From positions 1-64,000 of IMG/VR virus record IMGVR_UViG_3300042549_005931: a stretch of 64,000 nucleotides of DNA. One strand, 5' to 3'. Both the position numbers and the translations under genes were made by a program. A model generated the notes under the pieces. The model had not been told where the DNA came from. It made no database searches and was given only the letters and a program-made list of their open reading frames with translations. Of the stretch, positions 1 through 64,000 are shown piece by piece; the first letter of the stretch is position 1, and every line of letters starts with the position of its first letter.

Positions 1-67
1 ATAATCTCTGTGGCGTAACAAATCTTTGTTCCAACACAATATACACATTTTCTTTGATATTTTCCAT
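1..67 (-). CDS. 5' end of a hypothetical gene running off the window (MENIKENVYIVLEQRFVTPQRL...)
   Basis: ATG at 67 just after the NlpC/P60 stop, same strand, frame open to the window edge. Confidence 0.4.
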   Translation of the reverse strand, partial: MENIKENVYIVLEQRFVTPQRL

Positions 68-79
68 ATATGGTTAAAT

Positions 80-544
80 TTATATACTAATATAAGAATA
101 AAATTTAATTCTACCAGCTCCTTTAAAATGTTTATCGTATTTTGGTTCACTAAGATTACTAATCTTCACCCCCTCAACTCGATTGGCTGCATGAACAAAG
201 TTACCATTACCAAGATACAATCCACAGTGCCAACCACTTGGACTTATTCTACTTCTAAAGAATAGAATGTCACCAACTACTAAACTATCCCTTTGTACAC
301 GTTTAGTTTGATTCCATTGTTGTTGACAGTTATTACCAAGCTTAATACCATATACTTCACCGTATAATTTCTTTGTAAATTGTGAACAATCAATACCATT
401 TTTGGTTGAACCACCTAACCTATATCTAACTCCCATCCATTCGTTAATAAATGTTGAAAGTTCTTTTGTTTGACCAACACATGACATCGTAATTAATAAC
501 ATTACAATTATCAGAATGGTTATATCTTTAAATGTTTGTTTCAT
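80..544 (-). CDS. NlpC/P60 peptidoglycan endopeptidase, probable lipoprotein
   Basis: Hydrophobic N-terminus ending LLITMSC (lipobox-like); YRLGG..GIDCSQF catalytic Cys, GDILFF, HCGLYLGNGNFVHA. Confidence 0.9.
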   Translation of the reverse strand: MKQTFKDITILIIVMLLITMSCVGQTKELSTFINEWMGVRYRLGGSTKNGIDCSQFTKKLYGEVYGIKLGNNCQQQWNQTKRVQRDSLVVGDILFFRSRISPSGWHCGLYLGNGNFVHAANRVEGVKISNLSEPKYDKHFKGAGRIKFYSYISI

Positions 545-1052
545 TTGATTTTAATTTATTTATAATCTTATCCTTTAGACCAGATTTCTTTACACCATCA
601 CGGTTTGTGGTAGCAAAGTATTTGTCATCATCACCCGTATGTACCATATACTTACCAATGTTTAAGTCATCGATAACCACGTAGTTTGTTATATTGTGTT
701 CCTTAATATACTCACCAATCTCGGCAGCTCTTGTCATCTCCTGATTACCTGACGCAATGAATACTTCACCCGTTACCGCAATGGGACATTTCTTAACTCT
801 GTTAAACTTGAAAATGGTTTCTAAGTTTGATAGACTAAAATACAATCTCCAATCAGATGACAATACAATCTCTGCACCGGTCTCATCCAATATCTCATTG
901 AATACGTCAACAGCACCTTTGTCCCACGGATATGGGACATCCAGTTCTTCCATCTCAGGATTCTTTCTCCAAAACTTGGCACGGTTCATAAAGAACTGTA
1001 AGTTAGTGGCTAAGACCCCATCAATATCAAGAAATATTACTGCTTTACCCAT
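528..1052 (-). CDS. HAD-superfamily protein (Swiss-army-knife RNA-repair-type HAD domain)
   Basis: FLDIDGVL motif I, IVLSSDWR, YVVIDD. Confidence 0.8.
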   Translation of the reverse strand: MGKAVIFLDIDGVLATNLQFFMNRAKFWRKNPEMEELDVPYPWDKGAVDVFNEILDETGAEIVLSSDWRLYFSLSNLETIFKFNRVKKCPIAVTGEVFIASGNQEMTRAAEIGEYIKEHNITNYVVIDDLNIGKYMVHTGDDDKYFATTNRDGVKKSGLKDKIINKLKSNETNI

Positions 1053-1399
1053 TTTTGTTCACTGTTTAATTTAAATGTCCCCATATGTTCTCGGTTCCAT
1101 TCGGTTGGACCTATCAAAGATAAGAATAAATTTCCATCTTTACCAATGTACAAATGATATGTCTCACCAATCACCGGTTCAAATGAAAAGTTAGAACGAT
1201 AAACCAAATCATTCCATTGGAATTCTTCAATCAGTTTATTATATTCTTCTTTTAATTCATTGAACTTGGTATTCAATTGTTTGTTAACCTTTTGAACCCC
1301 ACGGTTCTTCCACGTTGATACATCTTCAACTTTAATTGCCGGAGCACCAACATTACTACCATAAGGTAAAAGACCAGGATTTTCTGATATATTATCCAT
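1037..1399 (-). CDS. DUF2452-like protein
   Basis: LPYGSNVGAPAI, FEPVIGETYHLY, FLSLIGPTEW; ATG at 1399 preferred over the track's alternative start at 1408. Confidence 0.75.
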   Translation of the reverse strand: MDNISENPGLLPYGSNVGAPAIKVEDVSTWKNRGVQKVNKQLNTKFNELKEEYNKLIEEFQWNDLVYRSNFSFEPVIGETYHLYIGKDGNLFLSLIGPTEWNREHMGTFKLNSEQKWVKQ

Positions 1400-1514
1400 T
1401 GATTCCAAATAATAATCCTATAAGATATTGCCCCAAACGAATTAATAGATATATTGATAAGAGAAAAAAGGTGAATCCAATTAAGAAATCTTTAAAATCG
1501 TCAAACTTATTCAT
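1392..1514 (-). CDS. Small membrane peptide, 40 aa (MNKFDDFKDFLIGFTFFLLSIYLLIRLGQYLIGLLFGING), not in ORF track
   Basis: Fills the gap between DHFR and DUF2452 on the same strand; one hydrophobic helix. Confidence 0.55.
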   Translation of the reverse strand: MNKFDDFKDFLIGFTFFLLSIYLLIRLGQYLIGLLFGING

Positions 1515-1515
1515 A

Positions 1516-1899
1516 TTAATTTGTTTTAAAATAATAATGATATATCCTACATTGAGGATTTAAATTTCTGAAGTCAGGTTCGGGTGTGTCACCATCGGTA
1601 TAGTCATGTATGTGTGAGATGTGTAACTCGGTAAACCTATCACAGAAATGTTCATATGTTGCTTTACCCCCAATACACCAGTCCGCCAAATCATAATTTG
1701 TATCAATGTTATTACGGTCGTGAACAATTATCTCTCTACCGGGTAACTTAGGTAATGTTTGTGACGTTCTATAACCGACTAACAATGAACCACCCATGGT
1801 AAGTTTCTTGAAGTGTTGTAAATCTTCACTTGACCTCCAAGGTAAATCATTATTTAATCCGATGTAACCAGCCTTGTTAATTGCAATTATTCCCTTCAT
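1516..1899 (-). CDS. folA: Dihydrofolate reductase (short form)
   Basis: IGLNNDLPW..EDLQHFKKLT, GYRT, LPGR, IGGK motifs; adjacent to thyA. Confidence 0.9.
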   Translation of the reverse strand: MKGIIAINKAGYIGLNNDLPWRSSEDLQHFKKLTMGGSLLVGYRTSQTLPKLPGREIIVHDRNNIDTNYDLADWCIGGKATYEHFCDRFTELHISHIHDYTDGDTPEPDFRNLNPQCRIYHYYFKTN

Positions 1900-1900
1900 G

Positions 1901-3073
1901 TTAGTTTGATAATGGAGCTTTAATTTTTGGATGTGATTGATAATTCACCAACTCAAAACAATCGGGTCTATATGATAGTATTTTATCATTAAATGATTTT
2001 GGACCCAAATGTTCTTTTACTTTTTCATGCATATACCAATTTCTTTCCGTAATTGTAATAGCCGGTAAATCATATGGTTCTCTACTGATTTGTTCTTTTG
2101 CTTGTTCAATGTGGTTTTTATATAAATGCACATCTCCCAAATTACCAATCAAATCTTCAGGTATCATATTAACTTCTTTTGCTATAATCTCTAATAGTAA
2201 TGCATAAGATGCAATGTTAAATGGTAATCCTAAAAATGTATCTACTGAACGTTGATTCCACATTAATGATATGGTTCTTTTAGGGACAGGATATAATTTA
2301 TCAATTTCGTTATGGTCAACCACATGAAAATCAAAAGGGTCAAACACTTCATATTTTTTAGACGCCAAATCCAATCGTTCCTCTATACTCAGCTCTCTTG
2401 TATAAACTTGGAACCCGTAATGACATGGAGGTAAAACCATTTGGTCTAACTCTGCTACATTCCAAGCATTTACCATCAATCTTCTACTATCAGGATTTGT
2501 TTTTAGGTCATGTACTAATCGTAGTATTTGGTCATACCACAATGAACCTTTCTCATTCTTATCCATATCCATCCACCCTTGCCACTGTCTCCACTGCTTA
2601 CCATAGATTGGTCCTAAATCACCCCATTTCTTTGCAAACTCATTATCGGTTTTTATTTTGTTGATAAACTCTTTTTGTGTTAAAATTATGTAATCATCAC
2701 CATCTTCAGTTTCAATTTTAATCATTTCACCTCTTATGGTTTTGATAATAAAATCATCAATAGGATTCTCCAATTGAAAATCATTAGTGATTTTCTCATA
2801 GTTCTTATAAGTATCACCATCCCAAATGTGGCAATCGTAATCTAATAGGAATTTGATGTTAGTATCTCCTCTTAAAAACCATAAGAGTTCTGTTACAATG
2901 GAGTTCCAATGCATCTTCTTTGTGGTTAGTAATGGAAACCCCTGTGACATCTTATGACGAATCTGTCTACCAAATACTGATATCGTACCGGTACCTGTTC
3001 TATCATCCTTTTCAACTCCGTTATCTAAAATATCTTGTAGGAGTTCTTGGTACTTACTATCGATTGTATTCAT
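1901..3073 (-). CDS. thyA: Thymidylate synthase with insertions
   Basis: DRTGTGT, ELLWFLRG, LGPIYGKQWR, LPPCH (catalytic Cys), QRSVDTFLGLPFN, GDVHLY. Confidence 0.97.
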   Translation of the reverse strand: MNTIDSKYQELLQDILDNGVEKDDRTGTGTISVFGRQIRHKMSQGFPLLTTKKMHWNSIVTELLWFLRGDTNIKFLLDYDCHIWDGDTYKNYEKITNDFQLENPIDDFIIKTIRGEMIKIETEDGDDYIILTQKEFINKIKTDNEFAKKWGDLGPIYGKQWRQWQGWMDMDKNEKGSLWYDQILRLVHDLKTNPDSRRLMVNAWNVAELDQMVLPPCHYGFQVYTRELSIEERLDLASKKYEVFDPFDFHVVDHNEIDKLYPVPKRTISLMWNQRSVDTFLGLPFNIASYALLLEIIAKEVNMIPEDLIGNLGDVHLYKNHIEQAKEQISREPYDLPAITITERNWYMHEKVKEHLGPKSFNDKILSYRPDCFELVNYQSHPKIKAPLSN

Positions 3074-3437
3074 CTTTAATATTTAATCTTTTTTTGTTTT
3101 CTCTTTCATCTTCGTGGCTATAGGATTCCTTGTGTGAAATAATTCTATGAAATTCTTTATAAGCACTTGGATGTGTTTCTCTTATACGGTCGATACCAAA
3201 CTCATATTCAAATAAGACATCTTCGTATCTCCGCTCTTTAGAATCAAAACCATCTTCCAACGTGGTAATGTCAATTTGTAATGATTGAATTACATTCCTC
3301 AATGAATCTTCTTTACACACATGTGCATCGATTGCAACCGGTGCACTACGTTGATTGTAATTTTCGGCGAGTCCCCATGATAGTAAGACCGCTATGGCAA
3401 CGAAACTTATTAATAATACATTGTTTTTATTTTCCAT
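3057..3437 (-). CDS. Hypothetical protein, N-terminal TM helix plus coiled coil
   Basis: Tightly packed ORF; hydrophobic residues 7-24. Confidence 0.6.
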   Translation of the reverse strand: MENKNNVLLISFVAIAVLLSWGLAENYNQRSAPVAIDAHVCKEDSLRNVIQSLQIDITTLEDGFDSKERRYEDVLFEYEFGIDRIRETHPSAYKEFHRIISHKESYSHEDERENKKRLNIKDEYNR

Positions 3438-3645
3438 AATATGGGTTTTTTTGAGATTGAATTCCTATTGTTAATTTTAAAAATTGAAAATATAACCCCC
3501 AACCTGGTGATGTCTCACCGGTCGTCCAAAATTGATATGGGTTATGAAAAAATACTATGGTTGGTAATATAAACCATTCCTTTCTACCCCATCTAATGAA
3601 ATAGTCAGTATATCTTTTTGGTTCTTTATTCGTCATAATTTCCAC
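3427..3645 (-). CDS. Hypothetical small protein
   Basis: Overlaps neighbours on the same strand. Confidence 0.5.
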   Translation of the reverse strand: MEIMTNKEPKRYTDYFIRWGRKEWFILPTIVFFHNPYQFWTTGETSPGWGLYFQFLKLTIGIQSQKNPYYGK

Positions 3646-3928
3646 TTGTTCTTCTCATCAATCTATCAACTTCATCCTCTTTCTCTTTTAGTTCAATGAT
3701 TCTCATGTAATAATTTTTCTTATCTCTATTTGAGTCCACGTTAACATTTTTATCGAACCATTTACTAAACCAAGTACCTTTATAAACTAAAACTTGACAT
3801 CTTTCATCAAACTCATCCGCATCATCCTTTTCCAATAATCCTTCTTGAACTAATTTTGACAATACGAGTTCTTTTACCTTTTGGTAATTCGACATATCTT
3901 GTTCTAAATCTAACAATTGTTGGTCCAT
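3626..3928 (-). CDS. Hypothetical protein
   Basis: Operon packing, plausible composition. Confidence 0.6.
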   Translation of the reverse strand: MDQQLLDLEQDMSNYQKVKELVLSKLVQEGLLEKDDADEFDERCQVLVYKGTWFSKWFDKNVNVDSNRDKKNYYMRIIELKEKEDEVDRLMRRTSGNYDE

Positions 3929-3929
3929 C

Positions 3930-4097
3930 TTATTTCTTTTTTAAGTAATCTAAAACAATGTTAAATGACCCGAGACCAATTGCTCCGAATCCAAAATACT
4001 TATCAAGTTGTGGGTCACCACCACTACCGTACTTCTCAATTAGAATCCCCGTGATTATCATCATCACGTAGACTATTTGTTTCAATGTTATTTTCAT
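3930..4097 (-). CDS. Small membrane protein, 55 aa (MKITLKQIVYVMMIITGILIEKYGSGGDPQLDKYFGFGAIGLGSFNIVLDYLKKK), not in ORF track
   Basis: Fills the 3928-4036 gap; stop 1 nt before the next ATG; two hydrophobic segments. Confidence 0.55.
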   Translation of the reverse strand: MKITLKQIVYVMMIITGILIEKYGSGGDPQLDKYFGFGAIGLGSFNIVLDYLKKK

Positions 4098-4287
4098 TTT
4101 CTTTTAATTTACTGATACACTTATATAAACAAAAAGATTCACTTATTGAATATAAACCATTACTTAATGCATAGTTTATACCAACTTCGATAATCTTAAT
4201 TGCGGATTCTTTATCCAAGGATTCAACAAAATTATCAAAATCCTTTTGAGTGTCAAATTCAATTAATCCTCCAAATATATTTTCCAT
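4036..4287 (-). CDS. Hypothetical protein
   Basis: First gene of the leftward operon; AT-rich upstream region. Confidence 0.6.
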   Translation of the reverse strand: MENIFGGLIEFDTQKDFDNFVESLDKESAIKIIEVGINYALSNGLYSISESFCLYKCISKLKENENNIETNSLRDDDNHGDSN

Positions 4288-4334
4288 ATGACAATAATAA
4301 AAAAATATTTTGATAAAACCAAATAATTATAGTT

Positions 4335-4700
4335 ATGTCAGTACACATCAACAACAAAACATTCCCTGCAGAATACTTATCAAGTCCCGAAGATATCCGT
4401 CAAGGTATGATGGGTCGTACTTCATTAGATGGTTGTATGGTATTTAAAATGGGAAAAGGTCACCATTCATTTTGGATGAAAAAATGCCTAATCCCATTAG
4501 ATATTGTTTTTGTTCTTAATAATCGTATCAACCGTATCCATTCAAACTGTGAAGTACCCGATTCTCATACAATGAATCCACCAAGATATACAGGTATTGG
4601 TGACCATGTTATTGAGTTTCCTGCCGGTACTGCCAACGATTGGAGAGTTGGTGACCGTGTTGCTATGTATTTGGGAACTCCTCAGAATCCTGTTCGATAG
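4335..4700 (+). CDS. DUF192 family protein
   Basis: RQGMMGR, MVF, FWMKKCLIPLDIVF, VIEFPAG. Confidence 0.85.
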   Translation: MSVHINNKTFPAEYLSSPEDIRQGMMGRTSLDGCMVFKMGKGHHSFWMKKCLIPLDIVFVLNNRINRIHSNCEVPDSHTMNPPRYTGIGDHVIEFPAGTANDWRVGDRVAMYLGTPQNPVR

Positions 4701-5373
4701 TTACCTCTTCAGAGTACGGCTCAATGTTTGAGAAATCATATTTTACTTTTGGTTTAGTCTTTTGGAATACCCAAAAATAAGAATGGTATTTACGAGCGTG
4801 TTCTTGTTTAGTCCACTTAGTACCAAAACTATTTATACGTAAATTGGCCACCAAAATAAAAAGGTCTTTAGGATAGAAACCTAACTCCATGGCCATATTC
4901 ATTACCATTGAGTGCGTAAAGTGATTACGTCCACCTGATACTGTATCTTGACACTTGAATACAACAAATCCGTTCTTATCTGTGATTCGATACAATTCTT
5001 TTAAGGTATTGTAATAGTTTCTCATCAAATGTCCGTAACTTTCATATCCCTCGTATCTTTTTGCTATGATAGAACTACCTTCAGCATTATCACGATATGA
5101 CTTACCCGCAATAACAAACGGAGGGTCGTACATAACAGACTTCATTGAATTATCATCAAATGGTAAGTTCTCGGAACTCGCTTCAATGATACTGTCGTTT
5201 TTGGGGAACAAATCCGACTTAAGTTTTGGTTCGGGTAAGTTTTTCCAAAAGTTACCTGTTGAATATGTACAGTCGAGGTCAAATTGTTCAATCCCATACA
5301 ATTCCATGATACTTTTAATAACTTCATCATTAGTGTTATAAACACTTTTAATCGGTTTAAAGTCTTTTTCCAT
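4663..5373 (-). CDS. Putative amino (N6-A/N4-C) DNA methyltransferase
   Basis: LDCTYSTGNFW SAM-binding region, DPPF catalytic motif, QEHARKYHSYFWVF tail. Confidence 0.7.
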   Translation of the reverse strand: MEKDFKPIKSVYNTNDEVIKSIMELYGIEQFDLDCTYSTGNFWKNLPEPKLKSDLFPKNDSIIEASSENLPFDDNSMKSVMYDPPFVIAGKSYRDNAEGSSIIAKRYEGYESYGHLMRNYYNTLKELYRITDKNGFVVFKCQDTVSGGRNHFTHSMVMNMAMELGFYPKDLFILVANLRINSFGTKWTKQEHARKYHSYFWVFQKTKPKVKYDFSNIEPYSEEVTIEQDSEEFPNT

Positions 5374-5438
5374 TGATTTTTAAATATTTTTTTCGTATAC
5401 TTTTTACAAATATAACCAATAAAAACAATAAACCAAAA

Positions 5439-5446
5439 TATTTATA
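5439..5446 (+). promoter_or_regulatory. TATTTATA motif, putative phage promoter
   Basis: 16 nt upstream of ATG 5463; recurs upstream of other gene starts in sense orientation. Confidence 0.45.
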
Positions 5447-5462
5447 AAAAAACAATACTACT

Positions 5463-5576
5463 ATGGCTTGTGGATGTAAAAAAAGAAATGAACAACCGGT
5501 ACAACCAATATCGATTCAAGTAAACGAAATTAAAACTCCGGCACCGACTTCAATACCGTCGGCACCTCAACAATAA
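5463..5576 (+). CDS. Small protein, 37 aa (MACGCKKRNEQPVQPISIQVNEIKTPAPTSIPSAPQQ), not in ORF track
   Basis: Preceded by TATTTATA and followed directly by a terminator-like hairpin. Confidence 0.6.
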   Translation: MACGCKKRNEQPVQPISIQVNEIKTPAPTSIPSAPQQ

Positions 5577-5577
5577 G

Positions 5578-5606
5578 ATATATCGGGTAACCCCCGATAT
5601 ATTTTT
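5578..5606 (+). terminator. Intrinsic terminator-like hairpin
   Basis: Stem ATATATCGGG (5578-5587) / CCCGATATAT (5593-5602), 5-nt loop, followed by a T run. Confidence 0.6.
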
Positions 5607-5633
5607 AACAAAAGATTATATAAATATATACAT

Positions 5634-5831
5634 ATGAAAAATGTAACAAAATTAACGAGTGTAAATGTTCTTGAGGACGTTTACAATAAATTTAAAGTTA
5701 AGGCTGTAAACAGTGAAATCAATTTACAAAAGTTAGTCAATAGGTCATTAGACTTATATAATAATGACCAAACTTACAGAGATAAGATAAATAATCACGA
5801 TAACTTAACTGCTACGGGTACCAAATTTTAA
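5634..5831 (+). CDS. Small putative ribbon-helix-helix DNA-binding protein
   Basis: KLTSVNV strand followed by two helices; heads the GT operon. Confidence 0.5.
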   Translation: MKNVTKLTSVNVLEDVYNKFKVKAVNSEINLQKLVNRSLDLYNNDQTYRDKINNHDNLTATGTKF

Positions 5832-5834
5832 TTT

Positions 5835-7190
5835 ATGAAGAAAAAGATATTACTATTATCTGACGACTTAAGGTCAACATCGGGTATTGCTACAATGTCA
5901 AAGGAATTTGTGTTGGGTACGGTGGATAAATACGATTGGGTCCAATTGGGTGCCATGATAAAACATCAAGATATTGGTAAAACCATTGACGTTAGTGAGG
6001 ATGTAAGAAATAAAACGGGGGTAAAAGATGCAAATGTAAAATTATATCCCAATAATGGTTATGGTGATATATTCACATTGAGGAGATTAATTGATATTGA
6101 AAAACCAGACGCCATTCTTCACTTTACAGACCCACACTATTGGCAATGGTTATACGATAATGAACAAGAAATTAGACAAAAATGTCCAATTTTGTTCTAT
6201 CATATATGGGATAATTTGCCTGACCCAAAATACAATAGAGATTATTATGAAAGTTGTGATTGGTTGGGTTGTATTTCCAAACAAACATACGGTATTGTTC
6301 ATCGTGTAGGTAAAATGAATAATGAATCAACATATAAACCATTAGAGGATTGGCAAATAAGTTATGTACCTCACGGTATTAATCAAAATGTTTTCAAACC
6401 AATTAAAAAAGTATCGGAAGATATTAGTAACTTTGTATATGGTGATAAAAAATATGATTTCATTTTGTTCTATAACAATCGAAACATTAGAAGAAAACAA
6501 CCAAGTGATGTAATCGCGTCATATAAATTATTCTGTGATAGTTTACCTAAGGACAAATCAAGTAAGTGTTTGTTATTAATGCACACACAACCAGTTGATG
6601 AGAATGGTACGGATTTAATTGCTGTAAAGAATAGTATATGTCCTGAATATGATGTGAAATTCACTAACTTTAAGTTGGAAGCCGATAAATTAAATGAGTT
6701 ATATAATTTAGTCGATTGTACAATTAATATTGCAAACAACGAGGGGTTTGGATTGGCTACGGCAGAGAGTATTATGACCGGCACACCTATTATTGTTAAT
6801 GTAACCGGTGGATTACAAGACCAATGTGGGTTTGATTTTAGTGCAGATGATTATATTTCAATTGGTTCTTTACATAATAAAGGTGAGAGGTCACAAACAA
6901 AACATGGTGAGTGGGTGATACCTGTATGGTCATCATCACAGAACTTAAATGGTTCAGTACTTACCCCATACATCTATGAAGATAGAGTTAATCTACAGGA
7001 TGTGGCAGACGCTATTAATAAAATGTATGAGTTGGGTAACAAGAAAAGAAAAGCTAATGGACAAAAAGGAAGAGAATGGGCAATTAAAAACCTATCTTCC
7101 AAAGTAATGTGTGATTCAATGTCTGAAGGTATTGATACAGCATTAAAGAACTATAAACCAAAGAGTAAATTTAAATTATACAAATTATAA
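5835..7190 (+). CDS. GT4-like (GT-B) glycosyltransferase
   Basis: VPHGIN, NRNIRRKQ, NEGFGLATAES (ExFG..E) motif. Confidence 0.9.
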   Translation: MKKKILLLSDDLRSTSGIATMSKEFVLGTVDKYDWVQLGAMIKHQDIGKTIDVSEDVRNKTGVKDANVKLYPNNGYGDIFTLRRLIDIEKPDAILHFTDPHYWQWLYDNEQEIRQKCPILFYHIWDNLPDPKYNRDYYESCDWLGCISKQTYGIVHRVGKMNNESTYKPLEDWQISYVPHGINQNVFKPIKKVSEDISNFVYGDKKYDFILFYNNRNIRRKQPSDVIASYKLFCDSLPKDKSSKCLLLMHTQPVDENGTDLIAVKNSICPEYDVKFTNFKLEADKLNELYNLVDCTINIANNEGFGLATAESIMTGTPIIVNVTGGLQDQCGFDFSADDYISIGSLHNKGERSQTKHGEWVIPVWSSSQNLNGSVLTPYIYEDRVNLQDVADAINKMYELGNKKRKANGQKGREWAIKNLSSKVMCDSMSEGIDTALKNYKPKSKFKLYKL

Positions 7191-8437
7191 TGAATAGACC
7201 AATATTATTATTTAGAGGACCGGTTGAAACACGGTCGGGATATGGAAGTCATGCAAGGGATGTGTTAGAATCTTTATATAAAATGGATATGTTCGATATT
7301 AGTATTGATAGTTGTAATTGGGGTGTCACTCCAATGAATGCGTTGGAAGATGGTAATGAATTTCATCAATGGATTAAAGAACACAAAGTTGCATCAATAA
7401 GTGGACAACCTGACATTTATGTGTCGGTTACAATATCAAATGAATTCAGAAGAATTGGTAAATTTAATGTTGGTGTTACTGCAGGCGTTGAGACTACAGT
7501 TGTGGGTAAAGATTTAATTGACGGGTGCAATGAGATGGATTTAATTATTGTTCCATCTACATTTACAAGAGACTCATATTACAACACCGTTTATAATGAA
7601 ACTGAACAATCAACCAATAGATTGATTAAACAATTTAGAGTTAATAAAACTATTGAAGTTTTATTTGAAGGTATTAATACAAACATATATAATGATGTTG
7701 TAGACGAATCTTTTGATTTGGATATTAAAGAGGATTTTGCGTTTCTATTTGTTGGTCATTGGTTAAAAGGTGACCTTGGTCAAGATAGAAAGGATGTGGG
7801 AATGTTAATTAAAACATTTGTTGAAACATATAAAGATGTTGAGGATAAACCCGCATTGGTATTAAAAACATCATCAGGTGCGTTTTCTGTTAAAGATAGA
7901 GAACTAATTGCTCAAAAAATTAAACACATCGTTGGTGGTTCAAATGTACCCGTTTATCTTTTGTATGGTGATTTAAGTGATAATGAGATGAATTCATTAT
8001 ATAATCACCCTAAAATTAAATCTATGATTAGTTTAACCAAGGGTGAAGGTTTTGGTAGACCATTATTGGAATTCTCAATGACCGGTAAACCTATCATTGC
8101 TTCCAATTGGTCGGGACATAAAGATTTTTTACCAATGGATAAGGCTATTATGATTGGTGGTTCATTAAATGATGTTCATGATAGTGCGGTTGATAAGTTC
8201 ATATTAAAGGGTGCCAAATGGTTTACTGCAAACTATGGTGAGGCTGCTTCCATTTTAAAATTGGTGAGGGATGAATATGATACCTTTAAAACAAAGTCAG
8301 AAGAATTAAAAGAGATTAATAGACGTGATTTTAGTTTGGAAATGATGACTAAGAAGTTTGAAACTATCTTGACACCATATATTCAAAGACCTGAACGTGT
8401 TGACCTAAAATTACCGAAGTTAAATAAGATTGGATAA
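7190..8437 (+). CDS. GT4-like (GT-B) glycosyltransferase
   Basis: SGYGSHAR, GEGFGRPLLEF, ASNWSGHKDF. Confidence 0.9.
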   Translation: MNRPILLFRGPVETRSGYGSHARDVLESLYKMDMFDISIDSCNWGVTPMNALEDGNEFHQWIKEHKVASISGQPDIYVSVTISNEFRRIGKFNVGVTAGVETTVVGKDLIDGCNEMDLIIVPSTFTRDSYYNTVYNETEQSTNRLIKQFRVNKTIEVLFEGINTNIYNDVVDESFDLDIKEDFAFLFVGHWLKGDLGQDRKDVGMLIKTFVETYKDVEDKPALVLKTSSGAFSVKDRELIAQKIKHIVGGSNVPVYLLYGDLSDNEMNSLYNHPKIKSMISLTKGEGFGRPLLEFSMTGKPIIASNWSGHKDFLPMDKAIMIGGSLNDVHDSAVDKFILKGAKWFTANYGEAASILKLVRDEYDTFKTKSEELKEINRRDFSLEMMTKKFETILTPYIQRPERVDLKLPKLNKIG

Positions 8438-8685
8438 TGAAAGAATTCAAATTTTTTAAAGAGAACGATACTCGATTATGTTTGGAGAATAGTTTTTTGA
8501 CCTTTCCTTCCCAAATAAGATATGATAACGTTGAGTTTTGTTTTCAATTTGATGATGATGAACCCACCGTTTTTGCAAACGGTACCGAAGAAATTAGTAT
8601 TATAATAGAACCAACGAATGGTGGTAATATCACATTTACTACCAATGATAAACAGTTTACAATATTTGCAAGAGAAAGACAATGA
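8437..8685 (+). CDS. Hypothetical protein starting MKEFKFFK
   Basis: Translationally coupled to neighbours. Confidence 0.6.
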   Translation: MKEFKFFKENDTRLCLENSFLTFPSQIRYDNVEFCFQFDDDEPTVFANGTEEISIIIEPTNGGNITFTTNDKQFTIFARERQ

Positions 8686-9068
8686 GAGAGTTTAAATTTT
8701 TCCGTGGTATTATAAGTCCACGTAAAATAAGAGTTACTTGGTCTCCTGAAATGGAACAAGATTTACAATCACACCATGGTATTGACGTTGAATCTGAATT
8801 AGCTTCATTGTTATCTGAAGAAATTGCTAGAGAAGTTGACAACGAAATATTAAGAAATCTAACAGGAACATTTCCATTTCCATTAACAGGAACCGGAACA
8901 ATAACTACTAATGGTGGTTACGCATTGACGACAACAAACACAGGTACTGCTAATTACACCACATTAACTGCAACAAACATCGCTAATACCAATTATACTA
9001 CAACAGCATCTGATAATTTACGTTACTTAAATCATTATATTAATATGGAGGGAGGTAATCGTGCATAG
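8682..9068 (+). CDS. Small protein containing a T4 Gp23 major-capsid-like fragment
   Basis: RKIRVTWSPEMEQDLQSHHGIDVESELASLLSEEIAREVDNEILRNL resembles the Gp23 core RxLKAxYSxELAQDLxAxHGxDAxAELxxILxxEIxxEINRE. Confidence 0.7.
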   Translation: MREFKFFRGIISPRKIRVTWSPEMEQDLQSHHGIDVESELASLLSEEIAREVDNEILRNLTGTFPFPLTGTGTITTNGGYALTTTNTGTANYTTLTATNIANTNYTTTASDNLRYLNHYINMEGGNRA

Positions 9069-9154
9069 ATGTGATTGGCATATATGGCAACCAGAAGGAT
9101 GGGAATTCTGTTGGAGATGTGAAGAATTAACTAGAGAACATAACAAAAAAAAAT

Positions 9155-9775
9155 ATGAAAATAAGTTTCGCAATAACAGTTTGCAACGAGTTGGAGGAAA
9201 TCAAGAAGTTGGTTCCGTTCTTACTGGAAAACAAGAGAGTTCAGGACGAGATAGTAGTTCTTTATGACAATAAGAATGGTAATCCTGAGGTGTTAGATTT
9301 CTTATTACCTTATAACAAATTACCAAATGTCCAAACATGGAGAGGGTTTGATTTTGAGGATAACTTTGCAGATTGGAAGAACAAACTAAATGAATACTGC
9401 ACAGGAGATTACATCGTTCAAATCGACGCTGATGAAATGATTAGTAAGTACATGATTCAAAATATCAATGTTATTATTGGTATGAATCCTGATGTTGATT
9501 TATATTATCTACCAAGAATTAATACGGTTGATGGTTTAACTCCCGAACATATTGATAAATGGAAGTGGAGTATTGATGAAAAAGGGTGGGTTAATTTTCC
9601 GGATTATCAAGGAAGAGTTTATAAATCTGATTTAAAATGGTCAGGTAAGGTTCATGAAAGTATTATCGGGTCTAAAAAGTATTCACTTTTACCTGAAGAT
9701 TTTGTATATTGCATTCAACATCATAAAACAATTGAACGTCAAGAAAAACAAAATAATTACTATAATACACTATGA
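9155..9775 (+). CDS. GT2-like glycosyltransferase
   Basis: ISFAITVCNE, IDADE (DxD), FPDYQGR, KVHE. Confidence 0.85.
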   Translation: MKISFAITVCNELEEIKKLVPFLLENKRVQDEIVVLYDNKNGNPEVLDFLLPYNKLPNVQTWRGFDFEDNFADWKNKLNEYCTGDYIVQIDADEMISKYMIQNINVIIGMNPDVDLYYLPRINTVDGLTPEHIDKWKWSIDEKGWVNFPDYQGRVYKSDLKWSGKVHESIIGSKKYSLLPEDFVYCIQHHKTIERQEKQNNYYNTL

Positions 9776-10359
9776 GTAAGATAGAATTTATAATCCCAAC
9801 CTATAATCGACCCGATTTATTAATGTGTACAATCAACTCGATTGTTGCACAAAGAAGTGATAAATGGAAAATACATGTAGTTGCCGATTGTCCACCTGAA
9901 GGTACATTAGATAAGATAATGAAATATTTTGAGGGTGATGAGAGGATTAAATTTACAATATTACCCGAAAGATATAATGATTGGGGACATACACCAAGAA
10001 ATTACGGTATGGAACATGCAACGGAAGATTGGGTGGTTATGACAGGTGAGGATAACTATTACGTGCCAGTGTTTGTTGACCATTTTTTAGGTGCAGTTAG
10101 TGGTAAGCGAAATGTTCATTTTGTTTTTTGTAATATGGTACATAATTGGACCAATTTTCAATATTATGCAATTGATTGTTCACCAAAAAAAGATGAAATT
10201 GATATTGGTAATTTTATGGTTAGAAGAAAATTTGGTAATAAAATTAAATTAAATGTAACAAGGGCGGCCGCCGATGGGGAATATGTTGAGGAGTATTTAA
10301 AACAATATCCTATGGGTGTTACTTTAAAAATTAATAAAATATTATACGTACACAATTAA
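9772..10359 (+). CDS. GT2-like glycosyltransferase
   Basis: IIPTYNRP, WGHTPRN, GEDNYY, C-terminal YVHN. Confidence 0.85.
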   Translation: MSKIEFIIPTYNRPDLLMCTINSIVAQRSDKWKIHVVADCPPEGTLDKIMKYFEGDERIKFTILPERYNDWGHTPRNYGMEHATEDWVVMTGEDNYYVPVFVDHFLGAVSGKRNVHFVFCNMVHNWTNFQYYAIDCSPKKDEIDIGNFMVRRKFGNKIKLNVTRAAADGEYVEEYLKQYPMGVTLKINKILYVHN

Positions 10360-10411
10360 TATGATTAAAATTACAGTTACAACTAAATAACTTTTATAAA
10401 AAAAAATTAAA

Positions 10412-11593
10412 ATGAAAAAAGAGATACCGTTATTTAAGGTTTTTATGGCAAACACCGCCGCAGATAAAGTTGCTAAAGTATTAAACAGTGGATTCATCGG
10501 TCAAGGACCTGTTGTAGATGAATTCGAAAATACCCTTAGTCAATATTTTCAACATCCTTACATTTCAACATTAAACGCAGCAACATCTGCCGAACATTTG
10601 GCATTACATTTAATTAAAAAACCATTCACATTCACAAAGGCGGATGGATATGGTATTAGAGAAAATGTTTGGGATGGTATGAAAGATGGTGATGAGGTTT
10701 TGACAACAGCATTAACATGTACAGCAACAAACTGGCCAATACTTGCAAATAACTTCAAGATTAAATGGGTTGATATTGACCCTAAAACTTTGAATATGGA
10801 TTTGGATGATTTGGAAAGAAAAATCGGTCCTAAAACAAGAGCCATTATGGTCGTTCATTGGGGTGGGTATCCGGTAGATTTGGATAGACTTAGACAAATT
10901 CAAGAGAAGTCATTACGTATGTACGGTTTCAAACCAGCAGTTATTGAAGATTGTGCACACGCAATGGGTAGTAAGTATAAAGGTAAATTGATTGGTACAC
11001 ATGGTAACATATGTACATTCTCATTACAGGCAATTAAACACATTACATCAGTTGATGGTGGGTTATTATTCTTACCTCATGAAGAACTAAACAGACGAGC
11101 TCGTTTATTGAGATGGTATGGTATCGATAGAGATTCACCAAGAAAAGATTTTAGATGTGAAGCTGACATTGAAGAGTGGGGTTTTAAATTCCATATGAAT
11201 GATGTTAATGCGGCCATTGGTGTAGAAAATTTCAAACACGTAGATGAAATTGTTGGTAAACATAAATCAAACGCTAAGTACTATGATGATAATTTAAAGT
11301 TTGTATCAGGTGTAACTTTATTAGAAAGAAATCCAGATATGGAAAGTGCCTTTTGGATTTATTCATTATTAGTTGAAAGAAAAGGTGACTTCATGAAATA
11401 TATGAAAGAATGTGGAATTGCTGTTTCACAAGTTCATGAAAGAAATGATATTCATACTTGCGTAAAAGACTATCGTGCGATGTTGCCTAACTTAGATAGA
11501 ACCATCGGTAGTGTTATCTCAATTCCAATTGGTTGGTGGGTAACAGAAGAAGATAGAAAATATATTGTAGATTGTATTAAAAAAGGTTGGTAA
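10412..11593 (+). CDS. DegT/DnrJ/EryC1/StrS PLP-dependent sugar aminotransferase
   Basis: GPVVDEFE, VHWGG, IEDCAHAMG, FSLQAIKHIT (PLP Lys), DGG. Confidence 0.93.
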   Translation: MKKEIPLFKVFMANTAADKVAKVLNSGFIGQGPVVDEFENTLSQYFQHPYISTLNAATSAEHLALHLIKKPFTFTKADGYGIRENVWDGMKDGDEVLTTALTCTATNWPILANNFKIKWVDIDPKTLNMDLDDLERKIGPKTRAIMVVHWGGYPVDLDRLRQIQEKSLRMYGFKPAVIEDCAHAMGSKYKGKLIGTHGNICTFSLQAIKHITSVDGGLLFLPHEELNRRARLLRWYGIDRDSPRKDFRCEADIEEWGFKFHMNDVNAAIGVENFKHVDEIVGKHKSNAKYYDDNLKFVSGVTLLERNPDMESAFWIYSLLVERKGDFMKYMKECGIAVSQVHERNDIHTCVKDYRAMLPNLDRTIGSVISIPIGWWVTEEDRKYIVDCIKKGW

Positions 11594-12558
11594 TGGAGAG
11601 AATAATTGATGACTCGTTTTTAAAATCTGATGTAACGGAGTTTGCATTAGGTTATGATAAAGTTAAGAATCATACTTGGTATGATAACTTAAATTATATG
11701 GTTGATTTATCTAAAAAATATTTCAATGAGGATAACTTCATTATGGATTATTCTTGTGGTACCGGCATTTTTTGTGAGAGATTATTAAAATCTACAATTG
11801 ATTGTCCAAGAATTTTAATGATGGACTCCTCACCAAAATATTTGAAGTTATCTCATGATAAATTCGGTAGAAATTATAAGTTTCATTTTAGGGTTATTAA
11901 CTATCTTAAAAATGAGGGTAGGTTACAAACAATATCCGAAACTTTAGGTGAAGATTATAAAGAACTATTAGATGGGATTGTTTGTACAAACGCAATTCAT
12001 TTATACCCAACAATCGATGATACAATTAAATCTTGGAATGATATTTTAGTTAAGGGTGGTAAATTATTAATAAATTCGGGTAACATATACAACCCATTAA
12101 TGGGTGAAGAAACGAAGTTGATTGACCAGACAGTAGAGGAGATTTCTAAAATGTCATATGACATTGTAAAAGGTGATTCTAAATATTCCAAATATGTTGA
12201 TTTAATTGACAATTTCGACTATATTGAAAAACATAATGTACTTAGAGATAAATACTTTTTACCTATTCGACCGATTAATTTCTACACAGATGAATTAATT
12301 AAAAATGGGTTTAAAATTGTGGAAGTTAAAACTATTGATGTCGATGCTAAAGTTGACGAGTGGTTTGATTTCTTAAAAGTATATCACGAAGGTATTATTG
12401 GTTGGATTGGTGGTTCTAAAAAAATTACCGGTGTTGAACCAAGTGAAGATGAAGTTAATGATAGAGTCGAAATTATAAAATTGGCGCTAACAAAAATGTT
12501 TAATAACCAAAACGATTTTAAAGCGTGTTGGAACTATATAATTTGTGAAAAAATATAA
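11587..12558 (+). CDS. Class I SAM-dependent methyltransferase
   Basis: MDYSCGTG, NAIHL, LVKGGKLLI; likely ATG at 11593. Confidence 0.8.
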   Translation: MVMERIIDDSFLKSDVTEFALGYDKVKNHTWYDNLNYMVDLSKKYFNEDNFIMDYSCGTGIFCERLLKSTIDCPRILMMDSSPKYLKLSHDKFGRNYKFHFRVINYLKNEGRLQTISETLGEDYKELLDGIVCTNAIHLYPTIDDTIKSWNDILVKGGKLLINSGNIYNPLMGEETKLIDQTVEEISKMSYDIVKGDSKYSKYVDLIDNFDYIEKHNVLRDKYFLPIRPINFYTDELIKNGFKIVEVKTIDVDAKVDEWFDFLKVYHEGIIGWIGGSKKITGVEPSEDEVNDRVEIIKLALTKMFNNQNDFKACWNYIICEKI

Positions 12559-13237
12559 AAACATTATGAATCATTGGGATGAGTATTGGGTTAACGTTAA
12601 ATGGAGTCCTTTATTAAAAAATCCGTCTCCTAAGATGTATGGTGGAACAAATTACGAACCATTAGCAACTATTGGTATGACCGCATTTCTTGATGCGGTT
12701 AAAGATAAATTTGTAGAAAATTTTTCAATATTAGATTATGGTTGTGGTGCAGGTATATTGATTAATCCAATAAGTGAAAGACTTGCTAATTTTACATATT
12801 ATGGGTTAGAACCAATAAATGGGGATGGTCCATCAAGAATAGAATTGGGTAAAGAATCTTTTAATGATTCAAGAGTAAAATTTGGATTCATTGAAAGTGA
12901 TTATGATGATGTAATTAAAAATAAATTAGATTGTGTAATTTTAATATCAATTTTTACACATTTAACAATTGAGGACATTTATTTAACGTTAGACAAATTA
13001 ATTAAAGTTTTTGAGGTTAGTCCTAATTCCTCCATTGTTTTTTCTTGTTTTATTTCGAATAAGAGAGTATTGGTAAACCATCTCCCAAATATATGGGAAA
13101 GATTTTACGGTGAAAGTCATATAATGATAGATGATTTAGTAACATATTGCAATAAAAATAATTTAAAATTAATTAAACATATGGATTTTATCGCAGCCGG
13201 GGGATATAATCATCAAATATTTAAAATCGAAAAATAA
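12545..13237 (+). CDS. Class I SAM-dependent methyltransferase
   Basis: ILDYGCGAG, SIFTHL. Confidence 0.85.
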   Translation: MKKYKNIMNHWDEYWVNVKWSPLLKNPSPKMYGGTNYEPLATIGMTAFLDAVKDKFVENFSILDYGCGAGILINPISERLANFTYYGLEPINGDGPSRIELGKESFNDSRVKFGFIESDYDDVIKNKLDCVILISIFTHLTIEDIYLTLDKLIKVFEVSPNSSIVFSCFISNKRVLVNHLPNIWERFYGESHIMIDDLVTYCNKNNLKLIKHMDFIAAGGYNHQIFKIEK

Positions 13238-13803
13238 TGGTAGGTTGGAACGAAGAAATTAAAAAAGAATTGGGTTACTGTGGTGACAATGTCTTTATAG
13301 GTCATAATGTTGTTTTTACCAATCCTAAAAATGTTATATTAGGTGATAACGTTAGAATTGACCCGTTTTGTTTGATAACAACGGCATTAGAAGTTGATAA
13401 ATATACTCAAATATGTTCACACGCAGTTTTAGGTGGTGGAGTACAACATAAAATTACATTAGGTAAATGGAATTTTATTGGTTATGGGTCTAAATTATTT
13501 TGTGCATCCGAAGATTATAGCGGTGAGTTTGGTCCCGTAAATGAATATTGGGGTAACAATAAAATTTTTAGAGGTGATATCACTTTTAAAGACTATTCAG
13601 GAATCGCGTCCGATGTAATGGTTTTACCGGGTGTCACATTTCCCGAAGGTTGTACTATTGGTGCTAAAAGTTTTGTTTATTCAAAATCGAAACTAAATGA
13701 ATGGTCAATTTATTTGGGTAACCCATTAGTATTTCATAAAGAAAGAAATAAAGATAATGTGATTAGTTTATCTAATGACCCAAATTTCCTTAAGAATAAA
13801 TGA
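13237..13803 (+). CDS. Left-handed beta-helix sugar acyltransferase (VioB-like)
   Basis: Hexapeptide repeats GDNVFIG/GDNVRID, ASEDYSG, VLPGVT..IGAKS..GNP. Confidence 0.85.
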   Translation: MVGWNEEIKKELGYCGDNVFIGHNVVFTNPKNVILGDNVRIDPFCLITTALEVDKYTQICSHAVLGGGVQHKITLGKWNFIGYGSKLFCASEDYSGEFGPVNEYWGNNKIFRGDITFKDYSGIASDVMVLPGVTFPEGCTIGAKSFVYSKSKLNEWSIYLGNPLVFHKERNKDNVISLSNDPNFLKNK

Positions 13804-14531
13804 GTAAGTGTTTAAAAATAATATGTTGTTACTTGGGTCGGAGGAATGGTACACACAATACTCCTACCAATATTTTACCATTTATTAATCAATCAATAGA
13901 AAATGAAATTGAAATTGAAAATGGTTTTGATACTGATGTTATTTTTGTTGTAAATGAAAGCTCAAACATGAGTGGATTTGAATGTATTTTGGAACAAAAT
14001 GGTAAACAAACAAAAAACGGTAAGATAATAATAGAAACAAGACCCAATATAAATGGTTCATTTGGTGCATATTATGATATGTTTAGAAAATACATAAATG
14101 CTTACGATTATTTCTTTTTTTGTGAAGATGATGTTTTAATATATAAAGAAAATTATATTAAGGATTTTATTGAATTTTGTGATAGTGACGATTCTGTTGG
14201 ATTTGTATCTTTAGCCCCTATACACGATGGTAAAAATTATGCTATACATTCAGGAGGTGGTTGTGGTCTTACAAGTAAAGAAAAATTTTTATCCGCAAAT
14301 ACAATGAATGAAATTGATAATTTTAATAATAACGGTATTAATGTTCCGTATTCAAATTTACTTTTAATGGAAGTTTCATTTACAAATAAATTCGTAATAT
14401 GTGGATTATCGTTAAAAAATCACCCTAAATTTAATCCATTATGTGATAATTATGAAAAACATATTGGTCATAGAAACAATTTTAAACCCGAATATTTGGG
14501 TTTAGAATTTATATACAAAGTTGGAAATTAA
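13800..14531 (+). CDS. Putative GT-A fold glycosyltransferase-like protein
   Basis: RPNINGSFGAY, YFFFCEDD. Confidence 0.5.
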   Translation: MSKCLKIICCYLGRRNGTHNTPTNILPFINQSIENEIEIENGFDTDVIFVVNESSNMSGFECILEQNGKQTKNGKIIIETRPNINGSFGAYYDMFRKYINAYDYFFFCEDDVLIYKENYIKDFIEFCDSDDSVGFVSLAPIHDGKNYAIHSGGGCGLTSKEKFLSANTMNEIDNFNNNGINVPYSNLLLMEVSFTNKFVICGLSLKNHPKFNPLCDNYEKHIGHRNNFKPEYLGLEFIYKVGN

Positions 14532-14545
14532 AAATATTTAATATT

Positions 14546-15427
14546 ATGAGAAATTTTAAACAGAATCATAAGGAAATGAATTGGCCGTGGGTTGAGTCCC
14601 CCTTCTTCAATGAATTAATTAAACATCAAGAATTAACTAATGAACAAAGAGATTTAGCCATAAAATTAAATAAAGATGGATATGTCATTTTAGATTTAGG
14701 TTTAACCGATGAACAAATTGATGCGTTTAAAACTGAGATTGATACCTTAAATGATAGAGATACTGTCGTTACTCAAGCCGATGGATATCATTATTCAAAA
14801 GGTAAGAGAATATTCGAGGGTTGGAAAGATAGTGAGATGTTACAATCTCTTTCTTTAAATCCTGTGGTTATGGATGCATTAAGATTACTTTACAAGAGAG
14901 AACCATATCCATTTCAAACAATTACATTTAATTATGGTTCTAATCAACCATTACATAGTGACTTAATTCACTTCGATTCAATACCACACAGATGGTTAAC
15001 CGCGGTATGGGTGGCGTTAGAAGATATGACCAACCAGAATGGTTCATTGTTATATGTTCCAGGTTCCCATAAACTACCCATATTTGACTTCTACGACCTT
15101 AAAGTTAAAGTTCCTGAGTATGGTAAACAATTTGATAGTTATGCAGAATATGAGGAGTTTATTAGACAACTGGTGGAAGTACAAGAATTAGAAGTAAAAC
15201 CATTAATATGTAAGAAGGGTCAAGCACTTGTTTGGTCTGCCAATTTAATACATGGTGGTGACATTATCAGAGACCCGAATAGTACACGTTATTCACAAGT
15301 AACCCATTACTATTACGACGATTGTGAAGTTTACTATTCACCTATGTTCTCAGAATCATGGAAGGGTGACTTCAAAACAAAAGATTTAACCGGTAAAAAT
15401 ATTAGAGAATTTAAACATACAAAATAA
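14546..15427 (+). CDS. PhyH-family 2OG-Fe(II) dioxygenase
   Basis: HSD (HxD), WVALED..NGSLLYVPGSH, HGG, R.SQVTHY. Confidence 0.9.
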   Translation: MRNFKQNHKEMNWPWVESPFFNELIKHQELTNEQRDLAIKLNKDGYVILDLGLTDEQIDAFKTEIDTLNDRDTVVTQADGYHYSKGKRIFEGWKDSEMLQSLSLNPVVMDALRLLYKREPYPFQTITFNYGSNQPLHSDLIHFDSIPHRWLTAVWVALEDMTNQNGSLLYVPGSHKLPIFDFYDLKVKVPEYGKQFDSYAEYEEFIRQLVEVQELEVKPLICKKGQALVWSANLIHGGDIIRDPNSTRYSQVTHYYYDDCEVYYSPMFSESWKGDFKTKDLTGKNIREFKHTK

Positions 15428-16356
15428 TGAGTGTAAAAATAGTTGGGATTGGAGCGTATGTTCCTGAAAAAAAATTAACAAATAAAGATATTGAAAAAAT
15501 GGTCGATACTGATGACCAATGGATTCAAGATAATTTAGGGATTAGGGAAAGAAGAATTAGTGATGATAATCAGTTAAGTTCTGATTTAGCAGTTAAATCA
15601 AGTATATCGGCTATTCATGATGCAAATTTAACTGTTAATGATATTGACTTTATAATCTTGGCAACCTCTTCACCAGATAGGATTAGTCCATCGACGGCCT
15701 GTTTATTACAAGAAAAAATTGGAGCCGTTAATGCCGCCTGTGTTGATATTAATGCAGTTTGTCCGGGATTTTTATATGGTTTACAAATTGCTAAAGGGTT
15801 ATTATCAATTGGTCAATATAAGAACATATTACTTGTTGCATCGGAAACTTATTCTAAATTAACTGATTGGTCAAGACGTGATTGTGTATTCTTTGGTGAT
15901 GGTTCGGGTGCTGTGGTTCTTCAAAGAGATGAAACAAATTATTGTGAAATTGATTTATATGCGGATGGTACCGGAAAAGAAGCGTTTACTGTTCATCACA
16001 ATGAATATTTTTCAATGATTGGTAAAGAGATTTATAAAGGTGGAACCACTAAATTACCATCGTCAATACAATCATTGTTAGAAAGAACCGGTGTTGATAA
16101 AAATGATATCACACATGTGGTACCACATCAACCAAGTATTAATATTTTAAAGAAAACTGCGGAGATATTAGACGTTGATTTTTCTAAATTTGCATTATCA
16201 ATGGGTGAATATGCAAACACCGCAGGTGCATCTATCCCAATTACACTTAACAAACTTTACGAACAAAACAAATTAAAGAAAAATGATTTATTACTACTAA
16301 CAACAATAGGTTCTGGTTGGGTTTGGGGTAGTGGATTGATTAAATGGACAAAATAA
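15427..16356 (+). CDS. fabH: 3-oxoacyl-ACP synthase III
   Basis: GIRERR, AVCPGFLY (Cys), FGDG, PHQPS (His), ANTAGAS (Asn) catalytic triad. Confidence 0.93.
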   Translation: MSVKIVGIGAYVPEKKLTNKDIEKMVDTDDQWIQDNLGIRERRISDDNQLSSDLAVKSSISAIHDANLTVNDIDFIILATSSPDRISPSTACLLQEKIGAVNAACVDINAVCPGFLYGLQIAKGLLSIGQYKNILLVASETYSKLTDWSRRDCVFFGDGSGAVVLQRDETNYCEIDLYADGTGKEAFTVHHNEYFSMIGKEIYKGGTTKLPSSIQSLLERTGVDKNDITHVVPHQPSINILKKTAEILDVDFSKFALSMGEYANTAGASIPITLNKLYEQNKLKKNDLLLLTTIGSGWVWGSGLIKWTK

Positions 16357-17000
16357 TGAAAAAGATATTACTGGTTGGTGGTACTGGAGGGTTGGGAAAT
16401 CAATTAACTGAACATTTAAGTTTAAGTTATACATGTTTTTCTGTCGGGTCTAAGATGTTAGACGTTACTAATGAAGAACAAGTAAAAGAATTTTTAGATG
16501 AAAACGATTATGATATTATCATTTATCTTTCAGTAAAGAATATCGATGGTTTAATACACAAACAAACAAAAGAAACAACTGAATCCCAATTAAATGTAAA
16601 TCTATTTGGATTCTTAAATGTTCTTCGTCATTCTACGAATAAACTTAGAGAAAAAGGTTATGGTAGAATCATATACATATCATCTGTATTATCTAAGAAA
16701 CCAATTAGAGGTACCGGTATTTATTCAGCGAGTAAAGCATTTTGTGATAATATAATTAAAACATATTCATTAGAAAATTCAAAGTATGGAATTACATCCA
16801 ATTCTATTCAATTAGGATATTTTGAAGGTGGTTTAACTGATAAAGTTCCCATAGACATTTTACAAAATGTAAAAAATAGTATATCTTTAAAAAGATTAGG
16901 TAAAGTAGAAGAAATGTCTAACTTAATTAAAACAATAATAGAGACTGAATATATTAACGGTACAAATATTTCGATTACAGGTGGTTATGAAAATGAATAA
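16344..17000 (+). CDS. SDR oxidoreductase (FabG-like)
   Basis: GGTGGLG, ISS, YSASK, NGTNISITGG. Confidence 0.85.
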   Translation: MDKIMKKILLVGGTGGLGNQLTEHLSLSYTCFSVGSKMLDVTNEEQVKEFLDENDYDIIIYLSVKNIDGLIHKQTKETTESQLNVNLFGFLNVLRHSTNKLREKGYGRIIYISSVLSKKPIRGTGIYSASKAFCDNIIKTYSLENSKYGITSNSIQLGYFEGGLTDKVPIDILQNVKNSISLKRLGKVEEMSNLIKTIIETEYINGTNISITGGYENE

Positions 17001-17724
17001 ATTTTTAATTATTTTGGCATATTATGAAAGGTCAAAAATTGTGCAAAATGCATTAAATTCTATATTGGATATATCATATCCAGAATTTGAGGTTCATTTT
17101 ATTGATGATGGGTCAACAACTAAAGGAGAACCGATTGTTAGAGAAATGTGTTCATCCATAATTGATAAATTTACATTTCATTATATTGACAACACCGTAG
17201 AACAAAAAAAAGCTCAGGGTGGTAGTATACATGGACAATATCTTAACCTTGCAATAGAACAAAGCGATGCTGACCATGTTATTATTTTGTGTGATGATGA
17301 TGCAATATTTCCACATTTCTTAACCAAACTAAATATTTTTTTAAATAAAACAGAAAACTTAGATAAAAAATATTTTTATCACAATATTCTTACATACAAT
17401 TCAATTATAGAACCATATACTGTGGGTGTTGAAAGGATGGATATGAGTTATCATACAAATCATCACACACAACCAATTCATTGTTCTTGTCAGGTGGATT
17501 CAACACAAGTTACTTATTCACGTAAATTTTTTATGGATGATGGTTTAAAATATCCATCACCACAAACATCGATGTTGGATTTAGTCATTTATAGACAAAT
17601 GTTTAATGCTTGGGGTCCGGCTTATTATAGTGGATTAATTTCACAAGTTAAATCTAATAATGAAGATAATTTAATTTTTAAGGATAAAACAGATAAAATG
17701 TTTATTACAAATGACATGAAATAA
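16981..17724 (+). CDS. GT2-like glycosyltransferase
   Basis: FIDDGS, LCDDD; likely ATG near 16993. Confidence 0.8.
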   Translation: MVMKMNKFLIILAYYERSKIVQNALNSILDISYPEFEVHFIDDGSTTKGEPIVREMCSSIIDKFTFHYIDNTVEQKKAQGGSIHGQYLNLAIEQSDADHVIILCDDDAIFPHFLTKLNIFLNKTENLDKKYFYHNILTYNSIIEPYTVGVERMDMSYHTNHHTQPIHCSCQVDSTQVTYSRKFFMDDGLKYPSPQTSMLDLVIYRQMFNAWGPAYYSGLISQVKSNNEDNLIFKDKTDKMFITNDMK

Positions 17725-17823
17725 AAAAACTTTTAGTACCGGTGTAAATCTTTGTAAAAAAATAAAAGAAGAAGAGTGTCTTGTAATAAGTGTTAAAACC
17801 TACATTAAAAATTATTTAAGTAA

Positions 17824-18927
17824 ATGAATATAACATTAGTATTGGCTGTTTACAATAACCTATCATTAACCAAAGAATGTTATAGACACATTCGTGGTTT
17901 GTATAATGATGCACCAATTGTTATTAGTAGTGGTGGGTCCGATGATGGTACATTCGAATGGTTAGAACAAACATCTGAGAATGATACACATTTTTCTTTT
18001 GTTCACGAATCTGAAAAGATAAACTTCTCGGAAAATTATAACCAAGGAATTAAACTTGTCGATACAGATAAGTTAGTTCTTATTCATAATGATATGGTTA
18101 TCGGTAAGGGTTTCTTAGAATCACTTGACAAACAACTAACTGAGAACATGTTATTATGTTACACCACTGTTGAACCACCAATCTTTAAAGGTCATAATAG
18201 ACCGGGTAAGTTCATATTGGATTGTGGAACATCATTCAATAACTTCAATATGAATTTGTTCAACCAATATATTGATAGTGTACCAAAAACTGGTAATCTA
18301 TATGATGGTGGTTCATTCTTTATGTCAGGATACAAATCATTATTTGAAGATGTAAACTATTTCGACGGGTTTAGTTTCTTTCCTTGTTTTTGTGAGGATG
18401 ATGACTTCTTAATAAGAACTAAACTTAAAGGTTACGACATCAAGACAACCGAAGAAGCAATAACGTATCATTTCGTTTCTAAGACCTCCAGATTTAGTGA
18501 TGAGTACAAAGACACCACAAAACAAAATGAACTCAACAGCAACCGAAATTTCATACGAAAATGGGGTATTCCATCTCATTTATTTACCATGATTAGGTAT
18601 TGGGAGGATGATGACTTCAAATATAAGAATTATGATATGGGTTTAACATTAGTAAACTCATCTCAATTAGAAATATTGGAACCATTTTTTGATAAGATAT
18701 CAATTGATAAGGTACCAGAAGATTACATAGTTTCCGAACAGAAAAAAACTAATTATGATTTAAGAAGTAAATTCACATTCATAGATAATGTTGATGTAAT
18801 GATTTACATTGATGGTAATATTTCTGAGATTGAGTTTGATGTTATTCAAAAACTAAGATTAAGTTTACCGGATTACGAACCGGGTATATACGAGAGTGGT
18901 AGATTAAAGATTGAGATTAAATCCTAA
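17824..18927 (+). CDS. GT2-like glycosyltransferase with C-terminal extension
   Basis: GSDDGT, IHNDM, CEDDDF, YHFVSKTSR. Confidence 0.85.
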   Translation: MNITLVLAVYNNLSLTKECYRHIRGLYNDAPIVISSGGSDDGTFEWLEQTSENDTHFSFVHESEKINFSENYNQGIKLVDTDKLVLIHNDMVIGKGFLESLDKQLTENMLLCYTTVEPPIFKGHNRPGKFILDCGTSFNNFNMNLFNQYIDSVPKTGNLYDGGSFFMSGYKSLFEDVNYFDGFSFFPCFCEDDDFLIRTKLKGYDIKTTEEAITYHFVSKTSRFSDEYKDTTKQNELNSNRNFIRKWGIPSHLFTMIRYWEDDDFKYKNYDMGLTLVNSSQLEILEPFFDKISIDKVPEDYIVSEQKKTNYDLRSKFTFIDNVDVMIYIDGNISEIEFDVIQKLRLSLPDYEPGIYESGRLKIEIKS

Positions 18928-19323
18928 TTTTTTAAATACGTTAATTGATTTTTTATTCCATTCATCAACGAATGATTTGACCGGTCCATTTGTGTGATTT
19001 TTAATCACAAGATATAACATATCTGTTGCACCGTAGTTTCTTTCACCGACATGTTGTTTAGAGAACACATTGTATATAACATCATCATCTAACCAGCAAT
19101 ACCCATAAATCTTTTTTTCATGATATGCAACAAAGAATTTATGACCATTTAAAATTCTGTCTTGTGCATCATCTAAATTAAACATTAAGTCCCAATTAAG
19201 TTCATTGTTAAACATCTTTATACAATGTTTAATAATTTGGTAGTCATATGTTTCTTGGATTTCAATTTCTTCTGATATATTTCTATCAATTAAATCATTT
19301 GAATTAAGAATATAATTAATCAT
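18904..19323 (-). CDS. GNAT-like acetyltransferase
   Basis: IYGYCW, YNVFS, VDEWNKKSINVFKKLGF (motif B N..S..F.KLGF). Confidence 0.65.
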   Translation of the reverse strand: MINYILNSNDLIDRNISEEIEIQETYDYQIIKHCIKMFNNELNWDLMFNLDDAQDRILNGHKFFVAYHEKKIYGYCWLDDDVIYNVFSKQHVGERNYGATDMLYLVIKNHTNGPVKSFVDEWNKKSINVFKKLGFNLNL

Positions 19324-20027
19324 ATTAATACGTTTCTTTTTTGGAATTGTTTTTCAAACTTATCCCAAACCCATTGTTTTAATTCATCATTTATCACAAT
19401 TTTACTACTTACTTTACTACTATGATTTAATTTTTCAATGTTTAGTCTTTCTCCAAACTGATTATAAATGAAATCTGAAAATTTATCAATTTCAGATATA
19501 TCAAATTCATAATCTGCCGGTTCATTTTCTTTAATCCAATTTTGAGATAGTAGAACCGATAATATACCATTATAATGTCTAACGACGAATCCATTAATAA
19601 GATGAATATCTTTTAGTTCTTTTTCTTTTATCAATCTTAAATGAATACTATCCCATTCAGAATTATCAGTAGAGTATAATGTATTCACAAACTCAAAATC
19701 AAATGTTTTAAAAATAAAATCATTATCAACATCTTCCCATTTTATAATTGGTGTGTATAATTTTGATTTTTCCGTTATATGAAAAAAATATTGTAGACCT
19801 GACAACCACTTATCAAACCAATCTCTTTTTATACAGATAGTTTTCCGTATTCCAAACTCTTCATATAATATAGATTTTTTAAAATGAGTATGTTCATTTG
19901 GGTATTCTAAATCCAAATCTAAACGTTTTATATTTAAATTTGAAGTTAATAAAGCTTTTTCTATTGAAACGGATGCACATCTTGGAATTGATAACCAAAT
20001 CAATTCATTATTTATCAGTAACCCCAT
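19320..20027 (-). CDS. Sulfotransferase-like protein
   Basis: LSIPRCASVSI resembles the 5'-PSB loop (HIPKxAxTS); KRDWFDKWLSG resembles the 3'-PB motif. Confidence 0.6.
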   Translation of the reverse strand: MGLLINNELIWLSIPRCASVSIEKALLTSNLNIKRLDLDLEYPNEHTHFKKSILYEEFGIRKTICIKRDWFDKWLSGLQYFFHITEKSKLYTPIIKWEDVDNDFIFKTFDFEFVNTLYSTDNSEWDSIHLRLIKEKELKDIHLINGFVVRHYNGILSVLLSQNWIKENEPADYEFDISEIDKFSDFIYNQFGERLNIEKLNHSSKVSSKIVINDELKQWVWDKFEKQFQKRNVLI

Positions 20028-20042
20028 TGAATAAATTTATAT

Positions 20043-20135
20043 TTACGAATTTTCAACAATAATTAAAGAGCCAATTGTTGCCATTGTTTCATTTAAAACT
20101 TGTATCTGTTCGTTTGTTAATTTTGTATATTCCAT
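20043..20135 (-). CDS. 30-aa ORF (MEYTKLTNEQIQVLNETMATIGSLIIVENS), not in ORF track
   Basis: Fills the gap between the Hint fusion and the sulfotransferase-like gene on the same strand; A-rich upstream. Confidence 0.55.
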   Translation of the reverse strand: MEYTKLTNEQIQVLNETMATIGSLIIVENS

Positions 20136-20154
20136 TATATTTTTTATTTAATAA

Positions 20155-21663
20155 TTAGCAACCACCCGTACAATAACCATTATAACCCCCAAATTCGGTT
20201 GCATAGGTACCAATACATCTAAAACCTTTACCACAGGTGGCATTGTTACATTCGGAACATGGGTCATTATAATATCCACCACAAAAACAAGCTGAACCTT
20301 CACTGTTGTGTTCTATGGCAACATACGATGTTGTATTATTCTCATCCGATTTTGTTAAAAATAAATGTTGTCTTTCAACCGTTAATACCCACCCCTCAAA
20401 TATACTATGTGTTCTTTCTATTGTACTTACTATTTTTTGAACAAAAGATAATTCTGATGTTGAAGTATCGATTAACATAACAATGTCACCCGGTTTAAGA
20501 ATACCTATCCTAATAAATCTAATAACATCATCTCTTTCAACCAAATATCTTGATTCCGATACATCACTCCATGTACTACCATCTTGGAATCCTATTGTTA
20601 TAGAATTTGTTTTTCTGTGAATTCTAACCTTGTTAGTGATTTTATTTGTAGAATAGGTTGAACCCGTAATTAATTGGTTTATATCTATTTCATAATTTAC
20701 ATCTTCATCTATAACATCTACATTATTAGGGTTGGGTATGTCTATAGTTTTTAAATCGTCGCCAATTTCTAAATCTAACGCCGTTTTAAAACTACCATCG
20801 GCCATTTCAACTAAATCAGTATCTTCTAATTTTGGTGTCCAATCACTCTTAATTGTTGTTAAATAACGGGCTCTATCGCCTAAATAACTAAAATTAATTT
20901 CATCGTATTCTGGTTGTTCATCTATGGTATCAAAACATATTTTATGATATTGACCAATTTGTAATGATTCTAAATTGGGTGGAAATAATAAATTTAAACT
21001 TCTTACAACTTGTATATGGTTGTTATATAATTTATTAGAATTATAATAATATGGCATTAAAAAATATTCACCATTAACTTCATTAAGTATTGTATTTAAT
21101 TCTTCTTGAGTTGATACTTTAAATAATTTCGGGTATTGTGATTTATTATAATGTGGACCCGAAGTTTTTAGTATAAAATTTGGGTGGTTACCGTTATCAA
21201 GTATGTTTGTTATTGAATTTACCAAGGTACCATCACCTAAACGGTATGCAAATTCGGAACCAAATGATTGATTTTTTATTAGATTTAAAAAATTAACTTT
21301 ATTAGAACAATATTCATCATCAACAATCGCTGTTGTATCATACGCACTTCGTATAATTAATGTGGTATCATTATCTTCTATATATGGTATTGTTAATGAA
21401 CTATATACTGTATGCATATTACATTCAATATCTACAGATTTAGAAAGTTCATCATAAAAACCAGGTATAGCTCCAATGTATTCAATTTTAGTGAAACCGT
21501 TGTCACTGATAAATTGTAGTAAACTTGTTAGATTAAGTGATTCCTCATTTGATTCAATTCTTGTAGTAAGATTGTCCCATCCAACATTTGTATTGATTTC
21601 AATTGGGACTAAATCCCCATTTGAATTATACATAAAATCGCTACCAATTAAAACTGTCCTCAT
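20155..21663 (-). CDS. Circularly permuted ATP-grasp domain, Hint domain and Cys-rich C-terminal peptide fusion
   Basis: N-terminal GSDF..GDLVPIEINTNVG (D..ExN), PNFILK, YFLMPYY, VVRS; Hint from about K278 (LEDTDLVEMADGSFKTALDLEIGD) to WVLTVERQHLFL..AIEHN453; then a 49-aa, 8-Cys peptide. Confidence 0.75.
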   Translation of the reverse strand: MRTVLIGSDFMYNSNGDLVPIEINTNVGWDNLTTRIESNEESLNLTSLLQFISDNGFTKIEYIGAIPGFYDELSKSVDIECNMHTVYSSLTIPYIEDNDTTLIIRSAYDTTAIVDDEYCSNKVNFLNLIKNQSFGSEFAYRLGDGTLVNSITNILDNGNHPNFILKTSGPHYNKSQYPKLFKVSTQEELNTILNEVNGEYFLMPYYYNSNKLYNNHIQVVRSLNLLFPPNLESLQIGQYHKICFDTIDEQPEYDEINFSYLGDRARYLTTIKSDWTPKLEDTDLVEMADGSFKTALDLEIGDDLKTIDIPNPNNVDVIDEDVNYEIDINQLITGSTYSTNKITNKVRIHRKTNSITIGFQDGSTWSDVSESRYLVERDDVIRFIRIGILKPGDIVMLIDTSTSELSFVQKIVSTIERTHSIFEGWVLTVERQHLFLTKSDENNTTSYVAIEHNSEGSACFCGGYYNDPCSECNNATCGKGFRCIGTYATEFGGYNGYCTGGC

Positions 21664-21935
21664 TATATTATTGTTTTATTGTATTTTTTTGTGGACACAT
21701 CCACCTCGTCAACTTTATCCCAATGACCTAATCTACACGCACCTTTAATTGGTGAGAAAATTTTTTTACCGATTGGACATCCACACTCACCACATTTGGT
21801 TTCAAATAAATAAGAATTTCTTATCCAATCACATTTTAAACAAATCTCATGTCGCTTTAGTGCCAGTTCTTGTTCTTCTTCTGTTGGATTAGCCGCAGTT
21901 ACCCAAGATTTAAATATTTCAGTGGCCTTGTTCAT
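21663..21935 (-). CDS. Small Cys-rich, putative metal-binding protein
   Basis: RHEICLKC..KCGECGC..KIFSP..AC.LGHW pattern. Confidence 0.7.
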   Translation of the reverse strand: MNKATEIFKSWVTAANPTEEEQELALKRHEICLKCDWIRNSYLFETKCGECGCPIGKKIFSPIKGACRLGHWDKVDEVDVSTKKYNKTII

Positions 21936-21939
21936 TTAA

Positions 21940-21947
21940 TATAAATA
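21940..21947 (-). promoter_or_regulatory. TATTTATA motif upstream of the Cys-protein/ATP-grasp-Hint unit
   Basis: TATAAATA on + strand, 4 nt from ATG 21935. Confidence 0.4.
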
Positions 21948-21953
21948 GTTTGT

Positions 21954-22067
21954 TTAATGTTTGTAAATAAATGGGTCTCGTTTTCTTAACTCCTTCAATT
22001 TTTTCTTAAATTTCCTGTTACGTCTCCATTCTTTGAAGATACGTATTAACCAATTAATGAATAACAT
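21954..22067 (-). CDS. 37-aa basic peptide (MLFINWLIRIFKEWRRNRKFKKKLKELRKRDPFIYKH), not in ORF track
   Basis: Directly downstream of the carbamoyltransferase; ends in DPFIY. Confidence 0.7.
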   Translation of the reverse strand: MLFINWLIRIFKEWRRNRKFKKKLKELRKRDPFIYKH

Positions 22068-22073
22068 ATTATC

Positions 22074-23744
22074 TTATTTATATACAATATAGTTATTTAA
22101 TACCAAAATATCAAGTTCGGTATCGTAAAACGTTTTTAATGCATCTTGTGGTGTTAATACCATTGTTTTATCTTTCACATTGAATGATGTGTTTAATAAA
22201 ATTGGGTATCCTGTTAATTTTTCAAATTCTCGGAGTATATTATAAAATAACGTTCCTCTATATACTGTTTGAACTCTGGCACTACCATCTATGTGTGTCA
22301 CTGCCGGTAATTCATCTCTATGTGATTGTCTCACTTGAACCACTTGATTCATGTAAGGTATATCATTTGTCATCATAAAATAATCGTGTTGTCTTTCCAT
22401 TGTTACCGCCGGTGCAAATGGTCTGAAAGATTCACGCTTTTTAATGACACTATTAATCCTATCCTTCATGTTAGGTAACAATGGACTTGCTAAGATGGAA
22501 CGATTACCTAACGCTCTTGAACCAAATTCACATTTACCGTTAAAACATCCAACCACTTTACCATCTTTAATTTTCTTTGCAATCCAAATCGCTAATTGTT
22601 CGTCATTAGGAAATTTAAAATGTTTAGGATTTTTACCAATAGCATCCACAATATCTTTATTAGAATATGATGGACCCAAAAATGGGTTATTAGTTATTTT
22701 CTTTTTTAATTTATTGTTCTTGACCAAGTAATGAATACATGCTCCGATTGCTGAACCAGCATCTGATGGTGCCGGTGGTATCCATAAATTTTTAAAATTT
22801 GTATTGTTAATTATTTTACCATTTGCAGTACCGTTATATGCACAACCACCAGCTAATGATAGGTCGGTATTATCAAGAAATGTGGATATATAATTGAGAA
22901 CCTCAAATAAAATTTCTTCGTATACTCGTTGTACTGATGCAGCCAAATCATTATGATATGGTTCAATACCTGTACCGGGTATTCTTGGTTCTAATTCCAA
23001 TAACTCAATAAGATTTTCATTAAACATGAGTGTGTTGGAGGTGTTCCAAGTAAACACATCCATGTTACATTTTAATTCATTATCTTCATACGTTATTAAT
23101 TTCCTAACTTTATTGATGTATGTGTTTGGATTACCGTAAGAAGCTAATCCCATCACCTTATATTCACCTTCATTTGGTCTAAACCCAAGGAATGATGTCA
23201 TTGCAGAATAGAACAATCCAAGTGAATGTGGATATTGTGCAAGACTATCATAAACCATATTCCCACCATAATCAATAAACCCAAGTGACATGGTATCTAA
23301 TTCACCAACACCATCGATTGATAATGTTGTGGATTTATTAAATGGTGATGTGTAATGTGAATAGTATATGTGCGATTCGTGATGTGTTGAATAATGTACG
23401 TTATTTGAATATAACGGTAACATCTTATTCAATTCACTAATGTTCTTTTTAATTCTTAAATACGATTTGATAGAATATATTGGATTCTTAAAAAACTGTG
23501 GTTTAATGTTATCGATAACCCTTTTTAATTTTAATTTAGGGTCTTCATAATAACAAACAGTTTCAATTTTATCACGAGTTAAATTATATTTTTTAAAAAT
23601 ATATTCAAGTGTATTAACCGGAAACGAACTATCGTGTTTGATACCCGTGAACTTTTCTTCTTCACATGCAAAAATTAATTCCCCGTTCTTGAATAAACAA
23701 GCCGATGAATCATGATAATAAGCCGAAATTCCGATTATGTACAT
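22074..23744 (-). CDS. NodU/CmcH-family carbamoyltransferase
   Basis: HDSSA..EEKF..KH, HHESH, IDGVGE, EYKVMGLASYG, AGGCAYNGTANG, EFGSRALGNRSIL, RPFAP, THIDGSARVQT, LLNTSFN. Confidence 0.95.
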   Translation of the reverse strand: MYIIGISAYYHDSSACLFKNGELIFACEEEKFTGIKHDSSFPVNTLEYIFKKYNLTRDKIETVCYYEDPKLKLKRVIDNIKPQFFKNPIYSIKSYLRIKKNISELNKMLPLYSNNVHYSTHHESHIYYSHYTSPFNKSTTLSIDGVGELDTMSLGFIDYGGNMVYDSLAQYPHSLGLFYSAMTSFLGFRPNEGEYKVMGLASYGNPNTYINKVRKLITYEDNELKCNMDVFTWNTSNTLMFNENLIELLELEPRIPGTGIEPYHNDLAASVQRVYEEILFEVLNYISTFLDNTDLSLAGGCAYNGTANGKIINNTNFKNLWIPPAPSDAGSAIGACIHYLVKNNKLKKKITNNPFLGPSYSNKDIVDAIGKNPKHFKFPNDEQLAIWIAKKIKDGKVVGCFNGKCEFGSRALGNRSILASPLLPNMKDRINSVIKKRESFRPFAPAVTMERQHDYFMMTNDIPYMNQVVQVRQSHRDELPAVTHIDGSARVQTVYRGTLFYNILREFEKLTGYPILLNTSFNVKDKTMVLTPQDALKTFYDTELDILVLNNYIVYK

Positions 23745-23749
23745 TTTTA

Positions 23750-24427
23750 TTAAAGTTTACTATAATAAGTGTAGTTATAATAATTGGTGCTAAGTAATTC
23801 AAATTCCAAATTAAATTTTTCTAAAACATAAGATAAAGCAATACCCTCACTACTACCATATGCTGAATATCCGTTATTACCAACAATACTCATATATTCA
23901 AATATTGGTTTGATTTTTTCAATTTCATAAATAATTTTAGAAATTTCATCGGTATATGGGAAATAAAAAAAACATTCTCTTATAGTTTTAAATTTATCAT
24001 AATTATAATTATTCGTTTCCCAATATTTTATTATTGGATTAAAATATTCGGTATTATAATCGGTTAAATAAGTCCAGTTTTCCCAATCCGTTCCATTCCA
24101 ATATTTCCAACCTTCAGGATATAAACATTTTGTATGACCATTAAAATTATCAATAAAGTCATCTGTTAAATACTTTAACCAATCGTGGTCGGAATACACA
24201 ATATCCGTTTTATACTTTTCCATCAATCTTAATGGAAATAATATTTTATCAATATATGAAAATATTTTATTTTGATAATAGTATGTTTCACCAATTGAAA
24301 ATGGGTCAATATTATCCGTTAATATTTTTATATCCCATTTTTTATTATCAAATCTTTGTAATTGATTAATAATTTTTGATGGTTCATCTTTGTAATTTTC
24401 ACCAACACATATTATACTTAAAATCAT
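23750..24427 (-). CDS. Putative glycosyltransferase-like protein (paralogue of 35432..36157)
   Basis: ILTD, YIDK, YSDHD, GSSEGIALS. Confidence 0.5.
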   Translation of the reverse strand: MILSIICVGENYKDEPSKIINQLQRFDNKKWDIKILTDNIDPFSIGETYYYQNKIFSYIDKILFPLRLMEKYKTDIVYSDHDWLKYLTDDFIDNFNGHTKCLYPEGWKYWNGTDWENWTYLTDYNTEYFNPIIKYWETNNYNYDKFKTIRECFFYFPYTDEISKIIYEIEKIKPIFEYMSIVGNNGYSAYGSSEGIALSYVLEKFNLEFELLSTNYYNYTYYSKL

Positions 24428-24445
24428 AATAAATATTTTTTAATA

Positions 24446-25444
24446 TTATTCAATTTTATAATCCATCCATTTAAAATAACCAAAAGTATCTACAACTTTA
24501 TTTAGTATATCCGAATCTAATTCTTTTAATAAAGAACAAATTAAAATTTTATAATATAATGTCCATCTCATTCCGGATAAATGAACAGCTTTTGATTCCA
24601 AAAAATGTAATTTTAATTTATTGAATATGATAGATTCCAATAATTCATAATCATTACAAGTTCTAATTTTACTATCATATTCAGGTATCATCAAATAACC
24701 GGTTTTTAAATTATCATCAAATGTATGAATATCGGTATAAAATGATTTCTCTTCCAATAAAAATGAAAATTGATAATATTGTTCTAATGCTAAATTTATA
24801 TCTTTTACTTTGAGTAATTTTTCATTATTATTTATAAAAAACTCCCAAGTTCTTTTAAATGATTTACATAATGAAGTATCATCGCATCCAAATAATGAAC
24901 AATTGGCAGCATTATTACTATTAAAATTTCCCAATTGATTCCATTCCGATTCATCCAATACACTTATTGTTTTTTTAAATGCATTAAAATATAATTCATA
25001 GTATCCATCCTTTTCAGTAGGAGAATCATTTGTCATTACATTTTCAATAAAAGAAAATATTACAGATTTTGTAACATCCAAAAAAAAGTTTTTATCGTTT
25101 ATAACCAAATCAGCATCTATATGGATAAATGGTTCTGTCTGTTCCGCAGCAGCAATTATTTTAAAAATTGTGTGTTTAGCACAGATACCCTGTATTTGAT
25201 TTTTTATATGTTCTTTATTATCTTCGATGTCATAAACTTCATCAAAATAATCGTTAGTATCAAAAAACTTTTTTAACTCTGTTGATGTGTAAAGTTTTAA
25301 TTTTTTATATTTAAACTTATTTTTAAATAACCTAACAGAATAAACCATACAAATTAAATCAATTAGATAATAATCACGATTACACTCCCAGTCAATTTCG
25401 GGTGGTACATAAGTGTAGATAATATTTTTATTAAAAGTTTCCAT
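24446..25444 (-). CDS. Putative nucleotide-sugar transferase-like protein
   Basis: EPFIHIDADL (DxD), LEQ, HLSG. Confidence 0.5.
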   Translation of the reverse strand: METFNKNIIYTYVPPEIDWECNRDYYLIDLICMVYSVRLFKNKFKYKKLKLYTSTELKKFFDTNDYFDEVYDIEDNKEHIKNQIQGICAKHTIFKIIAAAEQTEPFIHIDADLVINDKNFFLDVTKSVIFSFIENVMTNDSPTEKDGYYELYFNAFKKTISVLDESEWNQLGNFNSNNAANCSLFGCDDTSLCKSFKRTWEFFINNNEKLLKVKDINLALEQYYQFSFLLEEKSFYTDIHTFDDNLKTGYLMIPEYDSKIRTCNDYELLESIIFNKLKLHFLESKAVHLSGMRWTLYYKILICSLLKELDSDILNKVVDTFGYFKWMDYKIE

Positions 25445-26194
25445 TTATATTATATTATTTTTTATGTGTGGTATTACTAACTCCTCACTAAATTTTTTAT
25501 GACCAAATTCTGTTGGGTGTATACCTATAAATCCAAAATTATCTGGACTATTAAATCCTCCAGTTTTACCATAATTTTCATTTACCCATTCGTGACACCC
25601 ACCAATTGGTAAAAACTTTGTTCTATCAACCATTTTAAACCAATGTTGGACTTCAGGTTCATTAATTCTATTTGTGGTTTTTGGGAAAAATATATCGGTA
25701 TATGTTGTCATAAAATACTTTACTCCCTTTTTTTCTAAATACCATTGTGTCAATAAAATATTTTGAATTGTTAATATCATTGCCGAAATGTCATTATGAA
25801 ATAAACGATAATATGTTGGTGAATTGGCAACTTCCCAATGTGGGTTAGTTATAATCCAATTTCTATATAAGTTGTCATTGTGTGGGATTACACTTGTAGG
25901 ATTTTCAACCCAACCGTCAGTGTTATTTAATTGGTTAGTGTTTTCACTGTAGAATTCATGTCTATCAACACCGCTCCACATAACCCCAACCAAAATATCG
26001 TCAGGATTTTTACCTTCATTTAATAACGTATCAACAGCATAAATTAATTTTTTTGAAATTAATCCATTACCTTGACTTGCCATACCAACATTTTTTAAAT
26101 CATAATTAATACCTTCCGCAACAAATGTTGGCCAATTCCATGGTTCAAATGTAAAACTACATCCACTGGTCACCAGTATTTTTTTATTATCCAT
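25445..26194 (-). CDS. SGNH-hydrolase-like protein
   Basis: GCSFT, GNGLI, MWSGVDR, HPTEFGH. Confidence 0.65.
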   Translation of the reverse strand: MDNKKILVTSGCSFTFEPWNWPTFVAEGINYDLKNVGMASQGNGLISKKLIYAVDTLLNEGKNPDDILVGVMWSGVDRHEFYSENTNQLNNTDGWVENPTSVIPHNDNLYRNWIITNPHWEVANSPTYYRLFHNDISAMILTIQNILLTQWYLEKKGVKYFMTTYTDIFFPKTTNRINEPEVQHWFKMVDRTKFLPIGGCHEWVNENYGKTGGFNSPDNFGFIGIHPTEFGHKKFSEELVIPHIKNNII

Positions 26195-27332
26195 AGTAAT
26201 ATACTTTTATATTTTTATTTTTATATTCTCTCCAAACATCCAATATAATACTATTTTTAGGAAAATCAATATTATAAAACTCACCCCTATGACCTAACAA
26301 ATAAATTGCCGGTTTATCTATAATGTCGAAATCGACATCTTTACCCATTTCTTTTACATAGTAACTTGTAAGTATGGTTGTGGAACCTTCAACATAATCG
26401 ACACCAGGTTTATATGATTTACCTAAAATTACTATTGGTAGATTATATGAATTTGATAAATTTACCAATTTTTTTGCAATGTTATATGCTTGCTTTTCTC
26501 GTGCTAACATTATTGAATCGAATAAATCATAACCTAAATCGTACTTATTTGCCATCCATCTTAGTGCTATATTGTCACGTGGATGACACCCTCCCCCATC
26601 TCCCATACCTGCCTTCATGTAAGATTTACTGACAATTCGTTTTGTACTTCGTTCTAATGCTTGGGTTACCACATCTGTATTAATATTACCATTTTTCTCA
26701 GCAACATCTTGAATCATATTAACAAGTGCCACCTTAGTTGAAATGAAGGTGTTATAAAAAATCTTAATAGCTTCCGCCTCATCCCACGTTCCTATTTCAA
26801 AACGAGTATCTTTGTTAACAAATGTCCTATAAAAATCAACCAATAACTTTGCATCACCGGTCTCAGTTCCATCTTCTGTTCCAATGATAATCATCTCAGG
26901 ATTTACCATATCTTCTTTTACGGTCCCCATTGCTATTAAATAGGGGTTGTATATAAATCTATAGTTTCTAACCAATTGTATTAGACTATCACTTATTGTA
27001 CCGGGTAAAACCGTTGAAATTAAAACAACTAGTTGATTGATATTTGTCCATTCATTTATTTGATATAATATTGTTTTAACTATTTCATAATCAAAATCTT
27101 TTGGTTCTAAATGCGATGTTGGATATCTACCATCGTAATCAGGATGATGTGGTGTTGGTAGAGCAATAAAAATAATATCTTTATTTTTACAAACATCTTG
27201 AATGGTGTCCACCATTTTAAAATTTATTGGGTTAACTTTATTAATATCGTAACCCTCGACATAATGATTTTCTGCCATTACTTCGGCGGCATCTTTTCCC
27301 AATTTACCAACCCCTATAAATCCAATTTTCAT
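26187..27332 (-). CDS. UDP-glucose/GDP-mannose dehydrogenase family protein
   Basis: GVGKLG, LPTP, STVLPGT, AEAIKIFYN, GGGCHPRD, GKSYKP. Confidence 0.9.
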   Translation of the reverse strand: MKIGFIGVGKLGKDAAEVMAENHYVEGYDINKVNPINFKMVDTIQDVCKNKDIIFIALPTPHHPDYDGRYPTSHLEPKDFDYEIVKTILYQINEWTNINQLVVLISTVLPGTISDSLIQLVRNYRFIYNPYLIAMGTVKEDMVNPEMIIIGTEDGTETGDAKLLVDFYRTFVNKDTRFEIGTWDEAEAIKIFYNTFISTKVALVNMIQDVAEKNGNINTDVVTQALERSTKRIVSKSYMKAGMGDGGGCHPRDNIALRWMANKYDLGYDLFDSIMLAREKQAYNIAKKLVNLSNSYNLPIVILGKSYKPGVDYVEGSTTILTSYYVKEMGKDVDFDIIDKPAIYLLGHRGEFYNIDFPKNSIILDVWREYKNKNIKVYYYG

Positions 27333-28777
27333 ATTAACTTTTTATTTTTATTATTATTGATATTTTCATCTTTAAACGAAAGAAAATATAAAACATCATC
27401 AATATCTTTATCTGAAATAAATTTAAAAAAATTGTTTGTTAAAACTTCTTCCATTTCTTGCGTAACCCTAAAACATTTATCCATATCCCATTTTGAAATT
27501 TCTTCCAAAACATCGATGATTTTTTCCATTCTTTTAATAAAATTTATCTCATCGTCATAACTTTCATCCCACCATCTATCAAAAGTCATATAACCCAATT
27601 CTTTTAATTTTTTTAATGAATGTGGATTACCACACATGATAAAAGGTTGACAAGCTAATATTGGTTTAAATGTTTTTTCTGAGAAAAAAATAGTGGTATT
27701 ATCCACCATTGATTCACTAATTATATTTAAAAAACTACGACCGTGTGCCTCTTTATTAAAAATACCAGCTTTATTATTCTCTAAGTCTTCCACATCATAA
27801 GTTGAGTGTTTTTTTGAGTCATATGTTTTATAGAATTCAAATAATTTTTCTTTTGAATGTTTATATTCATTTGGAATATTAACACTAATTATTTTAGAGT
27901 ATTCATCGGAATCCATCTCGGGTGTACCTCCCAATGTTGTTATTGATTTACCTTTTAAATTTTCATTTAAATTTAACTCGGCAAATAATAATAATCTATG
28001 TAATTTTGGTACCCTATTGAAATTTAAAAAATGAATATTTTTTTTAATAGTCTTATTATTTTGGAGCATATTATAAAATATGTTACTTAAAGAATTTTTT
28101 GTAAAAATATTTAATTTTTTACCATAATGAAACCATATATTATGTTCAAAATATGAATATGGGTATACCGTAAAATTATCTTCAATTATTCCTCTTGATA
28201 TAAGTTCATATTGTCTGTCCTTCGCCTGCATATTTGCAGTTATCATAATCACATCGTCACTATTTAATGAATATTTTTTAGATAATTTATTGAGCCAAAT
28301 AAATTCATTATCATTCATACCAAAAAATCCTTCAGTAGGTTGTATAAAAACTAATTTAGCCATTTTATTTTTAATAGATTCAATAACCATATCGTTTAAA
28401 TTCATAGTCTCATATCTTATGAATAAATCATTGTTATATAAAACCACCGGATAAATAAATTTTTGATTATTGTCATAAAAATGCTTGACGGTATTTTTTA
28501 CCATATTTTCATAAGTGTTATCTAGTATATTTTCCAAATTTTGACTGGCAAATTGAAATAATTCATGTTTTAATTGAACGTCATCGTTATTTTTTAAAAA
28601 ATATGGAAATTTAATGCCTAATTCTTCTTCAACAACAGATAGTGGTTTATGGGTAATTGTATGCCAAGGATGTATATCATAATGAGCGACATTTGAGGTA
28701 CCGTACAATGGTTTACCATTTTCATCGTACACTAATATATTATCGTAAGCCACATTAATTTTTAAATTTCTTATCAT
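27329..28777 (-). CDS. Hypothetical protein, possibly GT-B-like
   Basis: FNRVPKLHR, IISES..FFSEKTFKPI..QPF..LKELGY.TF..WWDESYD. Confidence 0.5.
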   Translation of the reverse strand: MIRNLKINVAYDNILVYDENGKPLYGTSNVAHYDIHPWHTITHKPLSVVEEELGIKFPYFLKNNDDVQLKHELFQFASQNLENILDNTYENMVKNTVKHFYDNNQKFIYPVVLYNNDLFIRYETMNLNDMVIESIKNKMAKLVFIQPTEGFFGMNDNEFIWLNKLSKKYSLNSDDVIMITANMQAKDRQYELISRGIIEDNFTVYPYSYFEHNIWFHYGKKLNIFTKNSLSNIFYNMLQNNKTIKKNIHFLNFNRVPKLHRLLLFAELNLNENLKGKSITTLGGTPEMDSDEYSKIISVNIPNEYKHSKEKLFEFYKTYDSKKHSTYDVEDLENNKAGIFNKEAHGRSFLNIISESMVDNTTIFFSEKTFKPILACQPFIMCGNPHSLKKLKELGYMTFDRWWDESYDDEINFIKRMEKIIDVLEEISKWDMDKCFRVTQEMEEVLTNNFFKFISDKDIDDVLYFLSFKDENINNNKNKKLI

Positions 28778-29505
28778 GTTCTATTTTTTTCTATGTATAT
28801 GTGATTGTTATTACCTGTAAAATCAAATATTTTAAATTTAGTTAATTCTTTAAAATCATATAATCCCAATAAACCATATCTTTCTGAATTTACATATTCG
28901 TTATATTGATTTAAATTATTCACATAATCTGTTTTTATTAATTTAATTTCAGAATCTGTTAAATTATTTTTAGATAATAACAAATATTTGAAATCGATAC
29001 AATATGTTGGTTCATTATCGAATTTATCGTTACCTAACAAAATTTGTGGATTTTCATGTTGACTAAAAATGTTATCACCCACTTCAATCTCAAATATGAA
29101 CTCATAATCAATATAATATTTTATTTTTTTATCTTTTACTGAATAATTTACAGTGAATTCATAATTTTTATTGAATTCAAAATTAAAATTTAAACCTTTT
29201 CTTGTGATGTCTTCTTTATCGTTGATATTGAAAGAACAATTAGTAAAAAATAAATTGGAATAGATTGTTTGACCGTCCGAATCTTGGTAGGTGTGTGGAT
29301 TTATACCAATTGAAAAAATAAAGGGTACTTTCCAAAATATTGCAATTGGTTCATTAGTGTAATTCTCTTTTTTATCAACAGAAAATTCAACATGTACCGT
29401 AAAATCGTTATCATTAAAAACATTTTTACAAATTTCACCTTTTTCTAAGTTATATGTTTTTAATGATGGCCACAAAATTAATGTCTGGTCTTTTTCTACC
29501 CTCAT
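28774..29505 (-). CDS. Divergent LamG/ConA-like domain protein
   Basis: Beta-rich; ends LLGLYDF..IFDFTGNNNH like the LamG inserts in the neighbouring GT7s. Confidence 0.5.
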   Translation of the reverse strand: MRVEKDQTLILWPSLKTYNLEKGEICKNVFNDNDFTVHVEFSVDKKENYTNEPIAIFWKVPFIFSIGINPHTYQDSDGQTIYSNLFFTNCSFNINDKEDITRKGLNFNFEFNKNYEFTVNYSVKDKKIKYYIDYEFIFEIEVGDNIFSQHENPQILLGNDKFDNEPTYCIDFKYLLLSKNNLTDSEIKLIKTDYVNNLNQYNEYVNSERYGLLGLYDFKELTKFKIFDFTGNNNHIYIEKNRT

Positions 29506-30884
29506 ATTTTATTTTTTATTTTATGATAAAATTCTTCCATCTCGGGAAATGTTTTTAAAAAATTAGTACCTCTTCTTAAATCATGTTCATCAACAAATTT
29601 AACAAAATCAATTCGATTTTGGTTTAAATCTTCATCTTCGGATAATGACCAATCATATATTCTTTTAATTTTTTGAACTTCAATATCATTAAATCCCATA
29701 GTATTACCGTCATAATTTTCAACTGAATTGTACACCACAAATTCTGCTTGTTTTCTTATCAATTCTTTATGTTCCGGTTCTAATATTTTAACTGTCTGAT
29801 GTGGTGGGTATCTTAAATAAGATGCATCGACCGGTGCCGTTGTTAACCAATATCTATGAAAATTTTTGTGTTGTTTTCTTAAATCCAATACATTCTTTAA
29901 AAAAGTCCTAAAAGAAAAAACACTTAATGCGTTATATGTTGTCATAAACACAATAGTCACTTTTGGTACTTTTTCTAAAATCTTATTTACATTGTCCCAA
30001 AAACTATTAAATTCTAATCCATGTCTAATATATTCGGCCTGTGCTCCCCACCCATCTAATGATGTGTATATTATCATTTCGTTTACCAAATCTTTATCGG
30101 TAATAATTTGTAATTTTTGAATTAATCTATCAATTAAATTGTTAGGTACACCTAAATTTGAATTTATGGATAAGTTTAACTTAGTATTTGGGGATGGATG
30201 TTCTATAATATAATCCAATACGTTCCAAGTATCTTTACTTAATAATGGTTCCCCACCAGTTATCCTAAATGTATGTAAATCTTTATATAAATCCGGCCAC
30301 CAATCCCAAAATGCCTCCACATATGGATTATGTTCAGAATGTTTATATGGCATTTTACCTCCGGATTTAATCCAACTTAATTCACCAAAATCGTTGGATG
30401 TTGGGTATTTTCCATATCTTTCAATCTCTTCCATCCATTTAGATGAAAACATTGGTCCGCAATATGAACATTTAAAATTACAAGTATTTGAAAAAGATAC
30501 TTCCACGTATTTTGGATTATAGTTTTCCCTCCAACTTAAATTTTTAATTTCATCAAAATATTGTTGTGACCATGGTTCTTCGGATTTAAAAACTCTATCT
30601 GATAACATATCTGAATTATCCTCAACATCCCAACAGTACTTACATTCTTTTGGTCTTTCACCATTTAACATTTGTTTTCTTGCTTCTTTTTTTTCCTTAG
30701 TGTTATGTAAGGCGGTAGGATTCCTTGATAATTCAGATAGTGGTATTTTATGTGGTGTTGGATGATGACACGAATGTGTTAATCCATTATGTAAATGCAT
30801 AGTAACTTGTGTCCATTTAGCCAAACAAAATCCACACCCAACAGAGTCTAACTTATTTTTTATTTGATTATGAACATCACTCAT
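29502..30884 (-). CDS. Radical SAM protein with an N-terminal Cys-rich (twitch/SPASM-like) region
   Basis: CNFKCSYC, ITGGEPLL, N-terminal CLAKW..SCHH..ECKYCW. Confidence 0.9.
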   Translation of the reverse strand: MSDVHNQIKNKLDSVGCGFCLAKWTQVTMHLHNGLTHSCHHPTPHKIPLSELSRNPTALHNTKEKKEARKQMLNGERPKECKYCWDVEDNSDMLSDRVFKSEEPWSQQYFDEIKNLSWRENYNPKYVEVSFSNTCNFKCSYCGPMFSSKWMEEIERYGKYPTSNDFGELSWIKSGGKMPYKHSEHNPYVEAFWDWWPDLYKDLHTFRITGGEPLLSKDTWNVLDYIIEHPSPNTKLNLSINSNLGVPNNLIDRLIQKLQIITDKDLVNEMIIYTSLDGWGAQAEYIRHGLEFNSFWDNVNKILEKVPKVTIVFMTTYNALSVFSFRTFLKNVLDLRKQHKNFHRYWLTTAPVDASYLRYPPHQTVKILEPEHKELIRKQAEFVVYNSVENYDGNTMGFNDIEVQKIKRIYDWSLSEDEDLNQNRIDFVKFVDEHDLRRGTNFLKTFPEMEEFYHKIKNKI

Positions 30885-32251
30885 AGTTCTACATTTATAA
30901 TTTTAGTGTTATTGTTGTAATATACGTCTTTTAAGTTATATTTTAAACTATTCATCCCATCATTTTTATAGTTGATTTTCCCTTGTTGCATCTCTGTAAC
31001 AAATCTTCTTTCGTTCTTTGCCGTTGTCTCACCTTTGGCCCATTTACCATTAACAAATCCTTCATCAATGTGTGGTAAACATTCAAACTTTCCTTCTCGT
31101 CTAAATGGTAGAACATCTTTCATTACTTTAATATTTTCTTTACCGGAAATTACATTATTATACACCACACCTTCAAATTTTTCTGATGAATTAAAATGTA
31201 AAATTGGTGATTCATGTATCTCATCAATTGAGGTGTCATAAATTTTAACTTCAGATATCTTACCCTTAAATCTTGTATTGGTGTGATTACAGAAACCAAG
31301 TAAGAATGGTTTAATTGAATCGTGTAACCTTAATTTAGTGGTTAATATTCTTGGCGTATTGTATTTTGCACCCATGTAATTTAAAATCAAATCATCGTTA
31401 ACATACATACTATATTCGTCAGTATCTTTCTTATATGAAACAGTAAACCATGTCCAAAGATTCTCAAATCGTTTTGACCACGTATAGTAATGGTTGTTCG
31501 ACCTATCAATAACCATTGAATTAACCGTTCTTGAATTATTAAACGATAAACCCCAAGTCCAACTACCATCTTTTCTTAATAATGGGTACTCAATAAATTT
31601 TCTTTCGGTATCTCCAACCAACCAAATGGGTACTTTATCTTGCTGTTGTTCTGCGGTGAATAAAATTGATATGGTATGGTCATTGTGTAAACAAGAACTG
31701 ATTTCTCTATTGGTTGGTATTTCAATATGTGAATCGATACCATTAAATTCATAATAATCTTTGTCCTCATATTGATTAACCACTTCACCGGTTGTGTATC
31801 CTTCGTAATAACATCTCCAAAACAAATCATCGTCCTCTTGACCCCAATCCCAATATTCATTTGAATAACCATTAGTTCTTTCTACCTGTTCTTTGGTGAA
31901 CAAAATAACACCACCAAAATACTGGTCATAGTTTATACCATAATCATATTTTGATAGTTGTGTTGCTATATGAATAGGGTTATTTTCAGGATATGAATAG
32001 TCAACATTTTCATCCGGTATCATATCAACATCATGCCAGGCAATATAGTCACATCCGTCATTGAACGCATATTGTGCGGCAATGTTTTTCATCGCACCCC
32101 TATTAAATAGTTTATCATCAACTTGATGTCCAACATAAAATTCATGGTCGATACCTTTACCGGTTAATAGTTTACCAAGTTTATCAACAAGTTCATCTAA
32201 ATGATTTTTTCTGTCTCTGTACGGTATACAAATACCTAATTTATGACTCAT
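30881..32251 (-). CDS. GT7 (beta-1,4-galactosyltransferase-like) with inserted LamG domain
   Basis: IPYRDR, FNRGAMKN, HDVD, YFGGV, NGYSNEYWDWGQEDDD, LamG insert, C-terminal DGMNSLKY. Confidence 0.88.
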   Translation of the reverse strand: MSHKLGICIPYRDRKNHLDELVDKLGKLLTGKGIDHEFYVGHQVDDKLFNRGAMKNIAAQYAFNDGCDYIAWHDVDMIPDENVDYSYPENNPIHIATQLSKYDYGINYDQYFGGVILFTKEQVERTNGYSNEYWDWGQEDDDLFWRCYYEGYTTGEVVNQYEDKDYYEFNGIDSHIEIPTNREISSCLHNDHTISILFTAEQQQDKVPIWLVGDTERKFIEYPLLRKDGSWTWGLSFNNSRTVNSMVIDRSNNHYYTWSKRFENLWTWFTVSYKKDTDEYSMYVNDDLILNYMGAKYNTPRILTTKLRLHDSIKPFLLGFCNHTNTRFKGKISEVKIYDTSIDEIHESPILHFNSSEKFEGVVYNNVISGKENIKVMKDVLPFRREGKFECLPHIDEGFVNGKWAKGETTAKNERRFVTEMQQGKINYKNDGMNSLKYNLKDVYYNNNTKIINVEL

Positions 32252-33672
32252 ATTCCTACATTAATTTCTGTTATTTTTTTATCTTTTGTTTTACCATATT
32301 CGATAAACTCTAATGTATTTAACCCATCTTCATTAGTTAAATCGGTATTAATTGATATTTCATTGTGGTATCTTAACTGATTCCATCTTGTCGATTGGTC
32401 TTTCCATTTATTATCCAAAAATCCATTTTCATTATGCTTTAAAGATTTAAAAAGTGATTTTCTTCTATATGGTATTTTCACTTCTTTATATTCTGGTAAA
32501 TTTAAATTAACAATTTCACATTTTTCTATTTGTCCATTATTTTTATTACCCGAAAGGTCAATTAATTGGTAATTTTTAATAAAATTTGCATTATAATAAA
32601 TTTTTAAATCAGATGGTGACCTATGTATATTAAAATTTTCAGTTAATAACCCGGTTCTATTAATTGATATTTCTTCAACTTCTTTTTCGGTTAATGCAAT
32701 GTCATAATAGGCAAATTCATCAATATGACCCCTAAAATAATTAGGTATTAATTCTCTATCGGGTTTACCCACACCCAAATAAAAATATGGTTCCGTTCTA
32801 TAAGACCTTAGTTTTTTAAAATGTTCTGTTTGACCTATAAAAATACCGTCTTGATATACTTTTAAGGTTTTTTCAAACATGTCTAACACAATCACTATGT
32901 TAGTTTTATAGTTTGTTTTAATATTTGAATTGACGTAAAGTGCATTGTTAAAATTATCAAACGCACAAAAATTGTATCTTGAAAATGAATTATAACAAAC
33001 GGCAAAATCCCATCCTGGAATACTAAAAACGGTAAACTCGTCAGATTCTTTTTCATGATTTAATATTAAATTTTCAGGTAAAAACGAAATGAATATCGTG
33101 GCATTTGAATTAATATTAATCGTGTTATTACATTTTATTAATGAATCTATACCGTTAAACTTTAATGCCTTAGTTTTAATATTAAAATTTTTTAATTTTA
33201 ACGTGTTTAGATTAACATCATTTTTTCTACATCTCAATAATAAATCATCATCCTCAAACCCCCACGCCCAATACTTGTTTGAGTACCCGTTAATTTTTTT
33301 AAATGTCTCAACAGGGAACATAGTCACACCACCAAAATACTCATCAAATAACTCTCTCGTCTTCCCATTCTCGTCGGGTAAGAAATCGGTTGCAAGGTGT
33401 AACGGTACTTCAGAATATGAATAATCAACATCAATAGGTAACATATCCACATCGTGAAAAACAACGTAGTCACATTCCATTTTTAGTGCGTAATTAAACC
33501 CTATGTTTAATAACATACCTCTATTGAATTGTTTTGCATTATCTTGATTGACTATAATTAATTCATACCGAATATTACGTCCATCTAAATAATCGGTGAT
33601 ATGTTTTTTAAATAAATCTAAATGCTCAAATCTATCTCTATAAGGGACAATTACACCTAATTTTTTATCCAT
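32248..33672 (-). CDS. GT7 (beta-1,4-galactosyltransferase-like) with inserted LamG domain
   Basis: VPYRDR, FNRGMLLNIG, FHDVD, YFGGV, NGYSNKYWAWGFEDDD, ALKFNG..FRGHIDEFAYYDIAL, C-terminal DGLNTL. Confidence 0.9.
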   Translation of the reverse strand: MDKKLGVIVPYRDRFEHLDLFKKHITDYLDGRNIRYELIIVNQDNAKQFNRGMLLNIGFNYALKMECDYVVFHDVDMLPIDVDYSYSEVPLHLATDFLPDENGKTRELFDEYFGGVTMFPVETFKKINGYSNKYWAWGFEDDDLLLRCRKNDVNLNTLKLKNFNIKTKALKFNGIDSLIKCNNTININSNATIFISFLPENLILNHEKESDEFTVFSIPGWDFAVCYNSFSRYNFCAFDNFNNALYVNSNIKTNYKTNIVIVLDMFEKTLKVYQDGIFIGQTEHFKKLRSYRTEPYFYLGVGKPDRELIPNYFRGHIDEFAYYDIALTEKEVEEISINRTGLLTENFNIHRSPSDLKIYYNANFIKNYQLIDLSGNKNNGQIEKCEIVNLNLPEYKEVKIPYRRKSLFKSLKHNENGFLDNKWKDQSTRWNQLRYHNEISINTDLTNEDGLNTLEFIEYGKTKDKKITEINVGI

Positions 33673-33862
33673 TTATTGTTGGGTCTTTTGGTTTGGTGGT
33701 CTTGTGCCACTCCGATAAGTAATATTGGATTCTTTCACTCCATTCATTCTTATCAACTTCTTCAAACCAAACGGTTAACGCATCTAGTGAATTTGCTATC
33801 TTCTCTAATGCCTTTACTTTTCTTTGTTCAATTAATAATTGTTCTTTTTCTAATTCCGTCAT
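33665..33862 (-). CDS. Small hypothetical protein
   Basis: Coupled to neighbours; helical composition. Confidence 0.6.
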   Translation of the reverse strand: MTELEKEQLLIEQRKVKALEKIANSLDALTVWFEEVDKNEWSERIQYYLSEWHKTTKPKDPTING

Positions 33863-34710
33863 ATCGATATAATTTTTTTACTTAGTAATCCCCATTTTTT
33901 AAAGTTATTGTAATCTGGTGTGGTTAAATCCATTTCAAACATAAAGTCAGGTCTTTTTAAATCAATTTTAAAATTACTTTTTCTCAATACATTAAACATT
34001 AATTCATACTCATTTGAAAATGCGTATTCTTCTTTAATATTTGCCACGTCTTGTATTCTTTGAATTGCGGTATCATCCCATTTAAAATGATGTACTTGGA
34101 CATATCCGTGTGGATAAATTAATGGGTGATTCCATCCTTGCCATTTCCAAGTTGTGTGACCATCATTATCAACATAGTGTTGACCAGATGTCAATTGTAT
34201 AAAACCTTTTTTAATACAAATTTTATTTGGGTTAGCTCCACTCATGGGATGTCTGAAGAATCCGGCATTTGGAAACTGTTCCCAAATTGATATTTTAGAT
34301 TTTAAATTTGTAAACTCTCCGTTAGTACCAATTCTATCAATAAATCCACCTCTAACAATTGCATAATTATTTTCTTCACAATAATTGATAATTTTATTTA
34401 TGTCGTTGTCAGGATATAAATGGAACTCATCAATATCTGCAATGACCCACCAATCATTTGGTTCTTTGTTTGTTATGTAGTTATATAACATTGTAACTTT
34501 GTTCCAATCAAAAACTCTATCTTGATGAACCCTTACAATCTTTACATTATTATAATGTTGAGTCACACCCATAACATCCTTATTTAAGGAAGAGTACATT
34601 TCAGATTCATAAACTACGATGTTTATCTCATCAACATAGTTTTGATAATGATTAATGAAATGTGGTAATAATTTGACTCCGTGTCCGATAACCGTTAATA
34701 ATCTTGTCAT
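33859..34710 (-). CDS. GT2-related glycosyltransferase
   Basis: LLPHFINHY, WWVIADIDEF, GGFIDR, HHFKW. Confidence 0.75.
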   Translation of the reverse strand: MTRLLTVIGHGVKLLPHFINHYQNYVDEINIVVYESEMYSSLNKDVMGVTQHYNNVKIVRVHQDRVFDWNKVTMLYNYITNKEPNDWWVIADIDEFHLYPDNDINKIINYCEENNYAIVRGGFIDRIGTNGEFTNLKSKISIWEQFPNAGFFRHPMSGANPNKICIKKGFIQLTSGQHYVDNDGHTTWKWQGWNHPLIYPHGYVQVHHFKWDDTAIQRIQDVANIKEEYAFSNEYELMFNVLRKSNFKIDLKRPDFMFEMDLTTPDYNNFKKWGLLSKKIISI

Positions 34711-35432
34711 TTTCTATTAATAATGGTAATACCACTTGAGGATGGTTTATCCATTAATATACGAAAATTGAATAGATTAATCAAGTTCCATTCAGGATTA
34801 TCTTGTAATTCTTTGACTAACTTGGATGGTCCATCAAACCGGTGGTGGTCTTTTTTTGCATCTTCTGAAACTATAAATGTTTCTTCATATTCTCCATCAG
34901 TATCGTGTAACATAATGATACCTTTTTCGGATAAGATTGTTGAATATAATTCGAAATCTTTTTTTACTCCTTCATATGAATGGTCTCCATCGATAAATAA
35001 AAAATCTATTTTAATATCTTGTCTAATAAAAAAATCATAAAACGCGTCGACAGAAGTCGATTTGATAAAACGAGGAACAAATACCTTACGAAGGAATGAG
35101 TGTTCGTTTTCCAAGTCGTTATACCCACCAACCCCATTACAAGCGTCAACGACATAAGTAGTCCCAATGTCGCCCCAATTAAAATCATTGTTTCCATTGA
35201 ATATATTTTGTTTATGTAAATCTACTCTGGCCTGTGTTATTATTCTTGGTATATAACCACCACCAGAACCAATACAAACACAATTCTTGGCCCTCATGTG
35301 TTGAATTGTTGAATAAACCATGATACCATCACCCATATGTTCACTAGTTGCTCCGTGGGACCATAAGTATGGAACCATTTCTCCACCATTTGATGTGATG
35401 TTATTTGTTATAAAATCTTGATTGGTAATCAT
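34707..35432 (-). CDS. SAM-dependent methyltransferase (Methyltransf_24-like)
   Basis: IGSGGG, FIDGDHSYEGVKKDF, IMLHD. Confidence 0.85.
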   Translation of the reverse strand: MITNQDFITNNITSNGGEMVPYLWSHGATSEHMGDGIMVYSTIQHMRAKNCVCIGSGGGYIPRIITQARVDLHKQNIFNGNNDFNWGDIGTTYVVDACNGVGGYNDLENEHSFLRKVFVPRFIKSTSVDAFYDFFIRQDIKIDFLFIDGDHSYEGVKKDFELYSTILSEKGIIMLHDTDGEYEETFIVSEDAKKDHHRFDGPSKLVKELQDNPEWNLINLFNFRILMDKPSSSGITIINRK

Positions 35433-36157
35433 TATCTTATTTTAGATGTTAAATGTGTCGGAACGTGTCTTTTACTATCACCATCGGTATATTTTTTCAT
35501 TAAATTGTATAAATCCATATCTCTCTGTATTGGTGTTTGAGATAATAATGCAGATATTGCTGTTGATATTCCTTCACCGGCACCATTTACTTTTTTATTA
35601 AATTGTAAATCAGAAAAATCTTTGGTTAATTGTAACTTTTCATAAAAATTATAAAATTCATAATGGTTAAATCCATTATTATTAATCACCATAAAGTATT
35701 CCCAAATGGTTTCTAAATCACCATAGTTTGGATAAATTTGTTCGGCATATTTTATATAAGGTCCCCACTGGTCTTCTTTCAAATGAAAATCCTTAACAAA
35801 CTCTTTTTTCGCACTATGGTTTAACAATGTATCAATATACGAAATTCCTGGCTTAAATTCAAATGTCTTGAGGTCCCTTAAAAACGAATAGTCTTTTATT
35901 TTAACATCCGCGTCTAATATGATAGCAATATCGTGGTCTTGTAGAATATATTTTGGAAGAATTAGTTTATCGTGATATGATTTGTATGATTTATAGTATG
36001 GAATTGTTTTAGCGTATTTGTTATAAATTAAATTTGGCGTGTCGGTAAGAACGTAACAACTAAAACCAAAATTTAATATTTCATTTATCTTATCATTTGT
36101 TCCTTGATAAAAATAATCATCACCAAAACACATTATACCAAACCCAATATTATTCAT
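35432..36157 (-). CDS. Putative glycosyltransferase-like protein (paralogue of 23750..24427)
   Basis: VLTD, YHDK, ILDAD, GAGEGIS. Confidence 0.5.
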   Translation of the reverse strand: MNNIGFGIMCFGDDYFYQGTNDKINEILNFGFSCYVLTDTPNLIYNKYAKTIPYYKSYKSYHDKLILPKYILQDHDIAIILDADVKIKDYSFLRDLKTFEFKPGISYIDTLLNHSAKKEFVKDFHLKEDQWGPYIKYAEQIYPNYGDLETIWEYFMVINNNGFNHYEFYNFYEKLQLTKDFSDLQFNKKVNGAGEGISTAISALLSQTPIQRDMDLYNLMKKYTDGDSKRHVPTHLTSKIR

Positions 36158-36197
36158 ACGAAACCGTTTTTTAATATTTCATTATAATATAAATACC

Positions 36198-36653
36198 TTA
36201 GACTTTTTTAACAAGTTCATTATCCATAATAGTCTCAATTGTTTCATAAACTGTTCTGTTTGTGGTGTCTATATCAATAAAATTATCTGTTGGTTCTTGA
36301 TAATTTTCAACATGAAATTGTTCTCTACCCCTAATATCTGAGGTGTGAACAAATATTTCAACTACATTTTCTTTTAATTCTTTTTTAAAATTATCCCTCA
36401 AATCTTTAAACGGTGACACTATTGACATGACAACATTTTTACCATCATTAAACGAAAGTTTTGCCATGTTTTGTGCAAGTTCAATATTTGTTCTTCTCCC
36501 ATTTTCAGAATAATCTTTGTTTTGTGTTAAATTACGCAAGTCGTCACCGTCAATGTGATGTACGTTTGTCAATTTATGTTCACACAGATATTTTGCTAAT
36601 GTTGTTTTACCGGCACCAGGTTGTCCAATAAAATAAAAAATCTTCTTACTCAT
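36198..36653 (-). CDS. cysC: Adenylyl-sulfate (APS) kinase, compact form
   Basis: GQPGAGKTT P-loop, IDGDDLR, YSENGRRTNI, SPFKDLR, YQEP. Confidence 0.85.
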   Translation of the reverse strand: MSKKIFYFIGQPGAGKTTLAKYLCEHKLTNVHHIDGDDLRNLTQNKDYSENGRRTNIELAQNMAKLSFNDGKNVVMSIVSPFKDLRDNFKKELKENVVEIFVHTSDIRGREQFHVENYQEPTDNFIDIDTTNRTVYETIETIMDNELVKKV

Positions 36654-38445
36654 TGTAAATTTTATTTACATATCTCTCATGTACCCCAAATCTTGACTCA
36701 ACACTCAATGGGTCATCTTTATTCTCATCGTAACAATAGTCTTCAAATCCCAATTGTTTAAATCTTTCATTAATTCTTTCATTATAATGATACATAATGG
36801 TTCTAACCCTTCTCTGAATGTCTTTTCTTGATAAATCATGTGAGTTACTACTATGAATGTATTGTAGATACAACATTTTAGGTATTCTCATCATAATCGT
36901 ATGTAAGAATGTACGAATAATTAATTCATAATCATCCGCAATTGCTAAGTGTCTGTTATGACCCCCGATTTGGTGGTATACTTCCCTTCTCCACGTTCTA
37001 ATATGATTTGGGACTCCAACTATATGTCGAATGGTTTTAGGGTTTATATTGACAGCAATGCAACTTTGGTAGAGTTTATCATTCCAATAGTAATCTTCAT
37101 AATGACCATACCCCATTGCAAATCCCGGTTCGTATGTTAATGAGTTGTGTTCGTTATCTATTTCGGCATTGTCTGAATAAAAGAAACCAACCTCAGGATG
37201 TTTTTGTGAAGCATCATATAATGATTGGGTACAATCTTCCGTAATAATGTCATCGTGGTCTAATTCACATAATAGATATCCATTACACAACATAGCCGCA
37301 CGATATTTGGTTTCACCAATAATTCCATTTGACTTTTCCCTGAAATCATACACCTTAACTCTTGTGTCTTGTGACGCAATACTTTCAGCAATCTTCAATG
37401 TTTTACCATTATCACTTGAGTCGTTTACCATTACCCATTCCCAATTGGTATATGTTTGGTTTCTTAATGACTCGTAAGTTCTGTAAAGTACGTCGCCGGT
37501 ATTGTAGATTGGTGTGAAATAAGATATTAAAAGACTTGTGTCATTTACCAATATGTTATTCATCGCACAGTGATATGCATGTTCACCAGTCCATTCATTT
37601 ACCTCAGGTAAGGTAATCCATTTGTTACGAATTTGTAATGGTTGATTTGCAAGATTGGGGAAATTTTTCCAATCATCACTTATCGTAATAATCGAATCGG
37701 GTTTAAATTTTATCAATGCTTCCTCAATGTTAACATCGGTAGGTAATGTTAATGTTTCTAAACTGTCATCTTCATAATCTGCGGCTTTATATGATTTTAA
37801 TTCCCTATCTAATTTATCAATCAATAGTATTTTGGGTACCTTAGGTTTTTTGGGATTTTCAAAATAGTTATAATAACTTAAAACTTCATTAATCCAAAAG
37901 AAAACGTCTGGTTTATCACCATAAATTTTATCAATTAAAAATCCATCACCGGCATAATGACCGGTAAATTGATACTCTTTAAACACACTATGATGAAAAA
38001 GTATTTGTCCCACATCAACACCTTGATATTTCGTATTTTCTGGTTTTGCATCTCTAATATCCAATCCCGTAAAGTCTTTTCCATCGACCCTTTGGGAAAC
38101 AATGAATATCTCCTTATTTGGATTATCCTCAATAGACTTTTCGAGTTTTGAACAGAAATCTTCGTGAATAATATTATCATCATCCAACAGATAAATCCAA
38201 CCATCTAATTTAGACGCGAGTTCACCGCATTGTGGATATAAGTAATCATCACCATTACCATTAACAAAGTGTAATTTTATTTTATCACTTTGTAAGTTTT
38301 GTAATAGGTCTACAGGTATTTCTTTTAAACGACTTGTATCGAATAAAAGGTGCCATGTTATATCAAATTCATTAAACAAGATGGAATCTCGAATAAAAAT
38401 TAGATTTTGGAATCGGGTACATCTTGTTAATATGTGTAATTTCAT
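36646..38445 (-). CDS. Two-domain GT2-like glycosyltransferase
   Basis: N-domain YLLDDDN; C-domain TPIYNT, VNDSSD, ELDHDD, ADDYEL. Confidence 0.85.
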   Translation of the reverse strand: MKLHILTRCTRFQNLIFIRDSILFNEFDITWHLLFDTSRLKEIPVDLLQNLQSDKIKLHFVNGNGDDYLYPQCGELASKLDGWIYLLDDDNIIHEDFCSKLEKSIEDNPNKEIFIVSQRVDGKDFTGLDIRDAKPENTKYQGVDVGQILFHHSVFKEYQFTGHYAGDGFLIDKIYGDKPDVFFWINEVLSYYNYFENPKKPKVPKILLIDKLDRELKSYKAADYEDDSLETLTLPTDVNIEEALIKFKPDSIITISDDWKNFPNLANQPLQIRNKWITLPEVNEWTGEHAYHCAMNNILVNDTSLLISYFTPIYNTGDVLYRTYESLRNQTYTNWEWVMVNDSSDNGKTLKIAESIASQDTRVKVYDFREKSNGIIGETKYRAAMLCNGYLLCELDHDDIITEDCTQSLYDASQKHPEVGFFYSDNAEIDNEHNSLTYEPGFAMGYGHYEDYYWNDKLYQSCIAVNINPKTIRHIVGVPNHIRTWRREVYHQIGGHNRHLAIADDYELIIRTFLHTIMMRIPKMLYLQYIHSSNSHDLSRKDIQRRVRTIMYHYNERINERFKQLGFEDYCYDENKDDPLSVESRFGVHERYVNKIYNE

Positions 38446-39359
38446 TCTACGTCAAAGAAAAATAATTGGAAAAATCTTGAATTGTTTATTGTGTCACCAA
38501 AATAGTCGGAGGCTGAATGTATTGCTTTAGCATCCCAAATCACTAATCTATTATATACATTTGCAACGTTATCAACGGTTTCAAATTGTGTTTTATCATA
38601 GTAATTATAATCTTGACTAATTCCTCTGAATGTTTCTTCAACACCCTCTTCAAATGAATCTTCAAAACGTTTTTTACCTGTAACTTTACTACGATATGTT
38701 TTAGTACCGGTTTCTAATGGTGCATCGGGTGTTAGATAAACAACACCGGCATATTGTTGAACATCGGCGTGGATAACTATTGGGTCGTAAGATGTACAAT
38801 ATTGGAATATACCATTTGAATAATCCTCACTTTCCCAATTTGTTATTCTTCTCCCCATTATATTTTCTATCTTTTCTTTTGTTCCATCAACAAAAAATCT
38901 TTCCATACTTCTTTTACCTCTTGATGAGGATGTTGATTGAAAAGTTAGATTATTCATTGCGTAGTCTCTAATTAGGTCGGGATTTTTATAGAAATTATCA
39001 ACAACAATTAAATTCTTATGACCTTCACTAAATTCAGCACGAAACGCAATAAACTTATACACACTTTCAATTTCCATTGTTGTGTTATCCATCAATCTAA
39101 TTGTTAATGGTAAATCAATTTGTGATTGGTTTAATGTTATTTCAAAACCAATCTTATCGACATCACCAGCATGTGGGTATATCTCTTTCACATCTTTTCT
39201 TGTAAACCTATATGTGATTAAATCAACACCACCAATTTCAATTGATTTAATGTCTTGATTTGTGTGTAGCATCCATCCATTTAATATATATAACCCAAAA
39301 GAATGGGTTACACTATCAACATACCATAGAATTGCCGGTTGTTTTGAAATATGATTCAT
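38442..39359 (-). CDS. 2OG-Fe(II) oxygenase-like protein with an extra N-terminal domain
   Basis: VVDNFYKNPD, IHAD, AGVVYLTP, YNRLVI..IHSA, SRFFQLFFF. Confidence 0.75.
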   Translation of the reverse strand: MNHISKQPAILWYVDSVTHSFGLYILNGWMLHTNQDIKSIEIGGVDLITYRFTRKDVKEIYPHAGDVDKIGFEITLNQSQIDLPLTIRLMDNTTMEIESVYKFIAFRAEFSEGHKNLIVVDNFYKNPDLIRDYAMNNLTFQSTSSSRGKRSMERFFVDGTKEKIENIMGRRITNWESEDYSNGIFQYCTSYDPIVIHADVQQYAGVVYLTPDAPLETGTKTYRSKVTGKKRFEDSFEEGVEETFRGISQDYNYYDKTQFETVDNVANVYNRLVIWDAKAIHSASDYFGDTINNSRFFQLFFFDVE

Positions 39360-39913
39360 AATTTATTTTTTAGTAATTTTTTATAGTACTCCTTTTCACT
39401 TTCTAATCGTTCCATCATGATTTGATATTCATTTGGATAAGTTTTACTTACATATTCCTCAACCTCTTCTTTTGTTTTCCATACATCAAAATAATTCCAA
39501 TCGTATTCGTTTTTATCATATGGAACATCGTAACCCTTTTCTTTAACTAAAGATGTTAATTCACTTAAATCGATAATCTTTGCAAATCTATCGGTATTTT
39601 CCCAATATTCATAAATCCATCTATATAAATTTAAAGAATAATGACCACTACCGTTTGTTGTTATATTTTTAATGATTTCTTGTTCAGTCATCCCCGGCCA
39701 ATAATCATTCCATATGTGTAATAAATCGGTATGTAATGCCGTTATCAAATGACCGTATGGTTCTCTTACAACAATATATTCGGTTTTTAATGTTTGTTTC
39801 GGTAATTCAATAGCACCAATAGTCAAATCATTTTGAAAAATTGAATTCAAATAACGTGAACCACATTTACCTGAACACATAATAAAATCACCGTAAACAT
39901 TTAAAATTATCAT
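39356..39913 (-). CDS. Sulfotransferase-like protein
   Basis: SGKCGSRYL (PSB-like), VVREPYGHLITAL (3'-PB-like). Confidence 0.5.
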   Translation of the reverse strand: MIILNVYGDFIMCSGKCGSRYLNSIFQNDLTIGAIELPKQTLKTEYIVVREPYGHLITALHTDLLHIWNDYWPGMTEQEIIKNITTNGSGHYSLNLYRWIYEYWENTDRFAKIIDLSELTSLVKEKGYDVPYDKNEYDWNYFDVWKTKEEVEEYVSKTYPNEYQIMMERLESEKEYYKKLLKNKL

Positions 39914-39914
39914 A

Positions 39915-40946
39915 TTATTTATTTAGAACTTTATCAATATATTCATCAATATCAATCGGTGGTACATCAATATTTTTGGATAGTACTTCTTTTAATTCTT
40001 CTTTAGAACAATTTGACCACAATGCTTCATGTATACTACGCTCATAAAACCAATTGTGTTCTTCTAAATCAGTATAGTCTTTGGATTTTCTACAACCCAA
40101 ACAAAAATCTTCGTTTGGATACATGTAACCGTATTTACAATTTACCAATGAGTTTGTTTTAAAACCACAACCTTTAATGTCTCTTGATGCGGTTTCAAAA
40201 TCATCATCATAATCCCAATGGTCACAATGAACAAAGTTACCAAATTTTAGATATGCGGTACCCAAGTGTTTGTTACCAATTCTTGATGCAATGATTTCAG
40301 CTTGACCCCATAATGGTTTACCTTTCAATTCTTCCGGTTCACCATCCTCACCAATAAACTCTTGCAAGGGGAATATACCACAATCATAGTATTTTTGGTT
40401 TCTTCTAATCGTTGGGTTATTGTTGTATTCTCTATTGTTTAGATAAATGAATTTTTCATCTTCATTCTTTATATTATTTTTTCTCATCCAGTAACCATAC
40501 CCAAATTGTCTATCATCCACATCATGTTGAAATTTTCTTAAATGTATTTGGTCAATTTCTTGATTTGTTTGTAATAGATTTAGACATTCATCTAACCAAT
40601 TTTTATCTATACCACTTAATTGTTCCGGTAATGTAATCCAATCACCTTCTAAAAATAATGAGAACTCAGATAATTTTAACCATTCATTTAAACGATTAAT
40701 ACCATAACCGACACCCATGTTTTTACCTTCACAGAATAAATGAAAGTTAACTTTGTGTGACCATTTTTCAATTACTTCACGCATAGCACCAATAACGGGA
40801 CTATCATAATCACCATTAACATAGATAAACCAATTGGTACCTTCGGGAACATTAGTATTTTCCATAAAGGTATTAATTGTTAATTTCAAAAATTTATCAC
40901 GATTTGGTGCGTCGTGTGTTAATGTTCCAATATTAAAATTATTCAT
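39915..40946 (-). CDS. Putative glycosyltransferase-like protein
   Basis: NMGVGYGIN, LFLEGDW, Cys-rich tail; ATG at 40946 preferred. Confidence 0.55.
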   Translation of the reverse strand: MNNFNIGTLTHDAPNRDKFLKLTINTFMENTNVPEGTNWFIYVNGDYDSPVIGAMREVIEKWSHKVNFHLFCEGKNMGVGYGINRLNEWLKLSEFSLFLEGDWITLPEQLSGIDKNWLDECLNLLQTNQEIDQIHLRKFQHDVDDRQFGYGYWMRKNNIKNEDEKFIYLNNREYNNNPTIRRNQKYYDCGIFPLQEFIGEDGEPEELKGKPLWGQAEIIASRIGNKHLGTAYLKFGNFVHCDHWDYDDDFETASRDIKGCGFKTNSLVNCKYGYMYPNEDFCLGCRKSKDYTDLEEHNWFYERSIHEALWSNCSKEELKEVLSKNIDVPPIDIDEYIDKVLNK

Positions 40947-40950
40947 TTTA

Positions 40951-41535
40951 CTATCTAAATGTAGAACCGCCAACCCACAAGACTAAACTTTTACGAACGC
41001 CTTGGGTCACCGGTGTTATTCTATGTAACATATAACTTGGAAATAAAATTGCACATCCTTTATGTTTTTCTACGTTTTGGATACCTGCACCTGTCCACAA
41101 TTCTAACTCACCACCTTCATAATCCTCGGGATTCGATAGCTGAATGGTTATACTTACTTTTCTATGGTTAATAGGATGTGGACCAATGTCCATATGCCAT
41201 CCATAATGTCCACCATCATCATAATATTCGGTATATTGTATTGAGTCAACTATTGAATGTAAATCAAATTTCCAAACATTATTTGCTTCCAAAATAAACG
41301 ATTGTATTTTATCATATACCCAATGTGATTTATCATCAATATGAATCCATTTAACTTTTGATTTACGAACATTTTTTACTTCATCACCTCCTACAACGGT
41401 AGCTTCTTCATATGGATATAATTCTTTAAGATTATCTATCCATTCCAATTCTTGCTCAGAAAATCCTTCTTTAAAGCAATAGTAATTTGATTGGTCAATC
41501 GTTGAGTCTGTATTGAAAATTGGTTTAATTTGCAT
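40951..41535 (-). CDS. 2OG-Fe(II) oxygenase (PKHD/prolyl-hydroxylase-like)
   Basis: WHMD, RKVSITIQLS..YEGGEL, FPSYMLHRITPVT.G.RKSLVLW. Confidence 0.9.
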   Translation of the reverse strand: MQIKPIFNTDSTIDQSNYYCFKEGFSEQELEWIDNLKELYPYEEATVVGGDEVKNVRKSKVKWIHIDDKSHWVYDKIQSFILEANNVWKFDLHSIVDSIQYTEYYDDGGHYGWHMDIGPHPINHRKVSITIQLSNPEDYEGGELELWTGAGIQNVEKHKGCAILFPSYMLHRITPVTQGVRKSLVLWVGGSTFR

Positions 41536-42172
41536 GATTTATTAATTTTTTTACCACATCTTGAAACGTATCGGATTCTAATTGCATCACATGTTCATAA
41601 TCTTTACTTGTAACACTCAATTCACCAACTGCCTTAAAATTAGTTATGTTATATATTTTTCTTTTATGATAATCTTTATTCCACCAATATAATAAGTCAT
41701 CACCAAAAAATACTTTTAATCCTTTGTCGATAACAATGTAGTTTGATTTTTTGATTATCATCATACAACCAAAACCTAAACTTCTACACGGTGCTTCTTC
41801 AAAAATATAATCATCATTATCGTTATTGTGTTCTTCATAAAAGTTTGCATTTGCATCAAACCCAATAACACCAAAATCTAAATCATTGATTCTTGATAAG
41901 TTGTGATGTAAATTTTTAAAATTAAAACTTATATCATCATTCAATATACATAAAATTTCGTTAGTTGCATACTCAAAACCTAAATTCCACGCAGGATTTA
42001 CAAAAATGTTCTCATCTTGTTTGAATACTTTTATTTGTGGGTCATTAAATGATGAATCTGTGTTATCGATAACAATAAATTCTGAATTTGGAATGTTGGC
42101 TTCTTTAAATAATTCGATATTGTCCAATATCTTATCCGATTTCCACAAAGTTGGGGTTATAAATGTTATCAT
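41525..42172 (-). CDS. GT2-like glycosyltransferase
   Basis: VIDN, VNPAWNLG, ILNDD, FGC, FFGDD. Confidence 0.75.
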   Translation of the reverse strand: MITFITPTLWKSDKILDNIELFKEANIPNSEFIVIDNTDSSFNDPQIKVFKQDENIFVNPAWNLGFEYATNEILCILNDDISFNFKNLHHNLSRINDLDFGVIGFDANANFYEEHNNDNDDYIFEEAPCRSLGFGCMMIIKKSNYIVIDKGLKVFFGDDLLYWWNKDYHKRKIYNITNFKAVGELSVTSKDYEHVMQLESDTFQDVVKKLINHAN

Positions 42173-42229
42173 ATTATCTAATATATAAATTTTATTAATA
42201 ATAAGGTATATTATAACTTAATTATTGTG

Positions 42230-42736
42230 TTAAAAAAATGATTGAAGGGTGATACGTAAATTAGCGTCTAAATTAACTGTGGATACTGAATGGTGTACAC
42301 CACCTGTTTGAATTACACCTAAGTTTCTTTCGGGTTTAATGGCTCTAATTTCATTATTTAACTTATACATAAAATAACCACCCCAATCTGGGTCCCAATA
42401 ATCATTTAAGTATATAGTCAATGCAGATTCTACATGTGAATCATCGTGCCATGGTATATAACTTAATTTAGTCCAAATATATAACATTAATTGTTCAACA
42501 TTTAGTCCTGTTTTAGCATCTATTTCAGCCTTTAATTTGTTATGTAAAGGACTATTCTCATCTATGTCTATTATTAAAACCGGTGTAGTTTGGTTTCTTA
42601 TTTCATCTGGCCAACAGAAATTAGTTCTTCCCAAATATGGATTAGGACTTTTTATAGTTTTTTCCGCAAATGTTTGTACTTCATCAAACAAATCGTTTGA
42701 TAGGAATTCATCATATACTATTATGTTCTTATTCAT
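42230..42736 (-). CDS. 2OG-Fe(II) oxygenase
   Basis: WHDD, TIYLN..WGG, HSVS, RITLQ. Confidence 0.88.
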   Translation of the reverse strand: MNKNIIVYDEFLSNDLFDEVQTFAEKTIKSPNPYLGRTNFCWPDEIRNQTTPVLIIDIDENSPLHNKLKAEIDAKTGLNVEQLMLYIWTKLSYIPWHDDSHVESALTIYLNDYWDPDWGGYFMYKLNNEIRAIKPERNLGVIQTGGVHHSVSTVNLDANLRITLQSFF

Positions 42737-42739
42737 AAT

Positions 42740-43381
42740 TTATGGTTTAGGGGGGTGAAAAAGGAATGGTTTAGGGGTGACAAATAAAAATTTACTTATA
42801 GCATATCTACCATACCCAGAAAATGGTGTGTTGTTTTGTATCATTTTTATAGGATTTACTGAGTGTAGATTATGAGATGGGAATATTACTAATCTATTAT
42901 TTTTATATTCTATTTCTGTTCTTTCATCACCCAACATTAAATTACCACCTTCAAATGATTGTGGAGTTTTATTACACCAATATATACAGGATAAAATGGC
43001 TTGGTCCTTGTGAGGTTTATAATAATCACTATCTTGATAGTAACTAATAAATGTTCGGTCATGTCCCACAAATTTAAAATATTTAAATTCATTGGGTAAA
43101 TCGTCTATAATATCGGATACTTCCTCATTATATATTTTTTCAAAATTATTTAATATGGTTGATGTTTCTCTTTTTTGGTATAAATCATCTAAAAATAAAA
43201 CATTATTTTTCTTTAATGGTATTTTTGTTTCGAGGTCTATTGCACCATTAGATTTTTCAGGAGGTAACATAATTTCCTCTTTAGTTAAAAAATCTAACTC
43301 TAACCAATTCTTTTTTAATTCGTCATCATTAAAAAAATCATCAATAATTAAATAATTGTAAGAACTACTTGTAACTTTCAT
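42740..43381 (-). CDS. 2OG-Fe(II) oxygenase
   Basis: PHKD, FEGGNL, NNRLVIFPS..HSV, GRYAI. Confidence 0.88.
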   Translation of the reverse strand: MKVTSSSYNYLIIDDFFNDDELKKNWLELDFLTKEEIMLPPEKSNGAIDLETKIPLKKNNVLFLDDLYQKRETSTILNNFEKIYNEEVSDIIDDLPNEFKYFKFVGHDRTFISYYQDSDYYKPHKDQAILSCIYWCNKTPQSFEGGNLMLGDERTEIEYKNNRLVIFPSHNLHSVNPIKMIQNNTPFSGYGRYAISKFLFVTPKPFLFHPPKP

Positions 43382-43386
43382 TTTAT

Positions 43387-43950
43387 TTATTTTTTATAAC
43401 AATACCATCCGGTTAGTATGTATTTTGTTTCTGTATTTGAAATAACTCCTCTATGGGTGTGAGTAAAATCGGCTGGCCATATTAGTAATTTACCCACTTC
43501 CGCCTTTTCAATGTGATTTTGATATAAAAACTCGGTACCGCCATCTTTAACATCATTTAAATAAATCATCCACACTAATAATCTATCGATATATTCCTTA
43601 TCTCCATTTCTTTCACAATGCCACCCATAAAATCCTTCTCCTGGTTCGTATTTTTGAAGATTGAATGTTGATAATGAAAATGGATTCATGTGTTTTAAAG
43701 CAGAATACTTTTCTACATATTCGTCTATTCCAATGTTTACTGATTTGACTAATTCATCAAATAAATCATACCATTCAATATAATTTTTTTCACTTTCTAA
43801 TATACCCGGATAAAATAAAATTTCACTCGCTCTTTTAAAGTCTTCAGGTAATTCAGATGATTGTTTTAAATCAGAATGTTCAAATGTGGTGATAAATTCT
43901 TCACATATCTCTTTAGATAAAACATTAGGTTTAGAATATATAAAATCCAT
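43387..43950 (-). CDS. 2OG-Fe(II) oxygenase (HxE type)
   Basis: QKYEPGEGFYGWHCE, YLNDV..GGTEF, WPA.FTHTHRG, KYILTGW. Confidence 0.88.
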   Translation of the reverse strand: MDFIYSKPNVLSKEICEEFITTFEHSDLKQSSELPEDFKRASEILFYPGILESEKNYIEWYDLFDELVKSVNIGIDEYVEKYSALKHMNPFSLSTFNLQKYEPGEGFYGWHCERNGDKEYIDRLLVWMIYLNDVKDGGTEFLYQNHIEKAEVGKLLIWPADFTHTHRGVISNTETKYILTGWYCYKK

Positions 43951-43951
43951 A

Positions 43952-44539
43952 TTATACTTTTAAAGAGTACCAACCCGTTATAATATATTTAGTTTTAGTG
44001 TTACTTATTTGTCCTCGATGATAGTGAGTCCAATCTGTTGGCCATATAAGTAACTTACCAGTTTCCGCCTTTTCAGTATGGTTTTGATACATAAATTCTG
44101 TACCCCCATCATCTAAATCATTTAAATAAACCATAAAAACTAACATTCTAGGTAATGTGGAGACATGTGCTCTCTCACAGTGCCATTGATGAAACCCTTC
44201 ACTAGGTTTGTATTTCTGTATATTATACCCATCTAAAACAAATTTAGACATGTTTTCTAAAGGTTCATAACGTTCAACATAATTATCAATTTCGAATTGT
44301 AATTTGTTTTGAAATTTATTAACTAAACTACCCCATTCTTTTTTATTTTCTTCCTTATCCAAAAAATTGGGCCAAAATGTAACGTCAGTAGACTGTTTTA
44401 TATAATCTACTTCTACAGCTTCACCATATTTTCCGGCAATACATCCTCTAGCACGTAATGGTGATGACTCAAATTTATTGATTAAATCCGCACACATTTC
44501 AGAAGATAAAAAATTGTTTTTTCTATATATAAAATCCAT
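43952..44539 (-). CDS. 2OG-Fe(II) oxygenase (HxE type), paralogue of 43387..43950
   Basis: QKYKPSEGFHQWHCE, YLND..GGTEF, THYHRG, KYIITGW. Confidence 0.88.
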   Translation of the reverse strand: MDFIYRKNNFLSSEMCADLINKFESSPLRARGCIAGKYGEAVEVDYIKQSTDVTFWPNFLDKEENKKEWGSLVNKFQNKLQFEIDNYVERYEPLENMSKFVLDGYNIQKYKPSEGFHQWHCERAHVSTLPRMLVFMVYLNDLDDGGTEFMYQNHTEKAETGKLLIWPTDWTHYHRGQISNTKTKYIITGWYSLKV

Positions 44540-44540
44540 A

Positions 44541-45128
44541 TTATTTAAAAACAGTACCTCCTACCCACAATACTAAACTTTTACGAATACCCTTTGTTAC
44601 TGGTGTTACCCTATGTAAAATATAACTAGGAAATAACACCGCACACCCTTTTTCTTTAGGCATCTTACTTACTTTATTTCCCATCATCAACTCTAAATCA
44701 CCACCCTCATATTCATCGGGGTCAGATAATTGAACTGTTATACTAATTTTTCTTGTATTATAAGGATGTGGTCCAGTATCTACGTGCCAATCATAATGAC
44801 CACCATTTTCGTAGTATTGTGTGTATTGTACTGTATCTAAAATTGATGGTATATCGAATTGCCACATTTCTTTATTGGCCATCATAACAATATTGGATAA
44901 ACGACTATACACCCAATCTGTCTTTTCATCATGGGTTAACCATTTTACATCTGATTTTCGCATCGTATTCTCATCTTCAAACGCACCTGTGGATGCTTTT
45001 TGTATATCGTATAATTTTTGTAAATTATTTAACCATCCTAATTCTTCTTCGGAAAACGAATCGTAATAAGGATAAAACCCCATTGGGTTACTTTGACTAT
45101 GAACGGGAAATACCGGTTTTAAATCCAT
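44541..45128 (-). CDS. 2OG-Fe(II) oxygenase (PKHD-like), paralogue of 40951..41535
   Basis: WHVD, RKISITVQLS..YEGGDL, HRVTPVTKGIRKSLVLW; ATG at 45128 aligns with the paralogue's start. Confidence 0.9.
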   Translation of the reverse strand: MDLKPVFPVHSQSNPMGFYPYYDSFSEEELGWLNNLQKLYDIQKASTGAFEDENTMRKSDVKWLTHDEKTDWVYSRLSNIVMMANKEMWQFDIPSILDTVQYTQYYENGGHYDWHVDTGPHPYNTRKISITVQLSDPDEYEGGDLELMMGNKVSKMPKEKGCAVLFPSYILHRVTPVTKGIRKSLVLWVGGTVFK

Positions 45129-45138
45129 AACTTTTTTT

Positions 45139-45681
45139 TTATAATTCAAACGAAAAACCATATGACAAATTAATTCTTAATTTATCACCTTTAACTACTT
45201 CTGAAGAATGTTCCACTATACCAGCATCACACCTCCATAACATTTTTTCTTCAACTGGAAGTAATTCACCACCATATATTGGTTTACCTCCACCATCGGG
45301 AAACGAAATTAATAAATTATATCTAACAGTATAATATTCACGAAAACTATCATCAATGTGTGGTTCAACATATGAGTCTTCCCCAACAATCCCTATCCAA
45401 TCATAATTTACAGGTGCGTGTAAGGGATTTGTAATGTTTTCTAAATCTAATATTTTATTTCTTATTGCATAAAATATATTTGGTTTTTCATCATTGGGAT
45501 ATAATATTCTAAAATGACGTTTTAATCCTGATTTATATTGGTCTTTTTCTGAATTTACGGGTTGGGAAAAACTCATACCTGTTTGTTCGGATAATACCCA
45601 ATCTCTTAACTCCGATTGTTCATCATCATTAATAAAATCTCTATAACCATAGGTTCCGCCAAAATATACTTTTTCAAACAT
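45139..45681 (-). CDS. 2OG-Fe(II) oxygenase-like protein
   Basis: PHID, YNLLISFPDGGG, EHSS, RINLSYGF. Confidence 0.7.
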   Translation of the reverse strand: MFEKVYFGGTYGYRDFINDDEQSELRDWVLSEQTGMSFSQPVNSEKDQYKSGLKRHFRILYPNDEKPNIFYAIRNKILDLENITNPLHAPVNYDWIGIVGEDSYVEPHIDDSFREYYTVRYNLLISFPDGGGKPIYGGELLPVEEKMLWRCDAGIVEHSSEVVKGDKLRINLSYGFSFEL

Positions 45682-45687
45682 AATTTA

Positions 45688-47310
45688 TTATTTCAAATAT
45701 ATTAAAAAATCTGCGTGGTCTTGTAATATTTTTAAATTTAATAACATATTTCTTTTAAATTTCTCATCGAAAGTAAAAAAATGTTCTCTACGAACGTCAC
45801 TATTAGTGGCTCCATAAAGTTCAAACGCTCTTTCTCTATTAAATAAATGTAACCCATTAGTTATCGCATAAAAACTAGATACATCATACGCGTCATTAAT
45901 TGTTTTTATAAATTTACGTTCCGGCATAGTAATAGAACATTGTTCTAAGTATTTTTCTATGTTTTCTGTAATTTTATTTTTATCTCTAAATGTTTTCCAA
46001 AATTCAGAATCACTACGTTTTGTTAAATAATGTAGGTAAATAAAATCTTTAGTATCATCGTGAAATTTGTTCACTCTCTCATTATATCTATTAATATAAA
46101 ACTCATTGTTTGAAATAGCACCTAAATTATTGGAGATATACTCATTTAATGATGTAGTGATTGTCCAAATTGATGTTGCTTCTAACGGTTCGATAAAACC
46201 GGAAGACAAACCAATAGCTATACAGTTTTTAATCCACGTTTGTTTGTATCGTCCGGCATCATATGTAAATGGATTACCAAATTCGATATCGTTTCCAAAT
46301 CGTTCTTTGATTTCTTCCTTTGCTTGTTCATCTGAAATAAAATCTGAATCAAACACATAACCACAACCAAATCTACCTTCAACCGGTATCTTCCACATCC
46401 ATCCATATTTTAAAGCAATTGATTCTGTATATGGTGGTACATCATTACTTTCATTAGGGATTACAAATGGGATTGCTCGTTTCATTGGTAAACTATCTGA
46501 ATATGATTCCCATTCACCCTTAAAATGTTTACCGATAATTAATCTATTGAACCCACTACAATCAAACACAAAATTACAAGGTAATTTATCACCCCGTTTA
46601 GTTGTAATTTCTTTTATAGAACCATCATTTTCATTACTTATAATTTCATTGAGTTCGGATTCAACATACCTAACTCCACGGTACATAGCATTCTTTTTTA
46701 AAAACTTGGCCAATAATCTAGCGTCAAAATGCATACCAAAACTAGATAATGAATTAAAATGTGTAATTGGGTTTTGGTCTTTATTATCTATATTTACAGA
46801 TGGAATAAAGTTAACTAAATTTCTTTTTGATGCATTAGCACTAAATGAAATATCATCCAATGATTCTCCTTTAGCAATTGAATTTAAAACTAAAGTAGAA
46901 ATCCCACCACCATTTGTTGCATCATTAGTTTCGAATGAATTTACATTTGTGTTTTCAAAAAATGGGTGAAAATATGACGTATCATCACCATTCCAATCGG
47001 TAAATTTAATACCACTTTTGATTGTTCCTTTCGCATATTTTACAATATCTGAAACGGAAATTCCTACACTGTCCATAAAATGAACAAAATGTGGTGTTGT
47101 TCCTTCACCAGCACCTAAAATACCAATTTCAGCACTTGCCAATACGGTAATATTAATCCATGGATAGTTTTTCTTTAAAAATAAAGCAGTCATCCATCCG
47201 GCAGTTCCACCACCTACAATGACAAAATTGAATTTATTTTCTATAACCTTGTCTAACGATTGGTCCATAGGGCCAATAGGACCGATTGGTCCAATTTGTT
47301 CTTCTTCCAT
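45688..47310 (-). CDS. Flavin-dependent halogenase (tryptophan-halogenase family)
   Basis: GGGTAGW, GAGEGT, TIKSGIKF (catalytic Lys position), DCSGF, GWMWKIP, FIEPLEATSI. Confidence 0.9.
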   Translation of the reverse strand: MEEEQIGPIGPIGPMDQSLDKVIENKFNFVIVGGGTAGWMTALFLKKNYPWINITVLASAEIGILGAGEGTTPHFVHFMDSVGISVSDIVKYAKGTIKSGIKFTDWNGDDTSYFHPFFENTNVNSFETNDATNGGGISTLVLNSIAKGESLDDISFSANASKRNLVNFIPSVNIDNKDQNPITHFNSLSSFGMHFDARLLAKFLKKNAMYRGVRYVESELNEIISNENDGSIKEITTKRGDKLPCNFVFDCSGFNRLIIGKHFKGEWESYSDSLPMKRAIPFVIPNESNDVPPYTESIALKYGWMWKIPVEGRFGCGYVFDSDFISDEQAKEEIKERFGNDIEFGNPFTYDAGRYKQTWIKNCIAIGLSSGFIEPLEATSIWTITTSLNEYISNNLGAISNNEFYINRYNERVNKFHDDTKDFIYLHYLTKRSDSEFWKTFRDKNKITENIEKYLEQCSITMPERKFIKTINDAYDVSSFYAITNGLHLFNRERAFELYGATNSDVRREHFFTFDEKFKRNMLLNLKILQDHADFLIYLK

Positions 47311-47326
47311 AATTTTATTTTATTTT

Positions 47327-47860
47327 TTAATTGTTTTCTTGATTATTTTCTTGTTCCAACTGTTGTTTGTATTTTCTATCTAATTCGGTCAAAATTTCGG
47401 GATTATTTTCAACATCTAATATTGTGATTGATGGTGGTGTTTCTTGTAAAACCCATTTGAGTTCGGATTCGTTCCAAATATAAACATAATTATCGGATTC
47501 TAATCCTTCAGGTAATTCTGTTGGCATTGGAACTGGTGGTTTCCATGTAAATGTATCGGGGTCCAATATAAATGATGCGTACGAAACAGGTTTGGCACCA
47601 TAAAAAGCGTCTGCCACCGGGTCATAATATCCACCTATTTTTGCGTAATTTTTTCTAAACGCGGGTTTACCACTTGGAACAAACGTGCCATAGTGATAAT
47701 GAGTACCAGCTCTTGTGTTACACGATGTTTGAATCCACGTTCCCCCTAATCCACAGTCTTCAGCTAAATATTCTTGTCCTCTGTGTTCTTGTTCATCAGG
47801 TACAACTAGTACATTTAATACCTGATTTGTTTCTTCGTCAATTTCTGCAAAATGTGCCAT
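47327..47860 (-). CDS. Phage protein of the type found next to Gly-rich fibre genes
   Basis: MAHFAEID..V..V.VV, WIQTS.NT, FRKNYA.IG..YD...DAF, W.PPVPMP. Confidence 0.7.
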   Translation of the reverse strand: MAHFAEIDEETNQVLNVLVVPDEQEHRGQEYLAEDCGLGGTWIQTSCNTRAGTHYHYGTFVPSGKPAFRKNYAKIGGYYDPVADAFYGAKPVSYASFILDPDTFTWKPPVPMPTELPEGLESDNYVYIWNESELKWVLQETPPSITILDVENNPEILTELDRKYKQQLEQENNQENN

Positions 47861-47864
47861 AATA

Positions 47865-48860
47865 TTATCCTGCGTAAGTTGTAAAGTTAGTTGTTTGATT
47901 TACTTCATGATAGAAATAACCATCCCCACCATTCCATCCACTTCCAGCGTTAAGTCTTTGTGGATTTGGATATCTAAGTCGGATTTGTCCGTTACCTCCT
48001 TTTGACCCATATGCGTAAGTCGAACTGGTTGTTGGGGTTGGGAATCCCCACGCTACGGCCTGTCCTCCACCTCCACCACCGGCACCTTCAGAATCGGCAC
48101 CTTGAGTAGAGAATTGACGACAACATGGGTCACGTCCGTCACCACCTCTACCTCCACCATTTTCACCACCATTAGCACCAGGGTCACCAGACCACGTTCC
48201 ACCACCTCCACCGGCACCATAGGTTCTACCTAAAGCGTTCGCACCATTACCTCCTTTTGTTGGTAATCCCCAACTATTAGTTTGACCAGCTTGACCCATT
48301 CCTCCCCCAGAACCACCAAAGAAATAAAATGCGGTAGTACCACCGTATCCTTGGTTACCGGAACCTCCTGGCATTTCATTATTCGGTGCCCCTGACCCAC
48401 CACCACCACAACCTCCGGGTTGTCCTGAATTGCAAGGGCTAGAATCCGCATTAAGTCCTGAAACACGGCTACCACCGCCTCCTCCACCTTGTCCTGTGTA
48501 TCCTAAAGCATTTGAGTTTCCACCTTGTCCACCATTTCCACCATAATCACTATCACCCGCACCACCACCACCTACGGTAAATGTGTAGTTAACGTTACGA
48601 TACATAGTTACGTTTGTTTGGCCAATCATACCGCCTCCGCCGCCGCCTCCACCATTATAGTATCCACCGCCACCACCTCCACCGACCATAGCCACTTGAG
48701 ATGTCCAATAAAATTGGTATCCATAAAATTCACTGAAAGAATCGGGAGTTCCTTTTCCCGCTGTTGAGCTTAAAGAACGTAATGAATATGAACCATTTAT
48801 TGCAGACAATTCATTACGAATTTGAGATAAGCTGATTGCACCTGAACCTTGTAATGTCAT
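47865..48860 (-). CDS. Glycine-rich putative tail-fibre adhesin
   Basis: N-terminal MTLQGSGAISLSQIRNEL, many polyGly runs, GGNGQIRLRY. Confidence 0.7.
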   Translation of the reverse strand: MTLQGSGAISLSQIRNELSAINGSYSLRSLSSTAGKGTPDSFSEFYGYQFYWTSQVAMVGGGGGGGYYNGGGGGGGGMIGQTNVTMYRNVNYTFTVGGGGAGDSDYGGNGGQGGNSNALGYTGQGGGGGGSRVSGLNADSSPCNSGQPGGCGGGGSGAPNNEMPGGSGNQGYGGTTAFYFFGGSGGGMGQAGQTNSWGLPTKGGNGANALGRTYGAGGGGGTWSGDPGANGGENGGGRGGDGRDPCCRQFSTQGADSEGAGGGGGGQAVAWGFPTPTTSSTYAYGSKGGNGQIRLRYPNPQRLNAGSGWNGGDGYFYHEVNQTTNFTTYAG

Positions 48861-48887
48861 AATTAAAAATTGTTATATAAATCTACA

Positions 48888-48895
48888 TATAAATA
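48888..48895 (-). promoter_or_regulatory. TATTTATA motif upstream of the Gly-rich gene
   Basis: TATAAATA on + strand, 27 nt from ATG 48860. Confidence 0.45.
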
Positions 48896-48909
48896 CAAAG
48901 TTAATAAAA

Positions 48910-50445
48910 TTATTGAACATTTTTTATCATCTCAATTAATTTTTTATTATCTATTGATGTTTTCATTGCTTGTTCTACGTTATATCTATATGTTTCCATC
49001 CACATCGAAAAATCACCATCTAATAGGTACGTTTCATTTTCTTTTTTAAATGTTTCTTTTGGTATTAAAGTTTCACAAAGCCCAACACCGACCTCAATAT
49101 AACTAATAATTGGGAATGTATCAACTTTATTTCTATCAAAAATGTTGGGTGTACGTTCTTTCCATGTTTTTAATTTTTTTTCTAATGTTTTAGGTATGAT
49201 TGTACGTTCTTTATACTCTTTCCAAAATGGAGTATCATTTCTTTCAGTTAAATAATGGTAATATAAAAAATCTAAAACACTATCATTAAAATTGTTGAAA
49301 TACTCATTATATTCTTCTCTAAATAAATCAGAGGGATGTGTAAAGTTCATTTTGGTAAGATATGTTAATTGAGATATGGCAATCCATATTGATGTGGCCT
49401 CAATTGGTTCTGTAAATCCCGCACTTAAACCAACAGATATACAATTTTTAACCCACACATCTTTAAATCTACCCGCATTAAAATCAATTACTTTATTAAT
49501 CTTAATTTCTTTACCAACCATTTCTTCCACTTCTTTCTTAGCTTCATCTACACTGATATAATTTTTATCAAAAATATAACCGCAACCATATCTACTTTGT
49601 AAAGGTATTTTCCACATCCAACCATATTTCATGGCAATTGCATCTGTATGTGGTTGTATAATGTCATCTTCTTTATCTAAAAAGAATGGTATCGCACAAT
49701 TGACTTTAAGTTGATTCTCATATGAAATCCACTCACTTTCATAATGCTTACCTATAATTAATCTTTTAAACCCACTACAATCAAAAACAAAATCAATATT
49801 AGATACTGTTATATCCTCAGTTAAGTTGATTGAACATATATTTCCGTTTTTATCATTTTGAATATCTTTTACAGTACCTTCAATTCTTTTTATACCTCTT
49901 TCTTCAGCCTTTTTTCTTAAAAATTTTGCCATTAAAGAAGCATCAAAATGATATGAATAACTTACAACTTTTTTAAATGTGTCATCGATATATAGATAAG
50001 GAGATTTATTATTATATGATAATAAATGAGTGATTAATGTGTTATCTAAATTTTCGTCGTTTGCAATTAAATTTGTAATGGTATAATTTGTTGCGTTAGG
50101 TGTTAAACCAACTGAAATAACATTTCCAGATTTAACAATCTCTTCAAAATTTAATGATTTATCTTCCACACTGAAACCATGCATATATTTTGTACCATCA
50201 CCTCTCCAATTTTCAAAATTAATTCCTAATTTAAATGTGGCATCCGTTTCTTTAATTATTTCTTCTTCACTTATACCCAAGTTATATAGAAAATATGGGA
50301 ATATCGGTACAGAACCTTCACCAGCACCCAAAATACCTATTTCCTCACTTTCAATAAGTGTGATATTATAATCAGGTGCAATTTTGTTTAAATAAAGAGC
50401 GGTTAACCAACCTGCAGTACCACCACCTACTATTACTAATTTCAT
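48910..50445 (-). CDS. Flavin-dependent halogenase (tryptophan-halogenase family)
   Basis: GGGTAGW, GAGEGS, TFKLGINF (catalytic Lys position), DCSGF, GWMWKIP, FTEPIEATSI. Confidence 0.9.
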   Translation of the reverse strand: MKLVIVGGGTAGWLTALYLNKIAPDYNITLIESEEIGILGAGEGSVPIFPYFLYNLGISEEEIIKETDATFKLGINFENWRGDGTKYMHGFSVEDKSLNFEEIVKSGNVISVGLTPNATNYTITNLIANDENLDNTLITHLLSYNNKSPYLYIDDTFKKVVSYSYHFDASLMAKFLRKKAEERGIKRIEGTVKDIQNDKNGNICSINLTEDITVSNIDFVFDCSGFKRLIIGKHYESEWISYENQLKVNCAIPFFLDKEDDIIQPHTDAIAMKYGWMWKIPLQSRYGCGYIFDKNYISVDEAKKEVEEMVGKEIKINKVIDFNAGRFKDVWVKNCISVGLSAGFTEPIEATSIWIAISQLTYLTKMNFTHPSDLFREEYNEYFNNFNDSVLDFLYYHYLTERNDTPFWKEYKERTIIPKTLEKKLKTWKERTPNIFDRNKVDTFPIISYIEVGVGLCETLIPKETFKKENETYLLDGDFSMWMETYRYNVEQAMKTSIDNKKLIEMIKNVQ

Positions 50446-50482
50446 ATGATAAATTATTTACATAATTTAACAAAAAAAATCG

Positions 50483-50836
50483 TTAAATGGAAGGGGTGTT
50501 AGGTGTTGTTGCAGTGGCCCACGGTAATGGTAAATTATATTTACCAATTAATTGTGATTCACTATCTATATTATTTTGTATTTGGGTTTTAAATTCTTCA
50601 ACATTAAGATTATTTTCCAACCATAATATGATAGTTTCTCGAGTTATCCCTGAATAATTAATAAATGTTCCACTATTTGGTGATGGTAAATCTAATTTAC
50701 CCGAAATAAATAAGTCAACACCATCTTCTCTTGTACCTCTATACACATATGTTATTGCACTAATTACATCATTTAAACCATCTAATGATTTTTTTGGATG
50801 TAAATTCATAATTTCCCATTGATATACCATTTCCAT
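50483..50836 (-). CDS. Putative tail-fibre-associated protein
   Basis: Follows the fibre gene; YQWEI..DVI..I.Y, FINYSGIT..II.W, LPLPW. Confidence 0.55.
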   Translation of the reverse strand: MEMVYQWEIMNLHPKKSLDGLNDVISAITYVYRGTREDGVDLFISGKLDLPSPNSGTFINYSGITRETIILWLENNLNVEEFKTQIQNNIDSESQLIGKYNLPLPWATATTPNTPSI

Positions 50837-50837
50837 A

Positions 50838-53800
50838 TTAATCTAAACCTACGTGTTTTTTAATTTTATTTACTTCTTCGGTTAATTCTTTAATTGCCTC
50901 AATTAACAATGGTACAATTTTATCATATTTTACCGTTAAATAGTTTTCACCTGATTTTGATTCCGTTTTCCCATCATCCGTTGTTCCAAAGTCAAACGGC
51001 GCCAAAGTGACAACTTCAGGTAGTACAGATTGTATTTCTTGTGCCGAAACTCCGACTTGTAATTTAGAATCGTTATAACCAAAACTTTTGGCCAAATCAT
51101 TATTAACATAATAGAAACCATTTAATTTGGATACTTTATCCAATGGATTTTCTATCGGTCCTAAATTTTCTTTTAATCTTTCATCTGAATAATACGCAGT
51201 AATATCACTTGTTGCAGCAATTTGATTGGGAACATAAAACGCTTTACCATTATAAACCCTAACCCACGTATTATCTTCCATAAAGATACCACCACCATAT
51301 GTTCCACTAAACCATCCCGAACTACCTTGACTTCTAAACCAGTTTGGTGTATAAACCGTATCAAATGTTGGACCATTGTTGGTATTAACATATTGGTTCA
51401 TGGCAGACGCATAAACGTTTGATGTACCTGAAGGACCTGTTGGCCCTTGAGGACCTGTGTTACCATTAGTACCATTAGTACCTGAAGGTCCTTGTCTACC
51501 TTGTGGACCTACGGGACCTATTGGACCTATCGGTCCTTGTGGACCTGCTCCACCAACGTTACCTGTTGGACCTGTATTTCCTTGATTACCCTGTGGACCA
51601 GCTGGCCCTGTGTTACCTATATTACCCTGTGGACCTACGGGACCTATTGGACCTTGTGGTCCCGTATTTCCATTATTACCCGCAGGTCCTGTATTTCCTT
51701 GATTACCTTGAGGACCAATGTTACCTTGTGGTCCCGTATTTCCATTATTACCCGCAGGTCCTGTATTTCCTTGATTACCTTGTGGCCCGATGTTACCATT
51801 GTTACCAGCAGGTCCCGTATTTCCTTGGTTACCTTGGGGTCCTATGTTACCATTTGTTCCGTTATTACCTGAAGGACCTTGTCTACCTTGCGGACCTACG
51901 GGTCCAATTGGTCCTATATTACCTTGTGGACCTATGTTACCCTGAGGTCCAATTGGTCCAGTGTTTCCTTGATTTCCTTGAGGTCCTGTAGCACCATTGT
52001 TACCATTGTTACCTGCAGGTCCTGTGTTACCTTGATTACCTTGAGGGCCTGTTGGTCCTGTGTTACCCTGATTACCCTGAGCACCATTATTACCATTATT
52101 ACCTGAAGGACCTTGTCTACCTTGAGGGCCTACGGGACCAATTTGGCCAGTATTTCCTTGATTACCCTGTGGACCAGTTGGACCTGTATTTCCTTGGTTA
52201 CCTTGAGCACCGTTGTTACCATTATTACCTGATGGTCCTTGTCTACCTTGAGGGCCTACGGGACCAATTGGGCCAGTATTTCCTTGATTACCTTGAGGAC
52301 CGGTTGGACCTGTATTTCCCTGATTACCTTGTGGGCCAGTTGCACCCGTATTTCCTTGATTACCCTGTGGGCCAGTTGCACCCGTATTTCCTTGATTACC
52401 CTGTGGGCCAGTTGCACCCGTATTTCCTTGATTACCCTGTGGACCTGTAGCACCCGTATTTCCTTGGTTACCTTGGGGTCCTGTTGGTCCTGTATTTCCT
52501 TGGTTACCTTGAGCACCGTTGTTACCATTATTACCTGATGGTCCTTGTCTACCTTGTGGACCGACAGGTCCGATTGGGCCAGTATTTCCCTGATTACCTT
52601 GTGGACCTGTCGGTCCTGTATTTCCTTGGTTACCTTGAGGACCTGTTGGTCCAACATTACCTTGAGAACCCACGTTACCCTGAGCACCAGTATTTCCTTG
52701 ATTTCCTTGTGGACCTAAGTTACCAAATGCACCTTGATTTCCTTGCGGACCTGTTAGTCCTGTATTTCCTTGGTTACCCTGAGGACCTGTTGGTCCGACA
52801 TTACCTTGCGGACCTGTGGCTCCTTGATTACCTTGTGTACCCACATTACCTTGAGGACCAAGATTACCAAACGCACCTTGATTTCCTTGCGGGCCTGTTG
52901 GTCCTGTATTTCCTTGGTTACCCTGAGGACCAGTTGGTCCAACATTACCTTGAGGCCCACTATTTCCTTGATTACCTTGCGGTCCTGATGGACCTGTGTT
53001 TCCTATTGGACCTGTGTTACCCTGATTACCTTGAGGACCTGTTGGTCCTGTGTTACCCTGATTACCTTGTGGACCAGTTGGTCCTGTGTTTCCTTGATTT
53101 CCTTGTGGTCCTATAACACCCTGAGGGCCCGTTGGTCCTTGTGGTCCTGATACATTTGAAGAACCACCAGCAGGACCGGTAGCTCCTTGATTACCTTGAA
53201 AACCTTGAGGACCGGTTGGTCCTGTACCACCTTGATTTCCTTGAAAACCTTGAGGACCAACATTACCATTTAAACCATTATTACCTGCAGGTCCTGTGTT
53301 TCCTTGGTTACCTTGAGGACCGGTTGGTCCTGTTACACCTGTGTTACCCTGATTTCCTTGTGGACCAGTTGGTCCCACGTTACCTTGGGGACCAGTAGCA
53401 CCTTGATTGCCTTGAGTTCCCGCAGGTCCTGTGTTACCTTGATTACCCTGAGGTCCGGTTAAACCAGTATTACCTTGATTACCTTGTGGACCAGTTGGTC
53501 CAACATTACCTTGTGGGCCGACATTTCCTTGATTTCCTTGTGGTCCTGTTAAACCAGTATTTCCTTGATTACCTTGAGCACCTGTTGCACCCACATTACC
53601 CTGATTACCTTGTGGGCCTGTTGGTCCCACGTTACCTTGGGGTCCTGTTGGTCCTTGTGGACCACCCACTAATAAATTTGTGGCAACACCTGCAGCAGTT
53701 TCAGTTAAATCAATATACGCACCTCGAGCGGAACCTCCTTGTTCAAAAATTCTTATTTTATTTTGGTAAGAGTCGATTGTTATACCACTACCTGTAAGTG

Positions 53801-53966
53801 TGGTATTTGTCTCAGGTTTACCTAATAATAATTCTCCACCTTCGTCACCCCCAATTGCGTCTAGTGTTAATTTTCCACCAGCACCACCACCAACCGATAA
53901 AGAACCGGTAATTACAGAATTATTTTTAGCAATGACACCATTGCGTGCCACAAATTCATTTGCCAT
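50838..53966 (-). CDS. Collagen-like fibre protein with C-terminal intramolecular chaperone (peptidase S74)
   Basis: About 250 G-X-Y triplets; WFRSQG..W....YGGGIFM.D.TWVR head motif; YSDERLKEN..GVSAQE..PEVV..YDKIVPLLIEAIKEL. Confidence 0.92.
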   Translation of the reverse strand: MANEFVARNGVIAKNNSVITGSLSVGGGAGGKLTLDAIGGDEGGELLLGKPETNTTLTGSGITIDSYQNKIRIFEQGGSARGAYIDLTETAAGVATNLLVGGPQGPTGPQGNVGPTGPQGNQGNVGATGAQGNQGNTGLTGPQGNQGNVGPQGNVGPTGPQGNQGNTGLTGPQGNQGNTGPAGTQGNQGATGPQGNVGPTGPQGNQGNTGVTGPTGPQGNQGNTGPAGNNGLNGNVGPQGFQGNQGGTGPTGPQGFQGNQGATGPAGGSSNVSGPQGPTGPQGVIGPQGNQGNTGPTGPQGNQGNTGPTGPQGNQGNTGPIGNTGPSGPQGNQGNSGPQGNVGPTGPQGNQGNTGPTGPQGNQGAFGNLGPQGNVGTQGNQGATGPQGNVGPTGPQGNQGNTGLTGPQGNQGAFGNLGPQGNQGNTGAQGNVGSQGNVGPTGPQGNQGNTGPTGPQGNQGNTGPIGPVGPQGRQGPSGNNGNNGAQGNQGNTGPTGPQGNQGNTGATGPQGNQGNTGATGPQGNQGNTGATGPQGNQGNTGATGPQGNQGNTGPTGPQGNQGNTGPIGPVGPQGRQGPSGNNGNNGAQGNQGNTGPTGPQGNQGNTGQIGPVGPQGRQGPSGNNGNNGAQGNQGNTGPTGPQGNQGNTGPAGNNGNNGATGPQGNQGNTGPIGPQGNIGPQGNIGPIGPVGPQGRQGPSGNNGTNGNIGPQGNQGNTGPAGNNGNIGPQGNQGNTGPAGNNGNTGPQGNIGPQGNQGNTGPAGNNGNTGPQGPIGPVGPQGNIGNTGPAGPQGNQGNTGPTGNVGGAGPQGPIGPIGPVGPQGRQGPSGTNGTNGNTGPQGPTGPSGTSNVYASAMNQYVNTNNGPTFDTVYTPNWFRSQGSSGWFSGTYGGGIFMEDNTWVRVYNGKAFYVPNQIAATSDITAYYSDERLKENLGPIENPLDKVSKLNGFYYVNNDLAKSFGYNDSKLQVGVSAQEIQSVLPEVVTLAPFDFGTTDDGKTESKSGENYLTVKYDKIVPLLIEAIKELTEEVNKIKKHVGLD
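51424..53664 (-). repeat. Collagen G-X-Y coding repeat (dominant 36-bp unit encoding GPQGNQGNTGPT/GAT)
   Basis: 9/36-bp periodicity with synonymous variation; one interruption (GGSSNVS) near 53150-53170. Confidence 0.95.
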
Positions 53967-53974
53967 ATATTGTT

Positions 53975-53998
53975 ACTTTAGTTCACTGTCCCTAAAGT
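53975..53998 (-). promoter_or_regulatory. Leader hairpin upstream of the collagen fibre gene
   Basis: 7-bp stem ACTTTAG/CTAAAGT, sense loop GGACAGTGAA, ending 8 nt before ATG 53966. Confidence 0.4.
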
Positions 53999-54054
53999 GA
54001 GGGTTTATTAATTAATAAATATCGGAAAATACATAATTATCTTAATTCAAAATA

Positions 54055-54306
54055 TTAAATGTTATCTATTGATGATGTCCATTCTTCAGTTGATAGTATC
54101 TCTAATATTTCTTCATGTGTATATGGTCCTTCTGTATTCTCTAAAGTAGACATAAATGAAGGTTGTTCACCCGACCATTTTACAAATGTTTTTGAATTAT
54201 CAACTGATTTTCTTACAGTTTCTTCTGAGGTTTCTAATACTTGACTAAAATCAACTTTAGAAAGTTCTGTGATTGGAAAAATGAGGTATTCTCTTGTGCT
54301 GTACAT
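54055..54306 (-). CDS. Small acidic phage protein following the LamG genes
   Basis: VDFSQVLETSEETVRKSVD..KTFVKW..PYTHEEILEIL..EEW. Confidence 0.7.
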   Translation of the reverse strand: MYSTREYLIFPITELSKVDFSQVLETSEETVRKSVDNSKTFVKWSGEQPSFMSTLENTEGPYTHEEILEILSTEEWTSSIDNI

Positions 54307-54307
54307 A

Positions 54308-54985
54308 TTATATTAAATTAAATCTTGATTTTAATGCGTTATAGTTTTGAAGTTGTTCCTCTGCAGATAATTGTCTATTATACATATAAACCGATACCAA
54401 TTTTCCTTGAAATCCTCTACCTGGATATCCACTTGCACCTAAATGATATGCAAAGTTAACAGGAAAATTTACACCTTGATTTGTTCTATATCCACCAAAG
54501 ATATTCCAACCTGAAACTAATGTATTTGAAACTGTTCCATTTCTATAATATGTTGTAGCAGTTCCACTTGCCCAGTTATTTTGGTCTCCAGGATTTGATA
54601 TATTCCAAGGACCGATACCATTTATATTACCAAATCTTAAACTATTATCTTGTGAAACACTATTAGGGGTATCCGCAATTAATCCAGATATACCATTAGC
54701 TTGAGAATGAGTAAAATCCGGTTGAAATACTATGGTAACATCTAAATAATTTTGACTAATTGTAGAAGAAATATAGTTTCCATCACCCGCCGTGGCAAAA
54801 TTAAAATAACTTTTTGGACCATCATTTACAAAAGCCACACTTCCATTTATGGTTCCGTGTGCATTATTTCCTGATAAATCGTACCATGTTGTTCCATTAC
54901 CTGGGTATGAATTTTTATCAGTAGCATCTAACGCTAATATTAACCCATTCGTTACTATTTTTCCATTTGCATATTGTACTGCCAT
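54308..54985 (-). CDS. LamG/ConA-like putative virion protein
   Basis: IVTNGLILALDA..SYPG.GTTWYDLSGN; YNRQLS..E..QNYNALKSRF. Confidence 0.85.
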   Translation of the reverse strand: MAVQYANGKIVTNGLILALDATDKNSYPGNGTTWYDLSGNNAHGTINGSVAFVNDGPKSYFNFATAGDGNYISSTISQNYLDVTIVFQPDFTHSQANGISGLIADTPNSVSQDNSLRFGNINGIGPWNISNPGDQNNWASGTATTYYRNGTVSNTLVSGWNIFGGYRTNQGVNFPVNFAYHLGASGYPGRGFQGKLVSVYMYNRQLSAEEQLQNYNALKSRFNLI

Positions 54986-54991
54986 ATATTT

Positions 54992-55687
54992 TTATCTTAA
55001 TCCAAATCTTGATTTTAATGCGTTATAGTTTTGTTGTACTTCTGTTGCAGATAGTGTTTTGTTGTAAACTTTTGCAGATGCCATTGAGCCAGAAAACCAA
55101 CCACTGCCGAAGTTACTTCGACCCATATTTAAACTAGCCGAAGTTACTAAAGGTGATAGGGCCATTGACCCCGCACCCATTAATACACCATTCACATAAA
55201 CACTTGAGGTTTGGTTAGTATAGTTAAAAGTATTAACAAAATGATACCATGAACCAGTAGTAATTGTTCCTCCACCGATGTCAGTATATGTTGGTGTCCC
55301 ATAAAATGAAGCGTAAATGTTATTTCCTCTAACAGTTATTGAATATGAACCTCCATTGATTGCGGATTGTGCAGAATTAATTAAGGTTCCATTTGAACCT
55401 GTGGTAAAATTTGCCCAAAATTCGGTAGTAAAACTACTACTAATTAAACTAAAATTTGAATTGGGTAAAGTGTTCAACGTAACATAATCATTTGTTCCGT
55501 CAAATACTATTGAACCTCCTTTAGTTGAGTTATAGGTTGGTCCATTGGTCAATGTCCCATTATTTACCTTCCCACTAACGTCTTTCCATGTTAAACTACC
55601 ACTGATATAACTATTTTGGTCACTAGCATCTAAATCTAACACTAAACTTGAATCTCTTACAATGTTTGGTCCTGCAGATATTCCCAT
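54992..55687 (-). CDS. LamG/ConA-like putative virion protein
   Basis: LVLDLDAS..SY, FDGTNDYV, WYHFV, YVNGV, YNKTLS..QNYNALKSRF. Confidence 0.88.
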   Translation of the reverse strand: MGISAGPNIVRDSSLVLDLDASDQNSYISGSLTWKDVSGKVNNGTLTNGPTYNSTKGGSIVFDGTNDYVTLNTLPNSNFSLISSSFTTEFWANFTTGSNGTLINSAQSAINGGSYSITVRGNNIYASFYGTPTYTDIGGGTITTGSWYHFVNTFNYTNQTSSVYVNGVLMGAGSMALSPLVTSASLNMGRSNFGSGWFSGSMASAKVYNKTLSATEVQQNYNALKSRFGLR

Positions 55688-55688
55688 A

Positions 55689-56384
55689 TTATTTTAAATT
55701 AAATCTTGATTTTAATGCGTTATAGTTTTGTTGTATTTCTAATGGTGTGAGCGCCCTATTAAATGTTAAAACATTACCAATATACCCTGCAAATCCGTTC
55801 TGATATCCATATCCAATATTTAATGTATTAGACGTATCTCTAATTCCTGCAGTAGAAAATGTTGTACTTGCAACAGATACTCCATTAACCCAAAGATTAG
55901 ATGCTGTACCGTCAATTGTTAAACCAATTTGTGTCCAAACACCAATTAACCCACCCGGTACAACATATCCACCAACAGCCGACGCAGTTCCCGCCGCATT
56001 TTTTTTATATCCCACAATTGCCGTGGAGTTTGAAGTAACATATAACATATAGTCATAATCGGCGGCTGCATAATTTCCTTTATGTACAATACCCACCGAA
56101 TTACGAGCCGAGGTGGCGTTAATCCACGTCAAAATAGTTAATGAATTTGTCATTGAAACAGAGGTGTTATCCGCAACAGTAACTACGTCATTACTTCCAT
56201 CAAATAATATACTACCACCATTTGTTGAACTATAAGTTGGCCCATTTGTTAATGTACCGGTATTTCCATTACCACTCAAATCGTTCCATACCGTTCCGGT
56301 ACCAGAATAACTATTTCTATCCACAGCATCTAATGATAATATTAAACCACTTGTTACAATTTTAGGACCATTTCCAAATGCCAT
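55689..56384 (-). CDS. LamG/ConA-like putative virion protein
   Basis: Start MAFGNGPKIVTSGLILSLDA (ATG 56384 overlaps the upstream stop); FDGSND, FNRALT..QNYNALKSRF. Confidence 0.88.
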   Translation of the reverse strand: MAFGNGPKIVTSGLILSLDAVDRNSYSGTGTVWNDLSGNGNTGTLTNGPTYSSTNGGSILFDGSNDVVTVADNTSVSMTNSLTILTWINATSARNSVGIVHKGNYAAADYDYMLYVTSNSTAIVGYKKNAAGTASAVGGYVVPGGLIGVWTQIGLTIDGTASNLWVNGVSVASTTFSTAGIRDTSNTLNIGYGYQNGFAGYIGNVLTFNRALTPLEIQQNYNALKSRFNLK

Positions 56385-59300
56385 TATAATAGATTTACAA
56401 AACTTTTTATTGTCCAACCAGTGGTTGGTAACACAGTAGATAATACAACATTTCCCGTACTTAGTGAAGCGGTTAATGCAACGTTGCCTGTTGTTCCAAT
56501 ATCAGTTGTTGAATTTTCTGTATACGTTATTGAATTTCCGTTCCAAACGGCTATTAATTGGCCAGCTCTAGCGTTAGAACCTGATGCCAATGTATAATTG
56601 TAAAATACCGATGTAAATGAACTTGTTGCGTTGGTTGATATTGTTTGGGTACCTGAAGCCAATGACGCAATATTTTGATTTACTAATTGAGATGAACTAA
56701 GAATTATTTGATTAGTTACTCTCAAACTACCACTAATATCCGCCTTATATATTGGTGTTTCTGTACCAAAACCAACCATTGATTGTGAAACAAATAACGC
56801 CTTTTGACCAAATTGTCCTATACGTACTGTATTATCTGAGAATCCTTCCATTAATGGTAGACCCGCAGCAGTATTAACTGAGAATAATGAACCTGATAAT
56901 GAATCATCTATTTGGAATAGACGACCTGAAGTTCCATCCACTGTGAATACACCTGAACCACTACCAATTAACGATGCCGCAACTCCTGAACTTGATACAA
57001 ACAATGAACCTGTTATTGCTTCACTACCACTAATGTTAAGTGAACCTGTAACTTTGTGAATGTCAGTAGAAATGTTACCAATTGTAACACCGGTTTGATT
57101 CACTTGTAATTCGGTAGAACCACCAATTGATACTGCTAAAACACCATTTAATGTTTGACTACCCGATATATTTAAAGAACCTGTAATTTTGTGAGTGTCA
57201 GTAGAAATGTTACCAATTGTAACACCTGTTTGATTAACTTGTAATTCGGTAGAACCGCCAATTGTGACATTTAAATTACCAATTAACGTTTGACTACCTG
57301 AAATATTAACCGAACCCGTGAATTGATGAGTATCATCTATAGTATCACCAAATTTAGTTGAACCTGATGAGAATGATGTGGTTAAATATGTGACAGAAGA
57401 TGAGACAATAAATTGTTGTGCAATTAAATTACCTTGAACGGTTAAATCTCCCGTTATTGTACCACTACCTATAACATTTAATGAACCTGTAAGTGATGAT
57501 GAACCACTTACGTTTAATGAACCGGTAACAGTTTGATTACCGACGAATATATTTGACCCTGTTGTTGCAAACCCAAAGTTACTTATTTGTGAACTACCAC
57601 TTACAATACCTGATGGTATACCTGTTAACCCACTATATATAACTTGTGAAGAACCTGATATTACACCGTCAGAATTTAATTTATTTTTAATAGTCGTATT
57701 GATAGAACTACTAAATGTATTTAAACTACTTGTTACACCTTCAATTGAATCTAATCTATTGTTTTGTCCTAAATTGGTTGATGCCACTGATGATGATAAT
57801 TCACCTATACTTGAACTTAATGAACTACTAAATGTTGAGTATCCTGTTGTTCCTGTAATTTCAATTTGTGAAGAACCTGATACCAATGGTGTTGTTTCCG
57901 AAACTATGGTTCCCGTAACTATTAAAGAACCAGTAATAACTTGAGATTGTTTAAAGTGGTTTGAACCTGTTGTTGCATAACTACCTGTAACACCTTCAAT
58001 TGAATTTAGTCTATTGTTTTGTGCTAAATTGATTGATGCTACTGATGATGATAATTCACCAATACTTGAACTTAACGAACTACTAAATGTTGAATAACCT
58101 GTGGTTCCTGTAATCAATATTTGTGAAGAACCTGATACTAATGTGGGTGTATTTTTAACATTACTAAAATCTATTGAACCGGTAAATGCGTTAGCTACTA
58201 CAGTGCCGCCATTTATTGTAATTACCGTTCCCGACTCACTTATTATCGAATTATCTAAGTGGTCACCACCGACAGATTTTGGAATTCTACCACTAGTCAA
58301 ACTTAGTTCGTCACCCAAAGAACCAGTATTTCTTGGTCCCGCAAGTAACATACCACCTGAATAAGAGCTACCGCTCGCGTTTTGATACACCCAGTGATTA
58401 CGTAAACTATCCCAAGCTAAAGATGCTGTCGCCAAATGTGATAATGAACCCGAATCATAGACTTTTATACCACCAAATCTTTCTGCCGGTTCAAACACAT
58501 TAAGTGATAAAAATGATGAACTAAGTGCAATTTGTGATGAGGTTACAATTAATAAAGACGACGAGCCTAATACTGTTAAATTTTGTGATATTACCAAACT
58601 ACCTGTAATTGTTTGGTCACCAAAAAATGAATTGGAACCCGTTGTAGCATATGGTAAGTCAGTTAATAAATGTCCATTACCTTTAAACGTACCACTAATG
58701 ATACCACCATCATAAACGTATAGATTACTACCACTGTTTAAGATTAATGAACTATTTTCAGTTAATGCCAATGTCGCATCAAATGTTGCAGAACCTGAAG
58801 AAACAATTAATGAACCTGTAATTTGGGTATTTGAATTAATACTTACAGTCGTTCCATCATCACTTATGTTTGAATCAATTATATGATGTTCGTCATCCGC
58901 TTTTGGAATACTATTTGTCGTTAATCCATATTCTTGACCTAAAGACCCCGTATTTCTAGGACCCATGATAAATAACGAAGAACTATATGTATCATGATTT
59001 GGTACAACTTCCACCCATCTATCTTCTAATGTATCCCACGCTAACGATGCGGTTTCATTTACACCCTCATAATCTAAAACTTTTATACCACCAAATCTAC
59101 CTAAAGAACTTGTGGTTGTTACTGTAATCCAGTTATCGTTTACCAATAATGTGGACGCTGTTACATAATTATAATACGCAGTACCTGAAACGGTTAAGTC
59201 ACCCACAATAGTTGCCTCACCTGTAACTTTTAATGTACCGGTAATTTCTGTATTAGTGTTAATTCTTAAACCTTCAGTATTTGAAATAGAAGCAGTTGCA

Positions 59301-60493
59301 TTACCATCCGCAATTCTTGCCGTATTTAACCCCGTAACACCACTTATTGGTATATTATAAAGTCCTGCACCATTTCCTGTAAATGAACCCGATACGGTAT
59401 TTCCTACTATTGCTCCATTTACTTTTAATCCGGCATTATCACCAATAACTTCAACCCCACCATAACCAGGTTGAAGAACTATTGCACCGTCAAGTGATTG
59501 TATATATGTTTGACCAAAACTATTACCAACTATATTAAATTTGGTTGCTTCACTTGCCAAAGATATACTACCAGTGAATTGGTGTGTGTCGTCATTTGAG
59601 TTACCAAATTTAGTGGAACCAGATTGAAATAAAACAGACGATGTAACATAATCTGTATGTATTTCTTTTGCGGTGATTGTTCCATCAATATAAACATCGG
59701 TGTTTACTCTAAATCCATTGGCTTGAGATATTGATGCACTAACATTACCATCATAAATTTTATTTAAGTTAGTTATACCTGATATTGGTATGTTAGTTAA
59801 TCCACTACCATCACCACTAAATAAACCGGTTAAAGAACCTGTAAATGAACCCGTAAAAGAACCTGTTGAGTATGATGATGTAAATGAATTAAAATTACTT
59901 CTTATACTACCACTTTCAGTTTCTAAAGACCCTAATCTACTATCAATTGATGATGAAACTGATGTTAAATTTGTTACACCATCTATTGGTATATTTGTTA
60001 AAGCGATACCATCACCATTAAATGAACCAGTAAAGGAACCTGTAAATGAGCCAGTGGTATACGATGATGTGAATGAGTTAAAATTGCCTCTTATACTACC
60101 ACTTTCATCTTCTAAAGCGTCCAATTGTATACTAACAGAACTCGAATAAAACGCTAATCCTGTTACACCACTAAATGGTACGTTATATAACTGACTACCA
60201 TCACCTTTGAATGAACCGGTAAATGATGCGGATTCAAAGTTAGATGCATAAGAACCCGATAATTGAAGAAAACTTGATGATAAATCGGTATAACTTGAAC
60301 TAAAATTATCATATCCTGTTGTACCTGTTAAGAATACTTGTTCCGAACCCGATATTAAATTACCACTATTAAATAGACTTGATGAACTAATTGTTTCCCA
60401 CAATTTTGTATCTCCATCAAAAATTGGTAGATAACCATTTAATGGTGAATTTAAATTAATCTCTACAGGTTTTCTACTTACTAATCTTCCCAT
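56384..60493 (-). CDS. Very large Ser/Thr/Gly-rich repetitive putative virion fibre protein
   Basis: Many TGS/SGS repeats; several internally duplicated modules (RFGGIKV..ASLAWD..GPRNTGSLG x2; SGSTKFG..DDTHQFTGS x2; IGGSTELQVNQTGVTIGN x2). Confidence 0.75.
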   Translation of the reverse strand: MGRLVSRKPVEINLNSPLNGYLPIFDGDTKLWETISSSSLFNSGNLISGSEQVFLTGTTGYDNFSSSYTDLSSSFLQLSGSYASNFESASFTGSFKGDGSQLYNVPFSGVTGLAFYSSSVSIQLDALEDESGSIRGNFNSFTSSYTTGSFTGSFTGSFNGDGIALTNIPIDGVTNLTSVSSSIDSRLGSLETESGSIRSNFNSFTSSYSTGSFTGSFTGSLTGLFSGDGSGLTNIPISGITNLNKIYDGNVSASISQANGFRVNTDVYIDGTITAKEIHTDYVTSSVLFQSGSTKFGNSNDDTHQFTGSISLASEATKFNIVGNSFGQTYIQSLDGAIVLQPGYGGVEVIGDNAGLKVNGAIVGNTVSGSFTGNGAGLYNIPISGVTGLNTARIADGNATASISNTEGLRINTNTEITGTLKVTGEATIVGDLTVSGTAYYNYVTASTLLVNDNWITVTTTSSLGRFGGIKVLDYEGVNETASLAWDTLEDRWVEVVPNHDTYSSSLFIMGPRNTGSLGQEYGLTTNSIPKADDEHHIIDSNISDDGTTVSINSNTQITGSLIVSSGSATFDATLALTENSSLILNSGSNLYVYDGGIISGTFKGNGHLLTDLPYATTGSNSFFGDQTITGSLVISQNLTVLGSSSLLIVTSSQIALSSSFLSLNVFEPAERFGGIKVYDSGSLSHLATASLAWDSLRNHWVYQNASGSSYSGGMLLAGPRNTGSLGDELSLTSGRIPKSVGGDHLDNSIISESGTVITINGGTVVANAFTGSIDFSNVKNTPTLVSGSSQILITGTTGYSTFSSSLSSSIGELSSSVASINLAQNNRLNSIEGVTGSYATTGSNHFKQSQVITGSLIVTGTIVSETTPLVSGSSQIEITGTTGYSTFSSSLSSSIGELSSSVASTNLGQNNRLDSIEGVTSSLNTFSSSINTTIKNKLNSDGVISGSSQVIYSGLTGIPSGIVSGSSQISNFGFATTGSNIFVGNQTVTGSLNVSGSSSLTGSLNVIGSGTITGDLTVQGNLIAQQFIVSSSVTYLTTSFSSGSTKFGDTIDDTHQFTGSVNISGSQTLIGNLNVTIGGSTELQVNQTGVTIGNISTDTHKITGSLNISGSQTLNGVLAVSIGGSTELQVNQTGVTIGNISTDIHKVTGSLNISGSEAITGSLFVSSSGVAASLIGSGSGVFTVDGTSGRLFQIDDSLSGSLFSVNTAAGLPLMEGFSDNTVRIGQFGQKALFVSQSMVGFGTETPIYKADISGSLRVTNQIILSSSQLVNQNIASLASGTQTISTNATSSFTSVFYNYTLASGSNARAGQLIAVWNGNSITYTENSTTDIGTTGNVALTASLSTGNVVLSTVLPTTGWTIKSFVNLL

Positions 60494-60495
60494 TT

Positions 60496-60849
60496 TTAGT
60501 TATTTGCGTTTTCAAGCACGGATAATACTACATCTAAAACTCCAGATTCGTTGGTTGTCATTACTAATTTATCATTTCTTTCCAATACAAGTTTACCACC
60601 AAAAGGATTTAACGATTCTTCAGTTGGTATCGCACCATTGTTAAGTAATGTAACTGTGGTTCCCGTATATCCACTTTTTATTATCCCAACACTAACTCTT
60701 TTAGTGGTGGCAGACATATTTGTAACCTGTGCAGATAAAACAATTGTTGAAATGTCCAAATCTTCTTGGTATATGTCATTACTACCACTTGTTAATGTTG
60801 TGGTAATTAATCGGAATTTATTTAAAGGTAATGAACTAGTAACTGCCAT
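60496..60849 (-). CDS. Hypothetical putative virion protein
   Basis: Between two large fibre genes; beta-rich. Confidence 0.65.
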   Translation of the reverse strand: MAVTSSLPLNKFRLITTTLTSGSNDIYQEDLDISTIVLSAQVTNMSATTKRVSVGIIKSGYTGTTVTLLNNGAIPTEESLNPFGGKLVLERNDKLVMTTNESGVLDVVLSVLENANN

Positions 60850-60875
60850 ATTTTTATTTATTTAAAATTTTTATT

Positions 60876-63047
60876 TTAGGTCTCAAGTGCTAAATTTATT
60901 GGTGTTATTTGTGCAGAAATCGCTTTATTAAACGTTCTACCTTCAATCGTACCCGTTTGTTGTCTAATAACAAAGTCGTTACCTTGATATTGGTCACCCG
61001 TTTCATCACCACCTGTGTAATAAACACGACCACCACTCTCTTGGAATACTCTGATTGTTAAATTAGTTTCTCCAACACCACCTTGGTTAATTGGTAGTCC
61101 TAAAAAGTTAACACCTGAACCCGCATATGAGAAATCATGTGACGTTGATGTAATTAGTGAACCAAATTCGACTAACAAATCTCCACCCGCCTCGTCAATA
61201 ATTACTCTCTGTATGGTATCTTCAACAACATCTAATAATTGACTCACTTTGGTAATTGTCGAAGCACTTATTGAACCAAATAAATTATCAGGGTCATCTA
61301 CAAAATATTCTCTAATGTATTGGTATGCCCTAACAAAGTCATCCGCAATACCCGTATTTCCCGATGTAATTGGGAAAGAAACGACTGCACCCTGTGTAAA
61401 ACCACTCTGAACAGGTAATGTTTGCGTCTGACCCGTTGTTGTGTCTTGACCAACAAAGAATCCAGACGCTATTTGTGAAACACGTGCAACTACGGGTGAT
61501 AATAAATCATCACAGATGGCATCGATTAACAATCCTGAATCCTTAATTGTTGACGCATATATTGTGGAACCGGTATTACTATACGATGCCGCATATGTAC
61601 CATACAATGCCAATTGTGAAATCATATATGTTTGAATATCGGTTTTCTTTGTTGCAATGTATGCCGAAGCAACTGAATCAACGGTGGTACCCGTAACTAA
61701 TGTAATATCCGGTTTTACTAATATTCTTAACCCTTTTGAACGTAAACCATAATCACCAAATGTTGTATTTGAGTTTAACAATGAAGCGTGTCCACCATCA
61801 ATACAATAAACACCAACTCTACTAAAGTTAGTAAAGAATGATACCATTTGACCGTATCCTCGACCTCTGGCACACATACCAATACCATTAAAAGCAACCT
61901 GAGTATATGAATCCACAATCATTGATTTAAGTGGACTGTATGGGTCTAAAACGGAGTCATCTATTAACATTCCACCCGGTCCATTACCCACCAACGGATT
62001 TGCGTTATCAAAATCTAATGGAGTGTAGAACTTATTGAATGGTGTATTAATTGCTGAACAGTTTTGTACATATGGTGATGTTGAAATGTATGCACCGGGT
62101 GCAAATGCGAAGAAGAAACCACTTCTTGGGTCTTCTAAATCATCAATTTCACAACCTTCCAATCTTAATCCTTGTGCATAACAACCATTATTCATTAAAA
62201 ATAGATTATTACCTTTTGTTCCATTAGTAGGTCGTACAACTACAGACCTTAAATCATCACCTAAAAGTGAAACATTACTTACTAATGTAATTGGTGCCTC
62301 TTCAACATAGTATCCACTTTTAACACGGATACTTGTTCTGTAAGGATAAGGATTTGGTGGATTTAATGCGAGTGATGCGGAAGCCGCTTGTGCCGCCACT
62401 TTAATTGTTCTAAATGGTGTCGATAATGTTTTTCCATCATTTGAATCACTACCATCTTCACTAACATAAAATACTTTTTCAGTATAACCTACGTTAGTTA
62501 AATTACTTCCATCACCATAAATTGAACCTGATACCTTTAACGAACCCGTAATTTCTGTTTTAGTGTTTATTCTTAAACCTTCGGTATTTGATATTGAAGC
62601 CGTTGCGTTACCATCGGCAATTCTTGTTGTATTTAATCCGGTAACTCCACTTATTGGTATATTAATTAATTGACTACCGTCACCTCTAAATGAACCACTA
62701 ATGTATCCTGTATCTTGTACGTGTAGATTACTACCACTTGTTAATATTAAATCACTATTTTGTGCAATTAAACCAGTATCAATATAACCAATTCCATCGG
62801 TAACTATCAATGAACCTGTTATTCTTTGAGTACCTTCTAATCTAATACTACCACTAAGATTTATAGAACCCGTATTCGATGCGTTGGTGATAATTAGTTC
62901 TTCAATCGATGTTCCTAATGAACCCGATTTTGCCATGAACGCCTTACCGTCAGTTGTGTTTAATGCTAATTCACCTAATTCAAGATTTGAATTTGTTGGT
63001 TTTTGACCTGATACACTACTCCTACGCAGTCTAATGATTTGTGCCAT
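60876..63047 (-). CDS. Putative tail/fibre protein with Mtd-N-like N-terminus and beta-helix-like domain
   Basis: IRLRRS..G.KP..L.LGELALNT.DGK; FYVSEDGSDSNDG..PFRTI..A; GDDLRSVVVRP; SPYVQNCS. Confidence 0.7.
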   Translation of the reverse strand: MAQIIRLRRSSVSGQKPTNSNLELGELALNTTDGKAFMAKSGSLGTSIEELIITNASNTGSINLSGSIRLEGTQRITGSLIVTDGIGYIDTGLIAQNSDLILTSGSNLHVQDTGYISGSFRGDGSQLINIPISGVTGLNTTRIADGNATASISNTEGLRINTKTEITGSLKVSGSIYGDGSNLTNVGYTEKVFYVSEDGSDSNDGKTLSTPFRTIKVAAQAASASLALNPPNPYPYRTSIRVKSGYYVEEAPITLVSNVSLLGDDLRSVVVRPTNGTKGNNLFLMNNGCYAQGLRLEGCEIDDLEDPRSGFFFAFAPGAYISTSPYVQNCSAINTPFNKFYTPLDFDNANPLVGNGPGGMLIDDSVLDPYSPLKSMIVDSYTQVAFNGIGMCARGRGYGQMVSFFTNFSRVGVYCIDGGHASLLNSNTTFGDYGLRSKGLRILVKPDITLVTGTTVDSVASAYIATKKTDIQTYMISQLALYGTYAASYSNTGSTIYASTIKDSGLLIDAICDDLLSPVVARVSQIASGFFVGQDTTTGQTQTLPVQSGFTQGAVVSFPITSGNTGIADDFVRAYQYIREYFVDDPDNLFGSISASTITKVSQLLDVVEDTIQRVIIDEAGGDLLVEFGSLITSTSHDFSYAGSGVNFLGLPINQGGVGETNLTIRVFQESGGRVYYTGGDETGDQYQGNDFVIRQQTGTIEGRTFNKAISAQITPINLALET

Positions 63048-63075
63048 ATATATGGTTCTATTTTATATAAAATCT

Positions 63076-63125
63076 TGTGATATATATCACATTTAATTTG
63101 ACCTATATAGGTCTCTATATAAATA
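63076..63125 (-). promoter_or_regulatory. Leader with two perfect palindromes and a TATTTATA motif
   Basis: TGTGATATATATCACA (63076-63091), GACCTATATAGGTC (63100-63113), TATAAATA on + strand (63118-63125). Confidence 0.45.
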
Positions 63126-63164
63126 CACAAAATTTCTATTTAAATAAATAAAATGTGAAAAAAA

Positions 63165-64000
63165 TTATAAACCGTATTTAGATTTTGTAACGTTAAAATT
63201 ATTTGTTACATCCAACGCACTTAATCCTTTGGTGTAAAAATAAGCGGCTCCTATTTTACCATCTAAGAATGTGGAACTAATTCCAGTTCCAATGTATCCT
63301 AAATATAATGGATTGGTTTCACCATATCCGTCACTACCATGTGCGGTTGAAGATACTTCAGTTGTATTAATGTAAACTTTTGTAGTATTTACGGTTGCGG
63401 TTATTTGTGATATAAATGTATATAAATACCACGTATTAACAGATACTGGATTAGTGGTGGAATCGGTTATCTTTTGAACTCCAGTTCCATTTGTTACGAT
63501 TCTTGTCTTACCGGCATTTGAAAACAACCCACCCCAATACCCATCAAATCCAAACGAAGATGATAACTTTCCAAACACGGGTTGTCCTTGTGTATTTAGT
63601 GCGGGTAATGTATCAAACTTAACCCAAACTTGAATAGTTCTTTGAGTTGATGTGTTTAGTGAAAAATTTGATTTATGTGGAATTTGAATAGTATCGTTTA
63701 CACCATCTAAATCAAATATACCACCATTGTCACTCAACCAAGTTGCACCATTTATAGTTGCATTATTTCCATTAACCGTTCTATCATTCCAATTACCCGA
63801 TATATAATCCGTAGCATTCAATTCCATGAATAATCCATCAGTTATAAGTGTTGAAGTAACCGTTGTTGGCGTTATACTTGGTGTAACACTATTTGTTGGT
63901 GTTATTGTTGTAGTAACACTTGGAGTTGGTGTAACACTGTTTGTTGGTGTTATTGTTGTAGTAACACTTGGAGTTGGGGTAACAGTGTTTGTGGGTGTAA
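63165..64000 (-). CDS. 3' part of a larger protein: Thr/Pro-rich repeats followed by a LamG domain (start lies beyond the window)
   Basis: Frame of track ORF 63165..63827 stays open to 64000 (..TPTNSVTPTPSVTTTI..TLITDGLFMELNA..); LamG motifs WVKF, WYLYT, LDGKIG. Confidence 0.8.
   Translation of the reverse strand, partial: TPTNTVTPTPSVTTTITPTNSVTPTPSVTTTITPTNSVTPSITPTTVTSTLITDGLFMELNATDYISGNWNDRTVNGNNATINGATWLSDNGGIFDLDGVNDTIQIPHKSNFSLNTSTQRTIQVWVKFDTLPALNTQGQPVFGKLSSSFGFDGYWGGLFSNAGKTRIVTNGTGVQKITDSTTNPVSVNTWYLYTFISQITATVNTTKVYINTTEVSSTAHGSDGYGETNPLYLGYIGTGISSTFLDGKIGAAYFYTKGLSALDVTNNFNVTKSKYGL
63880..64000 (-). repeat. 48-bp tandem repeat encoding TPTNSVTPTPSVTTTI
   Basis: Units start at 63880, 63928 and 63976 (last one partial). 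Confidence 0.85.

Follow-up and report, generated by a model that had tools for sequence, protein, structure and literature searches.

Hypervariable C-terminal modules are released by PT-HINT-type domains in polymorphic toxin systems. Pretoxin HINT domains (PF07591), together with the type A bacterial intein-like (BIL) domains, have a Hint fold that ends in His-Asn, lack a +1 nucleophile and are followed directly by a hypervariable region, and they are expected to cleave and not to splice (PMC4031507). All of these features recur in the phage protein described here, which we call T. BILs usually begin with Cys, however, with an N-terminal thioester possible, whereas the Hint domain of T begins with Lys (in relatives also with His, Leu and other residues) and is entirely free of Cys; the N-terminal partner of BIL and pretoxin HINT domains is a secretion or filament module, whereas that of T is an ATP-grasp enzyme; and the co-varying immunity gene of pretoxin HINT systems has no counterpart beside T. 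A second precedent is BIL2 of Tetrahymena BUBL, in which a Hint domain serves as a single-use conjugation device, a “single-ubiquitin-dispensing platform”, and in which conjugation is ATP-independent and uses a Cys1 thioester at the C-terminus of the module (PMC8616854). BIL2 is among the top structural matches of the T Hint domain and acts once to pass a covalently linked protein module on to another protein, as is proposed for T; T differs in having no thioester chemistry, in the presence of an ATP-grasp and in that it is the N-terminus of the module that would be exposed.

Glutathione-synthetase-type enzymes activate a C-terminal carboxylate. Eukaryotic glutathione synthetase (PDB 3kak, 5oes, 1m0w) is the only significant structural match of the N-terminal domain of T, and the two share the same permuted order, with the Mg2+-binding D...E-x-N strands placed before the nucleotide-binding Lys and the hinge, the last two being candidate elements in T. 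The T domain is nevertheless about 200 residues shorter, is only 10–12% identical (TM 0.29–0.42) and, unlike glutathione synthetase, is fused to a Hint domain. By analogy, T would activate the C-terminal carboxylate of a peptide and add an amine to it. ATP-grasp enzymes also form amide or ester bonds on ribosomal peptides, as in the graspetide ligases (microviridin MdnB/C) and in PGM1 (pheganomycin), the latter of which acylates the N-terminal amine of a peptide, the chemistry proposed below for T. MdnB/C and PGM1 are canonical, non-permuted ATP-grasps encoded apart from a leader-containing precursor, and to our knowledge no graspetide ligase or PGM1 carries a Hint domain, nor are their cores Cys-rich. 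The separate, leader-bearing graspetide precursors have a core rich in Thr/Ser/Lys plus Asp/Glu, whereas the candidate substrate of T is fused to the enzyme and depleted of Asp and Glu. That candidate substrate, the C-terminal tail of T, recalls knottins, hevein-like lectin domains and cyclotides, which share with the short T tails a length of 30–60 aa, 6, 8 or 10 Cys, an enrichment in Gly, Pro, Tyr and Trp and loops that vary strongly on a fixed Cys frame. The tails differ from these disulfide-rich mini-proteins in giving no significant Pfam match (ten tails), in being made by a phage in the bacterial cytoplasm and in that a Hint domain, and neither a signal peptidase nor an asparaginyl endopeptidase, is predicted to release them.

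T is encoded on the minus strand at positions 20155..21663 of a 64,000-nucleotide window, which is the whole stretch of DNA analysed here and spans positions 1 to 64,000 of the IMG/VR virus record IMGVR_UViG_3300042549_005931. A single ORF was called, of 502 aa plus a TAA stop codon (20155–20157). A previous sequence-only reading had placed the gene at exactly these coordinates, with no strand given, and every motif that it quoted is found in the ORF. The start codon shares 1 nt with the stop codon of the gene upstream and is taken to be real because the MRTV... N-terminus is kept in relatives. At E<=1e-3 there are 771 relatives (90% clusters), mostly full-length and nearly all of about 500 aa, so the ORF is not a chance one; at 50% identity the family falls into 357 cluster representatives, and residue conservation was counted over 234 full-length relatives. 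The family is a gene of large uncultured aquatic phages only, myovirus-like, on contigs of up to about 335 kb. A tblastn search of 50,697 cultured phage records with T and its two most frequent partners (fam2 and fam3, described below) gave no match, and no family member was seen in the cellular genomes scanned, a pattern-limited scan able to show close relatives only. Neither T as a single protein nor a 24-sequence profile matched anything usable in Pfam, PHROGs or PDB sequences, and a BFVD structure search returned Hint-domain matches only (TMq <= 0.28), with no viral model covering both domains. The claim that no phage system with an enzyme–Hint–substrate architecture is known has therefore stood up in Pfam, PHROGs, PDB sequences, BFVD and the literature, in which we found no description of this three-part design of ATP-grasp, Hint and Cys-rich cargo. 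A scan for promoters and terminators gave results at chance level.

Residues 1–277 (20833..21663, minus strand) were assigned from an AF2 model, Foldseek, hhalign and invariant residues. The model (pLDDT 91.9, pTM 0.87) has its elements in the order D9...E22-x-N24 Mg2+ motif, Rossmann-like part, K166 strand, YFLMPYY hinge and R221 strand, the characteristic stretches being GSDF..PIEINT at residues 7–25, PNFILK at 161–166 and YFLMPYY at 200–206. D9, E22, N24, R105, D115, N162, K166 and R221 are invariant in 228–233 of the 234 full-length relatives, and the metal motif itself (D9/E22/N24; 228–232 of 234) comes directly after a conserved Met1. In a Foldseek search of the PDB the top 15 matches were exclusively of the eukaryotic glutathione synthetase family, with E from 1e-5 and probabilities from 1.0 for the best down to 0.66, although TM-scores were low (TMq 0.29–0.42); canonical ATP-grasps such as PurK reached only E 0.87 with this aligner, which is sequential. 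By hhalign, residues 9–31, which contain D9/E22/N24, fall on the C-terminal Mg2+ motif in DdlB of E. coli (257–279, P 1.8e-4), and the hinge region (residues 179–210) falls in the expected place on DdlB 156–187, a match that is not significant (E 0.74); the profile of DdlB relatives used here held only sequences 84–100% identical and gained little over DdlB alone. No Pfam model, those of ATP-grasps included, matched T at E<=10, GSH_synth_ATP, GSP_synth and CP_ATPgrasp_1/2 were absent among the Pfam matches of 24 relatives, and a single GshB sequence aligned with nothing in T. The Foldseek result and the DdlB alignment of the metal motif thus bear out the earlier proposal of a permuted ATP-grasp N-terminus with glutathione-synthetase-like connectivity, and the model and the conserved residues together show a minimal circularly permuted ATP-grasp domain with its active-site set fully conserved and a predicted amide ligase activity.

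The Hint domain, which resembles the type A BILs, occupies residues 278–453 (20305..20832, minus strand), with PKLEDTDLVEMADG at 277–290, WVLTVERQHLFL at 425–436 and IEHN at 450–453. Inteins, BIL2, Hedgehog HhC and Clostridium BIL account for all of its top 50 Foldseek matches (E 9e-8 to 1.5e-4, TMt mostly 0.6–0.73). T itself has no PT-HINT match in Pfam, and only one relative, P0171, has one (E 3.4e-4), at 21.3 bits under a cut-off of 27.7 bits. At Hint position 1 the residue is Lys in 152, His in 23 and Leu in 13 of 234 relatives; the block B equivalent reads Y-S-T-N and has no block-B His; and no Cys occurs anywhere in residues 278–453. Block F (VERxHLFLT), by comparison, is kept together with its His and Asp. 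At the predicted scissile junction, His452-Asn453/Ser454 (codons cac aac / agt, 20302..20310, minus strand), His452 is His in 219 and Asn453 is Asn in 221 of the 234 relatives, 13 being gapped and two having another residue than His at 452, while the +1 residue varies freely (A, L, V, S, Y, F, G, D, I, E, P and others) and pLDDT drops below 50 at residues 453–456.

Measured against the class definitions of intein splicing (PMC4031507), this domain fits none. Position 1 has no Cys, Ser or Thr and block B no T-x-x-H, as class 1 would require, and with neither a +1 nucleophile nor any Cys in the domain (class 3 needs a block F Cys) classes 2 and 3 fall as well; Lys at position 1, the missing block-B His, the absence of Cys and the variable +1 together exclude all three. 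An intein interrupting one conserved host protein was likewise rejected, the C-terminal flank being hypervariable and replaceable by unrelated domains. What the domain keeps is the C-terminal cleavage apparatus alone, namely the His of block F and the His-Asn pair at its end. The sequence-only reading had called for structure prediction of both folds and for homologues with the junction, and had described a splicing-incompetent Hint fold at 278–453 with Lys at position 1 and no block-B His: both folds were recovered by structure prediction and Foldseek, the residue counts agree with that description, and the His-Asn junction is kept across the relatives. The conservation pattern argues strongly for a cleavage-only Hint domain, and Asn cyclization is the predicted chemistry because His-Asn is kept while +1 is free to vary, a combination that is hard to explain otherwise.

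Beyond the junction lie residues 454–502 (20158..20304, minus strand), a 49-aa cargo with 8 Cys, a C-G-K motif in mid-tail, a calculated mass of 5060.5 Da (reduced) and a pI of 4.4. Comparisons of tails show how fast this part changes: its identity is 61% where the ATP-grasp domain is 84% identical, and 24% (17% without Cys) where the ATP-grasp domain is 54% identical, a divergence about 3-fold that of the enzyme. The expectation of a hypervariable peptide behind conserved domains was thus correct, with the Cys scaffold itself conserved. The 206 short tails, of 30–60 aa, are enriched in Gly, Pro, Tyr and Trp, can be called Tyr-, Ser- and Gly-rich, and have an even number of Cys (6, 8 or 10) in 204 cases, which suggests disulfide folding of the cargo outside the reducing cytoplasm. 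Pfam searches with ten diverse tails stayed at chance level (the best being Chitin_bind_1, E 3.9, and gamma-thionin, E 1.3), as did the weak matches to metallothionein and zinc-finger models. At the DNA level the tail is a local divergence hot spot between near-identical flanks, in which dN and dS are both above those of the body and no pair has dN/dS > 1, a pattern in keeping with local recombination together with selection that is relaxed or diversifying. Within the 64-kb window, part of a 269-kb genome, mutagenesis of the tail by a diversity-generating retroelement (DGR) was rejected, because the window has no template repeat of the tail DNA and the substitutions show no A bias. It is important to stress that cargo length over the family ranges from 1 to 1,242 aa behind the same enzyme head: an intact ligase head is kept with cargos of 110–1,242 aa, some of them Cys-poor or BACON-bearing, and a few distant relatives have cargos of merely 1–7 aa. 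The labels “Cys-rich peptide” and “RiPP-like” in the sequence-only reading consequently describe the short tails and do not extend to the longer cargos or to the family as a whole.

Across 83 T loci, a recurrent set of neighbours was found. The 90-aa Zn-ribbon-like protein encoded next to T (fam2; 21663..21935, minus strand; CxxC...CxxCGCP; phrog_13558 match, with a weak DUF6171 match of the homologue in L085) adjoins T in 71 of the 83 loci and lies immediately downstream of T in the distant relatives with large cargos. It was rejected as an obligate T partner, being commoner than T and often found alone beside a tail sheath gene: 54 of 80 fam2 loci have no T within 5 kb, many of them beside that gene. 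Because fam2 occurs without T, its adjacency may partly reflect a shared insertion site. On the other side of T, a 235-aa sulfotransferase-like protein (fam3; 19320..20027, minus strand) is encoded, a family present in 66 of the 83 loci; its PDB profile matches are to heparan sulfate 2-O-sulfotransferase only and are not significant (E 0.3), and in these matches the PKxASTS and RD..S PAPS-binding motifs sit on invariant columns (P15, A18, S19, H48, R68, S76). Genes for 2OG-Fe oxygenases, radical SAM enzymes, sulfotransferase-like proteins and PAPS synthesis are clustered with T.

A C-terminal tag, K-x-x-[KN]-[TS]-L-[IL], is shared by at least 9 unrelated neighbour families (in the window, ...YNKTII on the Zn-ribbon-like and ...QKRNVLI on the sulfotransferase-like protein) and is found on 74–89% of genes at +1 to +4, against 8–27% upstream. 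The Zn-ribbon-like family is tagged in 60 of 78 cases with T nearby and in 0 of 16 without T, counts that ignore phylogeny, and no tag was seen in T-less phage loci. A promoter or ribosome-binding site overlapping the stop codon was rejected as the origin of the tag, given that conservation ends at the stop codon; the role of the tag could also be independent of T, e.g., as a degron or a PDZ-type ligand. Neither the conserved partner genes nor the tag shared by neighbouring enzymes had been picked up in the sequence-only reading. Together, partner genes and tag favour ligation to a second protein or, alternatively, the recruitment of tailoring enzymes.

The reading that we prefer, with a probability of about 45%, is that T is a single-turnover protein carrying both an enzyme and its own cargo, in which the Hint domain frees the cargo and the ligase couples the freed amine. 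Asn453 would very probably form a succinimide with cleavage of the N453/S454 bond, giving a ligase–Hint fragment of 51.8 kDa and a cargo of 5.06 kDa whose alpha-amine is newly exposed, and the even Cys count suggests that this cargo would fold with disulfides once outside the reducing cytoplasm. The ligase is always in cis and intact, whatever the cargo (1 to 1,242 aa), and would probably act on features common to all cargos. The preferred candidate for such a feature is the fresh N-terminal amine, because any protein has a free C-terminal carboxylate, which would leave the fused Hint domain unexplained. Ligation of the freed amine by the ATP-grasp domain is plausible; the cargo amine might be joined, through an acyl-phosphate, to a carboxylate, the likeliest donors being neighbours that end in the free carboxylate of the tag, first among them the adjoining Zn-ribbon protein. 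For short cargos self-cyclization would be a further option, and the clustered oxygenases, radical SAM enzymes, sulfotransferase-like proteins and PAPS-synthesis genes may serve to tailor the cargo or may themselves be tagged partners.

A known logic that dispenses with coupling is that of the polymorphic effectors, in which the Hint domain would simply release a variable effector, adhesin or signal peptide and the ATP-grasp would be an independent enzyme (acting, e.g., on a small metabolite or in host-protein modification) that serves as carrier. PT-HINT release of variable modules, the weak PT-HINT match of P0171, the tail as a recombination and divergence hot spot and the great diversity of cargo classes all accord with such a role. 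However, practically all of the 357 representatives retain the fusion of head, Hint and cargo, and among the best 150 of the 357 neither a lone ATP-grasp head nor another carrier was seen; T has no secretion or trafficking domain and no signal sequence; the downstream gene is conserved, unlike a co-varying immunity gene; and the occurrence of the tag tracks that of T. We regard release without coupling as a serious but rather unlikely account.

Maturation in cis of the kind known from graspetides appears less probable again. The ATP-grasp would cross-link the tethered tail through an omega-amide or omega-ester at a mid-tail Lys, the Hint domain would then free the mature peptide, and oxygenases, radical SAM enzymes and sulfotransferases would modify it further; the fusion of enzyme and substrate would stand in for a leader peptide. 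A C-x-K motif in 160 of the 206 short tails, the Tyr-, Ser- and Gly-rich composition and the nearby cluster of tailoring-type and PAPS-synthesis genes are in line with this, yet the motif is missing in the other 46 tails, the carboxylate residues that such cross-links need, Asp and Glu, are depleted 2.5–3-fold, no graspetide core motif is present, and the same intact head stands before cargos of 110–1,242 aa, some Cys-poor or with BACON domains.

Head-to-tail cyclization of the released mini-protein by the ATP-grasp, with cyclotide-like products, would suit an enzyme of the glutathione-synthetase type, which acts on C-terminal carboxylates, as well as the 30–60-aa, disulfide-rich short tails, 62 of 206 of which end in Cys. 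The C-terminal residues are otherwise unconserved, the partner genes and the tag are left unexplained, and such closure is inapplicable both to the long cargos, which run to hundreds of residues (up to 1,242 aa, with BACON domains), and to the few of only 1–7 aa, so that it cannot be the family-wide role that the sequence-only reading had offered as one outcome, and we hold it to be very unlikely. Least probable of all is a protein that is never processed, its Hint degenerate and structural and its tail a domain that binds metal or forms disulfides and stays permanently on a 57-kDa enzyme: the lost N-terminal nucleophile and block B His, paired Cys that could bind zinc and the chance-level metallothionein and zinc-finger matches speak for it, against which stand the His-Asn pair kept beside a freely varying +1 residue, the block F His and Asp, and the replacement of the cargo by unrelated domains.

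The single-turnover reading can be pressed further, to an ATP-driven, single-use ligase that forms a native peptide bond between the cargo alpha-amine and the C-terminal carboxylate of a tagged protein, first of all the phrog_13558 protein, a tail-module Zn-ribbon. We think this specific version improbable. If it were true, phage proteins would be fitted post-translationally with a hypervariable binding module, either disulfide-rich or BACON-bearing. This would amount to a system of cassettes at the protein level that serves adhesion or host range, and nature would have an ATP-dependent alternative to ligation by inteins or sortases. More generally, the family is abundant (hundreds of clusters) and so far without an assigned function, and it combines two well-understood chemistries, acyl-phosphate ligation and Asn-cyclization cleavage, in a way that we have not found described. 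If the ligase acts on its own released cargo, disulfide-rich mini-proteins would be modified, cyclized or conjugated by a new route, and a self-contained tool for protein ligation could be made of it. Taken together, a hypervariable cargo and a tag that oxygenases, radical SAM and sulfotransferase-like enzymes share suggest an unrecognized post-translational system at a fast-evolving interface, relevant to host range and to the role of the many 2OG-Fe oxygenase genes that are still unexplained in myoviruses of marine and fresh waters.

Further along the minus strand of the window, the tag recurs on a DUF6071 protein (25445..26194, ...KNNII; Pfam) and on a 482-aa protein of family 12 (27329..28777, ...NKNKKLI). 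An untagged carbamoyltransferase of the NodU/CmcH type (22074..23744, minus strand; Pfam E 1e-62 to 1e-64) belongs to family 9, a frequent upstream neighbour that is found in 37 loci. One genome has two T paralogues, each with a separate Zn-ribbon-like and sulfotransferase-like gene of its own.

T, the protein at issue, is encoded by one 502-aa ORF on the minus strand (window 20155-21663) whose start codon shares one base with the stop of the upstream 90-aa ORF, and each motif quoted in the sequence-only reading lies in the translation at the residue number assigned to it. A homologue search returned 771 relatives, nearly all of ~500 aa and matching over their full length, and the T profile made 357 matches in a representative library at 50% identity (153 of these below 1e-30), so T is not a chance reading frame. 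No relative carries a functional name, and neither the single sequence nor the profile found a match in Pfam, PHROGs or PDB sequences. The source phage, represented by a 269-kb IMG/VR contig (UViG_3300042549_005931) of which the window is part, is myovirus-like, with collagen-like tail fibres, two tryptophan halogenases, ThyX and numerous glycosyltransferase and sugar-modifying genes; among cultured phages, its best DNA matches come from Pelagibacter phage HTVC008M and cyanomyoviruses.

An AlphaFold2 model of full T, built on a 102-sequence alignment, reached a mean pLDDT of 84 and a pTM of 0.78, with values below 50 only at residues 453-456. Residues 278-453 form a Hint fold, as had been proposed from the sequence, because all of the top 50 Foldseek matches in the PDB are inteins, Tetrahymena BUBL BIL2, Hedgehog autoprocessing domains or a Clostridium BIL domain (E 9e-8 to 1.5e-4; target TM-scores mostly 0.6-0.73). 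For conservation, the family HMM served to align all representatives, and counts were based on 234 full-length relatives. Among these, Hint position 1 is without a consistent nucleophile (K in 152, H in 23, L in 13, and others), the block B equivalent reads Y-S-T-N, and the +1 residue past His-Asn varies (A, L, V, S, Y, F, G, D and more), while residues 278-453 of the window protein contain no Cys. Under the definitions in PMC4031507, class 1, class 2 and class 3 intein splicing are excluded by the missing nucleophile at positions 1 and +1 and by the Cys-free Hint domain, in agreement with the earlier view of a Hint that cannot splice. What has been kept is the block F His/Asp, the penultimate His and the terminal Asn: H452 is His in 219 relatives, gapped in 13 and something else in 2, and N453 is Asn in 221 and gapped in 13 with no substitution at all, so that homologues do retain the His-Asn junction. 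Since these remaining residues are exactly the Asn-cyclisation apparatus, we strongly infer cleavage between N453 and S454. The nearest description is that of a type A BIL domain, from which the T Hint differs in having additionally lost the N-terminal Cys.

Past His-Asn, sequences were taken from 240 relatives, and in 206 of them this tail is short (18-100 aa). The short tails are 17.3% Cys, compared with 0.5% in the enzyme body, and the number of Cys is even in 204/206 (6 in 53, 8 in 124, 10 in 23); the tails are rich in Gly, Trp, Pro and Tyr and poor in Asp, Glu, Leu and Ile, and 160 contain a C-x-K motif. A search of ten diverse tails against Pfam gave no significant match. The idea of a peptide cargo fits these 206 but does not extend to a further 33 relatives with 110-1,242 aa past His-Asn, some Cys-poor and some BACON-bearing (P0171, P0172, P0175). 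At the other extreme, a few distant relatives (P0236, P0239, P0253, P0263 and P0255) have only 1-7 residues there, e.g., AKQLW, RCAYK or KKME; provided that these sequences are complete, the peptides set free would be very short, or cleavage would serve a purpose other than delivery. The predicted hypervariability of the tail was borne out: its identity is 61% where that of the ATP-grasp domain is 84%, and 24% (17% without Cys) where the latter is 54%. Between near-identical phages the 130 nt coding for the tail form a sharp dip in identity, to 0.82-0.92 (L030 vs L031 at 9400-9500; L066 vs L071 at 9350-9470), flanked on both sides by 97-100%; micro-recombination or cassette exchange at the gene's 3′ end is the suggested cause. 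Both dN and dS rise in the tail (L030/L031: dN 0.114 and dS 0.239, against 0.001 and 0.014 in the body), and tail dN/dS, at 0.1-0.84, exceeds that of the body (0.06-0.30) in most pairs and is never >1; the joint rise indicates local recombination, combined with selection that is either relaxed or diversifying. The 64-kb window contains no DGR template repeat for the tail.

Modelled alone, residues 1-277 reached pLDDT 91.9 and pTM 0.87. Their only significant Foldseek matches in the PDB, ranks 1-15, are eukaryotic glutathione and homoglutathione synthetases and nematode glutathione synthetase-like effectors (E from 1e-5, probability 1.0 at the best); from rank 16 onward there is noise, with the canonical ATP-grasp PurK at E 0.87. 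Eukaryotic glutathione synthetase is the textbook case of a circularly permuted ATP-grasp, and a permuted, glutathione-synthetase-like head is what the sequence had been taken to show; the matches support that assignment, with the caveat that TM-scores to glutathione synthetase are a low 0.29-0.42 and that the phage head is ~200 residues smaller. Independently of Foldseek, hhalign aligned T residues 9-31 with positions 257-279 of E. coli DdlB, which has 306 residues (P ~2e-4), pairing D9/E22/N24 with the metal ligands Asp257/Glu270/Asn272 near the C-terminus of that canonical ATP-grasp; the YFLMPYY region is matched to the adenine hinge of DdlB by a second, non-significant alignment, and the order is the one a permutation would give. 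D9, E22, N24, R105, D115, N162, K166 and R221 are invariant in 228-233 of the 234 full-length relatives.

Gene context was counted from clustered ORFs of 83 loci around T relatives. The 90-aa CxxC...CxxCGCP protein fam2, which matches phrog_13558 (function unknown), lies beside T in 71/83, generally after T and in the window before it, and even in the relatives that diverge most and have large cargos it is the next gene downstream (hhalign probability 99.5-99.8). Also after T come multi-copy 2OG-Fe(II) oxygenases (170 genes, 72/83 loci), a radical SAM protein and several unknown families, and upstream there is often a carbamoyltransferase, APS kinase, cytidylyltransferase-like protein or DUF2061. 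The ~230-aa fam3, with T in 66/83 loci, is probably a PAPS-dependent sulfotransferase: its invariant P15, A18, S19, H48, R68 and S76 align on the PAPS-binding loops of heparan sulfate 2-O-sulfotransferase, its only PDB profile match (E 0.3, not significant). One 211-kb genome (contig IMGVR_UViG_3300042892_005961; L016, L071) has two T paralogues, 47% identical and ~38 kb apart, with unrelated tails and each with its own downstream fam2 and fam3. T requires fam2 nearby, but fam2, the commoner of the two, does not require T: at 54/80 fam2 loci there is no T within 5 kb, and six inspected T-less loci have a shorter fam2 (77-83 aa), in 5/6 just upstream of tail sheath and tube genes.

Many of these neighbours end in a shared tag, K(-7)-x-x-[K/N](-4)-[T/S/K](-3)-L(-2)-[I/L](-1)-COOH. 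At least nine unrelated families carry it in the 83 loci, the tagged share being 81% for 2OG-Fe oxygenases, 90% for fam2, 100% for fam3, 100% for radical SAM and, in other neighbour families, 96% (fam4), 79% (fam7), 94% (fam11), 96% (fam15) and 100% (fam37); it is 0% for the carbamoyltransferase, APS kinase, cytidylyltransferase-like protein, DUF2061 and most others. Genes at positions +1 to +4 from T are tagged in 74-89% of cases versus 8-27% upstream. In the window, four tagged genes lie <7 kb from T (19320-20027(-), 21663-21935(-), 25445-26194(-) and 27329-28777(-)), and the remainder of the window yields just two loose pattern matches, both in the tail-fibre region. No ORF is tagged in two phage loci that have 2OG-Fe oxygenases but lack T (0/37 and 0/25), and fam2 is tagged in 60/78 distinct sequences with T nearby versus 0/16 without (hypergeometric probability ~5e-9, calculated by hand and without phylogenetic correction). 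The tag thus goes with T as a property of the whole system. A promoter or RBS imprint was rejected, as conservation ends at the stop codon; the tag could be an acceptor C-terminus for the T ligase, a docking motif bringing tailoring enzymes to tethered cargo, or a degron or PDZ-type ligand unrelated to T.

In the mechanism we propose, T would, by strong inference, cut itself after Asn453 into a ligase-Hint fragment of 51.8 kDa that ends in a succinimide and a 5.06-kDa cargo, which probably gains disulfide bonds after lysis, and the predicted ligase head would act on that cargo. The head is catalytically intact and cis-fused in essentially every relative, to cargos of a few residues to 1,242, so its substrate must be common to all of them; because termini are the sole common feature, and one is made by Hint cleavage, the new N-terminal amine is the candidate. 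ATP-grasps of the glutathione-synthetase branch activate a peptide C-terminal carboxylate, and an acyl-phosphate would stand in for the missing Hint thioester. The part of PMC4031507 that cites its reference 37 describes the freed C-extein amine as the nucleophile in type A BIL ligation, and in BUBL a Hint domain, BIL2, already serves as a single-use conjugation device. As the carboxylate partner, no candidates are more specific than the tagged C-termini.

The most credible alternative, which we nevertheless consider unlikely, is a carrier and effector without chemical coupling. Graspetide-like cross-linking of the cargo before release is somewhat less probable again. Cyclisation, which the sequence-only reading had set beside ligation, is improbable, as it could serve short cargos only. 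Overall, what that reading observed is confirmed and its interpretation is supported in part; the architecture, the conservation pattern, the cargo hypervariability and the gene context are shown. Least probable by our estimate is that T is not cleaved, given the retained Asn-cyclisation apparatus.

The T finding is real and widespread, with good structural support, and each of its parts falls in a known superfamily. T fails the defining tests of an intein, a canonical BIL, a graspetide system, a polymorphic toxin and a DGR target. A structure search found no viral model spanning both domains, no curated family for the architecture was found, and no description of ATP-grasp, Hint and cargo combined was found in the literature searched, in line with the earlier remark that no such phage system was known. 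T belongs with Hint-released variable C-terminal modules, to which it adds an unprecedented ATP-grasp head and a linked tag system; ligation, if true, would be categorically new.

In T-less phages (L084:150-7562, L085:8001-13745, L119:5001-8247 and similar), a 77-aa untagged phrog_13558 protein stands directly upstream of the sheath/tube genes, and exactly this pre-sheath site is the insertion point of the most divergent T relatives (997-1,667 aa, large cargo, BACON domains), which hints at a link between T and the tail module. Elsewhere in the window, three tandem ~230-aa paralogous ORFs ending in NALKSRFNL[IKR] (54308-56417(-)) have a 1,369-aa gene directly upstream and adjoin tail-fibre genes; in related phages (L119, L121, L129), similar arrays with AQKSRFGL ends precede the sheath gene. 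A collagen-like tail fibre protein of 1,042 aa (50838-53966(-)) has repeats matching dozens of PHROG tail-fibre families, and a series of ~190-215-aa paralogous ORFs (40951-45161(-)) has pairwise similar C-termini (VLWVGG..F[RK]; I[IL]TGWY...). The tryptophan-halogenase-like genes (45688-47310(-) and 48910-50445(-), 1.6 kb apart) match phrog_2928 at E ~1e-107 to 1e-111, and among cultured phages their DNA matches Pelagibacter phage HTVC008M best, at 68% identity.

Follow-up and report, generated by a model that had tools for sequence, protein, structure and literature searches.

Splicing in inteins and lipid-linked signaling in hedgehog proteins are the established activities of Hint domains, to which the release of toxins has been added by prediction. 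The locus described here raises the question of whether such a domain could also free a small, cysteine-rich peptide from the end of a phage protein, and what kind of peptide this would be. The locus lies in a window of 64,000 nucleotides, corresponding to positions 1 to 64,000 of the IMG/VR virus record IMGVR_UViG_3300042549_005931, and its main open reading frame encodes the protein P0001. In our preferred reading, which we hold with a probability of about 60%, P0001 is a three-part protein of a lake phage, composed of an ATP-grasp-type ligase, a Hint domain and a disulfide-knotted mini-protein, in which cleavage by the Hint domain would free the mini-protein tail.

Layout of the open reading frame

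The features of the open reading frame on which the argument is built are as follows.

20155..21663, minus strand: main open reading frame (P0001), 502 aa plus stop, running from an ATP-grasp-like domain through a Hint domain to a Cys-rich tail
20845..21663, minus strand: ATP-grasp-like domain (residues 1-273), with a predicted circularly permuted ligase fold
20305..20841, minus strand: Hint domain (residues 275-453), with the intein/BIL/hedgehog fold and the residues for C-terminal cleavage only
20830..20832, minus strand: codon of Lys278, which is invariant and occupies the intein Cys1 position
20305..20310, minus strand: codons of His452-Asn453, the predicted site of Asn cyclization, with the scissile bond between Asn453 and Ser454
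20158..20304, minus strand: Cys-rich tail (residues 454-502), 49 aa, with the stop codon at 20155-20157
20227..20229, minus strand: codon of Lys479, the sole conserved residue of the tail other than Cys and Gly, within a C-x-K motif

A preliminary description had proposed a released peptide of 49 aa with 8 Cys and 5 Tyr, ending in TGGC, and translation of the minus strand over 20155-21663 gives exactly these last 49 residues. Its start directly after the Hint domain was borne out by the fold search, in which His452-Asn453 lines up with the His-Asn that closes inteins and BIL domains. The sharp contrast in composition that had been described between tail and body holds within P0001 for Cys (8/49 in the tail vs 3/453 in the body, Fisher p = 6e-7) and for Gly (11/49 vs 22/453, p = 1e-4), but not significantly for Tyr (5/49 vs 23/453, p = 0.18), whose enrichment is seen only family-wide, at 10.9% of tail and 5.0% of body residues. 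Rather than packing as an integral part of the Hint fold, the modeled tail lies outside of it and folds alone, and either a tail or another cargo follows the HN pair in every homologue examined. The preliminary description did not mention the N-terminal ATP-grasp-like domain, an invariant Lys in the tail, or two small partner genes that are near-universal in the family.

Searches of Pfam and PHROGs with the whole protein and with each of its three parts gave chance-level matches only, even at E = 10, and the whole-protein profile gave only a chance-level Ataxin-1 AXH match among PDB sequences. The structural evidence is more telling for residues 1-273, which are modeled by AF2 with a pLDDT of about 90 and probably form an ATP-grasp-like ligase domain. 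When the full-length model was searched, the non-Hint structural matches, at ranks 28 to 47, were all ATP-grasp ligases (glutathione, glutathionylspermidine and trypanothione synthetases, YgiC, Cp1B, LysX/ArgX and TTLL), the best of them at a Z of 7.9, which is the caution limit of the tool; no ATP-grasp Pfam match was obtained for these residues. Asp9 is at least 90% conserved, Glu22 and Asn24 (Glu22-x-Asn24) are invariant, as are R105, K122 and K166, candidates for the Lys/Arg that contact phosphates, and the spacing of D9, 12 residues and E22-x-N24 is like what we take to be the Mg triad of ATP-grasp enzymes, by analogy with D-Ala-D-Ala ligase.

The Hint domain and the predicted release of the tail

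Residues 275-453 adopt a Hint fold (Foldseek probability 1.0, E about 1e-6; VIA Z 14.8), the model of 275/278..453 aligning to full-length inteins with Z up to 14.8 and the fold ending exactly at HN, and hhalign relates this domain to the canonical Hint domains of its relatives with a probability of 96.8% (E 3e-10). The functional roles of the Hint catalytic residues were taken from PMC4031507. All three residues used in C-terminal Asn cyclization are retained, block-F His433 in 111/119 sequences and His452 and Asn453 without exception (119/119), and in two sets of family members the HN pair was seen in 202/204 and 57/57 cases. At the other catalytic positions, the N-terminal nucleophile (Cys1) is missing, an invariant Lys278 standing at Hint position 1; Ser371 stands at the block-B His position, so that the Thr-x-x-His of splicing inteins is lost; and the residue after HN is without preference (L, V, A, S, F, Y, G and others). 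Splicing inteins are recognized by Cys or Ser at position 1 and Cys, Ser or Thr at +1, and neither feature holds here. Lys278 at position 1, Ser371 and the unconserved +1 residue together rule out splicing, and with neither Cys1 nor the block-B His an N-terminal thioester is likewise impossible, leaving C-terminal cleavage as the sole remaining reaction. A splicing intein within a host gene was also considered and rejected, as Cys1, a +1 nucleophile and a conserved extein past HN are all lacking.

Severing of the tail from P0001 by the Hint domain is thus a well-supported prediction. In the proposed mechanism, Asn453 would cyclize with the assistance of His452 and His433, cutting the bond to Ser454 and yielding a peptide of ~5.06 kDa with a free N-terminus, which would then fold autonomously, as a knottin-like scaffold of three strands and four disulfides. 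We know of no natural Hint domain without Cys1 that has been shown to cleave. The tail might instead stay attached, with the Hint domain as a degenerate spacer and the tail as a Cys-rich knob that, for example, anchors or targets the ligase to a surface or substrate. The loss of Cys1 and the block-B His, which makes this Hint domain no normal intein, fits such a permanent tail, as does the slowness of Asn cyclization in many inteins unless the N-terminal steps have occurred first, so that C-terminal cleavage depends on those earlier steps (PMC4031507). However, a purely structural Hint domain would need neither His433 nor His452 nor Asn453, yet these are kept (HN in 202/204) while the sequence downstream changes, the exchange of cargo takes place precisely at HN, and relatives add self-cleaving domains behind the tail; we therefore regard permanent attachment as unlikely, though deserving of serious consideration.

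Variable cargo, neighboring genes and the nature of the tail

The family comprises at least 771 homologues of P0001 and 358 clusters at 50% identity, was found in phage contigs only, and is common in lake metagenomes. The genomes of 185,579 prokaryote species yielded no relative, and 50,697 deposited phage genomes no match by tblastn and megablast, and the phage's own genome holds neither a second copy of the tail nor a canonical Hint domain. Alignment of the C-termini of homologues, as had been proposed, revealed a fixed Cys scaffold (in P0001, C-x-C...C-x2-C...C-G-K-x3-C...C-x3-C) in an otherwise hypervariable tail, set against a body that is conserved across several hundred phage homologues. 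Entropy is 2.9 bits at non-Cys tail positions and 1.4 in the body, and tail identity trails body identity at all levels of divergence. The tail is the region of highest dN/dS in every pair compared, with values of 0.31-0.64, vs 0.09-0.39 in the two body domains and 0.09-0.24 in the ATP-grasp domain. Metagenome contigs aligned to the gene for population variation were short and mixed and gave no informative picture. The loops of the tail, rich in Gly, Tyr, Ser and Asn, change at several times the rate of the other parts of the protein, like a binding module under diversifying pressure; a binding function for the tail is a prediction, as is any modification of it.

After HN, the cargo is short and Cys-rich in 178 cases and long in 19, reaching 150-1240 aa after the same HN in some relatives; it carries Peptidase_S74 in at least 6 and a second Hint domain in at least 1, and in a small number of relatives hardly any cargo follows, which leaves room for a separate function of the ATP-grasp-Hint body. 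Peptidase_S74 lies directly behind the Cys-rich segment in some relatives (27.6 and 25.7 bits, cut-off 22), P0056 and P0193 among them, where it could serve for trimerization rather than excision, and in other relatives a canonical Cys1 Hint domain lies behind the Cys-rich segment (39.7 bits, cut-off 35.8). A peptide followed by either kind of second self-cleaving domain would be excised on both sides. Some other cargo consists of BACON-domain proteins, adjoining a tail-sheath gene.

Within the hypervariable tail, the conserved residues are the Cys, one Lys and some Gly. At least one Lys is present in every short tail (178/178, where about 44 Lys-free tails would be expected by chance, and 57/57 in a second set), typically as C-x-K (157/190 and 51/57 tails), with the Lys right after Cys-Gly/Pro/Ser in a short inter-Cys loop. 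In contrast, Tyr is conserved at no tail position, and Trp substitutes for it in other subfamilies.

The genes surrounding P0001 are the following.

20043..20135, minus strand: micro-ORF (P0124), 30 aa, with a near-invariant C-terminal ...IG-x-LI-x3-N-S
21663..21935, minus strand: Cys-rich, zinc-ribbon-like protein (P0123), 90 aa, with C-x2-C ... C-x2-C-G-C-P ... K ... C ... W
19320..20027, minus strand: sulfotransferase-like protein (P0122), 235 aa, with the N-terminal motif I-P-R-C-A-S-V-S
36198..36653, minus strand: APS kinase, which would supply PAPS for a sulfotransferase

The stop codon of P0123 and the start codon of P0001 overlap. The micro-ORF (24-30 aa in the family) and the 90-aa Cys-rich protein each occur at 79/80 related loci, the latter also beside long-cargo relatives, and an APS kinase lies ≤4 kb from the module in 33/80. 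A complex prediction of full-length P0001 with its 90-aa Cys-rich neighbor scored 0.01, which is evidence neither way. The tail Tyr had been put forward as sites for an adjacent sulfotransferase-like enzyme or for halogenases. The former is indeed a conserved neighbor (63/80 loci), which scores 0.95-0.97 in the Atlas feature search with a TM of 0.51-0.57 to clusters carrying Sulfotransfer_1/2; P0122 itself has no Pfam match at E up to 10, and its homologue at one related locus (L009) has a faint Sulfotransfer_2 match. Tyr sulfation of the tail by this enzyme is plausible. Halogenases as modifiers next door were rejected, since the two halogenase-like genes are located about 25 kb away (45688-50445), by tail-fiber genes. 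The region around the sulfotransferase-like gene is full of glycan-modifying genes.

The combination of an invariant Lys, a fused ligase, the micro-ORF, the Cys-rich protein and the sulfotransferase-like gene hints that the peptide may be further modified or ligated, either ahead of its release or afterwards. One speculative, and on balance rather improbable, extension is that the four linked genes (micro-ORF, Cys-rich protein, ATP-grasp-Hint-cargo and sulfotransferase-like) constitute a new peptide maturation or conjugation system, in which the ligase joins a carboxylate to the tail Lys or to the new N-terminus. Hint cleavage would first unmask the knottin and the ATP-grasp domain would then act with ATP, the carboxylate being supplied by the conserved C-terminus of the micro-protein, by that of the knottin itself to form a macrocycle, or by a component of the virion or host surface. 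The product would be a hypervariable binding peptide, covalently tagged or cyclized and possibly Tyr-sulfated, and in relatives of the Hint-peptide-Hint type activation would fall to a thioester.

Returning to the release of a disulfide-knotted mini-protein, the tail modeled alone has a small, three-stranded, knottin-like shape (pLDDT 87.6, vs only 56-64 within the full-length model). Its best structural matches are weak (Z no higher than 3.1, Foldseek E no lower than 0.87) and almost all of them cystine-knot mini-proteins, with no significant fold match in the PDB and AlphaFold DB clusters, no match of the tail profile to PDB sequences, and no usable match of the tail alone in the Atlas feature search. 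The tail may therefore be described as a separately folding, knottin-like mini-protein of weak similarity to cysteine knots, a knottin-type connectivity (I-IV, II-V, III-VI) being putative. In two sets of tails, 176/178 and 57/57 have an even number of Cys, ranging from 4 to 12 and mostly 6, 8 or 10, with 39-47 6-Cys and 22-23 10-Cys tails among about 180-190, and His is missing from 163/190. The earlier suggestion of a disulfide-knotted or metal-binding peptide thus survives in its first half: disulfides fit better than metal because the Cys counts are even and include 6 and 10, which do not suit Cys4 zinc sites, and because His is almost absent. Bonding of the tail Cys as disulfides is accordingly what we infer. 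P0001 carries no evident export signal and is synthesized in a reducing cytoplasm, which counts against disulfides in that it gives no ready account of where they would form. This would favor, along with the C-x-C, C-x2-C and C-x3-C pairs of the tail, a small zinc-knuckle-type domain that coordinates Zn or Fe-S within infected cells, an idea that we consider improbable given those same counts and that the closest look-alikes are disulfide knots, not zinc ribbons.

The loop Lys, being the sole conserved non-Cys residue in a knottin-like fold, also invites comparison with canonical serine-protease inhibitors, with the Lys as P1; squash-family knottins present Cys-Pro-Lys/Arg likewise. In the Q-H-N subfamily, however, the Lys follows the last Cys near the C-terminus, outside the loop, and no protease target is known, making an inhibitor decidedly doubtful. 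The proposal of an exchangeable effector or tag holds as regards exchangeability, with cargo swapped at HN behind a conserved body, and nothing here suggests a toxin. A polymorphic-toxin-type effector, in the form of an antimicrobial or toxic peptide that would be set free upon lysis and paired with an immunity gene, is very improbable. The layout does resemble pretoxin-Hint plus a variable C-terminal module, and several of the knottin look-alikes act as antimicrobials or insecticides. However, neither a domain for secretion or trafficking nor a variable, small immunity-like gene beside the tail was noticed (without a dedicated search), the neighbors are conserved rather than co-variable, PF07591 does not match this Hint domain, and the BACON-domain cargo near the tail-sheath gene points to binding rather than toxicity.

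Literature searches on ATP-grasp with Hint in phages, on Cys-rich segments with Hint in cyanophages, and on BIL C-terminal cleavage in phages returned no paper on this architecture, and no family model describing it was found. It appears that a large, phage-only family relies on a cleavage-only Hint domain to free a cystine-knot-like, hypervariable peptide from a carrier that resembles an enzyme, and this may represent a phage system, as yet undescribed, for making variable small peptides. If cleavage is confirmed, bacteria or phages would have their first natural route to knottin-type peptides, and one without a protease. It would also point to a new level at which phages interact with their hosts or environment, evolving under diversifying pressure, and would provide a self-releasing scaffold for the display and production of disulfide-rich peptides. 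The tight association of the cargo with a ligase domain, a micro-protein and a sulfotransferase-like gene could mean, in addition, that an undescribed pathway of peptide modification is at work.

Comparison with known systems

Peptidase_S74, the intramolecular chaperone of phage tail fibers and endosialidases, found behind the Cys-rich segment in relatives and absent from P0001, normally stands C-terminal to long trimeric fibers, not to a mini-protein. Knottins (MCh-1, mu-agatoxin, PA1b, tachystatins and the amaranth amylase inhibitor) resemble the tail in size, three-stranded sheet, 6-8 Cys and hypervariable loops around a constant Cys scaffold, but share no sequence similarity with it (Z only 2-3.1), and are secreted from signal-peptide precursors and processed by separate proteases, whereas the tail is predicted to be released by a Hint domain inside the bacterium.

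ATP-grasp ligases and RiPP systems (graspetides/microviridins, LysX-LysW, and the glutathione and glutathionylspermidine synthetases), whose ligases activate a peptide carboxylate, resemble P0001 in its putative ATP-grasp fold and in the placing of this fold beside a hypervariable peptide with conserved anchor residues and small partner proteins. In P0001, by contrast, enzyme and peptide form one polypeptide joined by a self-cleaving domain, and in the alignment Asp and Glu are sparse in the tails, at unconserved positions, such that the Thr/Ser/Lys plus Asp/Glu cross-link positions of the graspetide type are lacking. Pretoxin-HINT proteins (PF07591) among the bacterial polymorphic toxins share with P0001 a Hint domain directly before a variable, exchangeable C-terminal module with predicted autoproteolytic release, and some similarly shaped phage clusters of the ESM Atlas carry PF07591. 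They differ in that the N-terminal part of P0001 is ligase-like, not a secretion or filament domain, and that the cargo of the phage family is usually a Cys-rich mini-protein of 30-60 aa; the Pfam model PF07591 did not match residues 270-460 even at E = 10.

The best structural matches were type A BIL domains (BIL 2lwy of Clostridium thermocellum and BUBL BIL2 6tmm/6y75 of Tetrahymena), at Z 14.7-14.8. Type A BIL domains keep their N-terminal Cys, where P0001 has an invariant Lys, along with Ser in place of the block-B His, and fusion to an ATP-grasp domain is no BIL trait. In common are a C-terminal His-Asn without a +1 nucleophile, cleavage over splicing, which for P0001 is predicted, and occurrence in hypervariable proteins (PMC4031507), and the Hint-peptide-Hint relatives of P0001 mirror the BIL-Ubl-BIL layout.

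Predicted C-terminal cleavage by the Hint domain

The window covers the opening 64 kb of an IMG/VR virus record of 269 kb, and lake and other freshwater metagenomes contain DNA near-identical to it. No part of the 502-aa protein encoded there matches any Pfam or PHROG model. Its gene and principal neighbours are listed below, with counts from a survey of 80 related IMG/VR loci (4-kb flanks; genes all on the same strand).

Main gene and neighbours
20155-21663, minus strand: main ORF, 502 aa
20158-20304: 49-residue tail, the C-terminal end of the main ORF
21663-21935: Cys-rich protein, 90 aa, in 79 of 80 loci
20043-20135, minus strand: micro-ORF, 24-30 aa (30 aa in the window), in 79 of 80 loci
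19320-20027: sulfotransferase-like protein, in 63 of 80 loci
36198-36653: APS kinase, in 33 of 80 loci

In the AlphaFold2 model of the full-length protein (119 homologues as input, mean pLDDT 85), residues 275-453 adopt a Hint fold, matching BIL, intein and hedgehog structures with a Foldseek probability of 1.0, and the C. thermocellum BIL domain and the NpuDnaB intein with a VIA-align Z of 14.8. The structural alignments begin at, or a few residues upstream of, residue 278 (intein position 1), and end at Asn453. A profile-profile alignment (probability 96.8%) with the canonical second Hint domains of some relatives, themselves above the Pfam Intein_splicing cut-off, equates Lys278 with Cys1, Ser371 with the block-B His, His433 with the block-F His and His452-Asn453 with the terminal His-Asn (HN). 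Lys278, His452 and Asn453 are invariant and His433 is found in 111/119 sequences; the residue following Asn453 is not conserved (L, V, A, S, F, Y, G and others). Since Asn cyclisation is catalysed by the block-F His, penultimate His and terminal Asn, and the N-terminal acyl shift is driven by Cys1 and the block-B His (PMC4031507), the domain has kept precisely the C-terminal cleavage set and lost the rest, and is, as predicted from these residues, cleavage-only. Type A BIL domains carry out C-terminal cleavage without a +1 nucleophile (PMC4031507). The HN occurs in 202 of the 204 family members whose alignment spans to the Hint end, and in 57/57 of an independent IMG/VR set.

Residues 1-273 have structural matches exclusively to ATP-grasp ligases (best VIA-align Z 7.9), with the element order permuted. 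At the extreme N-terminus are Asp9, with a conservation of at least 90%, and Glu22-x-Asn24, which is invariant; together they presumably form the Mg-binding triad of that fold. The matches include glutathione, glutathionylspermidine and trypanothione synthetases, YgiC, the E-64 ligase Cp1B (PMC12568646), LysX/ArgX and TTLLs, making the modelled region a borderline candidate for an ATP-grasp ligase-like domain.

A variable, exchangeable cysteine-rich tail

The peptide named in the preliminary description is present as claimed, with 8 Cys, 5 Tyr and a final TGGC. The compositional contrast drawn there holds for Cys (8 in the tail vs 3 in the other 453 residues, p = 6e-7) and Gly (11 vs 22, p = 1e-4), but not for Tyr, whose enrichment in this single protein is not significant (p = 0.18). 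The suggested exchangeability of the post-Hint module is borne out by four arrangements found among relatives behind the same HN.

Cargo arrangements after the HN
A: short Cys-rich tail; 178/204 relatives
B: Cys-rich segment, then a Peptidase_S74 self-cleaving chaperone; relatives P0056 (27.6 bits) and P0193 (25.7 bits), cut-off 22
C: Cys-rich segment, then a canonical Cys1 Hint as the protein's end
D: 150-1240 aa after the HN

In B and C the Cys-rich segment is flanked on either side by a self-cleaving domain, the strongest indirect argument that it is meant for release. Tandem Hints with spacers down to 3-7 residues occur in C; one D relative carries BACON domains, its gene adjoining a tail-sheath gene. 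Relatives P0269, P0278, P0191 and P0283 have tandem Hints with 2-7-residue spacers, or a second Hint immediately following the first HN, in which case the Cys-rich tail comes behind that Hint; the Hint units look like shuffled cassettes. On the 211-kb phage contig IMGVR_UViG_3300042892_005961 (loci L024 and L078), two copies of the ATP-grasp-Hint-tail gene are separated by about 38 kb; paralogous cargo variants therefore exist in some genomes.

The family comprises 771 homologues by homologue search and 358 clusters at 50% identity by exhaustive profile search, all from metagenomes or viral contigs, with no relatives among 50,697 deposited phage genomes or 185,579 prokaryote genomes. Alignment of homologous C-termini, proposed earlier as a check on Cys spacing and variability, revealed a fixed Cys framework amid non-Cys positions with a mean column entropy of 2.9 bits, vs 1.4 bits in the body. 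The tail has the highest dN/dS in each pair compared (0.31-0.64, vs 0.09-0.39 in the two body domains); pairs with 80-90% body identity average 61% tail identity, and 21/224 of these differ in Cys number. Constant in tails are the Cys framework and one Lys: Cys counts (mostly 6, 8 or 10) are even in 176/178 and 57/57 tails, and Lys is missing from no short tail, where about 44/178 would lack it by chance; most tails have exactly one Lys, usually in C-x-K. These counts come from related sequences and hence not from independent trials.

Within the full-length model the tail has moderate confidence (pLDDT 56-64); when only the tail is modelled, using 40 homologues that share its framework, the value rises to 87.6 and three strands form (5-8, 28-35, 41-47). 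The tail is a separately folding domain in this model. The proposed disulfide-knot resemblance stands in part: a structural search with this model gave no significant match, but the 16 VIA matches with Z of at least 2 are mostly cystine-knot or similar disulfide-rich mini-proteins (e.g. MCh-1, mu-agatoxin, PA1b, tachystatins, amaranth amylase inhibitor, spider toxins, tick RaCI), making "knottin-like" a lead rather than a family assignment.

Neighbouring genes and possible roles of the peptide

We put at roughly 60% the probability of our main reading, in which the Hint domain would free the tail as a disulfide-knotted, fast-evolving binding peptide. The product would be cytoplasmic, which counts against the predicted disulfides. 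A putative role in surface or carbohydrate recognition is suggested by the residues that make up the loops (Gly, Tyr, Ser, Asn, Trp), by the alternative cargo of BACON type, and by the neighbouring glycan and tail-fibre genes. More widely, the main ORF lies in a large cluster of glycan-modification genes (glycosyltransferases, aminotransferase, methyltransferases, carbamoyltransferase, UDP-glucose dehydrogenase), with tail-fibre genes and two tryptophan-halogenase-like genes 25-30 kb from the main ORF.

An additional ligation or modification step is suggested by the tail's invariant Lys, the ligase fused to it and the two small partner genes present at nearly every locus; when the main protein was co-folded with the 90-aa Cys-rich protein, no verdict resulted. 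The micro-ORF, with its near-invariant C-terminal end (...IG-x-LI-x3-N-S), is far more conserved than the adjoining hypervariable tail; it sits between the main and sulfotransferase-like genes and is often overlooked by gene callers. Tyr sulfation by the neighbouring predicted sulfotransferase-like enzyme is possible: many tails have Asp-Tyr shortly after the predicted cut site and a PAPS supply gene lies nearby. No Tyr position is conserved among the tails, however, and sugars could equally be the substrate.

Several further genes were noted. Downstream of the sulfotransferase-like gene, a 139-aa ORF (18904-19323, minus strand) weakly resembles GNAT acetyltransferases (E 0.03); the more closely related loci L002, L003, L006 and L007 contain it as well. 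The paralogous halogenase-like genes (45688-47310 and 48910-50445, minus strand; phrog_2928, E ~1e-107 to 1e-111) lie on either side of a 331-aa ORF and adjoin a 1042-aa collagen-like tail-fibre gene (50838-53966). At 30881-33672 (minus strand), there are two tandem paralogues in which a galactosyltransferase of eukaryote type (Glyco_transf_7N/7C) is joined to a lectin-like Laminin_G_3 domain; a radical-SAM protein (29502-30884) is encoded next to them. A thymidylate-synthase homologue (1901-3073, minus strand) has 390 aa vs ~280 matched profile positions of phrog_160, plus a second partial match, which suggests an insertion of ~100 residues.

Comparison with known systems

Release of a variable C-terminal module by a Hint domain is already known, by prediction, in polymorphic toxins, and also in BIL domains. 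Searches of the literature and of family models found no description of a ligase-like carrier joined to a Cys1-less Hint, a knottin-like hypervariable cargo and fixed partner genes, restricted to phages. As the principle of release is known and no description of the combination was found, we judge it a variation on a known principle, with a modest chance of representing a new peptide-maturation system.

What the first reader, a model, noticed from the sequence alone, without database searches (positions are those of the whole stretch)
28774..33672. Two tandem GT7 enzymes with a LamG lectin domain inserted inside the catalytic domain
Both ORFs have the animal-type beta-1,4-galactosyltransferase motifs (PYRDR, FNRG, DVD, FGGV, WxWGxEDDD). 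About 200-250 aa of LamG/ConA sequence then intervenes before the GT7 C-terminal segment (DGxNxL) resumes. This is a domain insertion rather than an end-to-end fusion, and it falls just after the acceptor-binding EDDD motif. A free divergent LamG gene lies nearby (28774..29505). The insert may select the acceptor or dock the enzyme on LamG-rich virion structures (inference).
Basis: partly seen in the sequence, partly recalled or inferred. Interest (0 to 1): 0.6.

Follow-up and report, generated by a model that had tools for sequence, protein, structure and literature searches.

The report
Phage glycosyltransferases with a nested lectin-like domain
Two neighbouring genes of an uncultured giant T4-like phage encode animal-type (GT7) sugar-transferring enzymes whose catalytic fold is split by a whole lectin-like domain; the same domain also occurs free and, in relatives, fused to the adjacent radical SAM enzyme, so it probably guides several enzymes to one target.

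Summary
About 230-245 residues of Laminin_G_3/pentraxin-like beta-sandwich sit between the xED helix and the strand bearing the C-terminal metal-binding His.

- **Fold:** an AlphaFold2 model (pLDDT 88, pTM 0.85) superposes on Drosophila beta4GalT7 across residues 1..474 (Z 25.2, 206 residues). The insert matches LamG/pentraxin domains (Z 14-21).
- **Polarity:** bacterial and giant-virus GT7 relatives lack the insert.
- **Free gene:** the 243-aa ORF is a true homologue of the insert (hhalign 98.7%, E 3e-16).
a twitch radical SAM gene lies between B and the free gene. The order MTase, GT2-like, A, B, rSAM is kept in nearly all of 80 related IMG/VR loci (at least 549 contigs have a relative). In some relatives the module is fused once or twice to the rSAM.

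The architecture is frequent in metagenomic phages (Uroviricota), machine-annotated only, and absent from cultured phages. I read the module as a shared acceptor-docking domain for a glycan-tailoring cassette. The target is unknown; a virion fibre is slightly favoured over host envelope glycan. New variant of a known kind, moderate interest.

The parts
32248..33672 (-). ORF A, 474 aa: GT7 glycosyltransferase with a nested LamG-like domain
   Evidence: ORF. Pfam GT7N + GT7C + Laminin_G_3. AF2 model pLDDT 88.4, pTM 0.85. beta4GalT7 Z 25.2 over model range 1..474. 1946 homologues of the same length and Pfam trio.
33208..33672 (-). A residues ~1-155: N-terminal part of the GT-A/GT7 core. It holds PYRDR, FNRG, DVD (D74, D76), YFGGV and WGFEDDD (E140, D141) on the xED helix (H140-150).
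   Evidence: invariant columns; Foldseek to beta4GalT7: 157 columns, 36% identity, E 1.5e-14.
32473..33207 (-). A residues ~156-400: the inserted module. The LamG/pentraxin-like beta-sandwich spans ~165-397, with a two-strand stalk at 156-161 and 395-400.
   Evidence: Laminin_G_3 E 4.4e-8. PAPP-A LG domain Z 21.0, BACOVA_03559 Z 19.9, pentraxins Z 17-18, laminin LG5 Z 14.5. Boundaries come from comparison with uninserted bacterial GT7.
32251..32472 (-). A residues ~401-474: C-terminal part of the GT7 core. It holds PYRRKSLFKSLKH with invariant P401 and H413 (candidate C-His metal ligand), a lower-confidence loop at 411-430, DGLNTL (invariant D449, G450) and the final strands.
   Evidence: Invariant columns. 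Collinear match to the beta4GalT1 C-terminus. Motif correspondence with the uninserted bacterial sequence 'YRKQCRYRSLEH...DGLSNL'. Model range 1..474 aligned to beta4GalT7. pLDDT blocks.
30881..32251 (-). ORF B, 456 aa: paralogue of A (31% identity over the full length) with the same nested architecture. N part ~1-152 (31796-32251), insert ~153-381 (31109-31795), C part ~382-456 with H394 and DGMNSL (30884-31108). Its start overlaps the stop of A by 4 nt.
   Evidence: (1619 homologues).
29502..30884 (-). Twitch-domain radical SAM enzyme, 460 aa, translationally coupled to B and to the free module.
   Evidence: NF033640 N_Twi_rSAM, 360.7 bits against a cut-off of 170. Directly downstream of B in nearly all of 80 related loci. 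Fused to the LamG-like module or to B in relatives. Fused to an uninserted GT7 in a bacterial MAG.
28774..29505 (-). Free LamG/pentraxin-like module (F243, 243 aa), homologous to the inserts of A and B.
   Evidence: hhalign of the F family against the insert family: prob 98.7%, E 3.4e-16, 184 columns. AF2 pLDDT 81.1. PAPP-A LG Z 16.3, BACOVA_03559 Z 15.5, pentraxins Z 13-14. A small-ORF profile finds it in 66 of 81 loci.
33859..34710 (-). GT2_4-like putative glycosyltransferase (283 aa), a conserved upstream member of the cassette.
   Evidence: PF13704 E 7e-6, just under the gathering score. Conserved position.
34707..35432 (-). Methyltransf_24 SAM-dependent methyltransferase (241 aa), a conserved upstream member of the cassette.
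   Evidence: PF13578 E 1.3e-11. Conserved position.

Best explanation
A and B are soluble, cytoplasmic, metal-dependent GT-A glycosyltransferases of the GT7 family. They have no signal peptide or membrane segment.

**What is shown.**
- The catalytic fold is discontinuous. A complete LamG/pentraxin-like beta-sandwich of about 230-245 residues is nested in the tight turn between the xED helix (WGxEDDD) and the beta-strand that carries the C-terminal His.
- The last ~75 residues return to complete the GT7 core.
- Both paralogues keep the DVD, xED, C-His and DGxNxL residues.

**What is inferred.**
- Both enzymes are catalytically active and add two different sugars or linkages in succession.
- The nested module is not a private feature of the transferases. 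The same module is encoded free next door and, in related phages, is fused once or twice to the N-terminus of the adjacent twitch radical SAM enzyme. I therefore read it as a shared acceptor-recognition (docking) domain that brings GT7-A, GT7-B and the radical SAM enzyme onto one macromolecular substrate. The logic is like the lectin domain of polypeptide GalNAc-transferases.
- The six-gene cassette (methyltransferase, GT2-like, A, B, radical SAM, free module) builds and tailors a glycan during infection by a clade of ~290-335 kb T4-like phages.
- The acceptor is unknown. I slightly favour a phage virion surface or fibre protein over host envelope glycan.
For: **Architecture**
- Pfam GT7N + GT7C (cut at profile position 67 of 78) + Laminin_G_3.
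- Two collinear stretches against beta4GalT1.
- AF2 pLDDT 88.4, pTM 0.85.
- beta4GalT7 Z 25.2, rmsd 2.2, 206 residues over model range 1..474; insert Z 14-21 to LamG, pentraxin and PAPP-A LG domains.
- ESM Atlas models of relatives reproduce the whole chain (TM 0.92 over 469 residues).

**Insertion polarity**
- Uninserted bacterial GT7 of 218-305 aa, for example in the isolate Rhodoplanes tepidamans (266 aa), have 58-70 residues between EDD and DGxNxL, and 'YRKQCRYRSLEH' follows the xED helix directly.
- Giant-virus GT7 relatives are also uninserted.

**Catalytic residues**
- D74, D76, E140, D141, H413, D449 and G450 are invariant across both paralogue families.

**Shared module**
- F family against insert family: prob 98.7%, E 3.4e-16.
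- Same fold neighbours as the insert.
- Module-rSAM fusions, one copy (697-702 aa) or two copies (931-940 aa), in at least 13 loci.

**Functional coupling of GT7 and rSAM**
- The order A, B, rSAM holds in nearly all of 80 loci.
- A B-rSAM fusion in L030.
- A bacterial GT7-rSAM fusion of 877 aa in L102.

**Phage clade**
- gp23-type major capsid gene in G000 and in 4 of 4 near-complete relatives.
- All Atlas clusters are Uroviricota.

**Target (circumstantial only)**
- None of 49 ORFs in the surrounding glycan island has a membrane-like segment, so no Wzx, Wzy or initiating transferase is encoded there.
- The island abuts a collagen-like tail fibre, two LamG_3 genes and other fibre genes.
- In the two relatives that have collagen genes, those genes lie next to the cassette.
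Against: - No activity, donor, acceptor or ligand has been measured.
- The C-terminal segment is not significant by sequence alone (E 0.62; the single sequence finds nothing). Its assignment rests on collinearity, motif correspondence and a predicted model.
- I had no access to model coordinates. I could not check where the module sits relative to the active site, or whether H413 reaches the DVD site.
- The polar residues conserved in the insert (E212, N228, D239) have not been mapped to a pocket.
- A shared module could equally mediate enzyme-enzyme assembly.
- Collagen-like genes are missing from 2 of 4 near-complete relatives that carry the cassette, so collagen cannot be the general acceptor.
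- Peripheral GT-A enzymes can act on lipid-linked host glycans without any membrane segment of their own.
Confidence: 0.6

Rival explanations
1. The LamG-like modules are assembly elements, not substrate binders. The inserts of A and B, the free module and the rSAM-fused copies associate with each other, as pentraxins oligomerise. They would hold the cassette enzymes together as a multi-enzyme complex.
For: The same module is attached to three different enzymes and is also made free. The closest folds include oligomeric pentraxins. A and B are always co-encoded.
Against: There is no positive evidence of binding. The one A-B complex job gave no verdict, which counts neither way. Modules of this superfamily are most often ligand or glycan binders (established knowledge of the ConA-like lectin superfamily). 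The two roles do not exclude each other.
Confidence: 0.2
2. The cassette remodels a host envelope polysaccharide (O-antigen or capsule) during infection, for example to block superinfection. It would not decorate the virion. The LamG module would then bind the growing lipid-linked glycan.
For: Iyer et al. 2021 (PMC7824862) interpret glycosyltransferase clusters of jumbo cyanophages as modifiers of host outer polysaccharide. The window holds nucleotide-sugar genes: a DegT aminotransferase, a UDP-sugar dehydrogenase-like gene, an APS kinase and a carbamoyltransferase.
Against: None of 49 island ORFs has a membrane-like segment, so no flippase, polymerase or initiating transferase is encoded there. 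The host's own could still be used. The island lies beside the fibre module.
Confidence: 0.35
3. Simple end-to-end fusion: a GT7 catalytic domain followed by a LamG domain and an unrelated C-terminal tail. This is what the Pfam domain string alone suggests.
For: The Pfam order is GT7N, GT7C, Laminin_G_3, with no Pfam model on the last ~75-130 residues. The tail is not significant by sequence alone.
Against: - GT7C is cut at profile position 67 of 78.
- The tail aligns collinearly to the beta4GalT1 C-terminus.
- The tail carries the invariant His and the DGxNxL motif that uninserted bacterial GT7 proteins have right after the xED helix.
- 206 residues superpose on beta4GalT7 over model range 1..474.
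Confidence: 0.03
4. One or both paralogues are catalytically dead, because the insert disrupts the enzyme, and survive as lectin-like or structural proteins.
For: The insertion lies next to the region that in beta4GalT1 forms the mobile loop and metal site (established knowledge of beta4GalT1). No activity data exist.
Against: The DVD, xED, C-His and DG residues are invariant in both families at down to 29-32% identity. The proteins keep a constant length in thousands of sequences. That pattern is typical of purifying selection on an active site.
Confidence: 0.07

Closest known systems
Animal beta-1,4-galactosyltransferases, GT7 (beta4GalT7, PDB 3lw6/4lw3; beta4GalT1, PDB 6fwu/1fr8)
   Same: - Same GT-A fold: Z 25.2; Foldseek E 1.5e-14.
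- 30-36% identity over the N-terminal ~157 residues.
- Both Pfam halves.
- DVD, YFGGV, WGxEDDD, C-terminal His and DGxNSL motifs in the same order.
- A lower-confidence loop follows the His, at the place where beta4GalT1 has its long mobile loop (plus established knowledge).
   Different: - The animal enzymes are type II Golgi membrane proteins with an uninterrupted catalytic domain; about 18 residues link the two stretches.
- The phage proteins are soluble and lack the first ~45 profile positions of GT7N.
- The phage proteins carry ~240 extra residues at that link.
- Donor and acceptor of the phage enzymes are unknown.
Uninserted bacterial and giant-virus GT7-like enzymes (for example Rhodoplanes tepidamans DSM 9987, 266 aa, L120; Mimivirus LCMiAC01 galactosyltransferase A0A481YZG5, 315 aa; Megaviridae A0A5J6VLB6, 258 aa)
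   Same: GT7N + GT7C and the same motifs. They are 35-56% identical to A over residues 1-150. They are soluble and lack the animal stem region.
   Different: No LamG module: 58-70 residues separate EDD from DGxNxL, against 309 in A. One bacterial member (L102) is fused to a radical SAM domain instead.
Polypeptide GalNAc-transferases (GT27): a GT-A catalytic domain plus a lectin domain
   Same: The working principle I propose is the same: a GT-A enzyme of the same GT-A clade as GT7 (clade 5 in Taujale et al. 2020, PMC7185993) carries a carbohydrate-binding-type domain that steers it to its acceptor.
   Different: In GT27 the lectin is a ricin-type beta-trefoil appended to the C-terminus, and the enzymes are retaining (established knowledge). 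Here the module is a LamG/pentraxin-type sandwich nested inside the catalytic fold of an inverting-type family. This is not a member of GT27.
Hypervariable regions of GT-A enzymes (Taujale et al. 2020, eLife, PMC7185993)
   Same: The general rule is the same: the GT-A core tolerates expansions that build acceptor specificity, while DxD, xED and C-His stay fixed.
   Different: The described hypervariable regions are loops: HV1 (beta3 to alphaC), HV2 (beta6 to beta7) and HV3 (the tail after beta8). Here a whole autonomous domain sits between the xED helix and the strand with the C-His. As far as I can map it from sequence, that site is none of the three.
PAPP-A LG domain, pentraxins, BACOVA_03559, and laminin/neurexin LG domains (ConA-like lectin superfamily, Pfam Laminin_G_3)
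   Same: Same beta-sandwich fold for both the insert and the free ORF: Z 21.0/16.3, 19.9/15.5, 17-18/13-14 and 14.5/10.8. All 35 inserts match Laminin_G_3.
   Different: - Sequence identity is only 7-17%.
- The free ORF has no Pfam hit.
- Whether there is a Ca2+ or sugar site is unknown.
- The module has extra C-terminal strands beyond the Pfam model's end (A 340-397).

Membership tests
GT7 (Pfam Glyco_transf_7N + Glyco_transf_7C; beta4GalT-like GT-A enzymes) | Both Pfam halves above their gathering scores | tested here: met
   A: 75.8 bits against 27, and 67.4 against 23. B: 58.6 against 27, and 68.1 against 23.
GT7 (Pfam Glyco_transf_7N + Glyco_transf_7C; beta4GalT-like GT-A enzymes) | GT-A fold superposable on solved GT7 structures, including the C-terminal segment | tested here: met
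   On a predicted model: 3lw6_A Z 25.2, rmsd 2.2, 206 of 241 residues, model range 1..474, chain range 73..298. Foldseek E 1.5e-14.
GT7 (Pfam Glyco_transf_7N + Glyco_transf_7C; beta4GalT-like GT-A enzymes) | DxD metal/donor motif and xED catalytic-base motif | tested here: met
   HDVDM and WGxEDDD are present in A and B. D74, D76, E140 and D141 are invariant in 35 sequences from both paralogue families.
GT7 (Pfam Glyco_transf_7N + Glyco_transf_7C; beta4GalT-like GT-A enzymes) | C-terminal His (metal ligand) and the DG(L/M)N(S/T)L segment after the xED helix | tested here: met
   H413 and D449-G450 are invariant. They correspond to '...SLEH...DGLSNL' of uninserted bacterial GT7. There is a collinear but weak match to the beta4GalT1 C-terminus. 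That H413 binds metal is inference.
GT7 (Pfam Glyco_transf_7N + Glyco_transf_7C; beta4GalT-like GT-A enzymes) | Inverting beta-1,4 transfer of Gal or GalNAc from a UDP-sugar | not testable with these tools
   There is no assay. Y112 aligns with the Tyr before FGGV of beta4GalT1. I recall that this residue influences Gal versus GalNAc choice. That is a lead only.
Laminin_G_3 / ConA-like lectin-glucanase superfamily | Pfam PF13385 match | tested here: met
   A: 32-33.8 bits against a cut-off of 27.6. B falls below the cut-off: 22.9-25.3 bits. 35 of 35 family inserts match at E <= 0.01, best 3.9e-10. The free ORF has no Pfam hit, but it matches the insert family by hhalign at 98.7%.
Laminin_G_3 / ConA-like lectin-glucanase superfamily | Two-sheet jelly-roll beta-sandwich fold | tested here: met
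   Insert residues 165-399: Z 21.0 (PAPP-A LG), 19.9 (4dqa), 17-18 (pentraxins), 14.5 (laminin LG5). Free ORF: Z 16.3, 15.5 and 13-14. Both are predicted models.
Laminin_G_3 / ConA-like lectin-glucanase superfamily | Binding of a carbohydrate or protein ligand | not testable with these tools
   No coordinates or assay were available.
Polypeptide GalNAc-transferase (GT27) type 'catalytic + lectin' enzymes | C-terminal ricin-type (beta-trefoil) lectin appended to a GT27 catalytic domain | tested here: not met
   The module is LamG/pentraxin-like and nested, and the catalytic domain is GT7. The resemblance is one of working principle only.
NF033640 N_Twi_rSAM (neighbouring gene 29502-30884) | NCBIfam subfamily model above its cut-off | tested here: met
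   360.7 bits against 170, covering model positions 4-398 of 398.

The most novel reading that the evidence does not exclude
A LamG/pentraxin-like module acts as a portable address label for a whole phage glycan-tailoring pathway. Nested in two GT7 transferases, fused to a radical SAM enzyme, and made free, it would direct all of them to one virion surface protein (for example a fibre). These uncultured ~300 kb T4-like phages would then decorate their own particles with a complex, radical-SAM-modified glycan. That would be a phage-encoded protein glycosylation system whose targeting logic resembles that of mucin-type O-glycosylation.
Probability: 0.25. Interest if true: 0.7.

Novelty: new variant of a known kind. 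Interest (0 to 1): 0.5.

Why it matters
**For glycosyltransferase structure.** GT-A enzymes are thought to gain acceptor specificity by growing loops at a few variable sites around a fixed core. Here a complete, autonomous lectin-type domain is nested between the catalytic-base helix and the metal-binding His of an animal-type GT7 enzyme. All catalytic residues are kept. The arrangement is stable across thousands of sequences and an ancient duplication. It is a natural example of domain-insertion engineering in a glycosyltransferase.

**For annotation.** Pfam domain strings hide the arrangement, because they read as a plain fusion.

**For phage biology.** The same module recurs free and on the neighbouring radical SAM enzyme. 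This points to a shared targeting device for a conserved six-gene cassette in an abundant but uncultured clade of jumbo T4-like phages. Finding the acceptor would show whether these phages glycosylate their own virions or remodel the host surface.

**For enzymology.** The GT7-radical SAM link, including natural fusions in a phage and in a bacterium, gives a handle on an uncharacterised radical SAM subfamily.

Tried and rejected
1. **Cultured phages.** tblastn of A against 50,697 cultured or deposited phage records found no match at E 1e-3. blastn of the region found only a 12% patch, under the radical SAM gene, in Ralstonia phage RsoM2USA. No cultured reference is available.
2. **C-terminal segment as a single sequence against PDB.** Nothing relevant. 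As a family profile, the top hit is beta4GalT1, but at E 0.62. The sequence evidence for the tail is supportive only.
3. **Word search with A residues 1-160, to find uninserted relatives.** It returned almost only truncated copies of the same family on short contigs. These end inside the insert. Uninserted relatives came from the genome scan instead.
4. **A-B heterodimer (complex prediction).** No verdict: score 0.00, controls not run. This is evidence neither for nor against binding.
5. **Circular permutation.**
   - The C-terminal strands of the insert and of the free ORF ('Y.LIDLSGNKNNG', 'FKIFDFTGNNN') look like the N-terminal 'W.DLSGNGNTGTL' strand of the two canonical LamG_3 genes in the window.
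   - The doubled-sequence test with both family HMMs gave no alignment across the junction.
   - Pfam does not match the isolated tail. The idea is not supported and remains open.
6. **Collagen-specific acceptor.** The window has a 744-residue GXY fibre and seven 2OG-Fe(II) oxygenase paralogues. Two of four near-complete relatives with the cassette have no Pfam collagen match. I rejected collagen as the general acceptor.
7. **Literature.** No paper in the library holds both Pfam names, and none of the listed hits describes this architecture.
8. **Not done.** I did not run the large representative search, because the word search and family scans left nothing open. I did not use reads tools.

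Full report
**Setting.** The window is the first 64 kb of a 269-kb IMG/VR virus record with ~30% GC, estimated 81% complete by CheckV.
- The record has a T4 gp23-type major capsid gene. The nearest cultured match at DNA level is Flavobacterium phage vB_FspM_immuto.
- Four near-complete relatives that carry the same cassette are 289-336 kb, and all have a gp23 capsid gene.
- So this is an uncultured clade of jumbo T4-like myophages. The host is unknown. Contigs with the cassette have been binned into Pelagibacterales, Flavobacteriaceae/Flavobacteriales and Anaeromicropila MAGs. Such bins are unreliable.

**Observation.** Four minus-strand ORFs with overlapping starts and stops fill the stated span:

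| ORF | Coordinates | Length |
|---|---|---|
| A | 32248-33672 | 474 aa |
| B | 30881-32251 | 456 aa |
| Radical SAM | 29502-30884 | 460 aa |
| F243 | 28774-29505 | 243 aa |

It is a full-length member of NCBIfam NF033640, the twitch-domain radical SAM subfamily (360.7 bits against 170).
- Pfam finds Glyco_transf_7N and Glyco_transf_7C well above threshold in both proteins. Laminin_G_3 is above threshold in A and just below it in B.
- A and B are 31% identical over their full length, including the insert and the tail.

**Is it an insertion?** Five lines agree.
1. Glyco_transf_7C stops at profile position 67 of 78 in both proteins.
2. A profile of 35 family members matches beta4GalT1 in two collinear stretches. 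Profile positions 3-154 align to chain 51-202, and 425-474 align to chain 221-269, which ends at the chain's C-terminus. About 270 profile positions therefore replace about 18 residues. The tail profile alone ranks the beta4GalT1 C-terminus first among 177,635 PDB sequences, but only at E 0.62.
3. The AlphaFold2 model of A is confident (mean pLDDT 88.4, pTM 0.85).
   - Against one representative of every PDB cluster, the best match is Drosophila beta4GalT7: Z 25.2, rmsd 2.2 Å, 206 aligned residues, model range 1..474, chain range 73..298.
   - The part before the insert has only ~155 residues, so at least 50 aligned residues must come from the tail.
   - Residues 165-399 match the PAPP-A LG domain (Z 21.0), BACOVA_03559 (19.9), pentraxins (17-18) and laminin/neurexin LG domains (about 14).
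4. ESM Atlas models of relatives reproduce the whole chain (TM 0.92 over 469 residues).
5. Uninserted relatives exist.
   - Bacterial GT7-like proteins of 218-305 aa, including one from the isolate Rhodoplanes tepidamans DSM 9987, have both Pfam halves and 58-70 residues between EDD and DGxNxL. A has 309.
   - In the bacterial proteins the xED helix is followed at once by '...IYRKQCRYRSLEH...DGLSNL...'. This corresponds to 'IPYRRKSLFKSLKH...DGLNTL' at A residues 400-454.
   - Giant-virus GT7 proteins are uninserted too.

The polarity is therefore insertion into a GT7 core. The site is the turn between the xED helix (alphaF in the nomenclature of Taujale et al. 2020, PMC7185993) and the strand that carries the C-terminal His. 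As far as sequence mapping allows, it is not one of the three hypervariable regions defined in that paper.

**Are the enzymes intact?** D74, D76 (DVD), E140, D141 (xED), H413 and D449-G450 are invariant across both paralogue families at down to 29% identity. The stretch after H413 (residues 411-430) has the lowest confidence in the tail. It lies where beta4GalT1 has its mobile long loop (my knowledge of that enzyme). I infer that both proteins are active, metal-dependent, inverting transferases. The donor and acceptor cannot be read from sequence.

**The free gene and the spread of the module.** The window's F243 has no Pfam hit.
- A profile built only from small ORFs downstream of the radical SAM gene in related loci (59 distinct sequences, 66 of 81 loci) hits the inserts of A-type proteins at E 1e-16 to 1e-23, over nearly its whole length.
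- F family against insert family by hhalign gives 98.7% probability, E 3.4e-16, 184 columns.
- The AF2 model of F243 (pLDDT 81) has the same top structural neighbours as the insert.
- The same module is fused to the N-terminus of the radical SAM enzyme, once (697-702 aa) or twice (931-940 aa), in at least 13 related loci. It also occurs as a two-module protein.
- One phage locus has a B-radical SAM fusion (914 aa). A Desulfomonilaceae MAG, on a 3.3-Mb contig, has an uninserted GT7 fused to a radical SAM domain (877 aa).

**Conservation.**
- The word search finds 1946 (A) and 1619 (B) proteins of the same length and Pfam content. All are metagenomic and unnamed.
- At least 549 IMG/VR contigs encode a relative.
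- In nearly all of the 80 best loci the order is methyltransferase, GT2_4-like, A, B, radical SAM wherever the contig reaches far enough. Exceptions are L075-L077, where the GT2_4-like gene lies after B, and L080, which lacks a B match.
- About 30 Atlas clusters with this architecture are all Uroviricota.
- UniProt-based viral models and deposited phage genomes contain no example.
- The papers I could search do not describe it.

**Mechanism.** Shown: the nested architecture, the intact motifs, the homology of the free and fused modules, and the conserved cassette. Inferred: the module is a shared acceptor-docking domain for GT7-A, GT7-B and the radical SAM enzyme, analogous in logic to the lectin domain of polypeptide GalNAc-transferases. 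The main rival for the module's role is enzyme-enzyme assembly. The one complex prediction gave no verdict.

**Target.** Two readings stand.
- *Virion or fibre glycosylation.* It is weakly favoured for two reasons.
  - None of 49 ORFs in the 45-kb glycan island has a membrane-like segment.
  - The island abuts the fibre module: a collagen-like fibre, two canonical LamG_3 genes, and 1369-aa and 723-aa fibre proteins.
- *Host envelope glycan remodelling.* This is the view of Iyer et al. 2021 for jumbo cyanophage GT clusters.

A collagen-specific acceptor is unlikely, since two of four complete relatives lack collagen genes.

**Verdict.** The functional idea remains inference, but the module's recurrence on a second enzyme class strengthens it. 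This is a new variant of a known kind: a GT7 GT-A enzyme with a nested LamG domain. It is common in uncultured phages and visible to Pfam only as a misleading linear domain string. Interest is moderate (0.5).

Noticed in passing
window 40951-45681 (-): A run of about seven tandem small ORFs (168-215 aa). The four that I scanned are 2OG-Fe(II) oxygenase (PF13640, prolyl-hydroxylase-type) paralogues, interrupted by a small GT2 gene at 41525-42172. Their substrate is unknown.
   Followed up: partly
window 50838-53966 (-): A 1042-aa tail-fibre protein with 744 residues of uninterrupted collagen-like GXY repeats (X mostly Asn/Pro, Y mostly Gln/Thr; GPQ, GNQ, GNT, GPT). It explains the local GC peak of 47%. 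Thr-rich GXT repeats recall glycosylated bacterial collagen-like proteins. That comparison is from memory and was not tested.
   Followed up: partly
window 54992-55687 and 55689-56417 (-): Two adjacent free ORFs (231 and 242 aa) are strong, canonical Laminin_G_3 proteins (E 3.5e-22 and 3.4e-17). They lie between the collagen-like fibre and a 1369-aa protein with no family match. They are only remotely similar to the GT7 insert (about 10 bits).
   Followed up: partly
window 8682-9068 (+): A 128-aa ORF inside the glycan island matches only positions 148-214 of the T4 Gp23 major capsid profile (E 5.5e-16). The real 575-aa capsid gene lies 165 kb away. A similar 98-aa fragment occurs in a relative (G001).
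   Followed up: no
related loci L016, L017, L032, L034, L035, L078 (one copy); L024, L025, L037, L052-L054, L065 (two copies); L044 13197-14555: The LamG-like module of the free ORF is fused to the N-terminus of the radical SAM enzyme, giving proteins of 697-702 aa (one copy) or 931-940 aa (two copies). In L044 it forms a 452-aa two-module protein.
   Followed up: yes
L030 4175-6919; L102 5989-8622: Two natural fusions of GT7 with radical SAM. The first is a 914-aa B-rSAM protein on a phage contig. It could be an assembly read-through. The second is an 877-aa uninserted GT7 + Radical_SAM protein on a 3.3-Mb Desulfomonilaceae contig.
   Followed up: partly
window 5835-50445: A ~45-kb island of sugar and tailoring genes:
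- at least five GT2 and two other glycosyltransferases;
- a DegT aminotransferase (10412-11593);
- a PhyH dioxygenase and a KAS III (14546-16356);
- a carbamoyltransferase (22074-23744);
- a UDP-sugar dehydrogenase-like gene (26187-27332);
- an APS kinase (36198-36653);
- two tryptophan-halogenase-like genes (45688-47310, 48910-50445).

None of its 49 ORFs has a membrane-like segment.
   Followed up: partly
A residues 355-392, F243 residues 212-240, compared with window 54992-56417: The last strands of the insert and of the free ORF carry a 'DLSGNKNNG' / 'DFTGNNN' motif. It resembles the first strands ('DLSGNGNTGTL') of canonical LamG_3 proteins, which hints at circular permutation. A doubled-sequence HMM test did not support this.
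   Followed up: yes
window 27329-28777 (-): A 482-aa ORF just downstream of the free module has no family match. It recurs downstream of the cassette in many related loci at 23-54% identity.
   Followed up: no
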